Origin: an uncultured Planctomycetaceae bacterium
GTDB lineage: Bacteria > Planctomycetota > Planctomycetia > Pirellulales > Pirellulaceae
NCBI GenBank assembly: GCA_903863885.1
Contig: CAIPEB010000326.1
Location: forward strand, 1-55,907
DNA: 55,907 nucleotides
Direction: 5' to 3'
Shown here: positions 1 to 55,907 of the stretch, one piece after another
How positions within the stretch are numbered: the first letter of the stretch is position 1
Layout: the number at the start of each line of letters is the position of its first letter
Made by a program: the position numbers and the translations under genes
Notes under the pieces: model-generated
The model's database searches: none
Told to the model about the DNA's origin: nothing
Seen by the model: the letters and a program-made list of their open reading frames with translations, nothing else

Positions 1-619
1 GCAGGCTGCTGCGGTCCTGGCGAGCGCCGTTGTCGCCCAGGAACACATAGGCAGTCCTGTCCGGGCAGGTCTGCGCCCAGTGCTGATAGACCTCGACGAC
101 GTGCGATGCGTTCTGATGGATGCGGTCCAGTACGCCGGTACGGGAGGGCCGCGACGCACATCGGCGCTGCGGCAATGAGATCACCTCGTTGCGATACCGG
201 GATTGCATCGTTGATTCGCGAAAAGCGGTAGTGCGCAGCTGCCATTCATTGTGGGCGACCCGAAACTCCTCGGCAATCGGAGGACTCCGTCCGACTAGAG
301 CACCGGCCCCCTTTTCTCCAACTTAACACTAACCGCTCTTTTAACGTTGGCAAAAGAAGCCGAACGCCTTTTCCGTTTTTCCCTGGGTGTCAGCGTCGCA
401 TCCGCATGATGCCATGAGCATAGTTAGGGCATCAGCCAGAGTTCCCCGCATCCGCAAGAGGATTACGAACGGACTTACTGAGAAAAAACTCAAGTCTCGC
501 AGAGGGAGGCCGGCGACTGGGAGACGCGTGGGGCGATTTCGCCGGCGAGCGTGGATTTCTCCTTGCGGGCAGGGCTCCCCAAGCGAGTGGATTTCCCCCG
601 CAGCAGGTGCGGCAGCGGG

Positions 620-2518
620 TCACTGCAAGACCGTCTCAACGAGCATGACGGCAATTCCCATGAGTGCACCGCCTGCAATGAGTCCGGCACAGATGGGTTC
701 CTGGTTCTGCACGACAACCTGGTGGACGACGCTTTTCGGGTCTCGCCAGTTCTGCTCGGCAACCCAGAAGAACAGAGCGCCCAGGAACATGGCCAGACAC
801 GTGTTGAAGGGAATGACGGACGCCAGGCCGACTGCGACTCCGGAGACCCAGAAGCGTCCTTTGGTGCCCATGCGGAGGGCCTCGAACACAATGCCCAGGA
901 TGGCGCCGATCAGCGCGGCCCAGCGGGAGGAGATCTTGAGGTTTGACAGGCCGCTGGTGAGCAGCTCCGCGACGGCCTTCCACACGGTGGCCGATGGAAA
1001 CGGGTTCTTGTCGGTGATCAGCTGCGATGGGCCGTGCTGGAGGAACACGTAATAGAAGATCGGCACGGCGATCAGCGCGCCGGCCATGATGCCCAGCACG
1101 TGGCCGATGGCCTGCTGGCGGGGTTTCGCACCGAGCATGTAACCGGGCTTTATATCCATCAGCAGATTGGAAGCGTTGCTGGAGACCTCGGCCGTGATCG
1201 ATGCCGTGGCGATGTTAGTGCGGATATTGCCGGGGGCCAGAATGCCGTAGGTCAGTTGCGTCAGCTTGCCGAGCGCTCCGATCGGCGTGATCGAGGTCAG
1301 GGCCGTGGAATTCACGCCGATCAGCGTGAAGATGAAGATCAAGGGTATCGCCAGCAGGCCCTGCCAGACGGCGACTCCGAAGAACCGGTTCGCAAGTGCG
1401 ACGACGATGCCGCCGATGACCGGGATGCCGACCACAAAGACGATTCCGGGCAGTTCAATGTCCTTGAGGACAGTGCTGTTTTGTTCCGGGGTCTTGCGAG
1501 GCAGCATCCCCCGCAGCGCCGAGACCAGGACCTGAGGACGGGCGAAGAACGCGTACAGCGACGAGGTGGTCATCATGGCGACGCCGCCCCACAGCGCCCA
1601 GACGGTGATCCGGCGGAACCCGTACTGCATTACCCCGTTCGAGAGTTCGCCCTGGATGTCGCCGTGCCAGATGGCCCAGGGAGCCAGCACGCAGTAGTTG
1701 ATCAGGGCTCCGAGCATCAGCGAGGCGCCCGTGCGGATTCCCATCAGGCCGCCGGCCCCGAACATGACGATGTCCGTGTCCAGACGCACCGTCAACTGGC
1801 GCGGATCCCAGCGATCGGGCGTCCACAGACGGTACACCCACTCGTCGAGATACTCGGGTATGCCGATCACGGTGACGTGGATCTTCTGCAGCATGGATTC
1901 GCTGGTCAGCAGTTTGATGATTGCCGAAAAGGCGCCGGTCGCCGCGAGGATCTTGGCTTTGAACATGCCTTCCGACGAATCGCCGCCGTGCAGCGCATCC
2001 ATCACGATTCCGGCTGCGCGACCTTCCGGAAAAGGATGCTGCTCGTCGTTGATGAACCGACGTTTGAGCGGAAAGGCGAAGAGGACGCCCAGCACCGAGA
2101 GCGAAGTGATCCACAGGAAAGTCGTCATCATCGGAATGGTCTGGTCCGTGATCACCATGTAGGCCGTCAATGACGAGATCAGCGGGCCCGTCATGTAGCC
2201 GGCCGCGGTGGCGATCGATTGCATGCAGTTGTTCTCCAGCACCGAGAACTCGTGGGCCAGGCCGAGCTGAGAGAGGATCTTGAACATGGCGAATGCGAGG
2301 ATCACCGAGGTGATGCCCACGCCCAGCGTCCAACCCGTCTTGGCTCCGACGTAGAGATTCGTCAGAGACAGAATACCGCCGAGCATCATGCCGGTGATGG
2401 CGGCCCGCAGTGTGAGCTGCGGCATGTTCCCCCGCCATACGTTCTCCAGCCACCAGCGGTCCTTCTGTTCGAGTGTCCAGGTGCGCACCTGTTCGTCGGT
2501 GAGTTGCTTGATGGCCAT
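620..2518 (-). CDS. OPT-family oligopeptide transporter (membrane permease)
   Basis: 632-aa polytopic membrane protein whose N-terminus (MAIKQLTDEQ...LTLRAAITGMMLGGILSLTNLYVGAKTGWTLG) matches the OPT-family architecture; many hydrophobic helices; clean long ORF. Family call from memory of the OPT fold, not from a search. Confidence 0.7.
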   Translation of the reverse strand: MAIKQLTDEQVRTWTLEQKDRWWLENVWRGNMPQLTLRAAITGMMLGGILSLTNLYVGAKTGWTLGVGITSVILAFAMFKILSQLGLAHEFSVLENNCMQSIATAAGYMTGPLISSLTAYMVITDQTIPMMTTFLWITSLSVLGVLFAFPLKRRFINDEQHPFPEGRAAGIVMDALHGGDSSEGMFKAKILAATGAFSAIIKLLTSESMLQKIHVTVIGIPEYLDEWVYRLWTPDRWDPRQLTVRLDTDIVMFGAGGLMGIRTGASLMLGALINYCVLAPWAIWHGDIQGELSNGVMQYGFRRITVWALWGGVAMMTTSSLYAFFARPQVLVSALRGMLPRKTPEQNSTVLKDIELPGIVFVVGIPVIGGIVVALANRFFGVAVWQGLLAIPLIFIFTLIGVNSTALTSITPIGALGKLTQLTYGILAPGNIRTNIATASITAEVSSNASNLLMDIKPGYMLGAKPRQQAIGHVLGIMAGALIAVPIFYYVFLQHGPSQLITDKNPFPSATVWKAVAELLTSGLSNLKISSRWAALIGAILGIVFEALRMGTKGRFWVSGVAVGLASVIPFNTCLAMFLGALFFWVAEQNWRDPKSVVHQVVVQNQEPICAGLIAGGALMGIAVMLVETVLQ

Positions 2519-2762
2519 CGCCGTTCACTTCGTCCGGGGTCGATATTGCAGTCTGCGTGCTTTGACTGGGGGATGTGAAAGCTCAAGGTATAAGGGTTGT
2601 GAAGATGTCTGGCAACGCAAATAATGGGATCCTGGGTGTCCGAGAGGCCTGCGCGGCTGACGCGAAGGGCGTTCTTCACCGAAGCTGGCCCTGTCTGGCA
2701 GAGTAGCTCCTCGGGACCGCGATGTAGTTCTTCTCGCGTCGCGACCGCATAAGGAACTCGTT

Positions 2763-3770
2763 TTGTCTTCTGAAAACAACGTCGAACAGCCGTCCGCCGC
2801 GCCGGCAGGTTCTGCCGGTGGGTTGTCGGCCGGAGGACACGCTATCCAGCCGCTCGGACCCGACATCAAGTCGATCCAGCCCGGCGGAGGCTGGTGTATG
2901 CGATTAGAGCTGGCGTGGGGCTACGTTCGGCGAACGCTGCTGAAGACGCTGCGGCCGGGATACGTGGAACGCATGCGGCAATGTCGCCGCGGAAACAGCA
3001 ACGGGTGCCCCCACGAGGTGCTCGATCCGCGGGACGTCAAATTCTATCGAAATCAGGGCGGTTACCACTGGACGGCCGAGGATGACCCGTTCCGCTGGCG
3101 GGATCGCTTGCCGTTCGTCCGCGTCGGACTGGCGGAACTGCTGATCCTCGGGGGAGGGTTCTTTCTGCTCGCCGCGATTCTCGGCCTGGTCTGGTGGCCT
3201 TTGGCCGTGGTTCCGGCGGCAATCGGGCTGGAAGTGGTCTGGTTCTTCCGCAATCCGCGCCGAGTTCCGCCCGCCGAGCCGGGGCTGATCATTGCCCCGG
3301 CCGATGGACGCGTGATCGCGATTGAGGAAATCGAGGAAGACTTCGTGGGCGGCCCGGCCGTTCGCATCGATATTTTCCTGTCCGTTTTCAATGTGCACGT
3401 CAACCGCGCGCCTTGCGAATCGCAGGTCCTCGCGCTCGGCTACCGCCGCGGCAGGTTTCTCAACGCGATGCGTCCGGAGGCGAATCGGGAAAACGAACGG
3501 ATGGAAGTCCGCCTGGAGCAGACCGCCGCGCCGCATCGGACCTTGATCGTGCGGCAGATCGTGGGCGCCATTGCCCGCCGCATCGTCTGCTGGGTTTCGC
3601 CGGGCGAAACCTTGAAACGCGGCGAGGCGTTTGGCATGATCAAGCTGGGGTCGCGCACGGAACTGGTGCTGCCTCGGACCCCGGGATTGGAAATCCGCAC
3701 TCGTGTCGGAGAGCGTGTTCGTGCCGGACTGACCGTCATGGCCCGATACGCCGAGGATCAGAAAGAGTAA
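2763..3770 (+). CDS. psd: phosphatidylserine decarboxylase family proenzyme (Asd/Psd-like) with N-terminal TM extension
   Basis: C-terminal half contains a PSD-like core (IIAPADGRVIAIEEI...FNVHVNRAP...GMIKLGSRTELVLP) with a GS/GST-type cleavage region; sits immediately upstream of a CDP-alcohol phosphatidyltransferase. The N-terminal start is uncertain; the true start may be downstream of 2763. Confidence 0.65.
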   Translation: MSSENNVEQPSAAPAGSAGGLSAGGHAIQPLGPDIKSIQPGGGWCMRLELAWGYVRRTLLKTLRPGYVERMRQCRRGNSNGCPHEVLDPRDVKFYRNQGGYHWTAEDDPFRWRDRLPFVRVGLAELLILGGGFFLLAAILGLVWWPLAVVPAAIGLEVVWFFRNPRRVPPAEPGLIIAPADGRVIAIEEIEEDFVGGPAVRIDIFLSVFNVHVNRAPCESQVLALGYRRGRFLNAMRPEANRENERMEVRLEQTAAPHRTLIVRQIVGAIARRIVCWVSPGETLKRGEAFGMIKLGSRTELVLPRTPGLEIRTRVGERVRAGLTVMARYAEDQKE

Positions 3771-3837
3771 TCCAGCCGCGTTCCGGCCGAATCGTCTCCG
3801 GTTTCCGCACCGAACGCACAGTCATGAGGTAGCCATC

Positions 3838-4713
3838 GTGCGACCCTTTCGCGCCCGATTCCGTCCCCGGTTGAAGAGTCCCTTTCGCGGCCGGTTTCGC
3901 ACAAGGCTTCCGGTCTTGCCGACGCTGATTACGTTGGGCAACGGCACGTGCGGACTGGTGAGTATTGCCGTCCTGACGACGGCTCGGCCGCAACTCGGCG
4001 ATACCAAGGCTGCGTTTTATTCGGGAATGCTGATCTTTCTCGGCATGGTGTTCGACGCCGTCGACGGTTATGTGGCCCGGGCGTCGCACCAGGAAAGCGA
4101 TTTCGGCGTGCAGCTTGACAGCCTGTGCGATGCGATCACTTTCGGCGTCGCTCCGGTATTCATCATGCTGAACCTAGCAGCCGGCTTCTATCTGCGTTTC
4201 CTGTGGAGTATCGGCGTTGTGTTTTCCATGTGCGCGGTGCTGCGCCTGGCGAGATACAACGTCGAGGCGCACGAGCACGGCTACTTTCGCGGGCTGCCAA
4301 CGCCCGCGGCCGCGGGAACCGTGGCTTCGTTTGCCATAGCGATGCCGGCGCTGATCGAATGGACCGGTCCCGCGATGCCGGACCTGGTGCAGCGGTTGGG
4401 CCAGTGGTGCATCGACGGGATTGAAATCGGAATGCCCGTTCTGACCCTGGTTCTCGCCGGGCTGATGGTTTCGCGGATCCGCTATCCGCATGTGGTCAAT
4501 CAGTTTCTGCGCCGACGCCGCGGATTCTACACTCTGACCCAGTTCGTGTTCGTGGCCGCGGTGGTTGTCGTCATCCACGAACTGGCGTTGCCGCTGCTCT
4601 TCTCGCTTTTTGCGTTTGGCTACCCGATCGTTGCACTTTGGACCCGGCTGACGTCGCGCGGCGTTCCGGCGACGTCCTCCGAGGAGCCGCTCCCGAACGA
4701 CCAGCAAGGCTGA
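3838..4713 (+). CDS. pssA: CDP-alcohol phosphatidyltransferase, probably phosphatidylserine synthase
   Basis: Canonical CDP-OH phosphotransferase motif D-x2-DG-x2-AR...G-x3-D-x3-D (DAVDGYVARASHQESDFGVQLDSLCD); multi-TM; GTG start at 3838; position next to psd supports PS synthase rather than PgsA. Confidence 0.7.
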   Translation: MRPFRARFRPRLKSPFRGRFRTRLPVLPTLITLGNGTCGLVSIAVLTTARPQLGDTKAAFYSGMLIFLGMVFDAVDGYVARASHQESDFGVQLDSLCDAITFGVAPVFIMLNLAAGFYLRFLWSIGVVFSMCAVLRLARYNVEAHEHGYFRGLPTPAAAGTVASFAIAMPALIEWTGPAMPDLVQRLGQWCIDGIEIGMPVLTLVLAGLMVSRIRYPHVVNQFLRRRRGFYTLTQFVFVAAVVVVIHELALPLLFSLFAFGYPIVALWTRLTSRGVPATSSEEPLPNDQQG

Positions 4714-4781
4714 CTCGCGCGCAAAGCGACATTGAACGAGCCATCGTCGCACGCTGTCGGGTGCTCGCCGAAACGGCGATG

Positions 4782-5366
4782 TCAGAGGCTGCAGTGATAT
4801 ACGAAAGCGGGCGGCATGTTGCGCCAGATCGTGCGTGTGCAGCGCACGTGCTTGAAGAACTTGTGCAGCTTTTTCCGAAATCGCCGAGCCGACGGAAGAG
4901 GCAAGCCGGTCAAGTAGGCGTAAGTGGCGAATTGTCCGCCGGGTCCGAGAACGTCGACCAGCGCCTCAAGATATTCGGTTTGATTCTCGTCGGAGAAGGA
5001 TGACCAGGGGAGCCCCGAGATTACGGCGTCGATGCTCTTCAGACCCTGGGATTCAGCGACCGCGCGGACATTGGCGACATTGTCCTCGAAGACTTTCAGC
5101 CCCGGAAATCGCTCTTGCAGCACCGACACGAACCGGCCGCAGCGCTCAATGGCGAAAAAGTGCACATCCGCTGGTTTGCGGTCAAGGATGATTTGCGTGA
5201 TCGCTCCTGTGCCCGGACCGAACTCGGCCAGTGCCTTGACGCGGCTCCAGTCAATCGCGTTAACGGTCTGCATTGCCAACCGCTGGGAACTTGGGGCGAC
5301 GGCTCCGACGGTTCCCGGGTTCTTGAGAAACTCCATGAAGAACCCGGCGTAACTTTCTTGTGGCAT
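4782..5366 (-). CDS. class I SAM-dependent methyltransferase, PmtA-like phospholipid N-methyltransferase (COG3963-like)
   Basis: Internal start MPQESYAGFFMEFLKNPGTVGAVAPSS... (ATG at 5364-5366) gives a 194-aa protein with a GPGTG SAM-binding motif and VISGLP motif, resembling Rhodobacter-type PmtA. The upstream extension of the 252-aa ORF has no support. Confidence 0.55.
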   Translation of the reverse strand: MPQESYAGFFMEFLKNPGTVGAVAPSSQRLAMQTVNAIDWSRVKALAEFGPGTGAITQIILDRKPADVHFFAIERCGRFVSVLQERFPGLKVFEDNVANVRAVAESQGLKSIDAVISGLPWSSFSDENQTEYLEALVDVLGPGGQFATYAYLTGLPLPSARRFRKKLHKFFKHVRCTRTIWRNMPPAFVYHCSL

Positions 5367-5640
5367 GAAAATGCTCTGCGTGTGGGGAGCTAAGGAGGGA
5401 TGCAGTGACCGTTTCGGAAACTGCGTCGCCGCGAAATCAGTACAAAATCCTTGAGAACCTGTCCAGTTCGCAGTGGCGATCTGCTTTCTGTTTACAGCGA
5501 TTTGCCACGACGTCAAGCCTAGAACGTCAAAAAACGGCACCGGCTCCGCTCATGTCCTGATGATGTAATTCCTTCGGGGCTTGTCTGGCTTTGGAGAATT
5601 CGCGACAACTGGCTCGCGTGAAGTCCACACGCCGTGCGTC

Positions 5641-6930
5641 ATGGGATTTTCGATGCCAGCTGCTGCGCTTGCCTCTCCTTCGCGCCGCGAAGCGCTTCAA
5701 CTCAGCCTGTTCTTCGGCGCGGTTTATTTTATTCAGGGAATCGGAGAGCCAACGGAGGGGTTGATCGCGCAGCCGGTTCGGTCCCTGCTGCGCAACTGGC
5801 ATTATTCCGTCGAGGAGATCTCGCTTTTTGCCACTTTGCTGTCCGTGCCCTGGTGGTTCAAGCCGCTCTACGGGCTGCTGACCGATTTTGTGCCGTTGGG
5901 CGGCTATCGCCGGCGCAGCTACCTCATGCTCTCCACTGCCGCTACGGTGGCGGGGCTGCTTTATCTTTCGTTTGCGCCGCTTTCCCAGCCATCACTCGGA
6001 TGGCTGCTTGCCGTTCTGCTGATTCCGACCTTGGGAGTCGCCTTTACGGATGTCGTGGCAGACTCGCTGATGGTCGAGAAGGGGCAACCCTCTGGAATGA
6101 CGGGCCGGTTGCAGTCGATCCAGTGGACGTGCATGCAATTGGCCTCGGTTCTCGTGGGCAGTCTCGGGGGCTATCTCAGCGCCAACGGTATGCAGCGCAT
6201 GGGGTTTCTGATCTGCGCTCTGGCAACGCTCGTGACGCTGGGGCTGGCGTGGTGTTTTGTGCGTGAAGAACCGGATTTCACGCGCCGAGCCAGTTGGGCC
6301 GACGTGATCGGGGAACTGCGAAATGCGGGTCGGCATCGCGAGATCTGGGCCGTCGGTGAGTTTCTGTTTCTGTGGAATTTCAATCCTTTTTCCACATCAG
6401 TGCTTTACGTCTACATGATCGAAGAGCTGCATTTCACCGAGCAGTTCTACGGCCACACGGTGTCGCTGATGTCCGCTTCGATGACCGCAGCCTGCATCGC
6501 GTACGGCTTCTACTGTCGCCGGGTCTCCTTTGCGTTGCTCGTCCACCTTTCCATCGTGTTGGGGATCATCAGCACGATCGCGTATTGGGCGATGGTGGAT
6601 CGGCCCACCGCAGTGGGCGTATCGATATTGATCGGATTCACCTACATGACGGCTAATCTGATCCAGTTCGATTTTGCGGCACGTATTTGTCCTCCGCATT
6701 CGGCGGCCACGGTCTTTGCATTGCTGATGGCTTTGACCAACGCGGGAATGTCCCTGTCGACTCTGGCCGGTAGTTACGTCTATTCGTTCAGCCGGCCCTG
6801 GTGGGGGGCACGGACGGCATTCAATTCCATGGTGCTGCTCGGCGCACTGACGACGGCCGCCTGCTGGTTTCTGATACCCGTACTGGTCGGCCCCGCTACT
6901 CGACCTCTGCCGGCCGAAGACTGCGGGTGA
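5641..6930 (+). CDS. MFS transporter of the BT1 (folate-biopterin transporter) family
   Basis: Signature PWWFKPLYGLLTDFVPLGGYRRRSYL (BT1 KPLxGxxSD/GxRRxY motif); 12 predicted TM helices; ATG at 5641 chosen over the TTG at 5581. Confidence 0.65.
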   Translation: MGFSMPAAALASPSRREALQLSLFFGAVYFIQGIGEPTEGLIAQPVRSLLRNWHYSVEEISLFATLLSVPWWFKPLYGLLTDFVPLGGYRRRSYLMLSTAATVAGLLYLSFAPLSQPSLGWLLAVLLIPTLGVAFTDVVADSLMVEKGQPSGMTGRLQSIQWTCMQLASVLVGSLGGYLSANGMQRMGFLICALATLVTLGLAWCFVREEPDFTRRASWADVIGELRNAGRHREIWAVGEFLFLWNFNPFSTSVLYVYMIEELHFTEQFYGHTVSLMSASMTAACIAYGFYCRRVSFALLVHLSIVLGIISTIAYWAMVDRPTAVGVSILIGFTYMTANLIQFDFAARICPPHSAATVFALLMALTNAGMSLSTLAGSYVYSFSRPWWGARTAFNSMVLLGALTTAACWFLIPVLVGPATRPLPAEDCG

Positions 6931-7052
6931 CCCCGCGGCAGCAGAGTGATCCGAATCAGTGGCAATCGGCGTTGACGATTCCAGCGCGTGACGGATACAA
7001 TTACCGGACTGACCGGTCCGCTCTTTCACAGATCGCCCTGATTGCTGCTCCC

Positions 7053-7775
7053 ATGCCATCCAAACCCAAGCGTAAGGCCGGTCGTCCGCCCGATGCGGAG
7101 AAGCGTGAGCGGCGGAAGGAAGAGATTCTGGCCGCGGCGGTGGGTCTGTTCGCTGAACGCGGTTACGCGAAGGCCGACACGCAGGAGTTGGCCGACATCC
7201 TGGGGGTGGGCAAAGGGACGATCTACCGGCACTTCAAGTCCAAACGCGAGTTGTTTCTCGCGACGGTCGGGCGGGCTATGTGCGAGTTGAAGGTCGCTGT
7301 GGACGAAGAGGTCGGGAAGGTGGACGACCCGCTGCGTCGAGTGGTCTGCGGAATGCAGGCTTACCTGACTTTCTTTGCGGACCACCCGCGGTACGTGGAG
7401 TTGTTTGTGCAGGAGCGGGCACTGTTCAAGGACCGCAGAAAGCCCACGTACTTCGAGCATCGGGACGCGAACATCGCAAGTTGGCGTGAGTTATTTCAAG
7501 GGTTGATCGCCGAGGGCCGGTGCCGGGACATCCCGGTCGATCGCATTCTGGATGTGATCGGCGACATGATGTATGGCGCGATGTTCACGAATTACTTCAT
7601 CGGCCGGGATCGGTCGCCTGCGCACCAGACGGCGGATATGTTGGACATCGCTCTGTACGGGATTCTCACGCCCGCGGAGCGGAAGCGGAGAGTCCGGTCG
7701 CCGCTCGAGCATGGCGGCGGCGCTGAGTCGGAGCCTCACAGCCCCGGGGAAGCTGCGTCTTCGGCGGGGATTTGA
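7053..7775 (+). CDS. TetR/AcrR-family transcriptional regulator
   Basis: N-terminal HTH (EEILAAAVGLFAERGYAKADTQELADILGVGKGTIYRHFKSKRELF) typical of TetR; ATG at 7053 verified in sequence; immediately upstream of the efflux adaptor and RND genes. Confidence 0.8.
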   Translation: MPSKPKRKAGRPPDAEKRERRKEEILAAAVGLFAERGYAKADTQELADILGVGKGTIYRHFKSKRELFLATVGRAMCELKVAVDEEVGKVDDPLRRVVCGMQAYLTFFADHPRYVELFVQERALFKDRRKPTYFEHRDANIASWRELFQGLIAEGRCRDIPVDRILDVIGDMMYGAMFTNYFIGRDRSPAHQTADMLDIALYGILTPAERKRRVRSPLEHGGGAESEPHSPGEAASSAGI

Positions 7776-7795
7776 ACAAAGCGGAAGCAGGAAAC

Positions 7796-9205
7796 ATGGC
7801 AGTGAAAGGCAAACGCTGGACGGTTATAGCGCTGATTGTGGTCGCGTTGGCGGCCGCGGCAACCGGAGTCTGTTGGCTCGAACTGGTCGTTGGCGGCGGC
7901 AACGGGCACGCGGCGGAAGCGGGAACGCAGCCGTCGGTTGATCCGTCGGCAACCGCTGCAAAAGGGGCGGAGCGTGCGGTCTCGCTCGAGGGCGAGCGGA
8001 TCGCGATGCGTTCAGTTCAGCGAACGGTCGGCGCGGTGGGATCGTTTGTCGGATATGACGAAGTGACGGTGAAAGCCGAGGTTTCGGGTCCGGTGGCCAA
8101 GGTGCTTCACGATGTCGGCGATGTCGTGCGCCCGGGCGATATTCTGATCGAACTGGACAAGACCGACTACGACCTGGAACTCGAACTGACCCGCCGCGCG
8201 CTTGAGCTGGAAGTGGTGCGACTGGGCGTCAAGGTTCCGGAAGAACCGTTGTCGCCCGACCAGATATCGGCGCTGCTGAAGCAATTCCAGGTGGATTCGC
8301 TGCCTTCGATCAAGCGAGCCCAGGAACAGGAGCAGAACGCGGCGTCGCGACTGCAGCGCGCCGAGCAGTTGCGGCAGCGCAATTCGATGAGCCAGGAGGA
8401 ATTTGAACAGCGCCAGATGGAGTACGACGTGGCGAAGAGTGCCCTGGACCAGGCCAACTTCGACGCCGAAGCGGCGCTGGCTGCGATTCGGCACCGCGCC
8501 GTGCAGTTGCGGATCGCGATGCGCAAGCTTCAGCTGTCCACGATTCGCGTTCCGACGCCCTCGAAACGCCTGCTCATGCCGGAACAGGTCCAGTACGCGG
8601 TCGTGCAGCGGAAGGTCACCGAAGGAGATCTGTTGAAGGATTCTCCCGGATCCTCCACGGCGGCCTTTGATCTGGTGATGGACGGAGTTCTGAAGCTGAA
8701 AGCTCAGGTGCCCGAACGCTACGTTGCGGATGTGAAGGAGGGCCAGGACTGCGTGCTGCACGTGGATGCCTATCCCAACCGCACGTTCTCGGGCAAGGTC
8801 ATTCGCATCAATCCGACCGTCGACCGTACGAACCGCACATTTGAGGTCGAGATATATGTCGCGAACGAGAAACGCGAATTGAAATCCGGCGGGTTCGCGA
8901 AAGTGGATATTCTCACCCGCGTCGATCCCGAAGCGTGGACCGTTTCGGGCGAGTCGATCGTGACCTATGCCGGTTCGACGCGTTTGTTCGTGGTGCGCCA
9001 GGGAAAAGCCCATTCGATTGTCGTCGAGAAGGGGATCGAAGGGGCCGGCTGGGTGGAACTGCTGCGTTCGCCCGAAATGGATCTGCGAGCCGACGACGTC
9101 GTAATCCGCGGCGGTCAGGACAAGCTGGCGGAAGGTACTCCGGTGCAGATCCGCAATGCGGCGCAACTCAATACATCAAAACCTGCTCAGCCAGCCTCAA
9201 GGTAG
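7796..9205 (+). CDS. efflux RND transporter periplasmic adaptor (membrane fusion protein, HlyD family)
   Basis: N-terminal TM anchor (WTVIALIVVALAAAA), coiled-coil rich middle, beta-barrel C-terminus; ATG at 7796 preceded by a GGAAGCAGGAAAC RBS-like purine run; precedes the RND pump. Confidence 0.75.
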   Translation: MAVKGKRWTVIALIVVALAAAATGVCWLELVVGGGNGHAAEAGTQPSVDPSATAAKGAERAVSLEGERIAMRSVQRTVGAVGSFVGYDEVTVKAEVSGPVAKVLHDVGDVVRPGDILIELDKTDYDLELELTRRALELEVVRLGVKVPEEPLSPDQISALLKQFQVDSLPSIKRAQEQEQNAASRLQRAEQLRQRNSMSQEEFEQRQMEYDVAKSALDQANFDAEAALAAIRHRAVQLRIAMRKLQLSTIRVPTPSKRLLMPEQVQYAVVQRKVTEGDLLKDSPGSSTAAFDLVMDGVLKLKAQVPERYVADVKEGQDCVLHVDAYPNRTFSGKVIRINPTVDRTNRTFEVEIYVANEKRELKSGGFAKVDILTRVDPEAWTVSGESIVTYAGSTRLFVVRQGKAHSIVVEKGIEGAGWVELLRSPEMDLRADDVVIRGGQDKLAEGTPVQIRNAAQLNTSKPAQPASR

Positions 9206-9209
9206 CGGT

Positions 9210-12200
9210 ATGAATCTCTGGGATCTCTGTATCCGGCGTCCGATCTTCACCGTGATGCTTGTTTCGGCGCCCATCGTGCTCGGCATTGTCGGCCGCAGCC
9301 GACTGGGCGTGGATCTGCTTCCGAACGTCGATCTGCCGATCGTTGTGGTGACCACGACGCTGAAAGGCGCGAGCGTCGAGGAGATGGAGACGAGCGTCAC
9401 CAAGCCGATCGAGCAGATCATCAACACGGTGTCGGGAATCGACGAACTGCGATCCACGACCAAGGAAGGTTATTCCCAGGTAGTGGTGCAGTTCTTCCTC
9501 GAGAAGGACCGCGATGTGGCGGCGCAGGAGGTGCGCGACAAGGTCTCGACGATTCTTTCGCAACTGCCCGTGGGAACCGAAACGCCGATCATCGACAAGG
9601 TGGATCTCAACGCCATGCCGGTAATGCAGATCGCCGTATCCGGCACCCGGCCCATGCAGGAAATCACCGAGCTCACGCGCAAGCGGATCAAGGAGGATCT
9701 GGAGAGTGTCTCCGGCGTCGGATCCGTCATCATCGTCGGCGGCCGGCAGCGCGCGATCAACATCTACATCGACACCGACAAGCTGACGAGCTGCAATCTG
9801 TCGATCGAGGACGTGCGGCAGGCGCTCGTCCGCCAGAACCTCGAACTCCCGGGCGGACGCGTGGACCAGGGCTCGCGCGAACTGGTGCTCCGCACGATGG
9901 GACGCGTGCCCGACGCTCAGGGCTTTCTCAATCTGATTGTCGCCAACCAGCAGGGATACCCGGTGCGGATACGCGATATCGGCCGGGTCGAGGATACGTT
10001 CGAGGAACCTCGCAGCCTGGCACGCCTGGATGGCCGCAATGCGGTGAGCCTGATCATCCAGAAACAGTCGGGAACGAACACGGTGGAGGTGGTGAAGAAG
10101 GTCCGCGAGCGTTTCAAGACACTCAAGGAACTGCTGCCGCCGGACATCGAGACATTTGTGGTCAAGGACCAGTCCGTGTTCGTCAAGAAGTCGATCGAGG
10201 AACTGAATTTTCACCTGGTCGTCGCTGCGATACTCGTGGCGATCACGATCCTGATCTTCATCCAGGACTGGCGGACTACGATTATCGCGAGCCTCGCGAT
10301 TCCGGCTTCGATCGTCACGACTTTTGCGTTCATGTACTGGATGGGCTACACGCTCAATAACATGACGATGCTCGGCCTGATCCTGGCGATCGGCATCGTG
10401 ATCGACGATGCGGTCGTGATCAACGAAAACATTTTCCGGCACATGGAGGAAGACGGAGTATCGGCCATGCAGGCGGCCTCCTCGGCGACCAAGGAAATCG
10501 CCCTGGCCGTCTCGGCGACAACGCTCTCGCTGCTGGTGATCTTCATCCCGATCGTCTTCATGGGCGGCCGTATCGGACGATTCTTCAGCAGTTTCGGCGC
10601 CACGGTCGCGTTCTCGATCCTGATCAGCTGGTTTGTCTCGTTCACCATGACACCCATGCTGTGCTCCAGGTTCCTGAAATTGAAAGAAGCCCGCGGTCAC
10701 AGCAAGGAAGGGCTCGTCTGGCGCGGGATCGACGGACTGTATGGCTTCATCCTCGGCTGGTCTCTGCGCCACCGCTGGGTGATCGTCCTGACGACCATCG
10801 GCATGTTCGTGTTGACCGTCTTCCTGTTTAGGGTCGTCGGCTTCGACTTCATTCCGCGGGACGATCAGAGCGAATTTGAGGTCGCAATGACGCTGCCCGA
10901 AGGGTACACGCTCACGCAGGCCGACAAGTTGTTCAAGGAGATCGAGGATCGGATCAGCAAGCTGAAAGGCGTGACAAACGTCTTCTCGACGATCGGAGAC
11001 ACGACGGGACGCATGTCGCGCGGCCAGGGCGACGTCACCTCCGGAACGATCTACGCCCGGTTGGTGGATCTCGAGACACGTACCCGCCAGTGGTACGACT
11101 GGAGGTTCTGGTCGCAGGCGATCCTGAACGAACCCGAAAAGGACCCGAAATACTTCTCGCAATTTGACGTGCAACGCGTCGCCCGCGAGATCATGAACGA
11201 ATATCCGGACCTCCGCACGGCCGTCCAGGATTCGGCCGTGGTATCGGGAGCCGGCTTCCGGCAGGCCATGGTGGACCTGAACCTCCGAGGGCCCGATCTC
11301 CACAAGCTTCAGGAATACGCGGACCGCATCGTTGCCTGGATGAAGCAGCATCCGGACTACGTGGATATCGACACGAGCCTGTCTTTGCGCAAGCCGGAAC
11401 TGCGAGTAAAGATCGACCGCGAGCGGGCTTCGGATCTCAATATTCCCATTCAGACCGTCGCCGCGATGCTCAACGTGCTCGTGGGCGGCGAACCAGTCAC
11501 GAAGTACAAGGAACTCGATGAACAGTACGACGTCTGGCTCCGCGCCGATGCCAAGTTCCGCAATCGACCGGAAGCCATCGGCCGGCTGATGATCCCTTCG
11601 CCTAAAGCAGGCCTGGTGCAGCTGTCCAGTCTGGCAACGCTGGAGCCGGCTCGCGGACCCGCCACGATCGACCGCTTCGGCATGATGCGCCAGGTGGTAA
11701 TCACCGCCAACCTGGAAAACAACAAAGCTCTTGGGAACGCGGTCAATGAACTCAGCGAACTGGTCGATTCCTTCAAGTTGCCGGCCGACTATCGCTACGA
11801 GTTTCTCGGTCGAGCCAAGGTGATGGGCGAATCAAACCAGAACTTCCTGATCGCGTTCCTCACCAGCTTCCTGTTCATGTACATGATCCTCGCGGCCCAG
11901 TTCGAGAGCTTCACGCACCCGATCACGATTCTGCTGGCGCTGCCGCTCACTCTGCCGTTCGCCCTGATCTCGCTCATCCTGCTGAAGACGAACCTCAACC
12001 TGTACGCAATGTTCGGGCTCTTCATGCTGTTCGGGATTGTCAAGAAGAACGGCATTCTGCAAGTGGACTTCACGAACGTGCTGTGCCGGCGCGGGATGCC
12101 CGTGAATCAGGCGATCCTCGAGGCAAATCATACGCGACTGCGGCCGATTCTGATGACGACCGTGATGCTGATCGCCGCCATGATTCCGATTGCGCTGGGC

Positions 12201-12431
12201 CGCGGCCCCGGTGCGGAGTCCCGCGCAAGTCTCGCGAAGGTCATTCTCGGCGGCCAGACGCTGTCGCTGCTGCTGACGCTGCTGGTGACCCCCGTCGCTT
12301 ACTCGCTTTGGGAAGATCTGGCCCGACATGGCCGGCGATTCGCCGCCCGGATCCGCCGTGCTCCGGCAAAGAAGGCCGTGATCGAGGAGCCTGATCCGGA
12401 AGCAGCGGAACAGCTTGAAGGCGTGACTTGA
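9210..12431 (+). CDS. RND multidrug/HAE1-family efflux permease (AcrB-like)
   Basis: 1074-aa protein with 12 TM helices and two large periplasmic loops; AcrB-type N-terminus MNLWDLCIRRPIFTVMLVSAPIVLGIVG; ATG at 9210 verified. Confidence 0.9.
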   Translation: MNLWDLCIRRPIFTVMLVSAPIVLGIVGRSRLGVDLLPNVDLPIVVVTTTLKGASVEEMETSVTKPIEQIINTVSGIDELRSTTKEGYSQVVVQFFLEKDRDVAAQEVRDKVSTILSQLPVGTETPIIDKVDLNAMPVMQIAVSGTRPMQEITELTRKRIKEDLESVSGVGSVIIVGGRQRAINIYIDTDKLTSCNLSIEDVRQALVRQNLELPGGRVDQGSRELVLRTMGRVPDAQGFLNLIVANQQGYPVRIRDIGRVEDTFEEPRSLARLDGRNAVSLIIQKQSGTNTVEVVKKVRERFKTLKELLPPDIETFVVKDQSVFVKKSIEELNFHLVVAAILVAITILIFIQDWRTTIIASLAIPASIVTTFAFMYWMGYTLNNMTMLGLILAIGIVIDDAVVINENIFRHMEEDGVSAMQAASSATKEIALAVSATTLSLLVIFIPIVFMGGRIGRFFSSFGATVAFSILISWFVSFTMTPMLCSRFLKLKEARGHSKEGLVWRGIDGLYGFILGWSLRHRWVIVLTTIGMFVLTVFLFRVVGFDFIPRDDQSEFEVAMTLPEGYTLTQADKLFKEIEDRISKLKGVTNVFSTIGDTTGRMSRGQGDVTSGTIYARLVDLETRTRQWYDWRFWSQAILNEPEKDPKYFSQFDVQRVAREIMNEYPDLRTAVQDSAVVSGAGFRQAMVDLNLRGPDLHKLQEYADRIVAWMKQHPDYVDIDTSLSLRKPELRVKIDRERASDLNIPIQTVAAMLNVLVGGEPVTKYKELDEQYDVWLRADAKFRNRPEAIGRLMIPSPKAGLVQLSSLATLEPARGPATIDRFGMMRQVVITANLENNKALGNAVNELSELVDSFKLPADYRYEFLGRAKVMGESNQNFLIAFLTSFLFMYMILAAQFESFTHPITILLALPLTLPFALISLILLKTNLNLYAMFGLFMLFGIVKKNGILQVDFTNVLCRRGMPVNQAILEANHTRLRPILMTTVMLIAAMIPIALGRGPGAESRASLAKVILGGQTLSLLLTLLVTPVAYSLWEDLARHGRRFAARIRRAPAKKAVIEEPDPEAAEQLEGVT

Positions 12432-12440
12432 TCCGTCGCG

Positions 12441-12593
12441 GATGCCGGATGCCGGATGCCAGATGCCGGTGGTAGATCGGAAGTCTGTGTTCCTCCAGAC
12501 TCCAGCCTCCAGCCTCCAGACTCCAGCCTCCAGACTCCAGACTCCAGCCTCCAGACTCCAGACTCCAGACTCCAGACTCCAGACTCCAGACTA
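12441..12593. repeat. composite tandem repeat: (GATGCCG)x4, 25-nt spacer, (CTCCAGACT/CTCCAGCCT)x about 12
   Basis: Direct reading: gatgccggatgccggatgccagatgccgg ... ggaagtctgtgttc ... ctccagactccagcctccag... lying between the convergent RND pump and outer-membrane-factor genes. Copy 1 of the family also seen at 34508-34574 and 37257-37350. Confidence 0.85.
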
Positions 12594-14159
12594 CGACGAG
12601 GCGGAATCGGGCGTCGGGACGGTTTCTGGTTCCTGGTCCGCTGTCGGTTGATCGGGGGAACCGCCTTCGATGGCCATGCCGTTCAGGGCCTGGAACTGCC
12701 AGCCGCCCCCGAGCGCTCGATACAGGGCAATCAACTTCTGAGCGACGTTGCCTTGAGTGGACACTCGCTGCTCCTGGACCACAAGGCGGAACTTCTGCGC
12801 ATCGAGCACGGTCTGGTAGCTCTCCGCTCCTTCGTTCCATCGCGTTCTCGCGACCTCTTCGGCCTTGGTTGCTGCTGCGTCCGCCTGGTCCAGCAGTCTC
12901 AATCGCTCTTGCAGTTCGACGTAGGCATTCAATGCCGTTTCCACTTCCTCGAGGCTGCGGAGCACCGTGCTCTCGTAGCGAAGCATGGCTTCCTGGAGTC
13001 GCGTGTCCTGTACCCGAATGTTGTTGCGAATGCGTCCGAACTGGATGATCTTCCAGCGGATTGAAGGGCCGGCAAGGCGATAGCTGATGCTGCCGCCCTC
13101 GAACAGATTCGCGGCGTCGACGGCCTCCCAGTTGAAGGTACCCAGCAGCGAAACATCGGGATACAGATCGGATACGGCCACGCCCACGCGGGCAGTCTGG
13201 GCGGCGATCTCGCGTTCCACGCGGCGCACGTCCGGCCGTTGCCGAATCAGGCTGACAGGCAGATTGAGCAGAACTTGCTCCGGGGCTTTCGGAATCGGAG
13301 CGGTTCCCAACTCGGGTTCGAGATCGTGCGGTATCTCCGCCCGCAGCACGCACAGGCGATGCATGACCCCGCGCAACTGGCTCCGCAGACCCGGAATTGT
13401 CGCCTGCGTATTTCGAAGGACGGAGGTCGCCTGCGACACTTCGAGGATCGTCGTATTGCCCGCGTCGAGTTTGTCCTTTATCAGCTTTTCGGTTTCCTCC
13501 TGGACGCGGGCATTGTCCATCGCGATCTTGATCTGTTCCTGGATGGTTCGCAGATCCATGTAATTCGAGGCCACTTCCGCAAACAGGCTCACGGCCACGG
13601 CGCGGTGGTCTTCGACCGCCACACCGATTTCCGCATCCGCGGCTTCCACCGAGCGACGCACCTTTCCAAACAGGTCCAGTTCCCAACTTGCATCGAACCC
13701 GTTCGAGAACAGGTCGAACGGAGCGAAACCGGGGAAACCCGGCAGAGATCCGCTGGTGAATCCAAACGGGTTACCGTTGGTGCTGATCTGATTGCGAGTG
13801 TATTCCGTCGCGGTCGAGATCGACGGAAACAGATTGCCGGCGACGACGCCCCGCGCATATCGGGCTTCCATGATCCTCGCACCCGTTACCCTCAGGTCGA
13901 GGTTCGAGTTGGCCGCATCGTAAACCAATTGGTCGAGTTTCGGGTCTTGGAATACGGTCCACCACGACGTGTCGATCAATTCGTTCTGAGGAGCCAGTTC
14001 TGCGTTCTGGGGCAGTTCCTGATTCCATACTTCGGGCATACTGACCACGGGGGGCGCAAAGTCGGGTCCCACCTTGCAACCGGGCGTCAGAGCAATGAAC
14101 GCACCGAGCAGGAATAGAGGTCCGAACGTGCTACCAACAAGTCTCTTGAGTAACGTCAT
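12591..14159 (-). CDS. efflux transporter outer membrane factor lipoprotein (NodT/TolC family)
   Basis: Lipoprotein signal MTLLKRLVGSTFGPLFLLGAFIALTPGC; two TolC-like repeats rich in coiled-coil; convergent to the RND operon. Confidence 0.8.
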   Translation of the reverse strand: MTLLKRLVGSTFGPLFLLGAFIALTPGCKVGPDFAPPVVSMPEVWNQELPQNAELAPQNELIDTSWWTVFQDPKLDQLVYDAANSNLDLRVTGARIMEARYARGVVAGNLFPSISTATEYTRNQISTNGNPFGFTSGSLPGFPGFAPFDLFSNGFDASWELDLFGKVRRSVEAADAEIGVAVEDHRAVAVSLFAEVASNYMDLRTIQEQIKIAMDNARVQEETEKLIKDKLDAGNTTILEVSQATSVLRNTQATIPGLRSQLRGVMHRLCVLRAEIPHDLEPELGTAPIPKAPEQVLLNLPVSLIRQRPDVRRVEREIAAQTARVGVAVSDLYPDVSLLGTFNWEAVDAANLFEGGSISYRLAGPSIRWKIIQFGRIRNNIRVQDTRLQEAMLRYESTVLRSLEEVETALNAYVELQERLRLLDQADAAATKAEEVARTRWNEGAESYQTVLDAQKFRLVVQEQRVSTQGNVAQKLIALYRALGGGWQFQALNGMAIEGGSPDQPTADQEPETVPTPDSASS

Positions 14160-14633
14160 GTTCGCCGTCTCACTGCAAACTTTTCCCAGACCACGCGTCT
14201 TACTGAAACTGGTCCGTCTCCTATCTCTGGTATTCGGATTTTCCGGATCGTGCGCTCAATACAAAGAATTTCGATTGTGCGGAGCGTAGCGATTTTCCGG
14301 TTTGGACGGCGTGAAACAAGCCGTGCTGCAACGGTTTACGACGACACGAAAGAGAAGCGTGCTGAGCCGAGCGAATTGGTGGAGGTGCACGGCCGTCGCT
14401 TTGGGGAAGTTAAGCAAGTCCGCTGATGACGCGGCGCAACGGGCCGCATGGGACGTGACAGCCGGCCGCACGTAAGGCACATCCGTCGGCGCGGCCGTTT
14501 TGATTTATCGGGCGTCCTGAACGACCGCGCGAGCAGACAGCTGATGGTCGTGCACTTGCCTGACTTCTCAACTTTCAGGCCACTTCAGCAACCCAGCACC
14601 CTGAGCCTTCGCGCCATTGGAGAGCTGGCGCGC

Positions 14634-14672
14634 AAAAAAATCGGTGACGGACCAAGTGATCTCGTCACCGAT
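14634..14672 (-). terminator. Rho-independent terminator (10-bp stem, 13-nt loop, T7 tail on minus strand)
   Basis: atcggtgacg/cgtcaccgat inverted repeat followed (on minus strand) by TTTTTTT, placed 30 nt after the stop of the 14704..15375 gene. Confidence 0.55.
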
Positions 14673-14703
14673 TGCATGAATCTGGAAATACCAGGGATTC
14701 GGC

Positions 14704-15375
14704 TTACTTCTTGCGGGCCGTCTTGACGAATTCCTGGAACTTGGCGGCCTGGGCCTCCATCGTCGCCTGGGGGCCATAGGCCTTGACGAAGATCGCCTGA
14801 TCTCCGGCCGGTATGATGGCGGCGATCATGCGGTAGTTCTTTCGCAGAACGCTAGGTCCCATCATCCCGCGCGAATCGTTGAAGTCACCTGAAAAGTCGA
14901 CGGTCGTGATTTCCAGTCCTTCGACCTGAATTTTTTTGGTGTCTTCCTTGGTGGGCTTTGGCGCGAACTGGGTACGCCATCGATCAACGTTCGCATCGAC
15001 GCTGCCGCCGGCAGAGCTCAGCGTGAGACGCCCATCCGCTTCGTCTCCCTGGGCTCGCGGCAAGACGTACTCAGCGGTCACGAAGCCCGAACTGGCTGCC
15101 TTGCGACCCCAGCCGGCGGGCGCGGTCAACTTGATCGCACCGACTTCGACCTCGCCGCCCTTGTCGTCCAGCACTTCGGGCTTGGCGGGCTCTTCGGCAG
15201 CTGCTCCGGCGTGCGCCTTGGCGGGGGTTTCAGCGGCCGCGTCCGCGAGCGTCTGCGGTTGGGTCGTAGTGGTTTCCTCAACGTCGGCGTCCGCTGTCGA
15301 ATCGGGTTCCGGAGCGTTCTGGCAGCCGGTCAACATGACCAGGGCAGCAAACGCAAAGGGGAAAAGGTACTTCAT
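14704..15375 (-). CDS. hypothetical lipoprotein with acidic low-complexity linker
   Basis: Signal peptide plus lipobox MKYLFPFAFAALVMLTGCQ; followed by a terminator; no recognisable domain. Confidence 0.6.
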   Translation of the reverse strand: MKYLFPFAFAALVMLTGCQNAPEPDSTADADVEETTTTQPQTLADAAAETPAKAHAGAAAEEPAKPEVLDDKGGEVEVGAIKLTAPAGWGRKAASSGFVTAEYVLPRAQGDEADGRLTLSSAGGSVDANVDRWRTQFAPKPTKEDTKKIQVEGLEITTVDFSGDFNDSRGMMGPSVLRKNYRMIAAIIPAGDQAIFVKAYGPQATMEAQAAKFQEFVKTARKK

Positions 15376-16100
15376 GCTTTGATCTCCTTCAGATCTTCTT
15401 CAATGGTCTGTTTTTTGTTTGTAATAGGTCTTAGCCCGATGTGGACCTGCACCGAGCGAGGGGGGCCGGATTCGGCCGTGGCAAGATGGATGTTCTGCAT
15501 ACTAACTGGAGGGCGAACGACTTGTCGAGGTGCCGTTCCGCCCACCCTTCGCTTTTCGCACCCTCCGAAGGTGTTCGTATGGTCAGATGCCGGATACCGG
15601 ATGGCCGAGTTGACATTCAGGGGCTTCGCATCGCAGGATGAGAACTCCGATGCCAATCGACGGAAGCTGGAGAGTGAGATGATTCGTGGCTTATCCGCGA
15701 AGACCCGTGGCCTTTTTCCCTCCGCGTGAACAAATGAGTCGATCCCCCTCTCCCTGTCGGCCGCTGCTCATTGCGATGTGTCTGTCCAGTTATCATGGCG
15801 GAGCGTGCGTGGCAAATGCAGACGGGTCAACGCAGTGGCTGGACGACGCAACGGCGGAAGAGACGGTGAGGGCACTGCTCGCTCAATAGGCTGCACGGGC
15901 CGCTTGGGACGCGTGTTATTGACAGATCCGACACTTGTGCAAACGCCGTTTGCCTGTGTCTAGCGTCTCTCCTCGAACTTGAAGACCATTCCTGCTTCTC
16001 GGTGAAGCCGATCGCGAGAAGGCTGGTTTTCCGCTTCCGCCCGTGCACATAAAATCAAATCGGTCAATTTCTATCGACGAACTGCACGAGGGCGGCTCGC

Positions 16101-18734
16101 ATGCACTGCAGCAAACAGGGAAAGCTGGCTTGGGTCGGTGTTTTGCTTTCCGCGTCGGTTTGGTTCGGGGCCGCCGCTCGCGTGAAGAGCGAGCAGGCGA
16201 CTCCGCCGAATCCCGACCAACTGGAGTTCTTCGAAAAGCACATCCGGCCTGTTCTTGCGGAACGGTGCTATCCCTGTCACTCGGCCAAAGCGGGGAAGAC
16301 AAAGGCCGGGCTGAGCCTTGATTCGGCTGCCGGCGTGTTGCGCGGGGGGGAATCGGGGCCGGTGATCGTTCCGGGCAAGCCGGGCGAGAGTGCGCTGATT
16401 TCGGCCATCCGCTACGAGTCGAATGAAATGCCGCCGGACGGGCGGCTTTCCAGCGAAATCGTCGCGGATTTCGTGCACTGGGTGGAAACCGGAGCGTTCG
16501 ATCCTCGCACCGAGGCCGCGGGCGCCGCGCCGTCCGAGCCTGCTCCGCAAAAGGACGGGCACTGGGCTTTCCGCAACCCCGTGATTGGCGAACTGCCGGC
16601 AGTTCAGAATGCATCATGGGTGTCGACCGATGTCGACCGCTTCATTCTGGCGAGGCTGGAGCAGGCCAATGTTGCGCCGTCTCCGCCCGCCTCGCCCCGC
16701 GCGCTGCTGAGACGATTGTATTACGACCTGACAGGCCTGCCGCCTCAAGCGGAAGAGGCCGATCGATTCGCGGCCGGGCAGGGTGCGGATTATGCCGCGG
16801 TCGTTGACAGTCTGCTTGCGTCACCCCGCTTCGGCGAACGCTGGGGGCGGCACTGGATGGACGTGGCCCGTTACGCGGATACGAAGGGCTACGTCTTTCA
16901 GGAGGATCGCAACTATCCGAAAGCCTACCTGTTCCGGGACTGGGTCATTCAGGCGTTCAACAACGACATGCCATACGACCAGTTCATTACGAATCAACTT
17001 GCAGCGGATCAGGTCGATCCTTCTCAAGCGGCAGCGATGGGCTTCCTGACGCTGGGACGGCGTTTCATCAACAACAAGAACGACATCATTGACGACCGGA
17101 TCGACGTGGTGACGCGGGGCTTGATGGGTGTCACGGTCACCTGTGCCCGCTGCCACGACCATAAATACGATCCCGTGACGATGGCGGATTACTACGGAAT
17201 GTACGGCGTGTTCGACAGTTCCCGCGAACCGGCTGAAGCTTCGGCGCCGTTGATGATGGTCGACGAGAGTCAGCCGCGTGAACCCGTGATCTTCCTGCGA
17301 GGCAATCCTTCGAATCGCGGCCCGCAGGTACCGCGCAAGTTCCTCGCCTGCCTTTGCTCGGGCGATCCGGTGCCGTACCGGCACGGAAGCGGCCGGCGCG
17401 AAATGGCTTCGATGATTGCCAGCACCGACAATCCGCTGACGGCCCGCGTCTGGGTGAATCGCGTATGGCTGCATCTTGTCGGCCGCGGACTGGTCACTAC
17501 CCCCAGCGACTTCGGCTCGCGCAGCGATCCGCCCTCGCATCCGGAACTGCTGGATTGGCTGGCCTGCCGCTTCATGCAGGAGCATTGGTCCACGAAATGG
17601 CTGGTGCGACAAATCGTAATGTCGCAGGCCTATCGCCAGGCATGCGACGATCGCGCGGATGGAGCAGCCGCTGATCCGGAGAACCGTCTGGTGTGGCGCA
17701 TGAACCGGCGCAGAATGGACCTCGAATCGATTCGCGACGGCTTATTGACGGCAGCGGGGCGACTCGACCTGACAATGGGCGGGCCGTCGGTGCCGTTGAC
17801 CGAACCGCCTTTCGCAACGCGGCGATCCGTGTACGGGTTTATCGAGCGTCAGAACCTGCCGAACTTCTTCCGCATATTTGATTTCGCCGGTCCCGACACG
17901 CACAATCCGGCGCGTCCTTACACCACGGTGCCGCAGCAGGCGCTCTTTCTGATGAACAGTCCGTTTGCCATTGAGCAGGCCTCGAATCTGGCTGCGCGCA
18001 GTGCCGCGGCGGGCGGCGGCAACACGACGGCTCGCATCAAGAGCTTGTATCGATTCGCGCTGGCCCGCGATGCGAGCGACGAGGAGACCGCGTTGTGTGC
18101 TCACTTCGTCGAGACCAGCGAACCGGCCGCAGCGGCGGCGGCAATTGCCGATCCGTGGCAGTACGGTTGGGGGCGCTTCGTCGCCGAACAAGGGATCACT
18201 CAGTTCAACCCGCTGCCGCATTTCACGGGAAGTGCCTGGCAGGGAGGCAAGGATCTCCCCGACCCGCAACTGGGCTGGGTGATGTTGAACGCTCCGGGCG
18301 GCCATCCGGGCAACGATCTCGACCATGCGGCGATTCGACGATTTGTCGTGCCGCAGTCCGGTCGCTTGGTGATCAGGGGCTCGCTCCATCACCCGGCTGA
18401 ACAGGGCGACGGCGTGGTCGCACGCGTGGTGCGTCAGAACGGCGGTATTGTCAAGGAATTCACGGCACACCATTCGACAACACCGACCGACTGCGAACCG
18501 TTGACGGTGGGAGCGGGAGAGTCCATCGATCTGCTCGTGGATTGCGGCGCCGGAGGAAATAACTCCGACGGATTCAGCTGGACGGTCACGATACGCTGGG
18601 AATCTGAAAAGGGAGACGCGCGGGAATGGTCCTCCGAGGGCGGGTTTCACGGTCCTCCTCCTCCTCCGCTGGACCGGTGGACGTGTCTGGCTCATGTGCT
18701 GCTGATGAGCAACGAGTTCCACTTTGTTGACTGA
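16101..18734 (+). CDS. PSCyt1/DUF1549/DUF1553 domain protein (Planctomycete cytochrome-c-domain family)
   Basis: PSCyt1-type CxxCH region (FFEKHIRPVLAERCYPCHS), DUF1549 and DUF1553 regions; classic upstream partner of DUF1501 genes in Planctomycetota. Confidence 0.85.
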   Translation: MHCSKQGKLAWVGVLLSASVWFGAAARVKSEQATPPNPDQLEFFEKHIRPVLAERCYPCHSAKAGKTKAGLSLDSAAGVLRGGESGPVIVPGKPGESALISAIRYESNEMPPDGRLSSEIVADFVHWVETGAFDPRTEAAGAAPSEPAPQKDGHWAFRNPVIGELPAVQNASWVSTDVDRFILARLEQANVAPSPPASPRALLRRLYYDLTGLPPQAEEADRFAAGQGADYAAVVDSLLASPRFGERWGRHWMDVARYADTKGYVFQEDRNYPKAYLFRDWVIQAFNNDMPYDQFITNQLAADQVDPSQAAAMGFLTLGRRFINNKNDIIDDRIDVVTRGLMGVTVTCARCHDHKYDPVTMADYYGMYGVFDSSREPAEASAPLMMVDESQPREPVIFLRGNPSNRGPQVPRKFLACLCSGDPVPYRHGSGRREMASMIASTDNPLTARVWVNRVWLHLVGRGLVTTPSDFGSRSDPPSHPELLDWLACRFMQEHWSTKWLVRQIVMSQAYRQACDDRADGAAADPENRLVWRMNRRRMDLESIRDGLLTAAGRLDLTMGGPSVPLTEPPFATRRSVYGFIERQNLPNFFRIFDFAGPDTHNPARPYTTVPQQALFLMNSPFAIEQASNLAARSAAAGGGNTTARIKSLYRFALARDASDEETALCAHFVETSEPAAAAAAIADPWQYGWGRFVAEQGITQFNPLPHFTGSAWQGGKDLPDPQLGWVMLNAPGGHPGNDLDHAAIRRFVVPQSGRLVIRGSLHHPAEQGDGVVARVVRQNGGIVKEFTAHHSTTPTDCEPLTVGAGESIDLLVDCGAGGNNSDGFSWTVTIRWESEKGDAREWSSEGGFHGPPPPPLDRWTCLAHVLLMSNEFHFVD

Positions 18735-18813
18735 TCATTGATTTATTGAGGCGACGATCGTACCGAAAGGCGAACCGCTTGGCGGTTCTCGCAGGAATAC
18801 GGCGGGAGGCAAC

Positions 18814-20256
18814 ATGATGACAGGTCACGGCAATCCTTTCGAGCAACTGGCACTCACCCGTCGCGAGTTGCTGCGGGCTTGCGGCATGGGACTGGGATCA
18901 CTGGCCCTCGGCCAGATGCTGTCGGAGAGCAGCGTTGCGGCGAGCAGCGGCGCGAATCCTCTTGCCCCTCGGCCTCCGCAGTTTCCGGTCAAGGCCAAGC
19001 ACGTCATTCACCTGTTCATGAATGGCGGCCCTTCGCACGTCGATACGTTCGATCCCAAGCCCTCGCTCGAGAAATACGCAGGCAAGCCGCTGCCGACGGA
19101 CAATTTGAAGACGGAACGGCCGACCGGCGCGGCGCTTCCTTCCCCGTTCAAATTCAAGAAGTGCGGCCAGAGCGGCATCGAAGTCAGCGAGATATTCTCC
19201 CACGTCGGCGAGTCGATCGACGACATCGCGGTGATCCGGTCAATGTACGCCGATGTGCCGAATCACGAACCGTCGCTGCTGCTGATGAACTGCGGTGCCG
19301 CCCGCCAGATTCGTCCGAGCGTCGGGTCGTGGGTTACCTACGGCCTCGGGACCGAAAACCAGAATCTCCCGGCCTTCGTGGCAATGTGTCCGGGCGGTTA
19401 TCCGATCCAGGAATCGCAGAACTGGCAGGCCGGTTTCCTGCCCGGCGTCTTTCAGGGCACCTACATTGATTCGCAGCACACGCGAATCGAACAGTTGATC
19501 GAGCACATTCGCAATGATCGGATCTCGCTGCCTCGGCAGCGCGAACAGCTGGATCTGCTGCAGCAGTTGAACCAGCGCCATGCCGAAGCGCGGCAGCAGG
19601 ACAAAGAACTTGAAGCGCGCATCCAGTCGTTCGAACTCGCGTTTCGAATGCAGACTGAGGCCGCCGAGGCATTTGACGCAACTCGCGAGCCTCAGCACAT
19701 ACTCGATATGTACGGCCCCGGAGTGCAGGCTCGGCAGATCCTGATCGCACGCCGCCTTGTCGAGCGAGGCGTGCGATTCGTGCAATTGTGGCACGGGGCG
19801 GGCCAGCCATGGGACAGCCATGATGATCTGGCCATACAGCACCGGAATCTGGCAGGCCAGTGCGATCAGGCGATCGGCGCTCTTTTGAAGGACTTGAAAC
19901 AGCGAGGCCTGCTGGACGAAACGCTCGTGATCTGGGGCGGTGAATTCGGCCGGACTCCCGCGGTTGAATTGCCCAAGCAGGGCTCCAACGCGGGCAAAAT
20001 CAACGGCCGCGATCACAATCACTACGGGTTCACGGTCTGGATGGCCGGCGGCGGCGTGAAGGGCGGCATCACGCATGGCGCAACGGATGAGTTCGGGTTC
20101 CAGGCTGTCGAGAACCGCGTGCACGTTCACGATCTGCACGCCACGATCCTGCAATTGCTGGGCTTCGACCACTTGAAGCTGACGTACCGCTACGCGGGAC
20201 GCGACTTCCGGTTGACCGACGTGGCCGGCAACGTGGTCCGGGAACTGATCGCCTGA
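18814..20256 (+). CDS. DUF1501 domain protein (sulfatase/alkaline-phosphatase-like, Tat-secreted)
   Basis: Twin-arginine signal LTRRELLRACGMGLGSLALG; DUF1501-type core; always paired with the preceding DUF1549/1553 gene. Confidence 0.85.
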   Translation: MMTGHGNPFEQLALTRRELLRACGMGLGSLALGQMLSESSVAASSGANPLAPRPPQFPVKAKHVIHLFMNGGPSHVDTFDPKPSLEKYAGKPLPTDNLKTERPTGAALPSPFKFKKCGQSGIEVSEIFSHVGESIDDIAVIRSMYADVPNHEPSLLLMNCGAARQIRPSVGSWVTYGLGTENQNLPAFVAMCPGGYPIQESQNWQAGFLPGVFQGTYIDSQHTRIEQLIEHIRNDRISLPRQREQLDLLQQLNQRHAEARQQDKELEARIQSFELAFRMQTEAAEAFDATREPQHILDMYGPGVQARQILIARRLVERGVRFVQLWHGAGQPWDSHDDLAIQHRNLAGQCDQAIGALLKDLKQRGLLDETLVIWGGEFGRTPAVELPKQGSNAGKINGRDHNHYGFTVWMAGGGVKGGITHGATDEFGFQAVENRVHVHDLHATILQLLGFDHLKLTYRYAGRDFRLTDVAGNVVRELIA

Positions 20257-20301
20257 CTCCGGCGCGCAGCAGACGTTCACTGTGATTCGAGCGATGCGGC
20301 T

Positions 20302-20616
20302 TCAGGGTGCCGACGGCGATTCTGCGCCTTCCTGAGTGCCGTTGTCCGAGGCAGGGCTGGCCTCTGCGCCGCCTTCCGAATCCTCAACCGACAGCACCCG
20401 CACGCTGACGGGGCCAGTCTCGACCGGCGGATGCAATCGTTGACGGCGGTAGTTCCGGTAGGCCTCGGCTTCGAGGCTGTTGGGGGCCAGCAGGTTTGCC
20501 GGAATGCCGACCCAACCCGGTATCGGGCCTCGATGCAGGCCGGACCGGCACCCGCCATTGAAGACGGCCAGGGCAATGATGGCCGGCGCTATGATGGAAA
20601 GTCGAGGCTGTTTCAT
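20302..20616 (-). CDS. small hypothetical secreted/lipoprotein (104 aa)
   Basis: N-terminal hydrophobic signal LSIIAPAIIALAVFNGGC with Cys; low-complexity acidic C-terminus; weak support. Confidence 0.35.
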   Translation of the reverse strand: MKQPRLSIIAPAIIALAVFNGGCRSGLHRGPIPGWVGIPANLLAPNSLEAEAYRNYRRQRLHPPVETGPVSVRVLSVEDSEGGAEASPASDNGTQEGAESPSAP

Positions 20617-20850
20617 TCCTTCAAGCCTTCCGCGGAGTGCTTTCGCTCGCCGAGCAAGACGGCTCTTCGTTTCATCGGCCGCGCGGCCTGTGCGGAATAA
20701 TCCGCTTGTGCGGAATCTCGGCTCAGAAGCAGCGGACGAATGGCCGGCACGCTGGCAGAAATTGCAGGCGGGCGTCTTTTGTCAAGAAAAAGAGCGGAAT
20801 TACTCAAGAATGTCGCGGTCGGTGCTCCGGTCGCTCGAACCGATGCCGGC

Positions 20851-22164
20851 TCAGAGGAACTTCGAGATGCCGGGGACCGGACGCGGGTAATTTCCGTCGG
20901 CATCCGGCCTGGTGGGGGGCGTCGCATCGAGCGCCAGTCGTTCCGGCGCTACGCGGTATTTGGATTCAATCGCGTCCGCCCAGGTGATTTCATTGCCGCT
21001 GTAGCTCGCCCAGGTCGCGATGATGCCCAGCATGCTGCTGCGCGCCATGTAGAGGCTGTTGTTGATGGGCTGGCCGTTGCGGATCGAAGAAAAGAGCGCG
21101 ACGTGCTCGAGGTCAAAACGGTTGCAGGCCGGTCCCTCGTAGTGCCATTTCGTTTCGCCGTCGATGCGGTTGTTGAGCAGATCGCAGCGGCCTTTGGTGC
21201 CGTAGAACATGTCGGAGATCTCGGTCCGGCATCCATCCTGTTGCCGGCAATAGGCGTGCAATCGAGTCCCGTTTGCGTACTCGAAGATCGTCGCGTGATG
21301 GTCCCAGGCATCGCCGAATTGCTTGCCGACTCTCGATTCCCGGCCTCCCATGCCCCAGGCCTTGACCGGCGGTTCCTCGTGCATCGCCCACGCGGCCTTG
21401 TCGAGGTTGTGGACGAGATTCAGCCCCGGCAGATCGCAGGACAGCCAATAGAAATTGAACCAGTCGCGGATCTGGTATTCCATTTCGCTCCACGCGGGTT
21501 GGCGCAATCGCGAGCGGAGGCCTCCGGTGTTGCAGGTCTCGACAATCGAGACGATGTCCCCGATTGCACCGTCGTGCACCCGCTTCATCGTTTCCCGAAC
21601 GCCCGTGTCGTATCTCCAAGCCAGCCCCGACACGATGCTGAGTCCGCGTTTCCTGGCCTCTTCACCGGCGGCCAGAACCTGCTTCATTCCCATCGCGTCG
21701 ACTGCGTGGATCTTTTCGCAGAAGACGTGCTTTCCCGCCTGAATCGCCGCTTCAAGACAGATCGAGTGGAAGTAGGTCGGCAGTGCGATCAGCACGACAT
21801 CGACATCGGTCGCGAGCAGTTGTTTGCAGCTGTCAAAGCCGAGAAACCGATGGTCGCGGTCTACCGCAACCTGGCTGCCCTTCGCGTTGGTGATCTCCTG
21901 CAGGCTCGCATCGAGCATGTCCGGAAACAGGTCCGCGACGGCAGTGAGCTTCGCATTGGCGTCGGCGTTCAGCGCGTTCACCGCAGCACCGGTTCCGCGC
22001 GGGCCGCATCCGATCAACCCGACCCGAAGGACGTCGCTCCCGGCCGCATGGGCCTGATTTCGCATGGCGAGAGAGGCCACGGTCGCAGTCCCGATCGATG
22101 CGATGGAAGACTTGAGGAAAGCACGCCGCGATTCTTGCCGGGCATTGTTCATGGAACTTCTCAC
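20851..22164 (-). CDS. Gfo/Idh/MocA-family NAD(P)-dependent oxidoreductase, Tat-exported
   Basis: Tat motif SRRAFLKSS; Rossmann GLIGCGPRGTGAAVNAL; typical Gfo/Idh/MocA C-terminal alpha/beta domain. Confidence 0.8.
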   Translation of the reverse strand: MRSSMNNARQESRRAFLKSSIASIGTATVASLAMRNQAHAAGSDVLRVGLIGCGPRGTGAAVNALNADANAKLTAVADLFPDMLDASLQEITNAKGSQVAVDRDHRFLGFDSCKQLLATDVDVVLIALPTYFHSICLEAAIQAGKHVFCEKIHAVDAMGMKQVLAAGEEARKRGLSIVSGLAWRYDTGVRETMKRVHDGAIGDIVSIVETCNTGGLRSRLRQPAWSEMEYQIRDWFNFYWLSCDLPGLNLVHNLDKAAWAMHEEPPVKAWGMGGRESRVGKQFGDAWDHHATIFEYANGTRLHAYCRQQDGCRTEISDMFYGTKGRCDLLNNRIDGETKWHYEGPACNRFDLEHVALFSSIRNGQPINNSLYMARSSMLGIIATWASYSGNEITWADAIESKYRVAPERLALDATPPTRPDADGNYPRPVPGISKFL

Positions 22165-22200
22165 TGCGGAACGGAAAGTGCGTTGTTCGAGAATCTGTCG

Positions 22201-24813
22201 CTACTGCTTCCGGGATTCGGTTTCGCCCACGGACTCCACGGCCAGCGCCACGGCCGATACGGCGATTCCCGGCTTTTCGAAGCGAATCTCCAGTTCGCCG
22301 TCCTTCAGCAAACCTTCGGGTATTCGATAGCAGCGCGTGACCCACCATTCTTTCTTTTTCTCGACCGGCGGTCCCGTGCGCACAAACTCGCCCACGACCT
22401 TCGAGTTGACGAGGATGGTCTTTGCGCCCCCCTCAGGGCCTTCCGTCAATCGCACGACGAGCCACCGATATCCCTCGTCCCGGAAATCGCTTCGCGAGAG
22501 GATGCCCGGCTGATCGAAACTCGCGCTCCAGCTTTCGCCCTGGTCCTCGCCGTGCATCGTCCAGCCTGAGCATTTCAAGCCCGCGGGTTTCGGATAGTCT
22601 CCGAGCTGCACGAGCATGAACGGTTTCCCCGTCGCACGCAGCAGCGGCTCGAGCGGTGTGGCCGGCGCCGCCATCGCGAGGCGGCAATGGAAGTGATTGA
22701 ACAGGCCCGACGTTGCTCCCTGCGCTCTGGGATCGACCGGATGCGGAATGCGATCGTAAATTCCGTAGACTCGAGTCCAGTACTCCTGCGTCAGCGAGCG
22801 GACATCGAGCGCCTTCAACTGGTCCGCAATCCCGCGCAGTTTCACTTTGGCCGGCGTGTCGGTGCCCGGGGCGAGGATGGCCTCGGCCTCGACCAGCGAC
22901 AGCGGATTCTTCGACTCGCCCTTGCAGCCCGCAGCGGCCGCGGCGGCGTCCAACTGATCAAGCAGCAGCGCCGTCTCGGCCAGTTTGCCGAAAAGCCGGG
23001 CGAAGTAGGCCAGTTCGTCGCGATAGGCGGCTGCGGTCGTCGCGAGCGGAAGCGTGCTCTTTCGCGATCGATCGACTTGATCCAGTCGCGACGAGAGCTT
23101 TGCCATGCTCTCCTTGAGTCTCTGCGGGGTGTACGGGAAAGGCGGGTAATGGCCCCAGTCCGGGATCACCTCGAACTCTTCGAGCAGCGGCCCGATGTCT
23201 GCGTTTTCGGGGCCGAACACGAGCCGGCCGAAATCGCGGAGCGCGTCTTCCGGCTCGCGCGAAGGGTCCCACCAAGATTCCGCGCATGCAAAGATACTGA
23301 CCAACTGCAGCCTGGGCGCCATCGTGTAGCAGATGCCGCCCGAGTAGCAGCCCACGGCCAGTTCTTCACGCCGGCGGGCAAACGTGCGGCGCACGCGGCA
23401 CCGCGGCGATACGGTGCTCTCGCCCTCGGTGACGCTGTAGTCCCAGGTCAGCACCGTGTTCGTCTTGGCGGCACGCTTCGCATAGGGCTTGCCGTCCCCG
23501 CCGTGCGAGTCCGCATTGCAGTCGGGGCTGAATCCGAGGTTGATGCTCGCGAATGTGTCGGGCGGAAAATCCTTGAGGTGCGACAGCAAATACTCCATCG
23601 AAGACGCCGCGCGCTGCGTCGTTCCGGTCCACAATCCGGAGCCCCAGCCGGCAAACGGTTCACCCCAGGTTCCCACTTCGATGCGCGCCTGCGGCCGGTT
23701 CTTGCGGATGACCTTGCTCAGTTCAAGGCACAGATCGATGTAGGTTTCCGGCGTGCAGCCGTTCTTCGTGCAGCCGCCCGGATCGCCGGGAAACAGGCCC
23801 ATCGACTCGAGACCCTCAAGCGCCTTGGACCAGTGGTCCCAGAGCGCGACAAGTTCGTCGTGTTCCTCTTTCACGTGAGGGCAATGGAAGTGCCAGTCCG
23901 ATCCGACCGTGTTTACGGCTTGAATCGGGTGAACCGTGACTCCGCGTCGCTTTGCGTAAGCGATGACGTGGTTCATCGTCTCCGCGAACTTGCGTTGGAT
24001 CGCCGCGCCTTGAAGGGCATCCTTCGAGAAGAGCGTCGGCACAAGCCAGAATTCAAAGACGTTGTACCGAAACGCCGAGACCATATCGATGAAGCGATCC
24101 CAATCGTCGTTGCTCCATTGGTTGGTCGGTTCGTCGAACAGCAGATTGGGGTTGTAGGCGTTCTGAAGGTGCTCCGCGAAATTCACATAGCAGATGCGAA
24201 CCGGAAACCGGGGCCGTTCCACGACTCTCTGAAGACGGAGTCGAGCTGCGCCGCCTCGCGTATCCAGTTCGCGCAGCAGTTCGATGAGCCCGTACCGGCA
24301 GCCGATCGAGGCCGGGGACCAGCAGATCAGCAACTCGCCGGCGGCCGCATCGTCCACTCGCTGGATCACGTAGCCCTGCTCTCCGACGTCCGCCGGAAAT
24401 TTCAGTTGATGCTGCGAAGTCAATCGCGCAAGCAGCGGATGATCGCCGATGATCGCGACGATGTGACGGCCGGCCGGTTGCACCAGTTCTTCGCCGCCGA
24501 TTCGCAGCGTCGCTGCCGTTGACTGGCCGATGGCGTCGTTCAGCCAGCCTGCCGCGTTGCGCACGAGTTCCTGCGAGGCATCGCCGAGCAATGCCACGTC
24601 CGCCGTCGCTTTCTTGCCGGCCGCGAGCACGAAGTCGCCCCCGTGGGTTCGCTCGCAAGCGAACCCTTCCGGCCACGGCGAGGCTTTCCAGGACGGGGAG
24701 TCCGAGGCGACTCCTTCCGCGCGCCACGGAAAGGATGAAGCAATGGCCAAGGCCATGGACCCGGCAAGGAAATCACGCCGGTTGAGCGAGAGCGGCTTGG
24801 GAGCGAGCGTCAT
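22201..24813 (-). CDS. large Tat-secreted hypothetical protein (870 aa), possibly carbohydrate-active
   Basis: Tat signal LNRRDFLAGSMALAIASS; long uninterrupted ORF with consistent codon usage; no confident family assignment from sequence alone. Confidence 0.65.
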   Translation of the reverse strand: MTLAPKPLSLNRRDFLAGSMALAIASSFPWRAEGVASDSPSWKASPWPEGFACERTHGGDFVLAAGKKATADVALLGDASQELVRNAAGWLNDAIGQSTAATLRIGGEELVQPAGRHIVAIIGDHPLLARLTSQHQLKFPADVGEQGYVIQRVDDAAAGELLICWSPASIGCRYGLIELLRELDTRGGAARLRLQRVVERPRFPVRICYVNFAEHLQNAYNPNLLFDEPTNQWSNDDWDRFIDMVSAFRYNVFEFWLVPTLFSKDALQGAAIQRKFAETMNHVIAYAKRRGVTVHPIQAVNTVGSDWHFHCPHVKEEHDELVALWDHWSKALEGLESMGLFPGDPGGCTKNGCTPETYIDLCLELSKVIRKNRPQARIEVGTWGEPFAGWGSGLWTGTTQRAASSMEYLLSHLKDFPPDTFASINLGFSPDCNADSHGGDGKPYAKRAAKTNTVLTWDYSVTEGESTVSPRCRVRRTFARRREELAVGCYSGGICYTMAPRLQLVSIFACAESWWDPSREPEDALRDFGRLVFGPENADIGPLLEEFEVIPDWGHYPPFPYTPQRLKESMAKLSSRLDQVDRSRKSTLPLATTAAAYRDELAYFARLFGKLAETALLLDQLDAAAAAAGCKGESKNPLSLVEAEAILAPGTDTPAKVKLRGIADQLKALDVRSLTQEYWTRVYGIYDRIPHPVDPRAQGATSGLFNHFHCRLAMAAPATPLEPLLRATGKPFMLVQLGDYPKPAGLKCSGWTMHGEDQGESWSASFDQPGILSRSDFRDEGYRWLVVRLTEGPEGGAKTILVNSKVVGEFVRTGPPVEKKKEWWVTRCYRIPEGLLKDGELEIRFEKPGIAVSAVALAVESVGETESRKQ

Positions 24814-24845
24814 GGTTGCAGACTCCGGGTAATTCTTCCGCTGCC

Positions 24846-25877
24846 TTAACTGCTGACGGCGTTGAGGCTCTGCCAGCGATCGAGCACCTGCTGCGGAGTG
24901 GCGGTGCCGGTGGTTCCGAGTTGTTGCACGGTGATCGACGCGACCATGTTGCCGACGCCCGCCGCTTCGACGTCGCTCGCGCCGCTGAGCAGCGATACGA
25001 CGATGCCGCTGGATGCCGCGTCGCCGGCGCCGACGATGTCGATCGGGCCGGACACGGGGCAGCCCTCGACCCGCTGCGACGATTGGTCCGGACGCGCGAC
25101 GAGGATGCCTTCCTCGCCCATCGTACAGAAGACGGTGCGGCCCGTGCGGGCGGCAAGTCGCCCCGCCGCGTCCGCGTCATTTGCGGTTTCGCTGGAGGCG
25201 GCCGCCTGGATTTCGGCCCGATTTCCTTTCAAAGTCCCGAAGCCGAAGCACCGTAGGTGACGTCGGCTGTCGACGTACAGGAGCTTTTGCGGCGACTCCC
25301 GGGACAACTGCTCAAGTGTCTGCCGCACGGTGTCGTTGACGACTCCCCAGTTCGTCTCGTTGATCTGATCCATCACCATCAGGCCGTCGCACACGTTCCA
25401 GACTTCGCGGACCGCATTGCAGACGCGCTGTGTCGTCGCGTCCGACAGCGGGCCGAGCGTTCGGACGTCGAGACGATTCAATTCTTCCCATTGTCCCGGG
25501 GCCCCGGGACGCAACGGCTTGGTGTAGGTCGGCGTGAGGCGGTTCGGGTCGCGCAGAATCCAGCGACTGTCCACCGGCATGGCCTCGAGCGGCTTGCACA
25601 GATCAAACGCGTGGCCGTCGTCTCCGAGCACGGTAACGGGCAGAAGCCGGCCGACTCCGAGCGCGGCCAGGTTGTTCATCACCGTGCCCAATGCGCCCGG
25701 AGCGTTTCGAACGCGATCGATCTGATAAGCTTCAAGTCCCGTTTCGAGCGATGTTTCATGGCGGTTTGCCGCCAGTTCCAGATAACGGTCAAGAAACAGG
25801 TCGCCGATGAGGCCGATGGTGAGGCGGGGGAGATTGTCCAGGATCGACTGCAGGCGATTGAGCGAGAGGGATTTCAT
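24846..25877 (-). CDS. PfkB-family carbohydrate kinase (RfaE/HldE domain-I-like sugar kinase)
   Basis: N-terminal LIGDLFLDRY motif and C-terminal GAGDAASSG motif (PfkB signatures 1 and 2). Confidence 0.75.
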   Translation of the reverse strand: MKSLSLNRLQSILDNLPRLTIGLIGDLFLDRYLELAANRHETSLETGLEAYQIDRVRNAPGALGTVMNNLAALGVGRLLPVTVLGDDGHAFDLCKPLEAMPVDSRWILRDPNRLTPTYTKPLRPGAPGQWEELNRLDVRTLGPLSDATTQRVCNAVREVWNVCDGLMVMDQINETNWGVVNDTVRQTLEQLSRESPQKLLYVDSRRHLRCFGFGTLKGNRAEIQAAASSETANDADAAGRLAARTGRTVFCTMGEEGILVARPDQSSQRVEGCPVSGPIDIVGAGDAASSGIVVSLLSGASDVEAAGVGNMVASITVQQLGTTGTATPQQVLDRWQSLNAVSS

Positions 25878-25953
25878 TCGGCACGCGTTGGTAAGGGAAT
25901 GCTCGAATTAGCGGAGAGTTCACCGTCGCAGCTTGCTCAGCCCGCCGGACCGT

Positions 25954-26946
25954 TCAGCCTCCGGATTGCTCGGCTTCGGCCGCCATCGCCGCGAGCCGCA
26001 ACTGCGGCAGGGTCCGCCGATGCTCGCCGCGAATGTAGAAGCTCTCGCCGCCATCCGCGACCGTGCGCACGAGAACCGTCTTCCACGGGCGGTAATAGTA
26101 CTGATGATCGGTCTTGTTTGCCTCGGAGCGGAAATCGCCGCTGAGCGGCAACAGATCGAAGACGGCGGTTGCGAAGTTCGAGATGCGCCGCCCTTCCTGG
26201 CACGCGACGTTTCGAGCCATCGCGAGCGCTTTCAAATAGACTTCCGGTCCCATCACCGCGGAACCGTAGCAGAGGAAGGCACCGCCCTCGAGACGGTCGA
26301 CCGTGGCACAGACCGCGAGGAAGTCGCGATAGCTCGCCGTGGCAAACAGAGCCGGGTCGAAATTCGGGTGCTCGTGCAGGATGTCGTACCCGATGCCGAC
26401 ATGCACCGAGGCGGGAATGCCGAGGCGGGCCGCAGCGGCCAGCACACTCAGGTCCTTATGCGGGTAGTCGCTCTCGAGAATCGCGCGGCCGATGGCTTCG
26501 CCAAGCCCCAGGCCGGCTCGCGCGCCGGCGTTCACGAGGTCGTTGAGTTCGCCCGTCTCGCGCCATAGTCCGAATTCCCCGGTGCGGATGTAGCGTGCGA
26601 CGCTTTCGCAGGTTGCTCCGATGCGGGCCATCTCGTAGTCGTGGATCGGCCCCGCTCCGTTCAGGCCGATGTGGGTGATGAGGCCCCGTTCGAGCAGGTC
26701 GATCAACTGCCGCTGAACGCCGGAGCGGATCACGTGCGCGCCCATCAGCATCAGGACCGAAGCGCCTCGCTTCTTTGCGGCCACAAGCCGGTGGCCGAGC
26801 AGCGCGAGGTCCTGCATGGCCGGCCGCTCGAGCGGCAGAGGCGGTGCGTCCAGCGCAAGGACCGTGGTGTGCGAGACGTCGTGCGTGCGCTCGTCGAGCG
26901 GGCGGATGCGCAAACGGCTTCGATCGAACTGCGGCAACCTGCTCAT
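25954..26946 (-). CDS. deoxyhypusine synthase-like family protein
   Basis: Region LMLMGAHVIRSGVQRQLIDLLERGLITHIGLNGAGPIHDYE parallels the DHS motif (TSNLISSGxRE...TTAGGVEED); C-terminal GSAVMGPEVYLKALAMARN resembles the DHS GGGVVKHHIANANLMRNG segment. Start set at MSRLPQF (ATG 26944-26946) overlapping the HAD stop by 4 nt. Confidence 0.55.
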   Translation of the reverse strand: MSRLPQFDRSRLRIRPLDERTHDVSHTTVLALDAPPLPLERPAMQDLALLGHRLVAAKKRGASVLMLMGAHVIRSGVQRQLIDLLERGLITHIGLNGAGPIHDYEMARIGATCESVARYIRTGEFGLWRETGELNDLVNAGARAGLGLGEAIGRAILESDYPHKDLSVLAAAARLGIPASVHVGIGYDILHEHPNFDPALFATASYRDFLAVCATVDRLEGGAFLCYGSAVMGPEVYLKALAMARNVACQEGRRISNFATAVFDLLPLSGDFRSEANKTDHQYYYRPWKTVLVRTVADGGESFYIRGEHRRTLPQLRLAAMAAEAEQSGG

Positions 26947-27788
26947 GGTATTCCTATCAATTGCATCAAGTTGTCGAGGCAGCGGTAATCCCCGATGATC
27001 AGATCCGCGCCCGCCGTGATCAGCCGGTTGCGTTTCCAGTCGTTGATTCCCACCCTCGTCGTTTCGTTGCTGGCGACACCGATGGCCAGACCGCCAACTT
27101 TTCTGGTTTCCTCGATTTCGACGAACCCGTCGCCGAACGCGACGATGTGGCGTCCGGGAAGGCCCGTATCCTCGATCATCCTGTGGATAATCATCGCCTT
27201 GGAAAACTGCTTGTAGTCGTCCAGGGCTCCGTAGATGTGCGACCCGAAGAATTCGTCGAGCCCCAGCAGCGCGACTTCGTCGCGGACGTACTTGAGGTCC
27301 GTCCCCGATGCGAGATACAGGGTCAGGCCGGCCTTCTGCAATCGCTGCAGCAGCCCGCGCGAACCGGGCACCGTCATGACTTCCGGAGGCACGCGACCGC
27401 AACGCACGTCGTCGATGCGCACACCGACTTCGCGCCAGAGCAGATCGTGGTACTGGTGCTTGTACTCGAGCGGTTCACGAGGCTCGCCGCCGCGCCGCCG
27501 CACCTCGTCGGCCAACTGCATCATCTGGTAGATGGTCTGCCGGCCATTGAGACGCATCACGAAGTCTTCGACAACCGCGTACAGCTCCTCGCGGGTTTCG
27601 CTTGTCCCGGTCTCGCTGAGCACATCCACCATCATCGGGATCATGGTGTCCTGCCAGTTGCGCCGCAACAGCGAAAGCGTGCCGTCGAAATCAAAGATCG
27701 CGGCGCGGAAATCGCCGCGCGGAAAATCGTCGCGCGCGATCTCCAGTCCGTCGGACGCCTGGCGATCTGAATTATCGGATCCCGTCAT
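26943..27788 (-). CDS. HAD-superfamily hydrolase/phosphatase
   Basis: Motif I FDFDGTLS, motif IV GDGFVEIEE; start MTGSDN (ATG 27786-27788). Confidence 0.7.
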   Translation of the reverse strand: MTGSDNSDRQASDGLEIARDDFPRGDFRAAIFDFDGTLSLLRRNWQDTMIPMMVDVLSETGTSETREELYAVVEDFVMRLNGRQTIYQMMQLADEVRRRGGEPREPLEYKHQYHDLLWREVGVRIDDVRCGRVPPEVMTVPGSRGLLQRLQKAGLTLYLASGTDLKYVRDEVALLGLDEFFGSHIYGALDDYKQFSKAMIIHRMIEDTGLPGRHIVAFGDGFVEIEETRKVGGLAIGVASNETTRVGINDWKRNRLITAGADLIIGDYRCLDNLMQLIGIP

Positions 27789-27911
27789 GACTATCAGGTT
27801 CTCCCGCCCTGCCGCACAGAAGATAACGCGGTACCTCACAGCGAAGTCGCCGCGCAGCGCCGGCAGGGGAGCCCAAATTATTAACGCCGGATCCGATCTT
27901 GTATACAGGCA

Positions 27912-28121
27912 CTAAGTCGCGTCTTCCGGTGCGTCCGACGGAAGGGCTGCATCGGAAGGAGGCTCCTCGGCAGAGGCCGTGCGCCCATGTTGACGCACGG
28001 CCTCGCGAAGCAGGAACTCGATCTGGCCATTCACGCTGCGAAGTTCGCTCTGAGCCCATGTCTCGAGTGCCGAGTACAGGTCCGGGCTGATACGCAGCAG
28101 AAATGACTTGCGCGGTGTCAT
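27912..28121 (-). CDS. ribbon-helix-helix (Arc/MetJ/CopG-type) DNA-binding protein, 69 aa
   Basis: [35 protein letters not shown] fits the beta-strand, helix, helix RHH pattern (Arc-like); lies 12 nt downstream of the SPFH gene. Confidence 0.55.
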
Positions 28122-28132
28122 GTCCCGGCACC

Positions 28133-29020
28133 TCAGTTGTAGAGCGTGCCCGTATTGATGACGGGCTGTGCATCGTGCTCACCACAGAGTACCACGAGCA
28201 GATTGCTCACCATCGCGGCCTTGCGCTCTTCGTCCAACTCCACAATGTGATTCTCGGCCAAGTCCTGCAGAGCCATCTGCACCATGCTCACGGCGCCGTG
28301 GACGATCTTCTGCCGCGCGTCGATGATCGCTTCGGCCTGCTGCCTCCGCAGCATCATGCCGGCAACTTCCGCCGCGTAGGCCAGGTGCGTCAGTCTCGCT
28401 TCCTCCACGTGCACGCCGGCTCGCGAAACTCGCTCGCACAACTCAGCGGTCAACGCCGCCGCGACTTCGTCCATGCCGCCGCGCAGAGTCGTCTCGTGCC
28501 CCTCGCCGTAGTCGTAAACGTAAAGACTGGCCAGATGACGCAGCGCGGATTCGCTCTGGATCCGGACATAGTCTTCATACCGCTCAACATCAAAGACGGC
28601 TTGCGTCGTATCCTCGACTCGCCACACCACCACCGCAGCGATCTCGATCGGATTGCCCCGCTTGTCGTTCACCTTCAATCGGACGCTTTCCAGGTTGCGA
28701 GCCCGCAGCGAGATCCTGAGCTTGGTGTTCAGCGGATTCGTCCAGTGCCAACCGCTCTCGCGAACCGTGCCAACGTACGCGCCGAATAACACCAGCACGC
28801 GAGCTTCGTTCGGTTGAAGGGAAAAGTATCCGTTGCAGCTGACTCCCCCGAGCAACGCAAACACCAGGGCGCCTACGAACGAATAAAGGTTGAAGATATT
28901 GGTCTGCTTCGCCCAGTAAATCGTCCAAATGAACAGCCCTATCGCCGCGGCGAGCAACGCAATCGTGACCGGCAGGACAAGCCAGCCGCTGAGCACCCGA
29001 ACGGTCTTTTCACGGTTCAT
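28133..29020 (-). CDS. SPFH/band-7 domain membrane protein
   Basis: Two N-terminal TM helices then SPFH core ([28 protein letters not shown]...[14 protein letters not shown]...); GGAG RBS 8 nt before ATG at 29020. Confidence 0.8.
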
Positions 29021-29045
29021 CGAAGGTCTCCTAAAAAGGGGATGT

Positions 29046-29075
29046 CAATAGCTAAGTGATATCACTTAGCTATTG
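29046..29075. promoter_or_regulatory. 30-bp perfect palindrome CAATAGCTAAGTGAT|ATCACTTAGCTATTG, candidate operator (or terminator hairpin)
   Basis: Seen directly; AT-rich relative to the genome; 26 bp upstream of the SPFH start codon. Confidence 0.5.
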
Positions 29076-29217
29076 TTCGTGCAACCGTCGCGGATATTGG
29101 GGCGGGGAGAAGAGTCTCGAGGCGGGAGTCCGAAGACCGGAGGCGGGAAATCGCCTATCCTATTGTGTAGTAAAGACTACCGACTGCAGTCGAATGGCAT
29201 CACGCGGGATCCGCGGA

Positions 29218-30291
29218 TCAGCGATAGGGCTTCCATTCGGGGCGAGCTACTTCGACGGGGGCCGTCGCGGGTAGCCGTTTGGGTGCCGGCGACGTTCTTT
29301 CCGACGGGGCAGTCTGGCCCCCGCGGGAAATCCACTGGTCGCCACTGCGGCGAGGCACTCCGAGCGGCAGTGCGCTGGCCGACTCGAGTTGGCGTCCGTC
29401 TGCGGTCACGTAGCGAACGACAACTTGCAGGCGTCGATCTTGAGGAGGCCGCTCGGGCCAGGGCAGCTTGAGCTGGATTCCCCGGCTGTTGTCCGACTTG
29501 CGCATCTGCTGATCGACCTGAGTCGAATCGAGATCCCAGCGAGCGAATCGCTTTTTTTCGCCGGCTGCGGCCGGATTGAGAACGACAATGCTGACCGGGC
29601 CGGCCAGCGGCAGGTACTTGCCCTCACGATTTCGAGGTTCGATCACCAGATTGATGCCATCTTCGCCCGTTCTTCCGTCCCAATCGCTCGCCGCAGAAAG
29701 GTCGCTGTTGATCCAGATCTGGTCGACTCGAGGGTCGTTAAGATCCAGCATCGCCACAGCGCGATCGGCTGCTGCATTCGAGCCGGGGCGAGCCGGGCCT
29801 CGCGGATTGCCGGAGGAGGTCGGCAAAGAGGCCGGCGGATCGGTGGGGGTGCCCGGTTCGACGACGGGTGGCCGCAGGGGGCCGAGTTCTTCCTCGGGCT
29901 GCGACGTCGCGGGCGGAGCCGGTTCCGATGGCGAAGCGGGCATTTCGATGGTGGGCGGCTGGATATCCGGCACGCTCAGTCGATCGGGGCCTGCGGAGGG
30001 AGTTGCCGGCGAACTGCTGCCGGTGCTCGCGCGGCCCTTGCGGAGCTGTTCATTTTCCTTGCGGAGGCGCTCGATTTCCTTTGTCTTGGATTCGGCATCG
30101 AACTGGGCTTCGTAGAGCTGGTCTTCGACTGACCGCCGCGCGGCATTCTGAAGTTCGATGTGCGCGGCAAGATACGGATCGTTGCGACAACCCAATGCGA
30201 GTCCGCATGCTATGCAGAGCATGGCGAGATATCGATTGGATTTCGGGGGGATCGATTGGTTGCCGCGGGGGCGTTTGGGTTGTCCATCCAT
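29218..30291 (-). CDS. hypothetical proline-rich lipoprotein with N-terminal coiled coil
   Basis: Lipobox LAMLCIACGLALGC; long ORF; Pro/Ser-rich low complexity middle. Confidence 0.6.
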   Translation of the reverse strand: MDGQPKRPRGNQSIPPKSNRYLAMLCIACGLALGCRNDPYLAAHIELQNAARRSVEDQLYEAQFDAESKTKEIERLRKENEQLRKGRASTGSSSPATPSAGPDRLSVPDIQPPTIEMPASPSEPAPPATSQPEEELGPLRPPVVEPGTPTDPPASLPTSSGNPRGPARPGSNAAADRAVAMLDLNDPRVDQIWINSDLSAASDWDGRTGEDGINLVIEPRNREGKYLPLAGPVSIVVLNPAAAGEKKRFARWDLDSTQVDQQMRKSDNSRGIQLKLPWPERPPQDRRLQVVVRYVTADGRQLESASALPLGVPRRSGDQWISRGGQTAPSERTSPAPKRLPATAPVEVARPEWKPYR

Positions 30292-30308
30292 GGCTGAACC
30301 CTTGGCGG

Positions 30309-30902
30309 CTATTTTGCCGCATCTACGCGTTCGATCACTTTGTCGATCAGTCGATATTCCATGGCCTCATCGGCCGTCATGAAGCGATCGCGGTCAGTGT
30401 CCTTCTCGATGCGATCCAGCGGATGGCCCGTGTGCTTGATCAGGATCTGGTTCATCCGCTCCTTGATGCGTTTGAACTCGCGGGCGTGAATGGCGATTTC
30501 TTCGGCGGTGCCCTGCATTCCGGCCAGCGGCTGGTGGATCATGATTCGTGCGTTGGGAAGCGCAAATCGCTTTCCGGTTGCGCCGGCGGTCAGCAGGATT
30601 GCGCCCATCGACGCGGCCTGTCCGATGCAGTAGGTCGCAACGTCGCACGCCACGAACTGCATCGTGTCGTAAATCGCCATGCCGGCGCTCACGCTTCCGC
30701 CGGGCGAGTTGATATACAGGTGGATGTCGGCGCGGGGATCTTCCGATTGCAGGAAGAGCATCTGGGCGACGATGCAATTGGCGATTTCGTCATCAACGCC
30801 CGTGCCGAGAAAGATGATGCGGTCCTTGAGCAGCCGGCTGTAAATGTCGTAAACCCGCTCTTCACGGCCGCTCTTCTCGATGACGTACGGTATGGTTGGC
30901 AT
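30309..30902 (-). CDS. clpP: ATP-dependent Clp protease proteolytic subunit
   Basis: Near-identical to canonical ClpP over its length ([23 protein letters not shown]..., Ser-His-Asp triad context GQAASMG, IMIHQP); start MPTIPYV with GGAG RBS. The alternative upstream start at 30917 is possible. Confidence 0.9.
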
Positions 30903-30988
30903 CGCCGCTCGCTCCATTCGCTCTTGACCGGGGGCTGGTCGTCGTGCCGGTCTTCCCGGATAACGCACTACCTCGGCCTATGAGTTCT

Positions 30989-31654
30989 TCAACTCGATTT
31001 GGGGCCGTCCCAGGGCTTTTCGTTCTCGTCCTCGTCGCTTTCCGGTTTGGTCAGGATGGAATCGACGAGGCCGTATTCCTTGGCTTGTTCCGGGGTCAGG
31101 AACAGATCCCGATCCGTGTCCTTGGCGATCGCGGCAAGTTCCCTGCCGGTGTGCCGCGACAAGATGTCGTTCAGCATCTCGCGATTTCGCAGGATTTCGT
31201 TCGCCTGGATTTCAATGTCGCTGACCTGGCCGCTCACACCGCCGAACGGCTGATGCAGCAGCACCCGCGAATGAGGCAGTGCGAATCTCTTGCCTTTGGT
31301 ACCGCCTGCCAGCAGCACGGCAGCACCGCTGGCTGCCTGACCGACGCAGTACGTGGCGACCGGGCAACTGAGAATCTGCATCGTGTCGTAAATCGCCAGC
31401 GTCGAGATCACGTCGCCGCCGGGCGAATTCAAATAGAAGTGGATGTCTTTGCGCCGGTTTTCGCTCTGCAGATAGAGCAGCTTCATCACCACTTCGTTGG
31501 CGTTGCCGGTGTAAATCTCGCCCTGGAGAAACACGATACGGTTTTCCAGGAGCAAATCACCGAGCGTAAGCTGACGCTGTCGTTGATACGACTGGTACGA
31601 GTACGAGTTGAGTAGGGGTGCCGACGATCCGCTCATGGCAGCAGCATCCTTCAT
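30989..31654 (-). CDS. clpP: ATP-dependent Clp protease proteolytic subunit paralog
   Basis: Second ClpP (LGDLLLENRIVFLQGEIYTGNANEVVMKLLYLQ...GQAASGAAVLLAGG...VLLHQP) with acidic C-terminal tail; tandem with clpP1. Confidence 0.85.
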   Translation of the reverse strand: MKDAAAMSGSSAPLLNSYSYQSYQRQRQLTLGDLLLENRIVFLQGEIYTGNANEVVMKLLYLQSENRRKDIHFYLNSPGGDVISTLAIYDTMQILSCPVATYCVGQAASGAAVLLAGGTKGKRFALPHSRVLLHQPFGGVSGQVSDIEIQANEILRNREMLNDILSRHTGRELAAIAKDTDRDLFLTPEQAKEYGLVDSILTKPESDEDENEKPWDGPKSS

Positions 31655-31754
31655 CTCTGGCGGCAGGCCGAGTCACGCGCCGCAAATTTCGCGGGGGAAG
31701 GGGTTGCGAGCCAAGCCGCCTGCGGCTCGACTCCCAGGCACAGCCGCAGCAGAC

Positions 31755-33242
31755 TCAGCTATGCGTCGAAGTCCCGGGCAACTCCTCGGCTTCGCCCTGG
31801 TACTTCGCGTCCGGTATCTCGGCATCGGCGTCATGGCCGCCGATAGCATGGTCGATCCCTGCGGTGTCCTCGCGATGGGGCTCGAAGGGCACATCCGTGA
31901 ATTCGGCGTGTGATGTGATCAGTGCAATCACCTTGCGCTCGACGATCTGATTGCGCAGCGAATCCATCTGGCCCCGCTTCTCAAGACGGGCTCTCACGCG
32001 TCGAGGCGATTCCTGGCTTTGGGCTGCAATCAGTTTCACTTCCGCATCGTAGTCGCCGGGCGCGGCGTCAACTTTTTCTTCTTCCGCAATGCGTTCCAGG
32101 ATGAAATGTTCCTTCAACGCAACCGCCGTCGTCTGCTCGCTGTTCTGACGCAGCTGATTTTGGTATGCGCGGATGAATTCATCCGAGAAACCGCTTGCTC
32201 GCAATTCGAGCACGGCTCGCTCCAGTTCACGCCGCGACTGACGACGCAGCAGGTCGGAGGGCAGTTCCCAGTCCGCAGACTGCACCAGCAGACCGCTGAT
32301 CTGCTTGCGAATCTGCTGCTGCTGGTAGTAATTCAACTGTCTTTCGAGTTCATCCCGAACCGCGTTTCGCAGTTCGTCTTCGTCCTCGAATCCGCCGATG
32401 GAGTCCAGGAAGCTCGGAGTCAGTTCCGGCAGTTGCATTCCCTTGACGTCAACGACTCGAATCTCGACGTCAAGTTCCTTGCCTCGCATCTCTTCGCGAT
32501 CGGCTTGGTCGCTGATCTTCGCCTTCACCGAACGGCAGTCGCCCGCTTTGGCTCCGATCATGAGCGAATCAAAACCGTCGATCGTCGTATCGCGGAAGCT
32601 CAACTTCGGACGGATTTCAACGGTCTGTTCGGTGATTTCCGATACGACGTGATCGCCGTCCTTGCTCACCACCTGAATCGTAACGCGATCGTCCGCTTCG
32701 GCCGGACCTTCCTTCGACGTCAATTGCCCGTAACGAGCCAGCAATTTGCGGAGATGAGCCTGAATATCGGCATCCGTGTACTCACGGACCGGTCGCTTCA
32801 GGTTCAGTCCTTTCCATTGCGGCAGGTCGAATTCCGGCCGGACTTCGATCTCGAACTCGAACGTCAACGGCCCCTCTTCCGGCAATTCGATCGCTTCAAA
32901 ATCGAAGTCGGGCTCGCTGATCGCCGAAAAAGAAGAGTCTTCGTTGATCTGGGTCACGCTGTCCATCAACAGCGAACCTTTGACCTGATTGGCCATCTGC
33001 TCGCGGAACCGCGTTTCGACCAGCTTCCTCGGGGCTCGTCCGGGACGAAAACCCGGGACTTCAGCCTTCGGGGCCAGATCGTCGAAAGCTTCCTTGAAAT
33101 ACCGATCGATATCGGCGCGCGGAACCGTCACCGTCACATGGCGTTTGCATGCACCACGCTTTTCGACTTTGATCTCGAGAGCCAACTTGGCCTTCGGCGT
33201 CTCTTCGGCTTCGTTTGCCAAATCGATTTCGGGATTTGCCAT
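31755..33242 (-). CDS. tig: trigger factor (ribosome-associated PPIase chaperone)
   Basis: N-terminal ribosome-binding domain (GFRPGRAPRKLVE), FKBP-like middle, C-terminal arm; classic tig-clpP order. Confidence 0.9.
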   Translation of the reverse strand: MANPEIDLANEAEETPKAKLALEIKVEKRGACKRHVTVTVPRADIDRYFKEAFDDLAPKAEVPGFRPGRAPRKLVETRFREQMANQVKGSLLMDSVTQINEDSSFSAISEPDFDFEAIELPEEGPLTFEFEIEVRPEFDLPQWKGLNLKRPVREYTDADIQAHLRKLLARYGQLTSKEGPAEADDRVTIQVVSKDGDHVVSEITEQTVEIRPKLSFRDTTIDGFDSLMIGAKAGDCRSVKAKISDQADREEMRGKELDVEIRVVDVKGMQLPELTPSFLDSIGGFEDEDELRNAVRDELERQLNYYQQQQIRKQISGLLVQSADWELPSDLLRRQSRRELERAVLELRASGFSDEFIRAYQNQLRQNSEQTTAVALKEHFILERIAEEEKVDAAPGDYDAEVKLIAAQSQESPRRVRARLEKRGQMDSLRNQIVERKVIALITSHAEFTDVPFEPHREDTAGIDHAIGGHDADAEIPDAKYQGEAEELPGTSTHS

Positions 33243-33286
33243 CGGTGTGCAGCTACGTCAAACGGTGCGTGTGTCAAATAAAAAAG

Positions 33287-33359
33287 AGCGGGTGATGGGA
33301 ATCGAACCCACGACAACAACGTTGGCAACGTTGTGCTCTGCCAACTGAGCTACACCCGC
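33287..33359 (-). tRNA. tRNA-Gly (anticodon GCC), 73 nt, CCA not encoded
   Basis: Reverse complement folds as a cloverleaf: acceptor GCGGGTG/CACCCGC, D-arm GCTCAGTTGGCAGAGC, anticodon stem-loop CAACG-TTGCCAA-CGTTG, T-arm GTGGGTTCGATTCCCAT, discriminator U; followed by a T-run. Confidence 0.85.
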
Positions 33360-33607
33360 TTCTTTCGTCACCCGCTAGGCAGGGCGACGCTTCAGCAACT
33401 TCATGGGATTATAGAAGCGACATATCTCGTTGCAAGGCCAGTTACGCGGTCCGAGGGGCCTTCGCGACAGATTCATCCAGTTCCCGCAGTTCGCCGCGAA
33501 GGTCCTGCCTCCAGTTTTGCCCCATTTCCTGCGGTAATGCCCGCAGTCTCGGGCTGCTACGGCGTCCACGGGGCTGTCTCTGCGGAATTTTCCGGTTGGA
33601 ACGCCGG

Positions 33608-34258
33608 TCACAGACGCAGCATAGCGCGCAGTGCTTGCGTTGCTTGGGCCGGATTGTGAATCAGGCAGGTCGTCAAGACGGCGATCAGCACAATTGAAAT
33701 TCCAACCAGCGTGAATCCGATGGCGTTCCGCTTGCCGGGAGTGGCAGCCAGCAATCCGGCCAGCGCCCGTTCCAGTCGCCGCCAGCCTTCGTAGCTTTGA
33801 TGCGGGCCTGCTGCGACCAGTTGCACGGTACGCATTGCCGGCGAGGATTCGACATAGAGCTGCACTCCGAGTTTCGGGATCGCCAGGCTCTCCCCCGCCC
33901 ATCGCGCATCGCGGTCCAGTTCGGTCACCAGCTGGGCCAGGAGTGGCCGCAGTTGGTCGCGAGTCAGGTTGTAGATGATCAGCCGCGGACGCATCAGCAG
34001 TGCGAGCAGTGTCAGGCACAGTGCGTAAAGTGCCAGCAGCAGAATCCAGACGTATGCCCCCATGTGGAAGGCCATGGTCTCGGGGAAAAAGAGTTCAACC
34101 GGGCCGCACATGACAAAGCCACTGACGGCAATTCCTAATGCGGCACTGTCCCGGGCTCCGTTGATTACCACCGGGCGCGGACGCAGATTGACCGCGCCGA
34201 CCAACAGGAAGTAGGCGGCGAGCGGTCCGAGCGAAATCGCCAGGTGAATCGCATCCAT
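33608..34258 (-). CDS. hypothetical integral membrane protein (217 aa)
   Basis: Start MDAIHLAISLGPLAAYFLLVGAV (ATG 34256-34258); five or six TM helices; upstream extension of the 325-aa ORF rejected. Confidence 0.5.
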   Translation of the reverse strand: MDAIHLAISLGPLAAYFLLVGAVNLRPRPVVINGARDSAALGIAVSGFVMCGPVELFFPETMAFHMGAYVWILLLALYALCLTLLALLMRPRLIIYNLTRDQLRPLLAQLVTELDRDARWAGESLAIPKLGVQLYVESSPAMRTVQLVAAGPHQSYEGWRRLERALAGLLAATPGKRNAIGFTLVGISIVLIAVLTTCLIHNPAQATQALRAMLRL

Positions 34259-34507
34259 CGGCGAGGTCTTTCTCCCGAGGCCGTCAGCATCCGCAGACCG
34301 CTGCCCAAGGAACAGGCGGTTTCTGTGGTTCGGGGGACTCAGGGGTTTTGTTGCGCGAGGTACTTGATCCGGCTTAATATGCCGCGCTGATCCGGTGGCT
34401 CGCGGCGGACGGGACGCGAAACTCGCGGCCATCGTCGGCGGCCATTGTAAGTTCGGGGCCGGCCGGACGACAAGTTGTCGCATATTGGCGAAGCCGAGGC
34501 GTGCGAA

Positions 34508-34574
34508 GAAGTCCGGAGTCTGGAGTCCGGAGTCTGAAGTCGGGAGACAAGCAAATGCCCATCCGGCATCCCCC
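34508..34574. repeat. composite repeat copy 3 (inverted orientation): (AGTCYGGAG)n, spacer, GCCCATCCGGCATCCC
   Basis: gtccggagtctggagtccggagtctgaagtc ... gcccatccggcatccc is the reverse complement of the GGATGCCGG-spacer-CTCCRGACT architecture seen at 12441-12593 and 37257-37350. Confidence 0.75.
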
Positions 34575-34783
34575 TTCCACTTCACCCTCCTGCGGAAGCG
34601 GGGAGGGTCGACGGCGAGTAACGAGCCGGCGGGGAGGGCTCATCGAACTTCACTTTGGTTTCCTATGACCCTCCCCGGATAACTCGCTAACGCTCGTTCC
34701 CGACCTTCTCCCAAAAGGAGGGTTAAGGATGCCGAGTACCGACTACCGGCATCGCTTTTGATATTCTGCGCGGCGAAGGCCTT

Positions 34784-36382
34784 TCATTTCACCTCCGCAT
34801 CGGCAGCGTCCTTCCGCGGCGGGATCGGTTTCTCTTCGGAATCTTTGCCAAGCCGGATCAGGGACTCCGGCAGTTCGATGCCGCCGATGTCTTTCATTAC
34901 CTGCATCATGGGTGGCAGGCTTCGGGAAATGCCGCTGAGAAAATCGGCCGTACTGCTCCGCCCGTTCTGGCCGCCGTTTTCCCAGACGACGATTTTGTCG
35001 AACTTGATATTGGAGATCGCGCGGGCCGAAGTTTCGGCGAGCCGATCGAGATGTTCCAGCATCAGCAGCTGGAATGCGCGGTCGGCGCCGCCGCAGGCCT
35101 CGACGATCTGTTTGAGGCCTTCGCCCTTCTTGGCCAGGATTTCAAACTGGCCCCTGGCCTCCGCCGCGAGCTTCGCGTAGTTCGCATCCGCTTCGGCCTG
35201 AGCGTCGATGCGTTTTCTTTCCGCTTCGGCTTCCGCCTGAACCACGATACGGGCTTTTTCCGCTTTGGCAGGCGCCTCGAGTTGTGCGCGTTTCTCGGCT
35301 TCCACTCGTTCGGCCTCTGCGAGCATCGCCTTGGCCATCGCACGGTTCTGGACTTCGAGCACTGCGGCTTCTGCTTCCCGCTTCCGGCTTTCGCCGATCT
35401 GGTACGCCTCGGCTTTTCTCACCTGCAATTCGGCCTGCGAACCGGCGATCTTCGCCTGCGAGAGGTTTTCGCCTTCGATTGCCTCCGCATCGGCGGCAGC
35501 CACGCGAATACGCTTGTCGCGTTCCGCCGCCTTCACCTCGGCTTCCCGGCCGAATGCGGCCTGCTGTTCGCCGACGATCTGCTCCCGTTCCAGATCGGCA
35601 AGCTTGATCTGCTGGTCCCGCTCCGCCTCACGCGTCCCGATCGCCTGGTCGCGGCGCGAATTGGCGACCTGGATCGACTTGTCGCGTTCGGCCGTGGCGA
35701 CGCGCGTTTCGCCCATGCGCAAGTTGTCCGCCACGTCGCCGCGAGCCTTCTGGATGGCCTCCGATGCGGCCTTCTGGCCGATGGCGTCGATATAACCCGA
35801 CTCGTCCGTGATGTCCGTGATGTTGACGTTGATGAGTTGAAGGCCGATCTTGCTCAACTCAGGCTCGAGCGAATGCTGCACGTGCTTGAGGAACACGTCG
35901 CGGTCGCGATTGATCTCCTCGATGTGCATCGAAGCGATGACCTGCCGCAGTTGGCCGAAGATCATTTCCTCGGCCTGCTTGCGGATCTCCGCGGCGGAAA
36001 GCCCGAGCAGTCGCACGGCCGCGTTCTGCATGACCTCGGGCCGCGTATCGACGGCGACCGTGAAGACGCTCGGCACGTTTACCCGGATGTTCTCCGCGGA
36101 CAACGCACCGCGAAGCGGCACTTCGATCTGGATCGGCTCGAGGCTCAGGTACGCGAAGTCCTGCAGAAGCGGTACCACGAATGCGGCACCGCCATGAATC
36201 GTGCGCGCCGCGCCGCCTTTGTTCGTGCGGCCGTAAATCACCAGCACGCGGTTACTCGGACACCGCTTGTATTGCCGCGAGAAGAGAATCACCACCATCA
36301 GGAAGAACATGGCCGCGAAGCCCGCTGCGACGAGCACCGGGACCCACCAGTCGGCGGCCGCGATAATCATGGTTGAAGACAT
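34784..36382 (-). CDS. flotillin-family SPFH protein (FloA/YqiK-like)
   Basis: N-terminal TM, SPFH domain, very long Ala/Glu-rich coiled coil (EAEAERKRIDAQAEADANYAKLAAEARGQ), flotillin C-terminus; start MSSTMIIAAADWW (ATG 36380-36382). Confidence 0.85.
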   Translation of the reverse strand: MSSTMIIAAADWWVPVLVAAGFAAMFFLMVVILFSRQYKRCPSNRVLVIYGRTNKGGAARTIHGGAAFVVPLLQDFAYLSLEPIQIEVPLRGALSAENIRVNVPSVFTVAVDTRPEVMQNAAVRLLGLSAAEIRKQAEEMIFGQLRQVIASMHIEEINRDRDVFLKHVQHSLEPELSKIGLQLINVNITDITDESGYIDAIGQKAASEAIQKARGDVADNLRMGETRVATAERDKSIQVANSRRDQAIGTREAERDQQIKLADLEREQIVGEQQAAFGREAEVKAAERDKRIRVAAADAEAIEGENLSQAKIAGSQAELQVRKAEAYQIGESRKREAEAAVLEVQNRAMAKAMLAEAERVEAEKRAQLEAPAKAEKARIVVQAEAEAERKRIDAQAEADANYAKLAAEARGQFEILAKKGEGLKQIVEACGGADRAFQLLMLEHLDRLAETSARAISNIKFDKIVVWENGGQNGRSSTADFLSGISRSLPPMMQVMKDIGGIELPESLIRLGKDSEEKPIPPRKDAADAEVK

Positions 36383-36416
36383 CGTTGAAATCTCCGAGTT
36401 GTTCGTGCCGTCCCAG

Positions 36417-37055
36417 TCAGTCTGTCCGGTTGCCCGAGGCGTCTTCGTCCCGTTTCCGTGGAGCAACTTCCACCAGTCCCGGTCCGACGATCCGCTCGAC
36501 GACTACTTCTGTTCCTGCCGGTAAGTCGCAATCCGCGGAAGTCATGGCCGCGTATTCGACCAGTCGTTCCTGCAGGCCGATTTGAACCTTCCCTTCGCCC
36601 CTGCGATTCGCGGGTACGGGCAGGTAAACTGTTGCCGGGCGTCCGACCGCCCGTTCGATTCGCAGCGTGTGGTCCTGGCCGAGCCGAAACATGGTCTGCA
36701 TGATCCAGTGCACCGCAACCATCGCGCTGCCTCCGCATACCAGCCCAATAGCGATGGCCTCCAGAGGTGTGCGATCGCCGCGCAGTGCCGCATAGCCGGT
36801 CAATCCGAAAAATGTCACTGCGGCGACAATCGTGCGAACGGAAATGATGCTGAAGAGCCAGGTCGAGTTGTGCGTCGAAGAATCCTGAGTGTGCCCGTGG
36901 CCCATTCCGTCATGTGCGTCGGCCATGCCAAAGTCGTGCGGCACCTCGTGGGAAACCTCCATGTCGCTGCTTCCCATGCCGGCCAGAGTCAAAAGAAACT
37001 GGCAGACGAAGATCGCTCCCCCGACGGCGGCGCAGACTAGATAAAACGTCTCCAT
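36417..37055 (-). CDS. NfeD-like (YqiJ-type) membrane protein, flotillin partner
   Basis: N-terminal TM helices, central His/Asp-rich loop, C-terminal OB-fold-like beta region (GEGKVQIGLQERLVEYAAMTSADCDLPAGTEVVVERIVG); 35 nt upstream of the flotillin gene; start METFYLV with AAGGA RBS. Confidence 0.7.
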   Translation of the reverse strand: METFYLVCAAVGGAIFVCQFLLTLAGMGSSDMEVSHEVPHDFGMADAHDGMGHGHTQDSSTHNSTWLFSIISVRTIVAAVTFFGLTGYAALRGDRTPLEAIAIGLVCGGSAMVAVHWIMQTMFRLGQDHTLRIERAVGRPATVYLPVPANRRGEGKVQIGLQERLVEYAAMTSADCDLPAGTEVVVERIVGPGLVEVAPRKRDEDASGNRTD

Positions 37056-37256
37056 GGATCGAAATCCTTGCCGTGCTTCGACGACGCGTGCAGTGGGAAT
37101 TCGCGGATCGGGCGTCGTTATTGGAAGTGGGCACGTCTTCGAATCATCGTTCGCGTCCGATCGGGCGTCAAACGAAATTCGATGCCGGCGGTTCGCTTTG
37201 ACGACTCGCCATCCGCCGGTCGGTCGATATACTGGCCCGTCGTGCGGGAGTGGGGA

Positions 37257-37350
37257 CCGGATGCCGGTCGCCGGATGCCGGTCGCCGGATGCCGGATTGG
37301 AAGTTCGTGTTCCTCCAGACTCCAGACTCCAGACTCCAGACTCCAGACTC
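37257..37350. repeat. composite repeat copy 2: (CCGGATGCCGGTCG)x3, GGAAGTTCGTGTTC spacer, (CTCCAGACT)x5
   Basis: Seen directly in the divergent intergenic region between the NfeD-like gene and the CbiX-like gene; the spacer GGAAGTYYGTGTTCCTCCAGACTCCAG is shared with copy 1. Confidence 0.85.
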
Positions 37351-37365
37351 TTAGAACTGCGACGC

Positions 37366-37842
37366 ATGAACGAGAGCAGCGGCAAATCGCGAAGTCAGCC
37401 TTGGCCCGGCGAGCGGGTCGCAGTGATCGTCGTGGATCACGGCTCTCGACGCGATGACGCGAATCGGATGCTCGAGGAGTTAACGCGTTCGCTGGCCGAC
37501 GCGACCGGCTGCCACATCGTGGAACCGGCCCACATGGATCTTGCCGAACCGTCGCTGGAGACTGCGTTTGCGCGGTGCGTGCAGCGGGGGGCACAGTTGG
37601 TGGTCGTCCATCCGTATTTTCTGTTTCCGGGCCGTCACTGGGAGGCCGATATTCCTGATCTCGTGTCGAGAGCCGCAGGCCGGCACCCGGGTGTTCGATA
37701 TCTCATCACCGCGCCGCTGGGCCTGCATCCTCTGATGATTGACGTGATCGCCGATCGCGTGGATCAGTGCCTCGGGCACGCCGGCGGAACCGGCAGCGCA
37801 TGCGCGGTCTGCGAAGGAACGAAAAGGTGTCGGATCAGGTAA
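37366..37842 (+). CDS. CbiX/SirB-type small class II chelatase (sirohydrochlorin cobalto/ferro-chelatase family)
   Basis: VAVIVVDHGSRRDDANRMLEEL... and second half-site HPYFLFPGRHW are CbiX-S signatures; ATG at 37366 verified. Confidence 0.7.
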   Translation: MNESSGKSRSQPWPGERVAVIVVDHGSRRDDANRMLEELTRSLADATGCHIVEPAHMDLAEPSLETAFARCVQRGAQLVVVHPYFLFPGRHWEADIPDLVSRAAGRHPGVRYLITAPLGLHPLMIDVIADRVDQCLGHAGGTGSACAVCEGTKRCRIR

Positions 37843-37929
37843 CCGCTTCAGCGGGTGAACTCCGTAATTCTTCAGTGCAACAAGTCTCTGAAAGTCATTG
37901 AGCGCCCTCAGTTTCCGGGCGAGATTCCA

Positions 37930-38958
37930 ATGTCCAACAACTACGATGCCGTGCTGGTTCTTTCATTCGGCGGTCCCGAATGCCGCGAGGATGTGCTGCC
38001 CTTCCTCGAAAACGTGCTTCGCGGAAAGAACGTGCCGCGCGAGCGGATGCTGGAGGTCGCGGAGCACTACTATCACTTTGGCGGTGTCAGTCCGATCAAC
38101 GCCCAGAATCGGGAGTTGATCGCTGCTCTGAAGGACGTGCTCGACCGTCAGGGGCCGAGGCTGCCTGTCTACTGGGGCAATCGCAACTGGGCGCCATTCC
38201 TGACGGATACGCTGCGCCAGATGAAAAGCGACGGAGTGAAACGGGCCGTGGTATATGTCACCTCGGTCTTCGGTTCGTATTCGGGCTGCCGCCAGTATCG
38301 CGAAGACATCGGACGGGCGATTCAGGAAGTCGGAGAGGGTTCGATCGCGGTCGACAAAATGCGTTGCCCGTTCAACCACCCCGGATTCATTTCCGCGATG
38401 GCGGATCGCGTGCAAACTGCGACCCGGCAGTTGACCATCCCGGCCTCAGGCAAGTTGCGTCTGGTGTTCACAGCGCACAGCGTGCCGATCGCCATGGCAC
38501 GCACGTCTCCTTATGAGGCCCAGCTTCATGAGGCGTGCCGTCTGGTGAGCGAAACCGCCGGGCATTCCGACTGGTGTCTCGTCTACCAGAGCCGCAGCGG
38601 TCCGCCGACCCAGCCATGGCTCGAGCCAGACGTGTGCGCCTACCTGCGCGATGTGCACTCCAAGGGCGAGGTTGCCGGAGTCGTGCTCGTTCCGATCGGG
38701 TTCACTTCCGATCACATGGAGGTGATCTACGATCTCGACACCGAGGCGCGGCAGTTGTGTGATTCGCTGGGGTTGCCGATGGTGCGTGCAGCCACCGTGG
38801 GTACGCACCCGAAGTTCATCGAGATGCTGCGGGCCCTGATCGTCGAGCGGGTGGAGAACGGTCCCCGTCTGACGCTCGGCACCATGCCGGCGGCGGCCGA
38901 CGTCTGTCCGCCCGACTGCTGTGCCGTAGTTCGCGGCCGACCTGCCGCTGCGTCGTGA
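37930..38958 (+). CDS. hemH: ferrochelatase
   Basis: N-terminus MSNNYDAVLVLSFGGPE and conserved His and Glu regions (TAHSVPIAMA, VPIGFTSDHMEVIYDLD) typical of HemH/CpfC. Confidence 0.9.
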   Translation: MSNNYDAVLVLSFGGPECREDVLPFLENVLRGKNVPRERMLEVAEHYYHFGGVSPINAQNRELIAALKDVLDRQGPRLPVYWGNRNWAPFLTDTLRQMKSDGVKRAVVYVTSVFGSYSGCRQYREDIGRAIQEVGEGSIAVDKMRCPFNHPGFISAMADRVQTATRQLTIPASGKLRLVFTAHSVPIAMARTSPYEAQLHEACRLVSETAGHSDWCLVYQSRSGPPTQPWLEPDVCAYLRDVHSKGEVAGVVLVPIGFTSDHMEVIYDLDTEARQLCDSLGLPMVRAATVGTHPKFIEMLRALIVERVENGPRLTLGTMPAAADVCPPDCCAVVRGRPAAAS

Positions 38959-39336
38959 TGAACTACTTCCCGAACTGTCCGAGGGCCGGATTCGTAGAGA
39001 GCTAGGTCGGCAGGCGGAAGGGGGCGAGAGTCGCAGAGCAAAAAAGACAGGCGCGTCCCGTTTTGTTAAAACACGTAACGTGGGTGAATGATGTGGGTGC
39101 CGCTGCGTTACGGCCTATAACGTTCCGTATCGAGACGCGCCTGTGCAGAGATAAACCGAACGAACCCAAACGTATGCATTATTTGTGCCGAACAAACGAT
39201 ACAACTTTCATAATGTCTGCAACCGGTTGATTTGTCTACCGGCCTCTGTGCATAAGTTTCTTCTTTCAAAACACTTGCTGTTGGTGTTCAGGCGGATGCT
39301 GCGACCGAATTTCGGCGCGGTTTGGCGGCTTGGTAC

Positions 39337-39365
39337 GCGACAGGCATGGCAACGTTTTGTACAAT
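39337..39365 (+). promoter_or_regulatory. candidate sigma-70-like promoter (GCGACA -35, 17-bp spacer, TACAAT -10) in an AT-rich leader
   Basis: Pattern match only, about 105 nt upstream of the sigma-54 activator start codon; promoter rules in Planctomycetota are poorly defined. Confidence 0.2.
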
Positions 39366-39471
39366 CTGATCAGTTTTTGATCATGTCATCGAGGCGCGCA
39401 AGGCGCCTGTCAGGCGTCTCGGCTTTGGAGATCGCCTAACTCGTTGCGTCGATTCGGTTGGGGGCAACCCG

Positions 39472-40956
39472 ATGCCGTTGATTCTCGTCATCGACGACGA
39501 TCCGATGGTGCAGCATTGGTTTCGTCGTGAATTTGAAAACACGGACTTTGAGGTGGTGCCGGCTCGGAGTGCTCTCGAGGGGCTGGGGCTATTGCGTGGG
39601 CATTCACCGGACGTGGTGATGCTGGATGTGGTATTGCCCGACATGTCGGGTCTCGATGCGTACCAGCGGATCCACGAATCGGACCCGAAACTGCCGGTGA
39701 TTTTCATCACGGCGGGCGGCGAGAGTGAGACGGCGATTGAAGCGATGAAACTGGGGGCTCTGGACTATTTGTTCAAGCCGCTCGATCGCAAGCAGGTCCG
39801 GCATCTGGTGGGACGCGCGATCGAGATCCGTCGCCTGATGGAGACGCCGGTACAGTTTCAGACAACGTCCGTCGACCTGGGGAGTCCGGACGTGCTGGTC
39901 GGCCGCTGCACGGCCATGCAGGAAGTCTACAAGGCGATCGGCCGCGTGGCGTCGCAGGATGTGACGGTGCTCATTCAAGGCGAAAGCGGCACGGGCAAAG
40001 AACTGGTCGCCCGGGCGATTTACCAGCACAGCCGCCGCACCGCCGGTCCGTTTCTTGCGATCAATTGCGCGGCGATTCCCGAATCGCTCCTGGAGAGCGA
40101 GCTGTTCGGGTACGAGCGGGGGGCCTTTACGGGGGCCGAGCACCGGCGGATCGGCAAGTTCGAGCAGTGTTCGGGCGGGACGCTTTTTCTGGACGAAATT
40201 GGAGACATGTCTGCGTCGACGCAGAGCAAAGTACTGCGAGTGCTGCAGCAGCAGCGTTTCGAACGACTCGGTGGAAGCGAGACGATCGAGACCGACGTAC
40301 GCATCATCGCCGCCACGAATCGCGATCTCGACGAACTGGTGGGACAGGGGAGGTTTCGGGCCGACCTCTTCTACCGGTTGAACGTTGTCACTATCCAGTT
40401 GTCTCCGCTGCGAGAACGGCTCACGGATATTCCGCTGCTTCTGCATCACTACCTCAGCCGTTTCAGCCGCGATTTGAGAAAGAGCGTGACCTCCATCGCG
40501 CCCGAATCGCTGGACATGCTGCTCAGCTACCACTGGCCGGGCAACATCCGCGAGTTTCAGAGCGTGATCAAACATGCGATTCTGCACGCGACCGGGTCCG
40601 TGCTGCTCCCGGACTTCATGCCCGACTCGGTTCGCGGCGCCCGTGTCCGATCCGCGGGCGGCGGCGTCGACTGGGCGGCCAACGGCGGGGTACCTTGGGA
40701 GACGTTCATTCAGCAGCAGCTTTCCGGCCAGACGAATACGCTGTATGCCGATGTAATTGCTCAGGTCGAGCGGCACCTGCTTGCGGCGGTCCTGCGACAC
40801 ACCAATGGGAATCGGGTGCAGGCCGCGCGGATTCTGGGAGTGACCCGCAGCACGTTGCGCAGCAAGATGTCGTCGCTCGGGATCAGCATCGGGAATTCCG
40901 TGTTGGCGGAACGCGGGGCCGGCGGCGAGTCCTCTGACGGTGCCCGCGATGAGTGA
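39472..40956 (+). CDS. sigma-54-dependent transcriptional activator, NtrC-family response regulator (REC plus AAA+ plus Fis-HTH)
   Basis: REC domain with phospho-acceptor Asp context (VVMLDVVLPDMSG), Walker A GESGTGKELVARAIY, GAFTGA motif, ESELFGYERGAFTGA, C-terminal HTH; no adjacent histidine kinase. Confidence 0.9.
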   Translation: MPLILVIDDDPMVQHWFRREFENTDFEVVPARSALEGLGLLRGHSPDVVMLDVVLPDMSGLDAYQRIHESDPKLPVIFITAGGESETAIEAMKLGALDYLFKPLDRKQVRHLVGRAIEIRRLMETPVQFQTTSVDLGSPDVLVGRCTAMQEVYKAIGRVASQDVTVLIQGESGTGKELVARAIYQHSRRTAGPFLAINCAAIPESLLESELFGYERGAFTGAEHRRIGKFEQCSGGTLFLDEIGDMSASTQSKVLRVLQQQRFERLGGSETIETDVRIIAATNRDLDELVGQGRFRADLFYRLNVVTIQLSPLRERLTDIPLLLHHYLSRFSRDLRKSVTSIAPESLDMLLSYHWPGNIREFQSVIKHAILHATGSVLLPDFMPDSVRGARVRSAGGGVDWAANGGVPWETFIQQQLSGQTNTLYADVIAQVERHLLAAVLRHTNGNRVQAARILGVTRSTLRSKMSSLGISIGNSVLAERGAGGESSDGARDE

Positions 40957-43900
40957 GCCAGCGACGTCCATCCATTCTTCGTCGCTGGCCGGCTTTCATG
41001 CGATCGTGCGGCAGTGGTTTTGTCAGACTTTCGAGCAGGCGACACCCGCGCAGGCGATCGCCTGGCCGCTGATCGCGGATCACCGGCACACACTGCTGCT
41101 TGCGCCGACCGGTTCAGGAAAAACGCTGGCCGCGTTTCTTGTGGCGATCAATCGCATCATGTTCGAGTCCGCGGCCGCCGAGTCGTCCGGCGTGCGCGTC
41201 CTTTATATCTCGCCGCTGAAGGCGCTTGGCGTGGATGTTGAACGCAATCTGAGGTCGCCGGTCATCGGTGTCCGCACCTTGGCCGAGCGGGAGGGCGTGG
41301 CGCATCGCGTCCCCCGCGTCGGAGTCCGATCGGGGGACACGGCGACCCGGGATCGGCTCGACCTTGTAAAACGCCCGCCCGACATCCTGATCACGACGCC
41401 CGAATCGCTTTACCTGATGCTGACATCGCAGGCGCGTCGCATTCTGCGAACCGTGGACACGGTGATCATCGATGAGATTCACTCGCTCGTCAGCAACAAG
41501 CGGGGAGCCCATCTGTTTGTGTCGCTGGAGCGTCTCGAATCGCTTCGCCGCGAGCAGCAGGCTGCCGCTCGACCGCTGCAGCGGATCGGGCTTTCCGCGA
41601 CTCAGCGGCCGCTCGACGAGATCGCGCGACTGCTGGGAGGCGCCGAGGCAACGAGCAATCCGGACGAAACGCCGCGCCGCCGGCCGGTGGAAATTGTCGA
41701 GGCCGGGGTCAGCAAGCAGCTGGAGTTGCGGATCGAAGTGCCTGTCGAAGACATGGCACGCCTGGCCGAACCGATCATCGTGTCGGGTTCGGCATCTGCC
41801 GGTCCCACGCTGCCGTCGATCTGGCCGGCGATTCATCCGCGGCTGGTGGAACTGATCCGCTCGCACCGCAGCACGATGATCTTCGTCAACAGTCGACGTC
41901 TGGCCGAGCGGCTGGCGGCGGCGCTGAATGAACTGGCGGGCGAGGAGTTGGTGTTGGCCCACCACGGGTCGATCGCCAAGGACAAGCGGCTGGAGATTGA
42001 GGACAAGCTCAAGTGCGGGCAGTTGCCGGCGATCGTGGCTACCTCGTCACTGGAGTTGGGGATCGACATGGGCGCCGTGGATCTGGTGATCCAGGTCGAA
42101 TCGCCGCCGTCGATTGCTTCCGGCATTCAGCGAATAGGCCGCGCCGGGCATCGGGTGGGAGAGCCTTCGACCGGCGTGATCTTCCCGAAGTATCGGGGCG
42201 ATCTGCTGGCTTGCGCAGCGGCCGGCGAGAAGATGGTGCGCGGGGAGGTCGAGTCGACGTTCTATCCCCGCAATCCGCTCGACGTCCTGGCCCAGCAGCT
42301 GGTGGCCATGGTCTCGCTTCAGACGGTATCCGTGGACGAACTTTATGCGATCGTGCGGGGGGCGGCGCCGTTCTTCGATCTCCCGCGGGGGAACTTCGAG
42401 GGAGTGCTCGACCTTCTGTCGGGACGGTATCCGTCGGATGAGTTCGCGGAATTGAGGCCGCGTATCACGTGGGATCGCGTGGCCGGCGAGGTATCGCCCC
42501 GTCGCGGAACGCAGCGTTTGGCGATTGCGAATGCCGGGACCATCCCCGACCGCGGTCTCTACGGCGTGTTTCTGGCCGGGGCCGAGGGGCCGGGGAACCG
42601 CGTGGGTGAACTCGACGAAGAGATGGTCTTCGAGACGCATCCGGGCGATGTGTTCCTGCTGGGCGCATCGTCGTGGCGCGTCGCGGACATCACGCACGAT
42701 CGGGTACTGGTCGTTCCCGCGGCCGGCGAACCGGGAAAAATGCCGTTCTGGCGAGGGGAGGGGCCGGGCCGCCCCTTGGAGTTCGGCCGCGCCATCGGCG
42801 CGCTGGTCCGGCGGTTTTCGCGAGCCGATTCGACGGCCGCGCGGCAGGAACTGGTGAGTCAGCACGGACTGGGACCGGAGGCGGCCGCCAATCTGCTGAG
42901 GTACCTGGAAGACCAGGCTCAGGCCACGGGCGAAGTGCCCACCGATCGAGAGATTGTCGTGGAGTGTTTCCTGGACGAAGTGGGCGATTGGCGGATTGCC
43001 GTTCTTTCGCCGTTCGGTGCCAGGGTGCACGCGCCGTGGGCCATGGCCGCCGTTGCCCGATTGCGGGAACTGACGCCGGGCGAAGTCGACATGGTCTGGA
43101 GCGATGACGGGATCGTTTTTCGACTGCCCGAGTCGGACGAACCGCCGCCGCTCGAGTGGTTGTTTCCTTCGGCGGAAGAGATCGAGGACCTCGTGGTCAA
43201 CCAGTTGGGCGGCACGGCGCTTTTCGCATCGCGGTTCCGAGAGAACTCGGCCCGCGCGCTGCTGCTGCCCCGGCGGCAACCCGGCCGCCGCACGCCGCTG
43301 TGGATTCAGCGCCGACGGTCCGCCGATCTGCTGTCCGTGGCCGCCAGATATCCCGGTTTTCCGATGTTGCTGGAGACTTACCGCGAGTGTCTGCGCGACG
43401 TCTTCGATCTGCCCGGGCTGAAGGGCCTTCTCGCTGAAATTGCCAACGGTTCGATTCGCGTGCATCGCGTCCGCACCGAGACGGCGTCGCCTTTTGCCGC
43501 GTCGCTGCTGTTCAATTACACGGCCAATTTCCTGTACGAGGGAGATGCTCCGCTGGCGGAACGCCAGGCTCAGCTTCTGGCGCTGGATCACGCTCAACTG
43601 CGGGAGCTTCTGGGCGACGCGGAAATCCGCGAGCTGTTGTCGGCCGAGGTGGTCGAAGAATTGAACCTCGAACTGCAGGGGCTCGTCTCCAATCGAAGGC
43701 TGACGCATCCGGATACAGTGCATGACGCTTTGCTGCGTTTGGGCGACTTGAGCCGCGACGAACTTGCGCAGCGATGTTCCCCCGAAACCTCGGACGCCGG
43801 GCTGCTGGACCGCTGGCTCGAAGAGCTTGTGGTTCAGCGCCGCATCCTGGAGGTGCGGATCGCGGGCGAGCGTCGCATGGTGGCCGCGGAGGACGCGGGC

Positions 43901-45466
43901 CGTTTTCGCGACGCGCTCGGATGCATGCTCCCTTCGGGCCTCCCAGCGGCCTTCCTCGCGCCCGTCGCCGATCCGCTCGGCGATATCGTATCCCGATACG
44001 CGCGCACTCACGGTCCGTTCCGCAGCGAGCACCTGGCGCAGCGATTCGGCGTGGGGGTGGCTGTGGTTCATGCGGCGCTCGAGCGGCTCGCGTCGCGGGG
44101 ACGCGTTCTCGAGGGCGAGTTCCTGCCCGGCGGTTTCGGCCGCGAATGGTGCGAAGCGGAAGTGCTGCGAACGCTGAAACGGAGATCGCTCGCGCGGCTG
44201 CGCAAACAGGTCGAACCGGTCTCGCGGCAGTCGCTGGCGCGTTTCCTGCCGAGTTGGCAGGGGATTCTGCAGCCGAGGAGAAGTCTGGACGGACTCTTGG
44301 ATGTCATCGAGCAGTTGCAGGGCATGCCGCTGCCGGCCTCCGACCTCGAGCGGGACATCCTGCCGCGGCGGCTCAGAGGCTACAAACCGAGCGACCTCGA
44401 TGAACTGTGTGCGGCCGGCGAAGTCGTGTGGCGCGGAATGGAGAGTCTCGGCCAGGGTGAAGGCCGCATCTCGCTCTACCTGACCGATCACTATTCGCGG
44501 CTGGCCCCTCACTGCCCGCCGATCGAAGACCCGCTGGCCGAACGCATTCGGGAACTGCTGGCCAGGCAGGGCGCACTGTTCTTTGATGCGATCGTCAAGT
44601 CTCTGGCCGTTTTCTCTCGTGATGTGCTGGATGCTTTGTGGAACCTGGTCTGGGCCGGCGTTGTGACGAACGACACGCTGGCTCCGCTGCGTTCGCTGCG
44701 GCGACAGGCGTCGGGCAAGCGGCCGGTGCGCCGCGGCCGCGACCGGTTTCGCTCGCGGCGCGAGTCGCGCACGCCGGGTTCCGAAGGCCGCTGGTCGCTC
44801 CTCATGCCGGATGAAGCCAGCCGGCCGACCGCCACCGAAAGGATCGCCGCGATTGCATCCCAGCTGCTGCACCGCTACGGAATCCTGACTCGCGAAATGG
44901 CGGCCTCGGAGAATCTGGCCGGAGGATTTGCGGGGCTGTATCCGATGCTGAAGGCCATGGAAGAGGCGGGGAAGATCCGCCGCGGGTACTTTGTCGCGGG
45001 GTTGGGAGCCGCGCAGTTCTCGAATCCCGGCGCGGAAGACCGGCTGCGTGAATTCAAGAGTGTCCCGGACGACACGAGCCTCGATGCGCTGCTGCTGGCG
45101 GCGACCGATCCGGCCAATCCTTACGGGACCGTTTTTCGCTGGCCGGATGCAGACGTGGACGGTTCCCGTCCGCAGCGAGCCGCCGGGGCGAGGGTCATCC
45201 TCGGCGACGGCGAACTTCTCGGCTATCTGAGCCGATCGGGCCAGCATCTGTATACTTTCTTGCCGGAGGATCAGTTGCAGAGGAATCGTGCCACGGCGGC
45301 GGTTGCGAGCGCGCTCGCAGGGCTGGCTTCGGCCACGGAAGCGGTTTTTGTCACTCGGGTCAATGGTCGGCAGCCCGGCGATACGGAGATGGCTGTGCCG
45401 CTCCGGGAAGCCGGTTTCATCCAGACGACGCGGGGCTATCTGCATCGCCGGCGATTGGATGAATAA
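40940..45466 (+). CDS. lhr: Lhr-family ATP-dependent DNA helicase (large helicase-related, full length about 1500 aa)
   Basis: Superfamily-2 motifs (APTGSGKT, DEIH, SAT) in an Lhr-core arrangement plus long C-terminal extension; GTG 40940 or ATG 40949 start, both overlapping the preceding stop. My base numbering differs by one from the ORF track here, so coordinates in this gene are good to within one base. Confidence 0.9.
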   Translation: MPAMSEPATSIHSSSLAGFHAIVRQWFCQTFEQATPAQAIAWPLIADHRHTLLLAPTGSGKTLAAFLVAINRIMFESAAAESSGVRVLYISPLKALGVDVERNLRSPVIGVRTLAEREGVAHRVPRVGVRSGDTATRDRLDLVKRPPDILITTPESLYLMLTSQARRILRTVDTVIIDEIHSLVSNKRGAHLFVSLERLESLRREQQAAARPLQRIGLSATQRPLDEIARLLGGAEATSNPDETPRRRPVEIVEAGVSKQLELRIEVPVEDMARLAEPIIVSGSASAGPTLPSIWPAIHPRLVELIRSHRSTMIFVNSRRLAERLAAALNELAGEELVLAHHGSIAKDKRLEIEDKLKCGQLPAIVATSSLELGIDMGAVDLVIQVESPPSIASGIQRIGRAGHRVGEPSTGVIFPKYRGDLLACAAAGEKMVRGEVESTFYPRNPLDVLAQQLVAMVSLQTVSVDELYAIVRGAAPFFDLPRGNFEGVLDLLSGRYPSDEFAELRPRITWDRVAGEVSPRRGTQRLAIANAGTIPDRGLYGVFLAGAEGPGNRVGELDEEMVFETHPGDVFLLGASSWRVADITHDRVLVVPAAGEPGKMPFWRGEGPGRPLEFGRAIGALVRRFSRADSTAARQELVSQHGLGPEAAANLLRYLEDQAQATGEVPTDREIVVECFLDEVGDWRIAVLSPFGARVHAPWAMAAVARLRELTPGEVDMVWSDDGIVFRLPESDEPPPLEWLFPSAEEIEDLVVNQLGGTALFASRFRENSARALLLPRRQPGRRTPLWIQRRRSADLLSVAARYPGFPMLLETYRECLRDVFDLPGLKGLLAEIANGSIRVHRVRTETASPFAASLLFNYTANFLYEGDAPLAERQAQLLALDHAQLRELLGDAEIRELLSAEVVEELNLELQGLVSNRRLTHPDTVHDALLRLGDLSRDELAQRCSPETSDAGLLDRWLEELVVQRRILEVRIAGERRMVAAEDAGRFRDALGCMLPSGLPAAFLAPVADPLGDIVSRYARTHGPFRSEHLAQRFGVGVAVVHAALERLASRGRVLEGEFLPGGFGREWCEAEVLRTLKRRSLARLRKQVEPVSRQSLARFLPSWQGILQPRRSLDGLLDVIEQLQGMPLPASDLERDILPRRLRGYKPSDLDELCAAGEVVWRGMESLGQGEGRISLYLTDHYSRLAPHCPPIEDPLAERIRELLARQGALFFDAIVKSLAVFSRDVLDALWNLVWAGVVTNDTLAPLRSLRRQASGKRPVRRGRDRFRSRRESRTPGSEGRWSLLMPDEASRPTATERIAAIASQLLHRYGILTREMAASENLAGGFAGLYPMLKAMEEAGKIRRGYFVAGLGAAQFSNPGAEDRLREFKSVPDDTSLDALLLAATDPANPYGTVFRWPDADVDGSRPQRAAGARVILGDGELLGYLSRSGQHLYTFLPEDQLQRNRATAAVASALAGLASATEAVFVTRVNGRQPGDTEMAVPLREAGFIQTTRGYLHRRRLDE

Positions 45467-45547
45467 ACACGGAGTTTCCACGAGCGGCCCGCGAGCAGTT
45501 TTCGGGGCCGTCCCTTTCGTATTCCCGGAAGCGATGCGAGGCGGATC

Positions 45548-46345
45548 ATGCCGGAAGGAGACACGATCTACCGCATAGCCGTTCGCCTGCGGCCCATCCT
45601 CGAGCAGCAGCGCATCGCGCACGTGACGGCACGCGATTCGCGGCTGGCTGTCGATACGGTCGCGGGGCAGATCGTCGCTTCGATCGAACCGCGGGGAAAG
45701 CACCTGTTGATCCATCTCGCCAACGGGCACGCCGTGCACTCGCACCTTGGGATGACCGGCTCCTGGCACGTCTATTCCATCGGCGAGACCTGGCTCAAGC
45801 CGGCTTCTTATGCGGCATTGACCCTGTCGACGGAGCGCGCCGTCTGCGTGTGTTTCAGTCCGAAGACCCTGGAGTTGCTTTCGCCGGATGCCCTGCGGAG
45901 GCACACGCATCTGCACCGCCTTGGCCCGGATGTACTGGCGGATGACTTTGACGGCGAGCAGGCTCTCGTCCGGTTTCGTGTCCGCGATGACTTGCCGATC
46001 GGCGAAGCCATCATGGACCAGACGATCCTGTGCGGTGTGGGCAATATCTACAAATCCGAAACGCTGTTCAAATGCCGGCTGAATCCGTTCCGTCCGGTTT
46101 CTTCGCTGACGGACGGCGAATTGCGAGGGCTGATCGTCGCGGCTCGACGGCTGATGCGGGCCAATCGTACCGGGCACGATCGTCGCACTCGTTTCCAGCA
46201 CGACGGCGACCGATTCTGGGCCTACGGCCGCAGCGGTCAGCCGTGTCTGCATTGCGGGCAACGCATCTGCATGCGGCATCAGGGAACACTCGGCAGGTCC
46301 ACGTACTGGTGTCCAGGTTGCCAGCCCGCAGCTCAGGGTCAATGA
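45548..46345 (+). CDS. nei: Fpg/Nei-family DNA glycosylase (endonuclease VIII-like)
   Basis: Catalytic N-terminus MPEGDT (Pro2 nucleophile), H2TH region, C-terminal zinc finger CLHCGQ...CPGC; 82 nt downstream of lhr, as in mycobacterial lhr-nei operons. Confidence 0.85.
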   Translation: MPEGDTIYRIAVRLRPILEQQRIAHVTARDSRLAVDTVAGQIVASIEPRGKHLLIHLANGHAVHSHLGMTGSWHVYSIGETWLKPASYAALTLSTERAVCVCFSPKTLELLSPDALRRHTHLHRLGPDVLADDFDGEQALVRFRVRDDLPIGEAIMDQTILCGVGNIYKSETLFKCRLNPFRPVSSLTDGELRGLIVAARRLMRANRTGHDRRTRFQHDGDRFWAYGRSGQPCLHCGQRICMRHQGTLGRSTYWCPGCQPAAQGQ

Positions 46346-46381
46346 ACTGCCGCAAGACTTCATGCAGGGGAGTTCACGGAA

Positions 46382-47272
46382 ATGCACATCGCGATAACAG
46401 GATCGTCCGGCCTGGTGGGGCGCGAGTTCGTGGCGATGGCCACGCCGCTTGGAAGTCGCATCACCCGGATGGTGCGCGGCATGCCGGCTGAGGGGCAATT
46501 GCAGTGGGATCCTCTGTCGGGCGTGTCGGACGCGAAAGGGCTCGAAGGCGTCGATGCCGTGGTGCATCTTGCGGGAGAGAACATCTCTGCGCGACGCTGG
46601 ACCGCTGAGTTCAAACGCCGCATCCGGGACAGCCGGGTGCTGGGCACGCGTTCGCTCTGCGAGTCCCTCGCAAGCCTGCACCGGCCGCCGCGAGTACTTG
46701 TCGCGGCTTCCGCCGTCGGTTTCTACGGCGACCGGCCGGGCGAGTATCTGGACGAGTCCTCGCCGCCGGGGACCGGCTTTCTTGCAGAGACGTGCCGTGA
46801 ATGGGAGGACGCTTCCTCGCCGGCTCGCGATGCGGGAATCCGCGTCGTTTTTCTGCGGTTCGGCATGGTACTCAGCGCGCACGGCGGAGCGCTGGCCAAA
46901 ATGCTGCCCCCTTTCCGACTCGGCCTCGGTGGACGCGTGGGCAGCGGTCGGCAGATCTGGAGCTGGATTGCCGTGCAGGATGCGGCCGGCGCAATCGCCC
47001 ACTGTCTGGCGGCGGAGTCCCTCAGCGGCCCGGTCAATGCGGTGGCGCCCGAGGCAGTCAGCAGCGCCGAGTTCGCTCGCGCGGTCGCTCTGAGATTGCG
47101 GCGTCCGGCATTTGCCGCGGTGCCGGCCTGGGCGGCGCGGGCGGTGTTCGGTGAAATGGCCGACGAACTTCTTCTGTCCAGCGCCTGTGTTCGGCCGCGA
47201 GTGCTGCTCGAGAGCGGTTTCGCGTTTCGTTACCCGACATTGAGCGGGGCACTTCAACATTTGCTCGGCTGA
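46382..47272 (+). CDS. NAD-dependent epimerase/dehydratase family protein, YfcH-like (SDR39U1, with DUF1731 C-terminus)
   Basis: N-terminal Rossmann MHIAITGSSGLVGREF; C-terminal DUF1731-like segment. Confidence 0.75.
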   Translation: MHIAITGSSGLVGREFVAMATPLGSRITRMVRGMPAEGQLQWDPLSGVSDAKGLEGVDAVVHLAGENISARRWTAEFKRRIRDSRVLGTRSLCESLASLHRPPRVLVAASAVGFYGDRPGEYLDESSPPGTGFLAETCREWEDASSPARDAGIRVVFLRFGMVLSAHGGALAKMLPPFRLGLGGRVGSGRQIWSWIAVQDAAGAIAHCLAAESLSGPVNAVAPEAVSSAEFARAVALRLRRPAFAAVPAWAARAVFGEMADELLLSSACVRPRVLLESGFAFRYPTLSGALQHLLG

Positions 47273-47374
47273 CGCGCCGATCCTCGTCCTGCGACTATAC
47301 TATCCAGTCACGCGTTTTCCCGCGCAACCGCCCTCGCGTGCATTGCAATCAGCTTCCCCCACACGGATCAATCC

Positions 47375-48175
47375 ATGCGTGAACTCGAAATCGCTCAAAA
47401 AGCCGCACGTGCCGGCGGCGACGTGGTGGCTCGGTACTTCCGCCAGGGTGTGACTTTTCGAACCCACGACCAGCCCTACAACCTCGTCTCCGACGCGGAC
47501 ATCGAAGCCGAGGCGGTGATCGCCCGCACGATTCTCGAGGCGTTTCCGGATCACGTGATCTTGGGCGAGGAAACGCATCGGGGCGATCCGCAGGCAACCA
47601 ACCTGTGGGTGGTGGATCCGCTGGATGGAACGAGCAACTTTGCGCACCGATTGCCGCAGTTCGCGGTTTCCATTGCGTATTACCATCGCGGGCAGGCGGT
47701 ATGCGGAGTCGTGTTCAATCCCATCCTGGGAGACTGGTTTGTTGCCTCGCGCGGCCAGGGCGCTTACTTCAACGGTCAATCCGTCCGGGTCGCCGCCCAT
47801 CGCGACCTTCCGGATACGCTGATGTCCGCCGGATTCTCCTACCGGCGGGGAGCCGTGGCGGATGCCACGGTGTCCGCGATCGGCGATCTTCTCGCGAGGC
47901 AGATTCACGGTATCCGGCGGTTCGGGAGCGCCGCACTCGAAATGTGCTACGTGGGTGCCGGCATGCTGACGGCGTACTTCGAGTACGAGTTGTCGCCATG
48001 GGACTTTGCGGCGGGACGATTGTTCGTCGAGGAGGCGGGCGGGAAGGTCACCACCTGCACGGGATCGGCCTTGCCGCTGGCCAAGACCAGTGTCCTGGCC
48101 AGCAACGGGATTATGCACGGCCAGATTCTCGACGTGCTCCTGAAGCATGCACCTCCCAAAGGCGGACCGTCCTGA
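47375..48175 (+). CDS. suhB: inositol monophosphatase family protein (SuhB/ImpA-like)
   Basis: Motifs ILGEET, WVVDPLDGTSNF, and C-terminal WDFAAG typical of the IMPase/FIG family. Confidence 0.85.
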   Translation: MRELEIAQKAARAGGDVVARYFRQGVTFRTHDQPYNLVSDADIEAEAVIARTILEAFPDHVILGEETHRGDPQATNLWVVDPLDGTSNFAHRLPQFAVSIAYYHRGQAVCGVVFNPILGDWFVASRGQGAYFNGQSVRVAAHRDLPDTLMSAGFSYRRGAVADATVSAIGDLLARQIHGIRRFGSAALEMCYVGAGMLTAYFEYELSPWDFAAGRLFVEEAGGKVTTCTGSALPLAKTSVLASNGIMHGQILDVLLKHAPPKGGPS

Positions 48176-48251
48176 TCCGCTCCGTTTGATCCGTGTTGCT
48201 TGATTCGCCCCGTTTGATTGGCGGCTGAACCTGACCGGCGGTCACAAGGGC

Positions 48252-49016
48252 TTAGCGCGGCGAGATTGACTTGCGGGCGACCATGATCAGGTCGGGGCTC
48301 TGCTGTTGAGAATAGGGCTGGCGGCGGTAGTCTCCGTACAACCGTACCGAGTCGGCCCCTCCCTTCACCGCCCACTGTGATAGCCGGCTGCCATCCAAAC
48401 CGAGAAATCGAATCGATTCGGTGCGGGCTCTTGAAGGCGCTTCGATCGGCACCACGGCGAGATCCACGAAGCCCTGATCCCCGTTGCGATGCACGCCCTT
48501 GAGCACGACGACGTCCTGATCGCGGATCGAGCGACGGAGGAATTTCTGCCAGACGCAGGGACCGTCCGGCAGATGCCACAAATTCAAGACATGGACGATG
48601 ACCAGACCGCCGTCGCGTACGGAGGCCAGCATGTGGCGGATGGTCTGCTCCGCTTGCTGAAGGTCGTCCGCCAGGGCGAGTGAATTCCCGACGCAGAGCG
48701 ACGCGTCGAAGACGCGGTCGTCGGGGGGCGGATCCTGGAAGCTGTGGAGGCTGAACCTGAGGTTGGGATCGGAGCCGTATCGGTTCGCACAGCGGTCGAT
48801 CATCTCGGGGCTGCGATCCCTGCCTTCCACCTGCAGTCCCCACGATGCGAACATCGCGGCGTGATGTGCCGTGCCGCAGGCAACGTCGAGGACGGAGCGG
48901 ACCGCGGTCTGGTCGAAGCAGAACCGATAGAAGGGCTCCTCGTTGGCCAGTCGTTTCGGCCAGTCGATCATCGCCTCATAAACCTCGGTCAGGTCGTCAA
49001 ATGGCTGGGTATTCAT
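48252..49016 (-). CDS. class I SAM-dependent methyltransferase (Methyltransf_11/25-like)
   Basis: SAM motif I VLDVACGTAHH, acidic motif II; 254 aa. Confidence 0.7.
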   Translation of the reverse strand: MNTQPFDDLTEVYEAMIDWPKRLANEEPFYRFCFDQTAVRSVLDVACGTAHHAAMFASWGLQVEGRDRSPEMIDRCANRYGSDPNLRFSLHSFQDPPPDDRVFDASLCVGNSLALADDLQQAEQTIRHMLASVRDGGLVIVHVLNLWHLPDGPCVWQKFLRRSIRDQDVVVLKGVHRNGDQGFVDLAVVPIEAPSRARTESIRFLGLDGSRLSQWAVKGGADSVRLYGDYRRQPYSQQQSPDLIMVARKSISPR

Positions 49017-49285
49017 TGGGGGATCTCAACAAATCGCGGCGGCGATGCTTGAGTTGCACGTCGTTCGACCTTAAGCTGTTCACCAAGTTCGCTGGTTGAG
49101 GCGGCCGCGCACTAGCTTATCCAGTTCCTGTACGCCGCAAAACCGCCTGGGTTTTGCCGGCAGGGGGGCATTGTCTACGCTGGTGCCCCGAGAGAGGCCC
49201 CTTTGCGCCTTTTCAGCGAGCGATTTTTGCGCGAGAATATCCGGCTCGCGGTTTTCGTCACGTCACGGCAAACTGAGAAACGACC

Positions 49286-50572
49286 ATGTCCGAAAAAGCC
49301 ATTCTCATTGTGGGCGACAAGAAGCTCGAGATGCCGATCATTGTCGGCAGCGAGGGAGAAAAGGGAATCGACATCTCTCAGCTGCGAGCCCAGACCGGGA
49401 TGGTCACGTACGACCCGTCTTTCGGCAACACGGCCAGTTGCTCCAGCGCGATTACGTTCATCGACGGGGATCAGGGCATCCTGCGTTACCGCGGCATTCC
49501 GATCGAGCAGTTTGTCGAGAAACCCAATTTCGTCGAGGTGGCGTGGCTGCTGATTTTCGGCCGGCTTCCGAAACGTGAGGAACTTCAGTCGTTCAGCGAC
49601 CAGTTGACCGAGAACGAGTTGCTGCACGAGGGCCTGAACCACCAGTATCAGCAGATTCCCGTCGACGCGCCTCCCATGGCGATTCTGTCGGCGTCGTTGA
49701 ACAACCTGGCCTGTTACCATCAGCAGTTCCTCGCGGTCGAGGATATCGAATCGCTGGGAGCCGTCGCGGCCCGCTTGATCAGCAAGGTCCGCACGATGGC
49801 CGCGTTCTCCTACCGCCGGTCGAGAGGCTTGCCCTTCATCTATCCGGACCCGCATCTGCGATATGGCGCGAACTTCCTCCACATGATGTTCTCGCTGCCG
49901 TACCGGCAATACGTCGTTACCCGCGAGATGGAGGATGCGCTCAATCTGTTCCTGATCCTCCACGCGGACCACGAGCAGAATTGCAGCACGTCCACCGTGC
50001 GAACCGTGGGATCGGCTCGCGCGAATCTGTTCGCGTCGTGTGCCGCCGGCGTCTCCGCCCTCTGGGGACCGCTGCACGGCGGAGCGAACGTCGAGGTGAT
50101 GGAAATGCTGCAGCGGATTCACGACGGCGGCATTTCGCCGGACGAATGCATCCGCATGGCCAAGGACAAAGAATCGAAATTCAAGCTCTTCGGGTTCGGA
50201 CATCGCGTTTACAAGAACTACGATCCGCGAGCCAAGATTCTGCGTTCCTGCTGCGACAAGGTTTTCGCCACGCTCAAGCGGCCGGATCCGCTGCTCGACA
50301 CGGCGCGGAAATTGGAAGAACTGGCGTTGGAAGACAAGTACTTCCAGGACCGCAAGCTGTATCCGAACGTGGACTTCTACAGCGGAATTCTGCTGCGGGC
50401 CATGGGTATTCCGACCAACATGTTTACCGTCATGTTTTCCATCGGACGATTGCCCGGTTGGATTGCCCAGTGGAAAGAGCAGCACGAGGATCCGACCACG
50501 AAGATCGTGCGGCCGCGTCAGATCTATACCGGTCCGACGAAGTGCGACTACGTGCCGATGGAACAACGCTGA
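49286..50572 (+). CDS. gltA: citrate synthase (type II)
   Basis: Conserved regions including GIPIEQF, HADHEQNCSTSTVR, GFGHRVYKNYDPRA (catalytic His/Asp context). Confidence 0.9.
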   Translation: MSEKAILIVGDKKLEMPIIVGSEGEKGIDISQLRAQTGMVTYDPSFGNTASCSSAITFIDGDQGILRYRGIPIEQFVEKPNFVEVAWLLIFGRLPKREELQSFSDQLTENELLHEGLNHQYQQIPVDAPPMAILSASLNNLACYHQQFLAVEDIESLGAVAARLISKVRTMAAFSYRRSRGLPFIYPDPHLRYGANFLHMMFSLPYRQYVVTREMEDALNLFLILHADHEQNCSTSTVRTVGSARANLFASCAAGVSALWGPLHGGANVEVMEMLQRIHDGGISPDECIRMAKDKESKFKLFGFGHRVYKNYDPRAKILRSCCDKVFATLKRPDPLLDTARKLEELALEDKYFQDRKLYPNVDFYSGILLRAMGIPTNMFTVMFSIGRLPGWIAQWKEQHEDPTTKIVRPRQIYTGPTKCDYVPMEQR

Positions 50573-50632
50573 AGGTCGGCGGCTCGCATTTCCCGAGAAT
50601 CAGCCGGTCCGATTGCGATCCGCGTTGGCGAG

Positions 50633-52706
50633 TCAATTTGCCGCAAGTCTATTCCAGAGCGAGCGGATCTCGGCAACGTCCGACAGGGGCGCCTGGCAGG
50701 CGGAGTTCCCGCACACGTAGACCGTGGGGGAATTGCCCGCCATTCGGCGCTTGCCTTCAAAGAGTGTCTTCAGTGGCGAATCCGAAGAGGATTGCGCGGG
50801 CTCTGCGCGAACTGCCACGATTGCGTTGGGGACGTAGAGCCGGCGCAGTTCTCCGAGCAACTGCATTTCGAGCGCACGGTCGTTCGAGTCGCCGAGCACC
50901 ACGATTTCTCGCGAAGGTCCGAGGTACATGTCGAGTGCAGCCAGCGATTGAGCGCTGGCCAGCGCGGATCGTTGCATGACGGGGACGCTCAATTGCAGGG
51001 CCTGTTCGGCCGCGCCCTGGTACTCGGGGCTTCCGGTCATTCGGGCCAGCCTCAGCAGTGCGGTCGCCCCCAGCGCGTTGCCGCTTGGCGTTGCGTTGTC
51101 GTGGATGTCTTTTTGGCGGGTAATGAGACGCTCGTGATCGTCGGCCGTGAAAAAGAACCCGCAGCCGGCGCGGTCGCGGAACCTTGCCATCAAGATGTCG
51201 GCGATGCGCACGGCTTCGACCACCCACCTCTCGTCAAACGTCGCTTCGTAGAGTGTGACAAACGCCTGCAACAGGTACGTGTGGTCGTCGAGGTAGGCGG
51301 GGTGGCGGGCCGAGCCGTGACGCCATGAGTGCAGCAGCCTGCCGTCCGGTGTCCGCAGCGAACGCAGGATAAACTCGGCCGCCCCGATTGCCGCGTCGAG
51401 GTAACGCGGGGCGCCCAGTATCCCGGCTGCCTTGGCCAGCGAGTGGATCATCAGGGCATTCCAGTCGAGCAGGATCTTGTCGTCCTTGGCCGGCCGGATT
51501 CGCTGGTCGCGCCGAATCAGCAGTTGCCGCCGCGCAGCAGCCAGATCTCGCTCCAGCTGGCCGGCATCCCAGCCCCTGATGCGGGCGCACTGTTCGATCG
51601 TCTCGGGCAGGTTGAGGATATTGCGGTGCTCGAAGTTGCCTTCCGGTGTAACGCCGTAGGCGAAGCAGAACTGCTCCGCGGCGTTCCTGCCAAGGCATTC
51701 CTCGATTTCCCGCGGCGTCCACAGATAGAATTTGCCCTCCTCTCCCTCGCTGTCGGCGTCCTCCGTGCTGTGGAAGCCCCCCGCCGGGTCGGCCAGGTAA
51801 GTCAGCACGTAGTCGATCGTCTCGCGCGCGACTCGCGAGAAGTCCTCGCAGCCCGTTGCGCGGTACGCATCGAGATAGGCGTCCGTGAGCAGTGCATTGT
51901 CGTAGAGCATCTTCTCGAAATGGGGCACCAGCCAGTGATCATCGACGGAGTACCGGGCGAAGCCTCCCGCGAGGTGATCGTAAATTCCCCCGCCGCATCC
52001 GATCGAGCGTTGTCCGCGCGACGGACAACAGCCGGGGATCGCCGAACCGATTCCAGAGCCGCAGTGCGAGCTGTACAGCCATCGGCTGAGGGAACTTGGG
52101 GGCCGCCCCGAATCCGCCGTGCACCGAGTCGAAAGCGCGGAGCAACTCGCCGGCCGCGGCGCGAAGCAGCCCCTCGTTCAACTGGCCGGACGCCGCGGGA
52201 ACAGGCTCGAACGCTGCCAGGTGGTCCATCAGGGTCTGAGCCTGGGCCTGGGCCGCGTCTCGCCTCATGGACCAGACGTTGGAGATCGCCTCGATCACCT
52301 CGTCAAAGCCGGGCATGCCCCGCGCGGCATGTGGCGGCCAGTAGGTGCCGCCGTAGAAAGGCCTCAAATCAGGCGTCAGGAAGACGGACATCGGCCAACC
52401 GCCGCGTCCCGTCAACGCCTGAACTGCATTCATATAGATCTGGTCGAGATCCGGACGCTCCTCGCGATCCACCTTGATGCACACAAATCGCTCATTCAAC
52501 AGCTTCGCAATGCCCGGGTTCTCGAAGCTCTCGCGCTCCATCACGTGGCACCAGTGGCAGGCCGAATAGCCGATCGACAGGAAGATCGGCCTGTCTTCGC
52601 GGCGAGCCCGATCCAGCGCCTCCGGTCCCCATGGATGCCAGTCGACCGGGTTTTGTGCGTGTTGCAGCAGGTACGGACTCGCCTCGTTGACCAGCTTGTT
52701 GGCCAT
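50633..52706 (-). pseudogene. thioredoxin-domain DUF255/YyaL-family protein, interrupted by a -1 frameshift in a G5 homopolymer (at 51987-51991)
   Basis: N-terminal part ([26 protein letters not shown]...ACHWCHVME...[12 protein letters not shown]...TLDRMRRG) and C-terminal part ([34 protein letters not shown]... six-hairpin glycosidase-like domain) are both intact but in different frames. Adding one G to the GGGGG run joins them to give RRGGIYDHL. This may be a sequencing error rather than true decay. Confidence 0.6.
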
Positions 52707-52732
52707 GCATTCGCTCGAGAGAGAAACCTGGG

Positions 52733-52969
52733 CTAGAAATAGCGCGGCGGCACAGCGGCGACAAGTTCGTGATAATCGCGCCGGTCCGCGTCGTGCCACA
52801 GCGGCAGGCCAAGCGTCACGCGATCTCGCAATTGATCGAGTTTCGCTCGGGATCCCGGTGCGGCACTGGTCGGCTTGAAACTGCGCAAATGGCGCGGAGT
52901 GAAGTATTCGTCATGGCCATCGCGACGAATCGCATCAAATACGTTTCGGTAACTCTTCATGGGCCTCAT
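52733..52969 (-). CDS. small hypothetical protein (78 aa)
   Basis: Fills the gap between the ferredoxin and DUF255 genes exactly; its ATG overlaps the ferredoxin stop codon (translational coupling geometry). No recognisable domain, so weak. Confidence 0.3.
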
Positions 52970-53328
52970 CCGCCAGACGTTTCGCGGCTCTGGAAATACC
53001 CCAGTGAATTACGAAGCAAATCCTCAAACGGTTTGAGCAACGTCGTTGCAATAGGCTGCATCGAGCGCGAACCTTTGTGGGCTACCCGCGTGCACTGTCT
53101 GGCCATGGTCGCGTTGAGATCGCGGAACGGAACCCATTCGTCCGGCAGCTTGTCTTCACGGAATATGGCCTTGCGCGGACACTCCGCAACGCACGCGGAG
53201 CAATCGATGCATTCGCCGGGGTGGATGTAGAGCATCCGAGCTCCGTCTCGAAAGCAGTCGACCGGACATACGACAACGCAGTCCCCGTGCTTGCAGCCTA
53301 TACACGGTTCAGCGACGACATGAGCCAT
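52966..53328 (-). CDS. fdxA: 7Fe ferredoxin ([3Fe-4S][4Fe-4S], FdxA-like)
   Basis: MAHVVAEPCIGCKHGDCVVVCPVDCF...CIDCSACVAECP matches the Azotobacter/Pseudomonas FdxA cysteine pattern. Confidence 0.85.
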   Translation of the reverse strand: MAHVVAEPCIGCKHGDCVVVCPVDCFRDGARMLYIHPGECIDCSACVAECPRKAIFREDKLPDEWVPFRDLNATMARQCTRVAHKGSRSMQPIATTLLKPFEDLLRNSLGYFQSRETSGG

Positions 53329-53368
53329 GTCAGCCCTCGCGCTGTGGGTTGTTCAGACCACCGCCACG

Positions 53369-54358
53369 TCATTCCGTTGCCGGCGCGAATCCCGCCTGCT
53401 GAAGCATAGCCCGCAGTTTGTCCACGGCTCCCGCGCACACCTGCTGAGCCCGCTGCTTGGTGACGCCCCATTCCTGAGCCAGATCCTTCAGAGTCGCCGG
53501 GTCTGCGGATTCGTCCAGTCCGAAGCGGGTCACGACCGCCAGACGCTCCCGTTCCTTGAGCTGGTCCAGCAGTGAACTGATCGCGTCCCGAACTTCCTGG
53601 TTGGCGAGTTGCTCGTCTGCGGATTCCCATTCCCCATCAACGGCCTCGATCCCGTCAAGCGTTTCGCCGGCAAATCGCGTCATCTGCCGCCGCGAACGGT
53701 GGTAGTACGCGAGCAGCTTGTTGGAAATCGCCCAGGTTGCGTAGGTGCTCAGTTTCGTGCCGCGCGAGAAATCGAAGTGCTGTACGGCCTGCACCAGACC
53801 GATGTTTCCTTCGCTGATCAGTTCGTCGAGCGCCAGTCCGGTGGTGCGTGAAAACTGCTTGGCTCGTGCCGTGACCAGACGCAGGTTGCACTCGACGATG
53901 AAGTTGCGCAGTTGTACGGCCTCCGCCTCCAGCTGCTCGATGGCTTCGACTTCGTCGATCGTGGCAGATGCCGGGTCAAGTCGCTGTCGCAGGCGATGTG
54001 CACGGAACTTCAGATAGTTCATGCGACGGAACAGGACGAATTCCTCGTCGCGGGACAGCGGATCCGTGCGATAGAGGAACGCCACGTAGAAATCTGCGTT
54101 GCGTTCCGCCTGGTCGCTGCCGGCACGCCTGCCTGCCAGCGATCGCCGCACGGTATCGAGGCCGTCCCGAAGGATCTCTTCTTCCGCCTGCGGAGCGTCG
54201 AAGCTGGAATGATAAATGAACTGCGGTTCGGCTCGCAGAATTCTCTCTGCGCGGCGAACAACGTCGCTTCTCGCAATCCGGTTTCGACGCACAGTTCGTT
54301 GTTTGGCAATCATCGCTCTCAGCCTCCGCATCGGTGATTTCGTGCGGTACCCTGCCAA
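53369..54358 (-). CDS. sigma-70 family RNA polymerase sigma factor (regions 2, 3 and 4 present)
   Basis: Region 2 (NLRLVTARAKQFSRTTGLALDELISEGNIGLVQAVQHFDFSRGTKLSTYATWAI), region 4 HTH (LKDLAQEWGVTKQRAQQV). N-terminal start uncertain. Confidence 0.8.
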   Translation of the reverse strand: MAGYRTKSPMRRLRAMIAKQRTVRRNRIARSDVVRRAERILRAEPQFIYHSSFDAPQAEEEILRDGLDTVRRSLAGRRAGSDQAERNADFYVAFLYRTDPLSRDEEFVLFRRMNYLKFRAHRLRQRLDPASATIDEVEAIEQLEAEAVQLRNFIVECNLRLVTARAKQFSRTTGLALDELISEGNIGLVQAVQHFDFSRGTKLSTYATWAISNKLLAYYHRSRRQMTRFAGETLDGIEAVDGEWESADEQLANQEVRDAISSLLDQLKERERLAVVTRFGLDESADPATLKDLAQEWGVTKQRAQQVCAGAVDKLRAMLQQAGFAPATE

Positions 54359-54727
54359 AGCAACGTTTGTGCCGGATTTGTGCGATTGAACGAATGAACG
54401 AGCGGATTGAGTTGTAAGTCGTTTTTTTCCAGAGCTTTAGATTTTTCGGTCTTTGGTTCGGTCTTCGATGGTTTCTGATCCGCCGGGACTTGGATCAACG
54501 GTATTTGGTTATTTTTTACAGGGGGGCATCTCCATATTTTCAGTGCGGAGCGATTGAATACGGCAGGAGGTATCGTCCTAAGTCAATTATTGGCTTATGA
54601 TTTTGACTAGAGGCCTGGGTTTCATTGTGCCGGTTGCCGAAAATCGGCCAGAGAAATCGCCAGCGTTGAAGAGGTGACGATATTTGGTTGCGTGGCGAAA
54701 TGGTGACGGTCAGGGCGGGTGATGGCG

Positions 54728-55907
54728 TCATTTAATCAAGAGCAATATGACCATGTTGTCGAGGGGCTGATCGAGCAGCTCAACATGGGCAGCAGTTTCG
54801 AGGAGCTGCTGAACTCCGTTTATGACCAGCTGAAGGGTGCTGTCCCGTACGACCGGATCGGAATCGGCGTTCTGGAGGAGCCCGAGGGATTGTTGCGGCT
54901 TGCTTCCTGCCGCAGCAATGGCGAAGTCATGATGAAAATGGGCTATGCGGCTCACCTGTCGGGGTCGACGCTCGAGTCGCTGCTGGCGACGGGGCAGCCT
55001 CGGATCATCAACGATTTGGAGCAGTACCTTGCCGAACGCCCCAGTTCGCTGTCCACGCAGCTCATCGTTCAGGAAGGGATGCGGTCGAGTTTGACGTTGC
55101 CGCTGATCGCTGAAGGAAAGCCGATTGGCGTTGTGTTCTTCTCGAGCCGCGAGCGGAATGTCTATGAGCTGCGTCACGCGGCTTTGCTCAAGCGACTGGC
55201 CGGGCACATCGCGATCAGCATCGAGAAGGCTCGGCTGATTGCGGAACTCCAGAGCCGCAACCGCGAATTGGCCGAAGCGAACCAGACGAAGGATCAGTTT
55301 CTGACGCGGTTGCGCGAGGAGGTTGACCGCCGCACGGAAGAGCTTCGCCGATCCGAGGAGCGGTATCGGCTGCTGGTGAGGTTGGGGCGGATCGTGAATT
55401 CCAGCCTGGAAATCTGCCAGGTGTTCGAGCACGCGGCTGATCAGGTCCATCAGTTGTTGGGATGCGACCGCGTGAGTCTGCTGCTGGTGCGGCAGCGTGA
55501 AAAGTCACGCTTTGGTTTTGCCCTGGATTACACGCCGGTTCGCCGGTGGCGCGAGATCCCGACTCTGCCGCTGGCGGGGTCGGCCGTCCAGTGGGTGATG
55601 GAGCGGGCCGTGCCGAGGGTCGCCCGTCGGCTGGAGGACGATCGCCGATTTCCCGAGGATCACCGGCTGTTTGATTTGGGATACCGGTCGTACGTGTATC
55701 TGCCGCTGGTGTGCCGGCGTCAGGGGCTGGGTGTGCTCGGGATTGCCTCCCATGTCGCCGAGGAGCCGGACCGCTGGGACCTGGCACTGATGAATGAACT
55801 GTGTGACCAGTTGGCAATTTCTCTCGACAACGCCGCCGCCTACGAGGAAATCGCGCGGCTGAAAACGGAACTCCAGCATCAGAACACGTACCTGCGGGAC
55901 GAGATCA
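54728..55907 (+). CDS. GAF-domain sigma-54-dependent transcriptional activator, N-terminal fragment (FhlA/NifA-like), truncated by window end
   Basis: Not in the ORF track because it has no stop. The ATG-initiated frame at 54728 is open to the end of the window (393 codons) and encodes two GAF-like modules ending in the FhlA/NifA-type linker EIARLKTELQHQNTYLRDEI, which normally precedes the sigma-54 AAA+ domain. The three minus-strand ORFs over this region are antisense artefacts. Confidence 0.6.

Follow-up and report, generated by a model that had tools for sequence, protein, structure and literature searches.

The repeats described here are built from two heptanucleotides, GGATGCC and CTCCAGA, and are probably simple sequence repeats of the class known as long SSRs (LSSRs) or STRRs, driven by slippage, restricted to intergenic DNA and incidental or modulatory in their effects upon the neighbouring genes. 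Four features of the LSSR class were found together: a tandem unit of 7 nt, an excess over what the base composition predicts, intergenic sites and unit-number polymorphism. Although the earlier note on this DNA did not recognise the repeats as a described element, intergenic-enriched heptanucleotide tandem arrays are already a published class, and the present ones are a new example of it, not a new kind of element. The evidence from the source genome comes from a 56-kb window (the whole stretch of DNA that was analysed, 55,907 nucleotides) and from fragments of the same genome.

Tandem arrays were confirmed at the three sites where they had been reported, and all three copies share the same order and orientation, that is, a GGATGCC-type array followed by a spacer and a CTCCAGA-type array, with copy 3 inverted on the minus strand (Table 1). 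TRF returned a period of 7 at all five arrays of head-to-tail repeats in the window. Matches to CTCCAGACTCCAGA with up to two mismatches numbered 21 against 0.34 expected, a count reached by none of 100 shuffled sequences, and matches to GGATGCCGGATGCC in the window numbered 10 against 1.19 expected. Moreover, the window holds three strict period-7 arrays and none of any other period between 4 and 12.

Table 1. Positions of the heptanucleotide arrays and spacers in the window
Feature	Position	Strand	Sequence or units	Source
Copy 1, 5' array	12439/12440-12469	+	GGATGCC three times, AGATGCC, then GG; about 4.3-4.4 heptamer units	TRF (period 7, 91% matches); pattern search
Copy 1, spacer	12470-12492	+	12479-12492 is GGAAGTCTGTGTTC, homologous to copy 2 spacer	
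Copy 1, 3' array	12493-12592	+	14.3 units of CTCCAGA/CTCCAGC	TRF (period 7, 93% matches, score 172)
Copy 2, 5' array	37257-37297	+	CCGGATG x5.9; GGATGCC alternating with GGTCGCC; perfect 14-nt super-unit CCGGATGCCGGTCG x2.8	TRF
Copy 2, spacer	37299-37312	+	GGAAGTTCGTGTTC, 12/14 identical to copy 1 spacer	
Copy 2, 3' array	37313-37350	+	(CTCCAGA)5.4, 100% perfect	TRF
Copy 3, 3' array	34508-34546	-	degenerate CTCCRGA x5: CTCCCGA, CTTCAGA, CTCCGGA, CTCCAGA, CTCCGGA, then CT	TRF (period 7/14)
Copy 3, spacer	34547-34557	-	CATTTGCTTGT on the minus strand	read from sequence
Copy 3, 5' array remnant	34558-34574	-	GGATGCC, GGATGGG (2 units); GGATGCCGGATGGG at 34558-34571	pattern search
Candidate fourth array, solitary, degenerate GGATGCC-type	15585-15605	+	AGATGCC, GGATACC, GGATGGC; intergenic, without a CTCCAGA partner	

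The unit itself had been read as 9 bp, in arrays of 3 to about 12 units. According to TRF the unit is 7 bp, the 9-mers being heptamers that overlap by 2 nt, and the actual counts are 14.3, 5.4 and about 5. The open reading frames that run through the arrays had been attributed to this 9-bp unit as well; in fact, both heptamers are free of stop codons in every phase and on both strands, which leaves all six frames open. The peptides TPDSRLQ and WSLESG have the 7-residue periodicity expected from 3 x 7 = 21 nt. Within the CTCCAGA-type array of copy 1, the last base of successive units runs A C C A C A A C A A A A A A, and this mixture of A and C variants, together with the 14-nt super-unit of copy 2, supports growth by slippage, of which such higher-order patterns would be typical.

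The spacer of copies 1 and 2 is short and GT-rich. Its core, GGAAGTYYGTGTTC, occurs in these two copies only, where it directly abuts the CTCCAGA array with 12 of 14 positions identical, in agreement with the conserved spacer first reported, and a pattern search gave no significant similarity between it and the spacer of copy 3. The homology between the spacers of copies 1 and 2 shows that the two-array module was copied as a unit, with at least two intergenic sites involved. The idea of a dispersed family is thus upheld, with the module and its homologous spacer present at least twice in 25 kb in addition to a third, degenerate copy. Slippage accounts for the growth and shrinkage of arrays but not for the occurrence of the same two units and a homologous spacer at separate loci, which counts against slippage as the whole explanation and suggests an additional step of dispersal. 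We infer that the module was copied through recombination, gene conversion or template switching between arrays, and not by transposition.

A MITE-like origin, in which a nonautonomous mobile element transposes as a unit, had been one of the suggestions made for these repeats. The presence of the two-array module with its homologous 14-nt spacer at separate intergenic sites would fit such an element, as would a CTCCAGA array from another genome (L078) with an imperfect direct repeat of 26 nt at its flanks. Nevertheless, this origin is largely refuted and extremely improbable. Neither terminal inverted repeats nor the target-site duplications that the earlier note had proposed looking for were found at the three window copies, the flanks of which share nothing; the copies measure 153, 94 and 67 nt and their ends are merely the ends of the arrays, without fixed length or conservation; copy 3 lacks the spacer of copies 1 and 2; and the module has no associated transposase.

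In Pfam scans and in the gene calls of public assemblies all three copies fell in intergenic DNA, as had been claimed, but the accompanying claim that every copy sits at a gene boundary fails for copy 3, which lies 209 nt past the stop of an SPFH gene (34784), with 249 nt between it and the called start (34258) of a 216-aa hydrophobic protein. Copy 1 occupies the whole gap (12432-12590) between two convergent genes, an AcrB-type gene (9156-12431, plus strand) and an OEP/TolC-type gene (12591-14159, minus strand): its 5' array begins 8 nt past the stop of the former (12431) and the last bases of its 3' array enter the stop codon of the latter (12591-12593). Copy 2 is found between a called hypothetical gene (36417-37055, minus strand) and cbiX (ATG at 37366, plus strand), and its 3' array, in sense orientation, stops at a distance of 15 nt from the cbiX ATG, with no obvious Shine-Dalgarno sequence; cbiX itself is called as 124, 158 or 193 aa depending on the assembly. 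A scan of positions 34300-37500 gave promoter-like sites, by consensus match only, upstream of copy 2 (37206-37233) and downstream of copy 3 and nowhere else, and no U-tract terminator at copies 2 and 3. The gene content, which includes PSCyt1/PSCyt2/PSD1 and a DUF1501 pair, points by inference to Planctomycetota and not to cyanobacteria.

Several other classes of repeat were considered and set aside. The arrays have no unique spacers between units, as a CRISPR would; no replication gene lies near them, which argues against iterons or a replication origin in the window; and they contain GG runs only, which does not suit a G-quadruplex.

Comparison of metagenome assemblies revealed that every array lengthens and shortens by whole units of 7 nt, since all unit-number alleles differ by multiples of 7 nt while the flanking sequence or protein is identical. 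The earlier note had listed a phase-variable tract among its candidates and had suggested a comparison of repeat numbers between strains; that the tract varies in length is borne out by these alleles. In the ERR4194106 assembly, the 3' array of copy 2 aligns with 3.4 units (14 nt fewer) between otherwise identical flanks, while in the window and three other assemblies it has 5.4 units. The short allele is not a k=31 loop collapse, because a 24-nt array cannot arise in that way from a 38-nt array. For copy 1, the gap in ERZ1426820 is 7 nt shorter and all downstream gene coordinates are shifted by 7, an allele known from gene coordinates only. A further copy 1 allele (L116) has 8 units against 14 in the window and equals the window pattern minus six internal units; the differing partner array of L116 may be an assembly jump.

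Such polymorphism, at a distance of 15 nt upstream from the start codon of cbiX, raises the question of whether a change in unit number near cbiX/ferrochelatase or other genes could switch expression on and off as bet-hedging at a contingency locus. We regard this kind of phase variation as highly improbable. By position, the arrays do not behave as contingency SSRs, being outside ORFs and in no case between -35 and -10 elements; no switch is possible at copy 1, between two stop codons; the neighbours are housekeeping or efflux genes and not surface antigens; and switching is not rapid, given that one copy 2 allele is common to four of the five assemblies. Furthermore, in the account of Mrazek et al. 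as it is summarised, the long heptamer SSRs of free-living, large-genome bacteria are set apart from contingency SSRs with units of 1-4 nt.

Under the slippage reading, strands would slip and mispair while the DNA is replicated or repaired, and units would thereby be gained and lost. Mismatch repair, the inefficiency of which on longer loops is discussed in PMC4060949, would deal poorly with loops of at least 4 nt, and a length of 7 nt has been proposed to match the polymerase footprint. As 7 is not divisible by 3, arrays would be tolerated outside genes only, and would expand until they reach start or stop codons. In the window they would thereby enter the 5' leader of cbiX and the 3' tails of the AcrB-type and OEP genes, where unit number may alter the length and local structure of leader or tail. 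Any such effect is probably incidental or modulatory, with no dedicated on/off switch.

Secondary structure offers a different view of the module, that is, a structured RNA or DNA element (a REP/BIME-like hairpin, a 3'-end stabiliser or a bidirectional terminator), the arms of which diverged from complementary arrays. Array-spacer-array pairs are common in array-bearing loci of other genomes and most of them are complementary: 32 of 53 CTCCAGA-type pairs match at 7/7 positions and 18 of 25 other pairs at 6/7 or more, and in other phyla CTCCAGA arrays form hairpin arms with conserved inner stems. Copy 1 is also placed between convergent genes, where terminators sit. Its minus-strand RNA, which corresponds to the 3' tail of the OEP gene, is predicted to fold at -49.4 kcal/mol (z = -2.7), and its spacer GGAAGTCTG can pair, in the predicted fold, with the first CAGACTCC of the array to give a small hairpin. 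On the other hand, GGATGCC and CTCCAGA are complementary at only 4/7 positions, and RNA from the plus strand, which is the strand of the element, folds no better than shuffled sequences (z = -0.08, +0.87 and -0.34 for copies 1, 2 and 3), so that a REP/BIME-like hairpin was rejected. Fold predictions gave no significant structure on either strand of copies 2 and 3, at which the scan of 34300-37500 also found no U-tract terminator, and the only Rfam match above the gathering threshold was a tRNA at 33287-33359, none being obtained for the repeats. The earlier statement that the two halves are not complementary was therefore roughly right, only the minus strand of copy 1 departing from shuffled sequences. 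Taken together, these results make a dedicated structural role very unlikely. The (CUCCAGA)n RNA is itself unusually unstructured (z = +2.4).

Arrays of (CTCCAGA)3 or longer were found in more than 112 genome stretches from at least 10 phyla. Among the matches listed, none of L001 to L112 matched the window outside the repeat itself. In 803 kb of array-bearing loci there were 222 period-7 arrays, 78 of them with other units, against at most 18 for any other period from 4 to 12, and 112 of 128 arrays in these loci fell outside long ORFs. One of the loci, from another Planctomycetota MAG (L001), has an array that fills a convergent gap and touches both stop codons, as copy 1 does. The gene calling applied to these loci was crude, having mis-called the right side of copy 1, and was used for aggregate tendencies only: it placed arrays next to starts and stops on either strand, many CTCCAGA arrays within 30 nt of a start codon, and a noisy, mild bias among arrays upstream of starts (50 sense and 37 antisense). 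When JGI metagenomes were scanned for the two heptamers separated by any spacer, there were four matches, all CTCCAGC-type and from unrelated organisms, with none from this lineage, and a literature search for the exact repeat strings gave chance primer or human matches only.

In a viral collection, CTCCAGA had 62 matches, compared with 2 and 17 for two composition-matched permutations; TAACTGA, with 107, was of the same order. A CTCCAGA-type tract, (CCAGACT)4, was also observed inside phage DUF1376 replication genes, adjoining iteron-like repeats.

Two aspects of these data speak against the slippage reading. Across phyla, CTCCAGA seems to be preferred as a unit. The pairs also show a strong polarity, the partner array standing 5' of CTCCAGA in 85 cases and on its 3' side in 5; neutral slippage alone does not predict this, and it may point to selection or a common origin. 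Upstream of the longest CTCCAGA arrays there is a heptamer array containing GATG, in unrelated phyla (L065, L076, L098 and L119) as well as in the window. It could be imagined that CTCCAGA is a heptamer preferred in many phyla, the architecture of which is polar and constrained (a GGAG- or GATG-bearing array in the 5' position and the CUCC-bearing array in the 3' position), and which is recognised by a ubiquitous DNA or RNA factor, functional and spreading horizontally, a scenario that we hold to be quite improbable; the phage tract beside iteron-like repeats would belong to it. The recognition could involve a replication or repair protein, GANTC-type methylation, which comes into consideration because GACTC is present at every unit junction, or an anti-Shine-Dalgarno-like interaction.

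A related explanation, unlikely in our opinion, is that the arrays are multivalent DNA or RNA binding sites, for a sequence-specific protein such as S1, Csp, a CsrA-type RNA binder or a DNA-binding regulator, that tune the transcription or translation of adjacent genes. It would agree with the position of copy 2, in sense orientation close to the cbiX ATG and downstream of a promoter-like site, with the many arrays near start codons in other genomes, and with the recurrence of CTCCAGA across phyla at a frequency above both composition-matched controls. The polar architecture and the upstream GATG-containing arrays are likewise consistent with it, an unstructured (CUCCAGA)n RNA would suit a single-strand binder, and an analogous proposal exists for the TAACTGA repeats of Beggiatoaceae (MacGregor 2015, PMC4679880). 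Against it, the contexts are mixed, with copy 1 between convergent stops and copy 3 far from the next start; arrays adjoin starts and stops on either strand with only the mild bias given above; there is no conservation of unit number; the promoter-like site is a consensus match only; and no protein was identified as a candidate binder.

In several bacterial phyla, few unexplained repeats are as abundant as heptanucleotide arrays. The present locus adds a planctomycete example, direct evidence of unit-number alleles in natural populations, and a two-array module copied with its spacer between loci, which simple slippage leaves unexplained. On the practical side, such arrays break short-read assemblies, several contigs ending in them, and yield spurious ORFs and wrong start-codon calls, as in cbiX. 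If unit number modulates the cbiX/ferrochelatase leader or the tails of the efflux operons, expression would be tunable; if the preference for CTCCAGA and its polarity reflected recognition by a ubiquitous factor, the modules would be functional and horizontally spreading, not neutral products of slippage. No part of these findings overturns current understanding.

Among known systems, the STRR of heterocystous cyanobacteria, attributed to Mazel et al. in 1990, are reportedly tandem heptamers of several unit types per genome, dispersed and intergenic, and their units are said to be CCCCAGT, TTGGTCA and CAACAGT. The window repeats differ from them in their units and phylum and in having a fixed two-array module; with GGATGCC and CTCCAGA as units and a gene content that is not cyanobacterial, they are not cyanobacterial STRR in the strict sense. 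REP/BIME and MITE sequences resemble the window copies in being short, dispersed, intergenic and often located between convergent genes, but the window copies have no stable palindrome, fixed ends, terminal inverted repeats or target-site duplications, and their arms are heptamers in variable number.

The GGGAATC and GGGGAYT arrays of Xanthomonas and Nostoc number about 180 per genome, are intergenic and typically have about 4 units, with up to 26 (Rehm et al. 2015, PMC4692102). Their length and sequence vary widely between close species, and some occur as convergent inverted pairs that give stem-loops (PMC4692102). These units carry tracts of three to four G and were studied as G-quadruplex formers, a rationale inapplicable to CTCCAGA and GGATGCC with their GG runs. 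The TAACTGA direct repeats, known from marine Beggiatoaceae, Cyanobacteria and Bacteroidetes (MacGregor 2015, PMC4679880), are often placed a few nucleotides upstream of starts that have no evident Shine-Dalgarno sequence, with a strong forward bias (PMC4679880). They share with CTCCAGA the occurrence of one heptamer in scattered lineages, and copy 2, at 15 nt from its ATG in the sense orientation, fits their proximity to starts, whereas copy 1 (between stops) and copy 3 (249 nt) do not. CTCCAGA arrays differ further in their mixed contexts and mild bias and in being usually paired with a second array.

The closest resemblance is to the LSSRs of Mrazek, Guo and Shah (2007), which, as summarised in PMC4679880 and PMC4692102, are typical of free-living bacteria with large genomes and have slippage as their proposed cause. 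In the same summaries heptamers are the most abundant long SSRs, intergenic and length-variable between close relatives, with some in inverted pairs and some just upstream of starts (PMC4692102, PMC4679880); the portions of this literature drawn on here do not single out Planctomycetota. The window arrays share with LSSRs the 7-nt unit, head-to-tail arrays beyond chance, the concentration in intergenic DNA and the length variation between relatives. LSSRs are described as single arrays, whereas the window combines two heptamers and a homologous spacer in what is itself a copied module.

Array sequences were read directly at the three sites and periods were taken from Tandem Repeats Finder, which gave period 7 at each of the five arrays that it reported in the three copies in the window. 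The 9-mers from which the earlier note had derived a 9-bp unit, GGATGCCGG and CTCCAGACT, are heptamers with a 2-nt overlap. Its description of three composite repeats otherwise holds for the repeats themselves, their intergenic location and their common order (GGATGCC-type array, spacer, CTCCAGA-type array), with the exception of one statement on gene context discussed below. Copy 3 keeps the order and orientation of the array types of copies 1 and 2, but is degenerate (minus-strand reading of 34508-34546: CTCCCGA CTTCAGA CTCCGGA CTCCAGA CTCCGGA) and has a different spacer. Compared with dinucleotide-preserving shuffles of the window, CTCCAGACTCCAGA with at most two mismatches was found 21 times where 0.34 matches were expected, and GGATGCCGGATGCC 10 times where 1.19 were expected.

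Positions of the composite copies, their arrays and nearby sites in the window, and of example viral genes carrying a CTCCAGA tract
Feature	Position	Strand	Description	Source
Copy 1	12440-12592		fills 159-nt gap between convergent AcrB-type (9156-12431, +) and OEP/TolC-type (12591-14159, -) genes	
Copy 1 GGATGCC-type array	12439-12469		unit CGGATGC x4.4	Tandem Repeats Finder
Copy 1 CTCCAGA array	12493-12592		x14.3, 93% matches, score 172	Tandem Repeats Finder
Copy 2	37257-37350		in 310-nt divergent gap between hypothetical gene (36417-37055, -) and cbiX (37366-37842, +)	
Copy 2 GGATGCC-type array	37257-37297		unit CCGGATG x5.9; also perfect 14-nt super-unit CCGGATGCCGGTCG x2.8	Tandem Repeats Finder
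Copy 2 CTCCAGA array	37313-37350		x5.4, 100% matches	Tandem Repeats Finder
Copy 3	34574-34508	-	209 nt past SPFH gene stop (34784)	
Copy 3 CTCCAGA-type array	34508-34546	-	period 7/14, about 5 units	Tandem Repeats Finder
Copy 3 GGATGCCGGATGGG	34558-34571	-		pattern search
Promoter-like site upstream of copy 2	37206-37233	+	pattern match only	consensus scan
Promoter-like site between copy 3 and downstream gene	34473-34444	-	pattern match only	consensus scan
DUF1376 gene with tract, L125	2444-3460	-		
DUF1376 gene with tract, L141	10406-11563	-		
DUF1376 gene with tract, L169	3109-4020	+		

A search of the window found the spacer GGAAGTYYGTGTTC in copies 1 and 2 only, as had been noticed before. 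Since it is 12/14 identical between them and directly abuts the CTCCAGA array in both, copies 1 and 2 share ancestry as a module, and the idea of a dispersed family is upheld by these two together with the degenerate copy 3. All six reading frames are open through the arrays; this had been ascribed to a 9-bp unit, and is instead explained by the absence of stop codons from both heptamers in every phase; the spurious peptides repeat every 7 residues, in keeping with 3 x 7 nt. A lone, degenerate array of three GGATGCC-type units (AGATGCC GGATACC GGATGGC) occupies intergenic positions 15585-15605, and the GAAGGTGTTCGTATGG preceding it bears a faint resemblance to the GGAAGTTCGTGTTC spacer. At 48173-48218, an imperfect repeat of 14-nt period (TGATCCGCYCCGTT x3.3, 65% matches) sits in the gap of the convergent ORFs 47273-48175 (+) and 48252-49025 (-).

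Pfam scans and the gene calls carried by public assemblies place all copies between genes. The claim that they lie at gene boundaries is valid for copy 1, whose array extends into the OEP stop codon, and for copy 2, which ends 15 nt upstream of the ATG of cbiX (followed by ferrochelatase), and not for copy 3, because the latter is as far from the SPFH stop as the table indicates and 249 nt ahead of 34258, where the start of a hydrophobic protein of 216 aa is called. No terminator-like sites were found at copies 2 and 3 in a pattern scan of 34300-37500. Depending on the assembly, cbiX starts at 37261, 37366 or 37468 (193, 158 or 124 aa), and the 193-aa call begins within the GGATGCC array; open frames across arrays invite such false N-terminal extensions. 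Assembly gene calls also show a PSCyt1/PSCyt2/PSD1 gene adjoining a DUF1501 gene, a pair that would point to Planctomycetota. Two very long ORFs overlap on opposite strands, 40844-45466 (+) and 42047-47299 (-); on the plus strand the assemblies call an Lhr-type DEAD-box helicase (about 1505 aa), so the ORF of 1750 aa opposite it is likely to be a high-GC shadow ORF.

The same loci were located in other metagenome assemblies by exact-protein look-ups. Three of them (L313, L314, L315) have copy 2 exactly as in the window, and in an ERR4194106 contig (L117/L122) copy 2 lacks exactly two units (14 nt) between 100% identical flanks, an allele that we take as real because a k=31 loop collapse of the 38-nt array gives 31 nt, not 24. 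The gap holding copy 1 is 7 nt shorter in ERZ1426820, as read from gene coordinates only, with all downstream genes shifted by 7. Contig L116 (ERZ18643896), with a 100% identical OEP protein, has a CTCCAGA array of 8 units versus 14 in the window, and its A/C unit pattern is that of copy 1 minus six internal units. In all cases the arrays differ in length by multiples of 7, which supports a length-variable family. Some short contigs terminate within arrays (L114, L116, L316, L117). At L116 1947-2054, downstream of the OEP gene, the 8-unit array is followed by a different spacer, GAAGCTGGATTAGTGTTTGTTTTC, and a different partner, (GTAGGCY)n; either the contig represents a recombinant allele or its assembly jumped to another composite locus of the same population, and its junction points either to a further type of composite module in the lineage or to recombination between modules. 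Contig L315 (ERZ18644181) is 100% identical to the window as far as its position 6041 (window 35015, within the SPFH gene); from there it diverges and has an odd gene call, a 'CLP_protease' of 808 aa, so that a rearrangement or a chimeric assembly is possible.

Searching 185,579 species-representative genomes for (CTCCAGA)3 gave at least 112 stretches; those listed, among which the window's own genome is absent, belong to Acidobacteriota (many Pyrinomonadaceae), Planctomycetota, Cyanobacteria, Bacteroidota, Chloroflexota, Hydrogenedentota, Gemmatimonadota and others. In the 803 kb of these matches, arrays of at least three units numbered 222 at period 7 (78 of them of other units) and 18, 3, 5, 4, 1, 0, 0 and 0 at periods 4, 5, 6, 8, 9, 10, 11 and 12. 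Among the matches listed, 112 of 128 arrays were outside long ORFs, and the usual layout was array, short spacer, array. A 5' partner accompanied 85/172 CTCCAGA-type arrays and a 3' partner 5/172, and 68 of the 85 5' partners were the reverse complement, forming (TCTGGAG)n-loop-(CTCCAGA)n hairpins, each of which is counted twice in these figures, with many from related genomes. Hairpins in the reverse order, CTCCAGA arm first, were absent from the matches listed, where pairs lacking the CTCCAGA seed unit were at least 6/7 complementary in 18/25 cases. Upstream of each of the longest CTCCAGA arrays among these matches and the window (11-17 units; window, L065, L076 and L098), at a distance of 25-71 nt, is a heptamer array containing GATG. 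In Planctomycetota, the MAGs L021 and L070 carry (CTCCAGA)4-5 then (GTCTTGT)n; in another (L001) the array fills a convergent gap and touches both stop codons, as in copy 1; and a low-GC metagenome contig (L119) has (GGATGYC)5-spacer-(CTCCAGC)6-(CTTTCAC)4.

Acidobacteriota/Pyrinomonadaceae genomes (L008, L014, L019, L056, L058, L067 and others) hold a dispersed hairpin family, (AGTCTGG)3-5, GAGTCAAAAG..loop..CTTTTGACTC, (CCAGACT)3-5, whose inner stem is conserved and in which the GGAG-bearing arm always comes first; it has many loci per genome, often ending a few nt ahead of an ATG. A homologous triple composite, (AGTCTGG)n, (AACGATG)4, a ~60-nt spacer with AAAAAACTTGAC and (CTCCAGA)12-17, is present at L065 4660-4890 and L076 1020-1260, in MAGs labelled Blastocatellia and 'Actinomycetota', which reflects either cross-lineage module sharing or one mislabelled bin. 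In a Planctomycetota MAG (L078, about 7720-7850, reverse strand) an imperfect 26-nt direct repeat, TGTAAAAWARTGCACATGTGGTGRTS, flanks the CTCCAGA array, the only case seen among the matches listed that resembles a long target duplication.

A control for unit preference, in which the viral collection was scanned for three tandem units, gave 62 stretches for CTCCAGA, 107 for the published unit TAACTGA, 17 and 2 for the composition-matched permutations CCATCGA and CACGTCA, and 2 for GGATGCC. Most of the 62 viral CTCCAGA matches are a phenomenon distinct from the bacterial intergenic arrays. The viral tract (IMG/VR contigs L123-L184) is usually 28 nt, CCAGA(CTCCAGA)3CT, almost always devoid of partner arrays, and lies within a long sense ORF whose N-terminal domain is DUF1376 (E = 1e-28 to 9e-19), where it encodes QTPDSRLQT; among the matches listed, none of the bacterial intergenic arrays was inside a DUF1376-type gene. 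Directly 5' of the tract are phage-specific iteron-like repeats (AACCCAnnTGGGTT, CAACGAATCGTT x3, GCAATGC xN, AACGTTACG xN), and each unit junction has GACTC, a GANTC methylation-type site. From its sequence, this arrangement resembles an origin of replication placed within a replication gene, much as the O gene of lambda contains the phage origin.

Predicted folding of element-strand RNA, which reads the GGATGCC-type array first, gave no fold better than shuffles for copies 1-3 (z = -0.08 for the copy 1 core, +0.87 for copy 2 and -0.34 for copy 3); the z of +2.4 for whole copy 1 means that (CUCCAGA)n has exceptionally little structure. For copy 1, the minus-strand RNA (3' tail of the OEP mRNA) has z = -2.7 and a predicted imperfect long hairpin (-49.4 kcal/mol). 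GGATGCC and CTCCAGA units are 4/7 complementary, and in copy 1 the spacer GGAAGTCTG is predicted to pair with the first CAGACTCC of the array. The Rfam scan returned no match at the arrays, which fit no family, and a single tRNA (33287-33359, -, 70 bits), flanked by the trigger-factor gene and that of the hydrophobic 216-aa protein. A REP-like element was rejected for lack of a stable palindrome, and the MITE-like element of the earlier note for lack of terminal inverted repeats, target-site duplications and fixed length. A classical contingency SSR was also discarded: the arrays lie outside ORFs and core promoters, their neighbours are housekeeping genes, and copy 1 is between stop codons.

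By crude gene calls, the arrays of the matches listed adjoin starts and stops alike, often within 30 nt, with a mild strand bias (50 sense-upstream versus 37 antisense-upstream). Incidental or modulatory effects on UTR length are the most likely putative role; the main rival is a specific protein-binding role for the arrays, and a functional CTCCAGA module common to several phyla seems improbable.

Contrary to the earlier view that this is not a described element, heptanucleotide long SSRs are already published, among them the tandem heptanucleotides of cyanobacteria (Calothrix; STRR). We file the window arrays in this known class because their unit is 7 nt long, they exceed chance expectation, they are intergenic and they have alleles of different unit number. 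Our literature search found nothing on heptanucleotide repeats specific to Planctomycetes and no relevant paper on the exact repeat strings of the window. According to Mrazek et al. (2007), as cited in PMC4679880 and PMC4692102, heptanucleotides are the most abundant long simple sequence repeat class in many prokaryotic genomes, and polymerase slippage with a ~7-nt footprint is the proposed cause; mismatch repair is good on 1-3 nt loops and poor on longer ones (PMC4060949). Xanthomonas has about 180 intergenic GGGAATC arrays per genome, differing in length between close species and including some inverted pairs (PMC4692102), and in Beggiatoaceae, Cyanobacteria and Bacteroidetes the TAACTGA arrays just 5' of start codons have a proposed translational role via S1, Csp or CsrA-type proteins (PMC4679880). 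The window arrays are probably slippage-prone and would grow until coding sequence is met, and their confinement to intergenic DNA probably follows from 7 not being a multiple of 3. Module copying between loci, in which both arrays and the spacer were copied together, presumably by recombination or template switching between arrays, goes beyond this textbook slippage picture, as does CTCCAGA, which seems to be a preferred unit that pairs by a polar rule.

Follow-up and report, generated by a model that had tools for sequence, protein, structure and literature searches.

Organisation of the locus

We investigated a block of seven co-directional, closely packed open reading frames, all of which were verified, on the minus strand at positions 20851-29020 of a 56-kb stretch of DNA (55,907 nucleotides, hereafter the window) from an uncultured Planctomycetaceae bacterium. 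Read along the minus strand, the block encodes an SPFH/Band 7 membrane protein of 295 aa (28133-29020; Pfam Band_7, 85.7 bits), a small ribbon-helix-helix (RHH) protein of 69 aa (27912-28121; RHH_5, 30.2 bits, cutoff 26), and a HAD-superfamily hydrolase with a cap domain (26943-27788; Hydrolase, 49.3 bits; HAD_2, 34.9 bits), which has 281 aa from its ATG start, the longest frame extending to 27839. These are followed by a GSU2086-family or "DHS-like" protein of 330 aa (25954-26946; NCBIfam NF052581), a PfkB-family sugar kinase of 343 aa (24846-25877; PfkB, 77.9 bits, cutoff 25.8), an 870-aa protein with a Tat signal (22201-24813), and a Gfo/Idh/MocA NAD(P) oxidoreductase of 437 aa, also with a Tat signal (20851-22164; GFO_IDH_MocA, 41.8 bits, cutoff 24). 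The Pfam calls for the SPFH, RHH, HAD, PfkB and Gfo/Idh/MocA proteins all lie above the gathering score.

The SPFH and RHH genes are separated by 11 nt and the RHH and HAD genes by 123 nt; the HAD stop and the start of the GSU2086-family gene overlap by 4 nt (ATGA), and gaps of 76, 32 and 36 nt precede the PfkB, 870-aa and Gfo/Idh/MocA genes, respectively. A sequence-only reading of this DNA had already described the tight minus-strand arrangement and the 4-nt overlap, and both were recovered here; its gaps of 33-124 nt were correct to within 1 nt, except that between the SPFH and RHH genes. Its domain calls all proved correct at the level of family or fold, as judged by Pfam, NCBIfam and fold comparison.

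One promoter-like consensus match was found in the gap between the RHH and HAD genes (27905-27877), and the promoter and terminator scans returned match counts no better than those of shuffled sequence. The terminator scan of the window predicted no terminator in the 32-36 nt gaps downstream of PfkB, so that read-through of transcription into the two Tat genes is conceivable. A PADLOC scan of all seven proteins gave no match.

Conservation of the HAD, GSU2086-family and PfkB genes

We surveyed 83 non-redundant loci, scanning genomes for the GSU2086 family with a 12-sequence alignment as query. Conservation was counted from tblastn labels, ORF-based gene calling being unreliable in GC-rich loci (shadow ORFs, over-extended starts), and Pfam was applied to selected ORFs of the surveyed loci. 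The family is large: clustering at 50% identity yields approximately 2,100 clusters, and a collection of one genome per species contains at least 599 stretches that match it.

Of 78 loci, 49 have a co-directional HAD homologue immediately before the GSU2086 homologue, on its upstream side, and 58 of 78 have a co-directional PfkB homologue immediately downstream. The full triad was identified in 45 of 74 species-level loci, drawn from no fewer than seven phylum-level groups. The surveyed loci come from Planctomycetota, Acidobacteriota, Armatimonadota, Chloroflexota, Verrucomicrobiota, Latescibacteria and Clostridiales (one MAG). The HAD, GSU2086-family and PfkB genes (24846-27788) are thus a conserved cytoplasmic cassette, found across many phyla.

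The other four genes are lineage-specific neighbours that lie outside this cassette. Three public contigs (L005-L007) share the seven-gene arrangement and the gene calls of the window; the proteins that they carry are identical to those of the window, indicating that they derive from the same or nearly the same organism. A relative at 84% identity retains SPFH and RHH upstream of the triad and lacks both Tat genes after PfkB. SPFH and RHH, which form a separate two-gene unit common only to close relatives, were found beside the triad only in this relative and in the window-identical contigs; the 870-aa gene and the adjacent Gfo/Idh/MocA gene were found beside it in the window-identical contigs alone, and in none of approximately 80 other loci.

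This distribution bears on the proposal, made in the sequence-only reading, that all seven genes form one operon pathway for the synthesis or salvage of a modified sugar or polyamine conjugate, with its last steps performed outside the cytoplasm by the Tat proteins. The shared direction of the genes, their gaps of 11-123 nt, the lack of a convincing terminator between PfkB and the two Tat genes, and the identical arrangement in the three public contigs, albeit with identical proteins, all speak for such a pathway. However, the Tat genes are missing from the 84%-identical relative and from the other loci, homologues of the 870-aa protein occur in unrelated neighbourhoods, SPFH and RHH are restricted to the closest relatives, and the annotated neighbours of the triad include no polyamine-related gene. 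Only the HAD, DHS-like and PfkB genes are conserved together, and the seven genes therefore do not constitute a single pathway; with no conserved synteny, the proposal is largely refuted, and we consider it very unlikely. That reading had staked itself on conservation of the neighbourhood in relatives, which we found for the HAD/DHS-like/PfkB trio and not for the remaining four genes.

The two exported proteins

Both Tat proteins carry a twin-arginine motif, NRRDFLAG in the 870-aa protein and SRRAFLKS in the Gfo/Idh/MocA protein, in agreement with their earlier description as exported. No Pfam or NCBIfam model, whether for GH115, GH84 or any other family, matches the 870-aa protein, which had previously been left without an assigned fold. 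Its AlphaFold model (pLDDT 90, pTM 0.89) has as its top Foldseek matches GH115 alpha-glucuronidases (E 3.5e-20) and GH84 O-GlcNAcases, whose multidomain layout it resembles, with an alpha/beta domain at the N-terminus, then a TIM barrel and a helical bundle, and a beta-sandwich at the C-terminus. The structure prediction and fold search suggested in the sequence-only reading pointed to a GH115/GH84-like glycoside hydrolase architecture. The likeness is one of fold and architecture only: Foldseek E-values range from approximately 1e-20 to 1e-15, identity is 10-13%, and TM-scores reach only approximately 0.45-0.55. D344 and E465, both invariant, are candidate residues for its putative activity. 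We identified 285 homologues of this protein, those with names being mostly from Planctomycetota, and in three other contigs the homologues have different, unrelated neighbours.

The Gfo/Idh/MocA protein contains the N-terminal NAD-binding Rossmann domain of its family (PF01408), and its best NCBIfam models, inositol 2-dehydrogenase (64 bits) and BT_2158 glycoside 3-dehydrogenase (46 bits), are matched far below cutoff. Judging from the predicted model, the 870-aa protein is probably an exported carbohydrate enzyme unrelated to the triad, and the same probably holds for the Gfo/Idh/MocA protein. Both enzymes probably process carbohydrates in the periplasm or after secretion, and lie downstream of the triad by chance in this lineage.

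Family and fold of the GSU2086-family protein

The central protein of the triad belongs to the NCBIfam family NF052581 ("GSU2086 family protein"), with 363.8 bits against a curated cutoff of 250 and an alignment of residues 6-316 to positions 1-298 of the 301 in the model. Fold comparison identified a DHS-like NAD-binding fold in the window protein, and the closest solved structures are all amine enzymes that use NAD-dependent transient oxidation. Structural alignments to DHS or AgrE show 10-18% identity. A PDB sequence search with the window protein alone gave no match; a search with the family profile matched AgrE/ArgZ across the N-terminal dinucleotide-binding motifs only, where conserved glycine-rich and "HD.E" motifs align with the AgrE/ArgZ Rossmann region. 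From this similarity of fold and motifs, the protein probably binds NAD in a DHS/LOR-SDH-like Rossmann fold. The Pfam DS model (PF01916, gathering 27 bits) did not match the window protein at E<=0.01; some family members have sub-threshold DS matches of approximately 20 bits, confined to the N-terminal Rossmann region. One JGI annotation within the family reads "deoxyhypusine synthase".

The protein might accordingly be read as a true amine enzyme, either an aminobutyl transferase like deoxyhypusine or homospermidine synthase, or an AgrE-type enzyme resembling ornithine cyclodeaminase. The chemistry of the closest structures would fit this reading, as would the weak precomputed DS matches and the single JGI label. 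Against it stand the lack of a DS match in the window protein, the low structural identity, and the confinement of the profile match to the dinucleotide-binding motifs. In addition, the partners that recur across the surveyed loci all concern sugar phosphates or glycans, and neither polyamine nor arginine metabolism is represented among the annotated neighbours. We regard an amine enzyme as highly improbable; the polyamine-type transferase of the sequence-only reading was based on the fold.

The kinase and the phosphatase

The PfkB protein (PF00294) carries the catalytic GAGD motif of its family, within VGAGDAASSG. Its best NCBIfam model is rfaE_dom_I, which it matches over the full length at 100.2 bits, below the equivalog cutoff of 345; the next-best model reaches 47 bits over the C-terminus only. 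Across 51 loci, the triad kinases share 25-31% identity with domain I of E. coli HldE. By sequence comparison, the kinase is therefore closest to the heptose-7-phosphate kinase domain I of RfaE/HldE. The HAD protein has the motifs DFDGT and GDG, matches only generic HAD models and not those for GmhB/HAD-IIIA (TIGR00213 / NF006506), and is predicted to be a sugar-phosphate phosphatase.

The analogy that the sequence-only reading had drawn between this kinase/phosphatase pair and nucleotide-heptose synthesis proved to be the key lead, with rfaE_dom_I as the best model for the kinase and with heptose-type proteins fused or adjacent to the GSU2086 family (GmhA-, RfaE-I-, RfaE-II- and GmhB-like). 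The profile searches that it had called for bore out its assignments in part: PfkB passed Pfam and had rfaE_dom_I as its best model, that model was matched below cutoff, and DS was not matched at E<=0.01.

Fusions and neighbours link the GSU2086 family to heptose enzymes

We identified fusions of the GSU2086 family to each of the other members of the triad. A single protein (P0201) joins all three in the order PfkB-HAD-GSU2086, two others are HAD-GSU2086 fusions (P0126 and P0172), and one is a GSU2086-PfkB fusion (P0160); the HAD domain of P0126 (51% identity), P0172 and P0201 is of the same type as that of the window. We additionally identified fusions with a GmhB-type HAD-IIIA domain (P0140), with a GmhA-like SIS domain (P0122 and P0151) and with an RfaE-II-like nucleotidyltransferase (P0125 and P0217), the last of these also in DUF89 phosphatase-RfaE-II-GSU2086 fusions (P0202 and P0216). 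For each of four different partner domains, the best-scoring NCBIfam model was a heptose-pathway enzyme rather than a sister family.

The neighbouring genes are of similar types. A GmhA-like gene was found within 4 kb in 20 loci with SIS-domain queries, and E. coli GmhA as query gave matches at 23 loci. In a distant clade, a SIS_2 gene adjoins the GSU2086 homologue at two loci (L090 and L100), the copy in L090 scoring 206.7 bits against a gmhA cutoff of 209.45. Two Gemmataceae loci that have neither the HAD nor the PfkB of the triad carry a GmhB-like gene directly next to GSU2086. GmhB-type HADs joined to GSU2086 or beside it thus occur in other lineages (P0140 and L021). In 21 loci, the gene after PfkB encodes a ROK-family sugar kinase. 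A LarC-like (Ni_insertion) neighbour and a PGM/PMM neighbour were each seen at one locus (L084 and L017, respectively), and are treated as anecdotes.

Of the companion genes of a canonical ADP-heptose operon, GmhA, a nucleotidyltransferase (RfaE-II/HldC) and HldD were not found in the 56-kb window, nor was a heptosyltransferase, and no RfaE-II-like nucleotidyltransferase or heptosyltransferase lies within approximately 8 kb at any of the 83 loci. The idea that GSU2086 replaces the nucleotidyltransferase, prompted by this absence of RfaE-II, was rejected as a main explanation, given the several RfaE-II-GSU2086 fusions.

In Geobacter, GSU2086 itself, the founding member of the family, lies between hldE and gmhA, and the three genes share a defect in electrode growth, with Tn-seq scores of -3.1, -3.2 and -3.7 (PMC5585712). 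The GSU2086 phenotype could be a polar effect. This Tn-seq table was all that we found on a characterised family member in a search of the openly accessible literature.

Taken by sequence, these fusions and neighbours tie the triad to the synthesis of seven-carbon (heptose) sugars of the cell envelope. The kinase, the fused partners and the neighbouring SIS proteins all fall below the NCBIfam equivalog cutoffs for heptose enzymes, which leaves room for a sugar related to heptose instead of glycero-manno-heptose itself. Taken further, the same scores would allow the triad to act on a non-heptose phosphosugar (hexose, pentose or cyclitol-type), for instance towards a compatible solute or another activated sugar, the heptose matches then reflecting generic SIS, PfkB, HAD and cytidylyltransferase chemistry. 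The ROK kinase, for which the canonical heptose pathway has no need, would be in keeping with this, as would the occurrence of the family in Chloroflexota and one Clostridiales MAG, these being lineages of a type thought to lack classical LPS. Heptoses are, however, also present in the capsules and S-layer glycans of LPS-free bacteria; moreover, all four partner domains are best matched by heptose enzymes, the SIS neighbour in L090 falls just short of the gmhA cutoff, and in Geobacter the flanking genes are annotated as hldE and gmhA and mutants in all three genes share one phenotype. A non-heptose substrate therefore appears unlikely.

Among the fusion partners and neighbours, four canonical enzyme types out of five are represented (SIS, PfkB, HAD and cytidylyltransferase-like), and the fifth, the SDR epimerase, never is. 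GSU2086, with a fold typical of enzymes that use NAD for transient oxidation, might then be a non-orthologous substitute for HldD, the NAD-dependent C6'' epimerase that converts ADP-D-glycero- to ADP-L-glycero-D-manno-heptose, within an otherwise canonical ADP-heptose pathway. However, one locus (L063) has a bona fide HldD (TIGR02197, 362 bits, cutoff 274.6) 2 kb from GSU2086, so that the two co-occur and GSU2086 is not a simple replacement of the known epimerase. The distant clade, in which GSU2086 is paired with GmhA alone, suggests a role near the heptose-7-phosphate stage rather than at ADP-heptose, and the kinase and phosphatase of the cassette are themselves divergent, which an altered substrate would explain better than a canonical pathway. 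We consider an HldD substitute improbable.

A proposed variant heptose activation module

The block is most likely a juxtaposition of independent units, in which the triad is probably a variant module for glycero-manno-heptose activation, extended by one further, putatively NAD-binding step. In such a module, a GmhA-like isomerase encoded elsewhere in the genome would convert sedoheptulose 7-phosphate to heptose 7-phosphate, the RfaE-I-like PfkB would place a phosphate on the anomeric position, and the HAD protein would remove the 7-phosphate, in the role of GmhB. The GSU2086 protein would convert a heptose phosphate or NDP-heptose intermediate in an additional step without net redox change, for instance by epimerising it, and nucleotide activation would be performed by an enzyme encoded elsewhere. 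The contexts of the family in other genomes suggest that the cassette supplies a precursor for an envelope or surface glycan.

More tentatively, and with rather more doubt than confidence, we propose that the GSU2086 family represents a previously unrecognised step of heptose metabolism: an NAD-dependent enzyme of DHS/LOR-SDH fold that would act alongside a dedicated kinase and phosphatase to remodel, for instance to epimerise, a heptose phosphate or NDP-heptose, and yield a non-canonical activated envelope heptose in Planctomycetota, Acidobacteriota, Armatimonadota, Chloroflexota and others.

Intermediates and products of the heptose pathway are precursors of the LPS core, targets for antibiotic adjuvants and agonists of innate immunity, ADP-heptose being sensed by ALPK1. 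A family that is fused or adjacent to all four early enzyme types of this pathway would point to an undescribed heptose derivative or an undescribed step, in phyla that are abundant in the environment and have little-known envelope glycans. If true, this would extend the DHS/LOR-SDH superfamily from amine to sugar chemistry. For annotation, the window illustrates that tight co-directional spacing does not define a functional unit.

Comparison with known systems

The GSU2086-family protein may be compared with DHS and the LOR/SDH-type C-terminal domain of AgrE/ArgZ, which are NAD-dependent amine-processing enzymes, and its N-terminal motifs align with the Rossmann region of AgrE/ArgZ. It differs from them in its identity of only 10-18%, in failing the Pfam DS model, and in its genomic partners, which are sugar-phosphate enzymes and not polyamine, arginine or translation-factor genes.

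The cassette resembles the canonical heptose pathway in pairing a kinase like RfaE domain I with a HAD phosphatase, and in the fusion or adjacency of GSU2086 genes to GmhA-, RfaE-II- and GmhB-like proteins, including the Geobacter member between hldE and gmhA. In contrast to that pathway, its HAD protein is of the capped type and not a HAD-IIIA GmhB, and its monofunctional kinase falls far short of the equivalog score. A nucleotidyltransferase, HldD and a heptosyltransferase are absent from the window and from the vicinity of most loci, and the cassette adds an enzyme of DHS/LOR-SDH-like fold to which nothing in the canonical pathway corresponds.

Conservation of the block across genomes

We confirmed a block of seven genes on the minus strand at 20851-29020, from the open reading frames, Pfam matches and identical gene calls on public contigs that carry identical proteins. 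In order, these encode an SPFH protein (28133-29020, 295 aa), an RHH protein (27912-28121, 69 aa), a HAD protein (26943-27788, 281 aa counted from the ATG), a "DHS-like" protein of the GSU2086 family (25954-26946, 330 aa), a PfkB protein (24846-25877, 343 aa), a large Tat-signal protein (22201-24813, 870 aa) and a Gfo/Idh/MocA protein (20851-22164, 437 aa), with intergenic gaps of 11, 123, -4 (an ATGA overlap), 76, 32 and 36 nt. Band_7, RHH_5, HAD, PfkB and GFO_IDH_MocA models were matched above their gathering scores, twin-arginine motifs (NRRDFLAG; SRRAFLKS) were identified in both exported proteins, and none of the seven proteins matched PADLOC defence models.

The sequence-only reading proposed that all seven genes form one novel pathway, and named neighbourhood conservation as one of the points on which this could fail. 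It fails there, as only the HAD-GSU2086-PfkB triad (24846-27788) is conserved as a unit. Two Pirellulales-like genomes (approximately 72% identity) share only these three genes with the window, with different flanks, while an 84%-identical relative (L008) retains SPFH and RHH upstream and lacks the genes for the 870-aa and Gfo/Idh/MocA proteins after PfkB. Within 83 non-redundant loci, a co-directional HAD homologue abuts GSU2086 upstream in 49/78, and an RfaE-I-like PfkB abuts it downstream in 58/78; where both flanks were available, 45 of 74 loci contain the full triad and 16 have neither partner adjacent. Apart from the SPFH and RHH retained in L008, the 870-aa protein, SPFH and RHH were found in none of the 83 loci.

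SPFH and RHH are a separate pair. The 123-nt RHH-HAD gap is the expected place for an independent triad promoter, and the one sigma-70-like consensus found in 20500-29500 (TATACA-17-AATAAT, 27877-27905, minus strand) falls within it, although shuffled sequence gives no fewer such matches. Another SPFH/Band 7 protein, longer at 560 aa (34784-36466, minus strand, 94 bits), is encoded 6 kb from the pair.

Identity of the central protein

The "DHS-like" protein scores 363.8 bits (cutoff 250) with NCBIfam NF052581 and is clearly a "GSU2086 family protein". The family, which takes its name from a Geobacter locus tag, is catalogued without an assigned function; our literature search found no paper on its activity. 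The likeness to DHS extends to the fold, as indicated by Foldseek matches of the AlphaFold model (pLDDT 85.4, pTM 0.88) to three structure groups, and by a match of the family profile to AgrE/ArgZ (E 1.5e-7) in the N-terminal "G.HVI..G ... NGA..IHD.E" region, but not to membership of the DS family, since no Pfam DS match was obtained.

The family comprises 2119 representatives of 50%-identity clusters, with at least 599 matching stretches in a species-level genome collection. Its conservation is unusually high: members from Acidobacteriota, Armatimonadota, Chloroflexota, Verrucomicrobiota and a Clostridiales MAG are 57-64% identical to the planctomycete protein of the window.

Fusions and gene neighbourhoods

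Domain fusions are the strongest evidence for what the triad is linked to. GSU2086 is fused to a triad-type HAD (P0126, whose HAD part shares 51% identity with that of the window, and P0172), to PfkB (P0160), and to both in a single 1021-aa protein (P0201). Other fusions join it to a GmhB-type HAD-IIIA domain (P0140), a GmhA-like SIS domain (P0122, P0151), an RfaE-domain-II-like nucleotidyltransferase (P0125, P0217), or RfaE-II together with a DUF89 "damage-control" phosphatase (P0202, P0216). Each partner scores highest with the NCBIfam model of its counterpart in the ADP-glycero-manno-heptose pathway, with all scores below the equivalog cutoffs.

The gene neighbourhoods point the same way. 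With SIS-domain queries, 20 loci have a GmhA-like gene no more than 4 kb from GSU2086, and E. coli GmhA gives hits in 23 loci. Acidobacteriota, Ornatilinea and a Clostridiales MAG show the order HAD, GSU2086, PfkB, ROK kinase, SIS. A second clade, more distant, has SIS_2 immediately before GSU2086 in L090 (206.7 bits, gmhA cutoff 209.45) and L100, and glycosyltransferases and polysaccharide export genes lie alongside other members of it. A GmhB-like gene abuts GSU2086 in two Gemmataceae loci from which both triad partners, HAD and PfkB, are missing. The Geobacter sulfurreducens GSU2086 gene is flanked by hldE (GSU2085) and gmhA (GSU2087), and the Tn-seq electrode defects of hldE, GSU2086 and gmhA are similar (-3.1, -3.2, -3.7; PMC5585712); that of GSU2086 may be a polar effect.

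A ROK-family sugar kinase follows PfkB in 21 loci (L026, L028, L031 and other Acidobacteriota; L084; L088), usually then followed by a GmhA-like SIS gene, giving two kinases in the cassette; this kinase may serve salvage by phosphorylating a free sugar, or be a regulator. A non-heptose sugar is a possible substrate of the triad, given this frequent ROK kinase and the sub-threshold scores of every heptose model.

We additionally noted three rarer arrangements. One Pirellulaceae MAG lacks HAD and PfkB beside GSU2086 and encodes a PGM/PMM-family phosphomutase (L017, 6061-7902, plus strand) immediately upstream of it, a single case that fits a mutase standing in for the kinase and phosphatase pair. 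In one locus only, from Ornatilinea apprima, the cassette includes a LarC-like nickel-insertion protein (L084, 10057-11244, plus strand; Pfam Ni_insertion, 205.6 bits), placed after PfkB and before the ROK kinase. Of five distant-clade contexts examined, two have a DUF3108 protein immediately ahead of GSU2086 (L091, 3146-4057; L101, 7088-8017), with glycosyltransferase or polysaccharide-export genes nearby.

Exported proteins and the wider window

The 870-aa protein matched no Pfam or NCBIfam model. Its confident AlphaFold model (pLDDT 90) contains an N-terminal alpha/beta domain, a TIM barrel, a helical bundle and a C-terminal beta-sandwich, with best structural matches to GH115 alpha-glucuronidases and GH84 O-GlcNAcases (E 1e-20 to 1e-15, 10-13% identity), and the simplest reading of the protein is a secreted glycoside hydrolase from a so far unclassified family. 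We identified 285 homologues, the named ones mostly from Planctomycetota, and those examined lie in three unrelated neighbourhoods. The Tat-signal Gfo/Idh/MocA protein shows weak NCBIfam likeness to inositol dehydrogenases and glycoside 3-dehydrogenases. Both proteins are in keeping with the carbohydrate-processing enzymes that Planctomycetota export, and not with the cytoplasmic cassette.

The surrounding genes are typical of Planctomycetota/Pirellulales, with PSCyt/PSD1 and DUF1501 pairs and tig-clpP-clpP; the nearest homologues are labelled Pirellulaceae or Planctomycetota. A typical planctomycete pair, a PSCyt1/PSCyt2/PSD1 protein of 877 aa with a DUF1501 protein of 480 aa, is convergent with the block (16101-20256, plus strand). 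The tig-clpP-clpP genes (30309-33242, minus strand) closely precede the triad region, as in several Pirellulales contigs (L003, L005-L009). This synteny recurs in a Limnocylindrales (Chloroflexota) MAG (L090), where a tig-clpP-clpX run is separated by a few genes from the SIS-GSU2086 pair downstream. An Lhr-type large helicase (40940-45466, plus strand, 1508 aa) is overlapped by a 1737-aa open reading frame (42047-47260, minus strand), probably a GC-rich shadow.

Proposed role of the cassette

The triad is a conserved cassette that also occurs as fusions; its kinase and phosphatase contain catalytic motifs, and its central protein has a predicted DHS/LOR-SDH-type fold. By analogy with RfaE domain I, PfkB would phosphorylate the anomeric carbon of a heptose 7-phosphate, and HAD, by analogy with GmhB, would remove the 7-phosphate; in support, other lineages have GmhB-type and DUF89 phosphatases in this position, fused or adjacent. 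GSU2086 would contribute a further NAD-dependent conversion that is redox-neutral, and chemistry of this kind is characteristic of its structural relatives. We favour a step at the heptose-7-phosphate stage or close to it, whose product would be a modified heptose handled by the dedicated kinase and phosphatase, because GSU2086 recurs beside GmhA alone and the cassette kinase and phosphatase are non-canonical. Nucleotide activation would be encoded elsewhere, as no RfaE-II-like gene was found within approximately 8 kb in the 83 loci, or in the window. That GSU2086 is simply an analogue of HldD is weakened by a genuine HldD (TIGR02197, 362 bits, cutoff 274.6) 2 kb from it in one locus (L063).

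The heptose pathway is already known; to it, GSU2086 would add one more enzyme, widespread and supported by fusions, and the pathway is relevant to envelopes and innate immunity.

Follow-up and report, generated by a model that had tools for sequence, protein, structure and literature searches.

What does a perfect 30-bp palindrome do immediately upstream of a gene for an SPFH membrane protein? The question is raised by CAATAGCTAAGTGATATCACTTAGCTATTG, which occupies positions 29046 to 29075 of a 55,907-nucleotide stretch of DNA from an uncultured Planctomycetaceae bacterium, called here the window and analysed over its whole length. A preliminary description had read this DNA as a perfect 15+15 inverted repeat serving as the operator of an autoregulated module, made up of the SPFH gene and the RHH gene that follows it, and had named a terminator hairpin as the alternative. 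The inverted repeat is perfect as described, and it is the longest perfect palindrome of the window: no other exceeds a half-length of 9, and in 100 windows simulated with a first-order Markov model the half-length reached at most 11, against 15 in the real sequence. It is also AT-rich (33% GC), although the DNA around it is less GC-rich than had been stated, with 61.6% GC in the window instead of the roughly 68% ascribed to the genome.

The genes around the palindrome are read on the minus strand in the order tig, clpP, clpP, a 357-aa lipoprotein-like ORF, SPFH, RHH and a HAD hydrolase. From the end of the palindrome there are 25 nt to the ATG (29020-29018, minus) of the SPFH gene (28133-29020, minus), whose 295-aa product has two N-terminal transmembrane helices and matches Pfam Band_7 with an E-value of 5e-24. 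The RHH gene (27912-28121, minus) begins 11 nt past the SPFH stop codon and encodes a 69-aa, Arc-like protein, the predicted repressor, to which Pfam RHH_5 (PF07878) gives a match of 30.2 bits (E 3.9e-7), above its cutoff of 26. A ribosome-binding site, AGGAG (29028-29032, minus), is located 7 nt before the ATG and is kept in close relatives. The T-run mentioned in the preliminary description does follow the palindrome on the minus strand (29037-29033, beginning 8 nt beyond it), and it abuts AGGAG. On the other side, the lipoprotein-like ORF (29218-30291, minus), which has a lipobox-like LALGC and no Pfam match, stops 142 nt before the palindrome.

Directly 3' of the lipoprotein-like stop codon, at 29180-29193 (minus), the DNA can form a small hairpin resembling a terminator, and a promoter-like TATACA-17-AATAAT is found at 27877-27905 (minus), right after the RHH stop and before the HAD hydrolase gene. 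The presence of these two elements on either side suggests that SPFH and RHH form a separate transcription unit. The genes beyond it, for the HAD hydrolase, a protein of about 330 aa without Pfam match and a PfkB kinase (25954-27839 of the window, minus), come after RHH in close relatives only: they are present in L081 and L083 (91% and 80% SPFH identity) and absent in L085, which indicates local synteny outside the module. A 482-aa ORF at 25954-27402 overlaps the HAD ORF, and its 5' end is probably over-extended.

The pairing of the two genes extends far beyond this organism. Relatives of the SPFH gene were scanned in one genome per species, giving at least 573 loci, of which the best 80, with 54-72% identity to the query, were kept; judged by their record titles, these belong to Planctomycetota, Verrucomicrobiota, Acidobacteriota, Chloroflexota, Bacteroidota and Gammaproteobacteria. 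A same-strand RHH homolog is found downstream of SPFH in 78 of these 80 loci, and the contigs of the other two end 140-300 nt past SPFH. The reverse look-up from three RHH homologs led to an adjoining SPFH gene in every case (3/3), one of these SPFH genes being frameshifted in a long-read assembly. In about a third of the loci the gap between SPFH and RHH is 10 nt or less, which fits co-transcription. The SPFH protein itself is 55-72% identical across phyla. The two genes are separated in some loci by one or two membrane-protein genes, encoding bPH_5, a two-transmembrane bacterial PH-domain protein found in this place in many Verrucomicrobiota loci (L026, L064, L071, L018), or a CPBP/Rce1-like intramembrane protease (L010, 4649-5641); such additional members of the operon are facultative.

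The distribution widened when the proteins of annotated plasmid records and of mislabelled chromosome records were searched, and the module is now seen in at least nine bacterial phyla. It is present in Bacillus thuringiensis (SPFH WP_000660677.1, RHH WP_001085171.1), Parabacteroides distasonis, Qipengyuania, Prevotella nigrescens, Deinococcus, Acetoanaerobium and Nonomuraea. The orthologous RHH genes are named inconsistently by RefSeq (L206 2295-2492; L208 2264-2428; L211 2276-2467; L207 2363-2563): the product is called 'HicB family antitoxin' in B. thuringiensis and Qipengyuania, 'Arc family DNA-binding protein' in P. distasonis, 'hypothetical protein' in P. nigrescens and, by mis-annotation, 'PTS ascorbate transporter subunit IIC' in Deinococcus. 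The RHH gene of Bosea carries no annotation in its record.

The assignment of the small protein to the RHH group is supported by several comparisons. Most of the listed homologs have a precomputed PF07878 match, and the RHH domain, from residue 1 to 47, shows little or no variation across 79 sequences at K5, F7, L9, R10, R28, S29, N31, Q33 and E35; R4, K5, R10 and the RSVN-Q motif are invariant among the RHH homologs, which is an indirect sign of the predicted sequence-specific DNA binding through the sheet. Conservation stops at about residue 47, after which the C-terminal tail varies in sequence and the total length ranges from 46 to 108 aa. In a profile comparison with P22 Arc by hhalign the whole domain was aligned over 49 columns (E 8.5e-5, probability 60%), placing SFLLRI on the QFNLRW strand and RSVNGQIE on RSVNSEIY. 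The strand of Arc is the part that reads bases, through Q9, N11 and R13. The best profile match in the PDB, to the RHH protein HP0222 (1x93), was weak (E 0.23), and the single-sequence PDB search returned chance-level matches only (E about 0.7). An AlphaFold2 model of the monomer contained helices and no N-terminal strand (mean pLDDT 73.7), as expected of an obligate dimer, so the predicted fold rests on sequence evidence.

When the DNA upstream of the related SPFH genes was compared, the palindrome appeared as one form of a conserved element with three 6-bp boxes placed exactly 11 bp apart, GATwTC-N5-GATATC-N5-GATAkC. The minus strand of the window gives it as c-AATAGC-taagt-GATATC-actta-GCTATT-g, where the distal (left) box AATAGC (29069-29074, minus; left-box consensus GATwTC) and the proximal (right) box GCTATT (29047-29052, minus) each lie 11 bp from the central box GATATC (29058-29063), which is the core of TGATATCA. 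The half-site AATAGCTAAGTGAT put forward in the preliminary description is better understood as an outer box together with half of the central one, and the search for it, like that with the operator matrix, found no further copies elsewhere in the 56-kb window. A three-box site is located upstream of SPFH in 81/81 loci. With the sequences anchored on the best triple, the fuller consensus GATwTC-A-nn-r-T-GATATC-A-y-nnn-GATAkC was recovered in 80 of 81 sequences, window included; the remaining one is L017, whose site is 510 nt upstream of SPFH. This locus has a 160-aa membrane ORF (1670-2152) between operator and SPFH, a candidate bPH-like protein by the look of it. A GC-rich insert of about 110 nt is found between operator and ribosome-binding site in one Planctomycetota clade (L085, about 2390-2500; L218, 1980-2100).

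Of the 80 loci, 71 have a GATATC within the 120 nt upstream of SPFH, where 1.2 would be expected judging from the remaining DNA of the loci. Around exact GATATC, similarity to this hexamer peaks only at -11 and +11 bp (4.6 of 6 positions, against a background of about 1.4), with no rise at 22 bp on either side. At each of the six positions of the central box, 78-80 of the 80 aligned sites keep the conserved base, and the C at position 6 is present in all of them (80/80). In relatives with 78-91% SPFH identity, only the boxes, the ribosome-binding site and the -35-like region of the intergenic DNA have escaped divergence. Scored with a matrix built from the other loci, the window site reached 33.4 bits, while the next best position in the 56 kb scored -0.3 and shuffled sequences 10 at most. 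Across 507 kb of related loci no second site of 15 bits or more was found, including the DNA before displaced RHH genes. Three distant SPFH paralogs without RHH (from a Pseudomonas aeruginosa plasmid, P. amygdali and Vibrio) had no site, the best score being below 0, in a sample of three where the absence of RHH is confounded with distance.

All seven organisms of the wider distribution have three-box sites with 11-bp spacing (7/7). By the matrix, the sites of Bacillus and Qipengyuania score 30-32, those of Prevotella and Acetoanaerobium 25, and those of Parabacteroides and Nonomuraea 15-17; the Deinococcus site scores low, but its boxes are still visible as GATATC-N5-GATACA-N5-GATGGC. In Bosea (L209, about 1410-1435) and Rhizobium (L214, about 1248-1275) the RHH gene is present and the boxes stand 7 bp apart, GATATA-c-GATATC-a-GAAATC; the RHH proteins of both have T or L in place of the otherwise invariant Q33. 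This Hyphomicrobiales spacing may be a natural variant of the dimer phasing. Three other identities considered for the palindrome were set aside: a Fur-type box has the wrong repeat phase, an EcoRV-type methylation site leaves the three phased boxes unexplained, and for the inverted repeat of a mobile element both a second copy and flanking repeats are lacking.

Boxes of this type were also sought in metagenome contigs with the strict pattern GATNTCANNNTGATATCANNNNGATA, which returned 80 loci, 4 of them too near a contig end and 76 interpretable. Sites directly upstream of SPFH, in either orientation of the pseudo-palindrome, accounted for 43 of the 76. The other 33 had no SPFH gene and were mostly in low-GC contigs or in 11-bp tandem TGATATCA iterons; the neighbours checked against Pfam include genes for ParA-like, AbiEii, resolvase, MNT-type nucleotidyltransferase, hydrolase, CoA-transferase and GNAT proteins. 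No coherent extra regulon was found among these 33 hits; since they lie beside unrelated genes, the box type is not exclusive to the SPFH-RHH module. In contigs L106, L108, L131, L141, L145 and L157 the 11-bp-phased TGATATCA repeats come in up to four tandem copies, near genes for a ParA-like ATPase, AbiEii, a resolvase with a weakly RHH_7-like ORF, and an MNT-type nucleotidyltransferase. Boxes of this kind may also function in other RHH-type modules, of the partition or toxin-antitoxin class.

The element overlaps a promoter-like sequence. Across the related loci TTGAC begins for the most part 20-21 nt ahead of the central G (26 loci), which leaves a spacer of 16-17 nt to a TG-n-TATCAy that coincides with the central box. 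The window follows the same layout on the minus strand, with TTGCAC at 29084-29079, a spacer of 17 nt, TATCAC at 29061-29056 and a TG at 29064-29063, such that GATATC would double as extended -10 region. From consensus alone, this geometry would be that of an extended -10 promoter in a phylum, Planctomycetota, whose promoters are poorly characterised; a promoter consensus scan of the window did not call TATCAC, because its last base is C and not T. The left box would then fall within the spacer of the promoter and the central box on the -10; the right box would probably straddle a transcription start near 29049, from which a leader of about 29 nt carrying AGGAG follows. The invariant C6, the palindromic central box and the flanking boxes are not sigma-70 features and require a dedicated DNA-binding protein.

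The gene product that would be regulated is an SPFH membrane protein without a close relative of solved structure. Its transmembrane helices are confidently predicted at residues 12-40 and 45-62, and with a positive-inside N-terminus the SPFH domain is predicted to face the cytoplasm. The C-terminal tail is almost invariant, PV(I/V)N(T/A)GTLY. Prohibitin was the best profile match in the PDB, a weak one (E 0.019); the single-sequence PDB search at the default threshold gave no match, and the AlphaFold2 model was unusable (pLDDT 49), built on a shallow alignment of sequences 68-80% identical to the query. To our knowledge the functions of the bacterial SPFH proteins (stomatin, prohibitin and flotillin-like) are still largely unclear, and NfeD proteins and FtsH are the only partners that we know to be widely discussed. 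The 2009 survey of prokaryotic SPFH proteins by Hinderhofer et al. gave the groups SPFH6-12 as undocumented, and a DNA-binding partner for SPFH is not mentioned in the portions of the survey considered here (PMC2636767). In the literature searched for SPFH together with RHH, CopG or Arc, PF07878 or TGATATCA operators, no description of such a module was found. FlotP of B. anthracis was considered and belongs to a different family, SPFH2a with NfeD. The module, in which a divergent SPFH subfamily is joined to a dedicated RHH protein and a near-invariant three-box operator, appears to be undescribed in that literature.

We think it probable that the palindrome is an operator bound by the RHH protein and that this binding represses the SPFH-RHH operon. 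The more general statement, that the site is a conserved protein-binding operator of the module and not a terminator, we regard as close to secure. The proposal of the preliminary description is strongly supported by the gene pairing (78/80), by the occurrence of the element (81/81) and by its overlap with sigma-70-like promoter hexamers. In the mechanism that we propose, the co-transcribed 69-aa Arc-like protein would bind cooperatively as dimers, each box taking one, with about three on the whole site; a dimer would place its two-stranded sheet, which carries the invariant R4, x6, L8 and R10, in the major groove. As the boxes are centred 11 bp apart, all three dimers would lie on one face of the DNA helix, where, covering the region from -35 to +1, they would occlude RNA polymerase. 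The operon would in this manner be repressed by its own product, and since the repressor comes from the same transcript, the result would be a negative feedback that holds SPFH expression at a set level. The RHH protein has no conserved sensor or partner-binding extension, and the most economical form of the circuit is therefore plain homeostasis, in a loop like those of Arc, CopG or omega. The pairing of an invariant reading head with an invariant box is consistent with this assignment; because neither the RHH residues nor the boxes vary, covariation cannot serve to link the two.

How probable are the other explanations of the same DNA? The one that we find hardest to uphold is an intrinsic terminator, or an RNA hairpin at which the message of the upstream lipoprotein-like gene would be ended or processed. 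The RNA would indeed form a 13-bp stem (MFE -25.9 kcal/mol in an 83-nt context, z = -5.4) with a run of five U downstream. This stem, however, has 33% GC and is not G+C-rich, and the U-tract is not within 0-2 nt of it, since the 8 nt of ACAUCCCC part the stem from UUUUU. The terminator scan did not report the palindrome and found instead the small hairpin at 29193-29180, and no Rfam match was obtained on the intergenic region. Over the 80 loci the mirrored spacers are complementary at 38-54% against 33-47% in column shuffles, that is, at chance level; the usual perfect arm is 4-6 bp long, a 15+15 palindrome being seen in only 2 of 80 aligned sites (the window and L071), and a relative with 91% identity has the non-complementary spacers CAAG and CCAA. 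As the spacers change without compensation while the boxes are kept as sequence, it is not the hairpin that is conserved. Neither is the element bound to a particular upstream gene, which is divergent in P. distasonis according to the RefSeq annotation and in about 36 of 77 loci by a crude GC3-based ORF call. The terminator offered as an alternative in the preliminary description is accordingly abandoned. A somewhat less remote explanation, still very unlikely in our judgement, is that the conserved sequence is a promoter only, an extended -10 with AT-rich flanks and no repressor. It would account for a central box that reads TG-n-TATCAy at 16-17 nt past a TTGACA-like hexamer, but not for a C6 kept in 80/80 sites or for the palindromy of the central box, neither of which sigma-70 requires, nor for GATATC-like boxes recurring exactly 11 bp to either side and kept in phyla with other promoter conventions, such as Bacteroidota.

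The identity of the binder leaves more room for doubt, and a global or otherwise unlinked regulator occupying the operator while the RHH protein serves another role is an unlikely solution that deserves mention, as the link between protein and site is inferred and GATATC-type 11-bp iterons lie beside other genes in metagenome contigs. Against it, the site accompanies the module in at least nine phyla, no matter which genes lie nearby, the only DNA-binding protein encoded in the module is RHH, the SPFH paralogs without RHH have no site, and palindromic boxes at 11 bp fit the dimer binding of the Arc type, established for Arc and Mnt. RHH antitoxins commonly autoregulate, and the pair could for this reason be imagined as a toxin-antitoxin-like or defence module with RHH as an autoregulating antitoxin, an idea to which the RefSeq name 'toxin-antitoxin system HicB family antitoxin' of some orthologs and a weak Pfam ParD_like match (18.4 bits, below the cutoff of 23) lend themselves. 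We give it a very slim chance: the partner of RHH matches only Band_7/SPFH, and SPFH is not known as a toxin family; the PADLOC defence models matched neither protein; the variable RHH tail speaks against a conserved C-terminal partner-binding extension; and an SPFH identity of 55-72% across phyla is housekeeping-like.

Binding of the operator by the RHH protein, the explanation that we prefer, can be placed among known systems. The operators of Arc and Mnt have subsites about 11 bp apart, overlap a promoter and take one dimer per subsite. The protein described here resembles those of P22 in its class, small RHH proteins of about 50 residues, and in sharing the F-x-L-R strand and RSVN at the start of helix B. 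It differs in that its site has three boxes and not two half-sites, each box being a 6-bp palindrome GATATC, in that a chromosomal membrane SPFH gene and not a phage gene would be regulated, and in belonging to Pfam RHH_5 and not Arc, with binding that is predicted. CopG of pMV158, MetJ and omega set several dimers along short, phased repeats that cover their own operon's promoter, and the phased three-box array fits such cooperative dimer arrays, although its 11-bp period is unlike the 8-bp metboxes of MetJ, the 7-bp heptads of omega and the 13-bp element of CopG, with 7 bp seen only in the Hyphomicrobiales variant. The predicted regulatory logic of SPFH-RHH is, by this analogy, that of the Arc, Mnt and CopG autorepressors. 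Type II RHH antitoxins (ParD, CopG-like, HicB-type) are similar in having a small RHH protein beside a partner and probably autoregulating through a palindromic operator; unlike them, the present module has no recognisable toxin, no conserved C-terminal neutralising region and no match to defence models. On the side of the membrane protein, SPFH genes are known in conserved two-gene operons with NfeD (stomatin, QmcA-YbbJ, FloT-NfeD2, YqfA-YqeZ; PMC2636767). The SPFH gene of the window is likewise part of a conserved two-gene operon, but it is paired with a DNA-binding RHH protein in place of an NfeD membrane protein or protease. Its neighbours, the lipoprotein-like ORF, RHH and the HAD hydrolase, include no NfeD gene, and none was called in the close relatives.

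A more ambitious role for the module can be imagined, in which SPFH-RHH is a minimal circuit for sensing the state of the membrane and RHH is more than a passive autorepressor. By analogy with the control of PspF by PspA, the SPFH assembly would capture or release RHH according to the condition of the membrane. We consider this unlikely; if true, such a circuit would couple the occupancy of the SPFH ring to transcription across many phyla, and the near-total conservation of the 45-residue RHH domain and of the NTGTLY tail of SPFH would reflect a protein-protein interface. More immediately, the findings correct misleading names given to the RHH proteins, among them the 'PTS ascorbate transporter subunit IIC' of one Deinococcus record and the more frequent 'HicB family antitoxin'. 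The predicted repression can be tested in tractable carriers of the module, that is, the Bacillus cereus group, Parabacteroides distasonis and Deinococcus. For the SPFH family, a widespread subfamily with a dedicated small transcription factor and a near-invariant operator implies that the dosage of the membrane protein would be tightly controlled.

Follow-up and report, generated by a model that had tools for sequence, protein, structure and literature searches.

A candidate sigma-54-dependent small RNA divergent from an NtrC-type activator gene that precedes lhr-nei in a planctomycete lineage

In a 55,907-nucleotide stretch of DNA from an uncultured Planctomycetaceae bacterium (contig CAIPEB010000326.1), analysed as a whole and referred to here as the window, the gene for an NtrC-type sigma-54 activator (EBP, for enhancer-binding protein) runs directly into lhr, which is followed by a Nei-family glycosylase gene. 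An earlier note on this sequence took the arrangement to suggest that the activator governs the repair pair, and the question is whether it does so or serves a different target. We favor, with a probability of roughly 0.6, the reading that the EBP drives a divergent sigma-54-dependent small RNA (sRNA), and that lhr-nei is a positional passenger, probably co-transcribed with the EBP gene.

The activator and the genes around it

The genes that define the locus are as follows.

37855..38958, plus strand: hemH (ferrochelatase), which anchors the sRNA-EBP block on its upstream side and is conserved
39472..40956, plus strand: NtrC-class sigma-54 enhancer-binding response regulator (EBP), 494 aa, from Pfam and translation
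40949..45466 (ATG) or from 40940 (GTG), plus strand: lhr (full-length Lhr), core helicase with C-terminal winged-helix domains
45548..46345, plus strand: nei (Fpg/Nei-family glycosylase/lyase), 81 nt past lhr, NCBIfam best match Nei2
46382..47272, plus strand: yfcH-type SDR epimerase (DUF1731), the conserved downstream flank

PSCyt1/PSCyt2/PSD1 and DUF1501 genes mark the window as planctomycetal, and it is most closely related to Pirellulaceae. Other ORFs overlapping those listed, including a 1737-aa antisense ORF at 42047-47260, are judged to be high-GC artefacts because the Pfam domains fall in plus-strand frames.

The description of the EBP as an NtrC-type response regulator is borne out by Pfam matches to Response_reg (3.7e-28), Sigma54_activat (1.5e-73), AAA_lid_14 and HTH_8 (3.8e-13), and by a translation that contains a phospho-acceptor context (DDD...VMLDVVLPD), a Walker A motif (GESGTGKE) and the sigma-54 contact motif GAFTGA; receiver Asp, GAFTGA AAA+ domain and Fis-type HTH make it a Class I bacterial enhancer-binding protein (NtrC class). 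It shares its domain architecture with NtrC/GlnG, TIGR01818 (ntrC) is its top NCBIfam match, and many database homologues are named GlnG, but its scores fall under every equivalog cutoff (484.3 against 558.6 for TIGR01818) and there is no glnL or glnA in the window, and we reject its identification as NtrC/GlnG proper. The candidate EBP-binding dyad described below also differs from the NtrC site. Pfam scans of the 39 ORFs in the window detected no HisKA or HATPase_c domain, and the sole unassigned sensor-like ORF encodes a GAF-GAF protein that is truncated by the window end, ~14 kb from the EBP. The EBP is an orphan, as had been claimed, by position only: homologues with 64-65% identity adjoin a hybrid PAS-GAF-HisKA-HATPase-REC-REC-Hpt kinase.

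The ORF coordinates confirm that the EBP stop codon (TGA, 40954-40956) lies within the start region of lhr, with an overlap of 17 nt if lhr begins at the GTG at 40940 or 8 nt if it begins at the ATG at 40949 (gATGAgTGA); both starts are used in public gene calls for the same sequence. The Lhr product has DEAD, Helicase_C, WH_Lhr, DEAD_assoc and WH2/WH3/WH4_Lhr domains, all above their cutoffs, and therefore combines the SF2 core and WH/DEAD_assoc region with three further C-terminal winged helices, while scoring slightly under the NF007284 cutoff (1382.8 against 1496). A co-oriented Nei-family gene does lie directly 3' of lhr, at 81 nt and not the 82 nt first reported; its product contains Fapy_DNA_glyco and H2TH domains, an N-terminal MPEGD (Pro2/Glu3) and a C-terminal CxxC...CxxC zinc finger, and scores 169.5 against the Nei2 equivalog cutoff of 400.

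Distribution of the EBP-lhr junction

The EBP and lhr genes share a strand, and their stop/start overlap leaves no space for a promoter or terminator. All eight contigs recovered from one narrow planctomycete clade contain the hemH-spacer-EBP block, with different genes following it: lhr in four (junctions of -8, -8, +7 and +29 nt), and in the others an epimerase, MR_MLE, an unknown gene, or a gene on the opposite strand. The EBPs of the four lhr-linked contigs are 72-100% identical, and their Lhr proteins form one clade in a neighbor-joining tree (drawn without support values), which suggests stable inheritance in place. Co-transcription of EBP and lhr is plausible in this lineage because the tight junction recurs in three more related contigs, and selection for expressing lhr together with the EBP could be why it has persisted through ~30% protein divergence. 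In contig L084 the epimerase gene follows the EBP gene directly, with a 19-nt gap and no lhr-nei between them, and the repair pair therefore behaves as a separable cassette.

These junctions, identical in orientation in diverged contigs, are what would be expected if the EBP were dedicated to controlling lhr-nei in response to a signal or to damage and the overlap had been selected, for example as part of an autoregulated EBP-lhr-nei operon. That lhr has no recognisable promoter of its own fits the same proposal, as do the dyads overlapping the EBP upstream region, through which autoregulation could reach lhr. Against it, an EBP gene precedes lhr in 0 of 80 lhr loci of other species, the pairing is likewise missing from 80 loci of other EBPs, and half of the sister contigs with the hemH-sRNA-EBP block are without lhr. 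EBPs act on sigma-54 promoters, yet in pattern scans of the window neither lhr nor, on the plus strand, the EBP gene is preceded by one, and the single such promoter nearby lies on the minus strand and reads into the sRNA, with the EBP gene behind it. A one-mismatch match at 45764, within nei, was rejected as it has no -12 GC. The mycobacterial lhr-nei2 pair, moreover, is under PafBC and not sigma-54 (PMC9841417). A dedicated regulatory link, which the earlier note had proposed, is thus improbable; of its operon reading, co-orientation, overlap and the tight junction in related contigs are supported, and dedicated regulation is not. The note had also held that the same gene order without the regulator in all relatives would point to chance juxtaposition, and this is largely the order found. 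Its statement that lhr-nei linkage is known from mycobacteria is correct (PMC9841417, PMC11323726), and nei is downstream of lhr in 48 of the 80 loci, representing several phyla. A scan of metagenome contigs with the EBP, which returned mostly generic NtrC homologues at 36-61% identity, was used as a negative control only; lhr was absent from the vicinity of every one.

Could the adjacency then be pure accident, with an unrecognised promoter within the EBP gene's 3' end driving lhr-nei independently, and with the overlap a product of compaction after rearrangement? Gene order around lhr in planctomycetes is poorly conserved, with no shared neighbours across the 80 loci, and the C-terminal tail of the EBP that overlaps lhr is low-complexity and non-conserved, relatives of the protein being 475-485 aa long. 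A junction of no more than 29 nt in four diverged contigs argues otherwise. So does a search of the 90 nt ahead of lhr in the same contigs, which found no -10-like hexamer; about half of the other planctomycete loci examined have such a box, and lhr genes of many other planctomycetes have a TACAAT-like one near the start codon. Planctomycete promoters are poorly known, and the consensus scan is therefore weak evidence. We consider fully independent expression unlikely, though a better candidate than dedicated control. The EBP-lhr-nei coupling is a lineage-restricted quirk of gene order.

A candidate sigma-54 promoter and small RNA in the hemH-EBP spacer

The spacer between hemH and the EBP gene is ~500 nt long and contains three conserved blocks. 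Its features are as follows.

39040..39165, minus strand: candidate ~126-nt sigma-54-dependent sRNA, from covariance model, fold and U-tract
39175..39190, minus strand: candidate sigma-54 promoter cGGCAC-aaata-aTGCA (GG-N10-GC), facing away from the EBP gene
39347..39383, unstranded: two tandem 17-bp dyads, TGGCAacgttttGTACA and TGATCagtttttGATCA, candidate EBP sites (UAS) with consensus TGGTC-N7-GACCA
39337..39365, plus strand: weak sigma-70-like promoter of the EBP gene, GCGACA-17-TACAAT, which the first dyad overlaps

The GTGCC and GCA columns of the candidate promoter are invariant in seven related loci. The minus-strand pattern GG(C/T)AC-N5-ATGC(A/T) occurs in six of seven distinct loci, 241-353 nt from the EBP ATG; the seventh, L087, has N4, which may be an assembly error because that assembly has fragmented genes. 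Exact matches to GGCAC-N5-WTGCW number two in the window against 0.5 expected, and the second (cGGCAC-N5-TTGCT) precedes a sigma-factor gene. Both the spacing of the element and its location upstream of the RNA are those of a -24/-12 promoter for an EBP-paired sRNA. In the window the -24 GG is separated from the dyads by 166 and 186 bp. Two tandem copies are present in all loci, with a conserved distance to the -24 element (154-206 bp) and a variable one to the EBP ATG (66-189), the former being broadly the ~100-200 bp upstream of the promoter expected of a UAS; EBP binding to them is a sequence-based prediction. The exact dyad has a single match in the window, and the ~150 bp between dyads and promoter are 43-44% GC, compared with 62% for the genome. 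The TACAAT of the sigma-70-like promoter is kept only in the window and in loci L081 and L083.

Downstream of the sigma-54 promoter, the candidate sRNA consists of a ~20-nt 5' leader, a 14-bp closing helix (39144-39131 with 39060-39047), a ~70-nt interior and a U6 tract (39045-39040). Its alignment comprises only seven distinct sequences, all from one clade, across which the closing helix is 99% paired with compensatory changes at 4 of its 14 pairs, and the whole structure is 96.4% paired, as against 33-52% with slid partners. Five pairs are changed on both sides, a number reached in 3 of 500 shuffles, and folding the single sequence gives a modest z-score, -2.4; covariation gives the inner helices weak support. 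The covariance model scores 88-133 bits in eight related loci, with a single hit in each and none in the remainder of the 1.9 Mb searched, and a search of 173 loci with it found no copy outside the training clade. A U run of 5-7 ends every copy, and all loci have 35-45 nt between the promoter and the stem that follows it. EBP homologues with 64-67% identity are without promoter and RNA, which makes the element young unless these homologues are non-orthologous; a pattern search ahead of more distant homologues found no copy of the promoter either.

The arms of the closing helix are near-perfect inverted repeats that could function as DNA, and we asked how well the block might be explained as something other than an sRNA: a palindrome or protein site, a hemH 3' element or a bidirectional terminator, with the GG-N10-GC an unrelated conserved site. 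The poorly supported inner structure is in keeping with this, as is a residual plus-strand score of 21.9 bits, a weak covariance-model match, and ~70 nt is an unusual length for a terminator helix to enclose. The strand asymmetries point the other way. The closing-helix cells include nine G.U and no A.C, which points to the minus strand as the RNA strand, and the minus strand of the window scores 130.8 bits; the U run is confined to the minus strand, and on the plus strand the stem is preceded by an A-run and lacks a T-run behind it. The conserved distance from promoter to stem and the occurrence of the element once per locus likewise oppose a DNA-level explanation, and in all loci it is clear of hemH, 34-204 nt past the stop codon. 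An explanation without an sRNA is accordingly doubtful at best. No Rfam (15) family, including Qrr, GlmY/Z, CrcZ and Pxr, matches at its gathering score, and a permissive scan gave chance-level matches only (the highest, to rpfG, scored 17.7 bits where 75.9 is the gathering score). Predicted duplexes of the sRNA with the EBP 5' region were no stronger than those of shuffled controls (z of -0.8 to +1.8), by a method ill-suited at such lengths.

Proposed mechanism and comparison with known systems

From the anatomy of the spacer, its conservation, the covariation of the closing helix and the distribution across loci, we infer a divergent sigma-54 circuit. Phosphorylated EBP would bind the two TGGTC-N7-GACCA dyads, loop over the AT-rich ~150-bp spacer and open the minus-strand -24/-12 promoter; the transcript would fold into the long closing helix and terminate at the U-tract. 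Autoregulation by the EBP is also possible because the dyads cover its gene's own upstream region. On the other side, lhr-nei may be regarded as a self-contained cassette for the repair of crosslinks and base damage that in one sub-lineage lies behind the EBP. Its transcription is most likely by read-through from the EBP promoter, since it follows the EBP gene immediately and no promoter can be recognised for it, and lhr translation may be coupled, through the ATGAGTGA overlap, to the end of EBP translation. A more ambitious version, in which a single two-component or phosphorelay signal passes through the EBP to set both the sRNA and the level of Lhr-Nei, by way of the dyads over the EBP promoter and translational coupling, strikes us as a long shot; if true, it would amount to signal-responsive regulation of DNA repair outside SOS and PafBC, fixed in this lineage.

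The consequence of the EBP-lhr-nei coupling is likely modest, lhr-nei expression riding on the promoter of the regulator gene. The candidate cassette of EBP, UAS, sigma-54 promoter and sRNA matters more. Many 'orphan' sigma-54 activators are present in Planctomycetota, and our literature search found no description of such a cassette in the phylum; it supplies a concrete, testable target for a planctomycetal EBP that is widely conserved, and cGGCAC-N5-WTGCW together with TGGTC-N7-GACCA provides a promoter/UAS template for finding the rest of its regulon.

Of known systems, the mycobacterial lhr-nei2 pair contributes to inter-strand crosslink repair (PMC9841417, PMC11323726) and has its own promoter, induced via PafBC (PMC9841417). 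The planctomycete genes resemble it in having a full-length Lhr followed by a co-oriented Nei-family glycosylase; unlike it, lhr here begins in the stop region of the EBP gene with no recognisable promoter, and the Nei2 and Lhr equivalog scores are sub-cutoff.

For the sRNA, parallels are found beside other NtrC-type regulators. In Myxococcus, Pxr is an sRNA with a -24/-12 promoter in the intergenic region beside the regulator gene nla19, which it adjoins (PMC5568312), and GlmY (with GlrR, Enterobacteriaceae) and CrcZ (with CbrB, Pseudomonas) are further sigma-54-dependent sRNAs beside an EBP gene (PMC3045617, PMC8871633). All three share with the present locus a -24/-12 promoter and an sRNA adjoining an NtrC-type regulator gene, but they show no homology to the sRNA described here and lie downstream of, or co-oriented with, EBP or kinase genes, whereas ours is divergent.

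A divergent arrangement is seen in LuxO-Qrr1 of the Vibrionaceae, from which the planctomycete locus nonetheless differs in several respects. The EBP scores 349 against the NCBIfam LuxO cutoff of 800; the sRNA, which neither Qrr nor any other Rfam family matches in sequence or structure, is a ~126-nt molecule with one long closing helix where Qrr has four short stem-loops. The LuxO site is TTGCA-N3-TGCAA, in contrast to TGGTC-N7-GACCA here, and the phylum is Planctomycetota. In both, a Class I EBP (REC-AAA+-HTH) is encoded divergently from an sRNA gene, with UAS dyads between the two genes at about -130 to -200. In both, too, the EBP appears to be fed by a phosphorelay and not by an adjacent kinase (PMC10162802), and in the Vibrionaceae this organization is widely retained, Qrr lying opposite luxO in 20 of 21 taxa (PMC10162802).

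The EBP-lhr junction

The planctomycetal origin of the window is evident from its PSCyt1/PSCyt2/PSD1 and DUF1501 genes; its GC content is 62%, and the nearest Lhr relatives come from Pirellulaceae MAGs. Three consecutive genes were confirmed as first described:

39472-40956, plus strand: sigma-54 enhancer-binding protein (EBP) gene, 494 aa, class I, with Response_reg, Sigma54_activat, AAA_lid_14 and HTH_8 domains
40949 (ATG) or 40940 (GTG) to 45466, plus strand: lhr helicase gene
beginning 81 nt after lhr (not 82 nt, as previously given), plus strand: nei glycosylase gene

The EBP translation retains the acidic pocket and Asp of an intact REC domain, implying a requirement for phosphorylation, as well as Walker A and a GAFTGA motif, which implies a requirement for sigma-54; it is a generic NtrC-class protein that falls under all NCBIfam equivalog cutoffs. 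Its TGA stop (40954-40956) lies 5 nt past the in-frame lhr ATG and 14 nt past the GTG, bearing out the proposed overlap of 8 or 17 nt, and both starts are found among public gene calls. A domain scan finds Lhr to be full length, with every winged-helix module of the C-terminal domain, and nei encodes an intact Fpg/Nei enzyme (Pro2-Glu3, H2TH, zinc finger) with Nei2 as its best NCBIfam match. An antisense ORF of 1737 aa (42047-47260, minus strand) runs across lhr, nei and an epimerase gene; it is without domain support and was rejected as a high-GC artefact, a trap for naive ORF callers.

A separable lhr-nei cassette

Linkage of lhr and nei is already known from mycobacteria, in which PafBC induces the pair and its target is inter-strand crosslinks (PMC9841417, PMC11323726). 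We probed by tblastn, with the window proteins, 80 lhr loci from species-representative genomes (Lhr identity 53-70%; mainly Pirellulales, the remainder including Myxococcota, Acidobacteriota and Chloroflexota), and in 48 of these a co-oriented nei follows lhr. An EBP gene lies directly upstream of lhr in none of the 80, the sole sigma-54 AAA+ match (L027) being on the opposite strand and 4.3 kb away. EBP homologues number in the thousands, with a broad plateau at about 60% identity over Pirellulales and Gemmataceae, and lhr is near the more distant EBPs in 0 of 80 loci. A monophyletic group of EBPs at least 70% identical shares a cbiX-hemH-spacer-EBP block (spacer 440-630 nt), and within this group lhr directly follows the EBP gene in the window and three other contigs.

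What follows the EBP gene in the other contigs with the hemH-EBP block (EBP identity where noted)
L081: 89%; lhr, 8-nt overlap
L083: 79%; lhr, 7-nt gap
L085: 72%; lhr, 29-nt gap
L084, 1447-3838: 73%; yfcH-type epimerase gene, 19 nt after EBP
L086: MR_MLE enzyme gene
L087, 14902-16227: unrelated DNA in place of lhr-nei; group II intron reverse transcriptase (RVT_1 and GIIM)
P0007 contig: opposite-strand gene

In the window, L083 and L085 the yfcH-type epimerase gene comes after nei, and by gene order L084 and the window amount to a clean presence/absence polymorphism of lhr-nei, a separable two-gene cassette with or without which the EBP occurs. The Lhr proteins of the four EBP-linked contigs form one clade in a neighbor-joining (NJ) tree drawn without support values. 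In the simplest history, lhr-nei would have been placed once between EBP and epimerase and then lost or rearranged in sister lines, and an ancestral EBP-epimerase pair kept in L084 agrees with this; the polarity may also be the opposite one. We note that two clpP genes in tandem, together with tig, a tRNA (33287-33359) and then Band_7/SPFH genes, form a block (30309-33359, minus strand) syntenic with L085, L086 and L087, where it lies upstream of cbiX-hemH, and that frameshift-like fragmentation affects tig, hemH and the EBP C-terminus in the L087 assembly.

The earlier note had suggested regulated expression of the repair pair and a search for a sigma-54 promoter upstream of lhr; the window scan found no such promoter. 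As lhr has zero intergenic space on its 5' side, no -10-like hexamer within 90 nt of its start and no terminator found between it and the EBP gene, the most economical account is that lhr would be transcribed by read-through from the EBP promoter and translated by termination-reinitiation at ATGAGTGA. Co-transcription of EBP and lhr is thus plausible given the tight junction, but a dedicated EBP-lhr-nei regulon is unlikely given the sampled lhr loci, and the joining of the transcription units seems to be a local variant with no sign of dedicated regulation. A TACAAT or TATATT box precedes lhr in many other planctomycetes; in L007, L011, L014, L017 and L046 it is some 3-25 nt from the start codon and looks like a leaderless-type promoter belonging to lhr itself; an identical 'TGTCAACTACAAT' is found farther upstream in L013 and L026. 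No such box is present at the four EBP-linked lhr genes.

A predicted sigma-54 promoter and small RNA in the hemH-EBP spacer

The most informative feature of the locus lies in the hemH-EBP spacer, 5' of the EBP gene and just beyond the interval originally reported. Alignment of seven distinct hemH-EBP loci, all of one clade, identifies three conserved blocks, the remainder aligning poorly with many indels:

39190-39175, minus strand: candidate sigma-54 promoter (block 1), cGGCAC-aaata-aTGCA
about 39165 to 39040, minus strand: candidate small RNA (block 2), about 126 nt, predicted from the promoter and a U-run
block 3: a tandem pair of 17-bp dyads spaced 20 bp apart, consensus TGGTC-N7-GACCA

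The promoter family follows the pattern GG(C/T)AC-N5-ATGC(A/T) with invariant GG and GC columns, although L087, in whose assembly tig and hemH are also fragmented, has N4 instead of N5; GGCAC-N5-WTGCW has 2 matches in the window against 0.5 expected. The dyads are perfect in L086 and L087 and read TGATCagtttttGATCA and, more weakly, TGGCAacgttttGTACA in the window, where the pattern has a single exact match. At all loci the dyads are centred 154-206 bp upstream of the -24 GG, whereas they lie anywhere from 66 to 189 nt from the EBP ATG, which links them to the sigma-54 promoter. The DNA separating the dyads from this promoter is 43-44% GC, compared with 62% for the genome, and would suit looping. 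We propose that phosphorylated EBP binds the two dyads and would activate the divergent minus-strand promoter to produce the small RNA; because a weak sigma-70-like promoter of the EBP gene (39337-39365) is likewise covered by the dyads, autoregulation is possible.

Counting from the C at 39176 in the -12 GC places the RNA start near 39165, and the conserved RNA block starts 35-45 nt beyond the promoter. Its 14-bp GC-rich closing helix (ACAGGCGCGUCUCG ... CGGGACGCGCCUGU) surrounds an interior of about 70 nt and is followed by a run of 5-7 U at every locus. RNAalifold predicts 20 pairs, with compensatory changes in 5; 96.4% of cells are paired, against 33-52% with partners slid by 1-3 columns, and the 5 pairs changed on both sides were equalled in 3 of 500 shuffles. 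Helix 1 by itself is 99% paired with 4 covarying pairs, and the closing-helix cells include 9 G.U and 0 A.C, which argues for selection on a minus-strand RNA rather than on a DNA palindrome. A covariance model scores 130.8 bits on the minus strand of the window versus 21.9 on the plus strand, and recovers a single copy per locus at the eight related loci (88-133 bits), with none elsewhere in the 1.9 Mb searched; Rfam 15 contains no matching family. Immediately 5' of the closing helix, a single-stranded segment rich in C and U (CCCCC at four loci, CUCUGC or CUCCGU at two) is a candidate seed; duplex prediction between the RNA and the EBP 5' region linked it to no target.

Signal input, a second promoter and known systems

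The EBP had been called an orphan, and no kinase is nearby (HisKA/HATPase_c in 0 of 39 window ORFs scanned), but this status is positional, as homologues of 64-65% identity in contigs L088 and L170 are divergently adjacent to a large hybrid sensor kinase (3625-7581 and 4037-7600 respectively, both minus strand) with 3-4 PAS, GAF, HisKA, HATPase_c, two REC and Hpt domains. A kinase of this type could act, from an unlinked locus, in the cognate phosphorelay of the window EBP. Another sigma-54 promoter is predicted near the window end:

54359-54374, minus strand: near-consensus sigma-54 promoter, cGGCAC-aaacg-TTGCT
53369-54313, minus strand: sigma-70-family sigma factor gene
54719-55906, plus strand: GAF-GAF protein gene, divergent from the sigma factor gene and truncated by the window end

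About 45 nt separate this promoter from a downstream GGAGG Shine-Dalgarno sequence and the sigma factor ATG at 54313 ('MIAKQRTV'), an arrangement that suggests a cascade from sigma-54 to a sigma-70-family factor, and the GAF-GAF protein could be its GAF-type EBP.

We found no relevant description in the literature on sigma-54, small RNAs and Planctomycetes, and the RNA is a candidate for a new family within a known type, that of sigma-54-dependent small RNAs encoded beside their EBPs. Related arrangements are those of Nla19/Pxr (PMC5568312), GlrR/GlmY and CbrB/CrcZ. LuxO/Qrr1 has the layout proposed here, with a divergent small RNA beside the EBP gene; in 20 of 21 Vibrionaceae taxa Qrr is encoded opposite luxO (PMC10162802).
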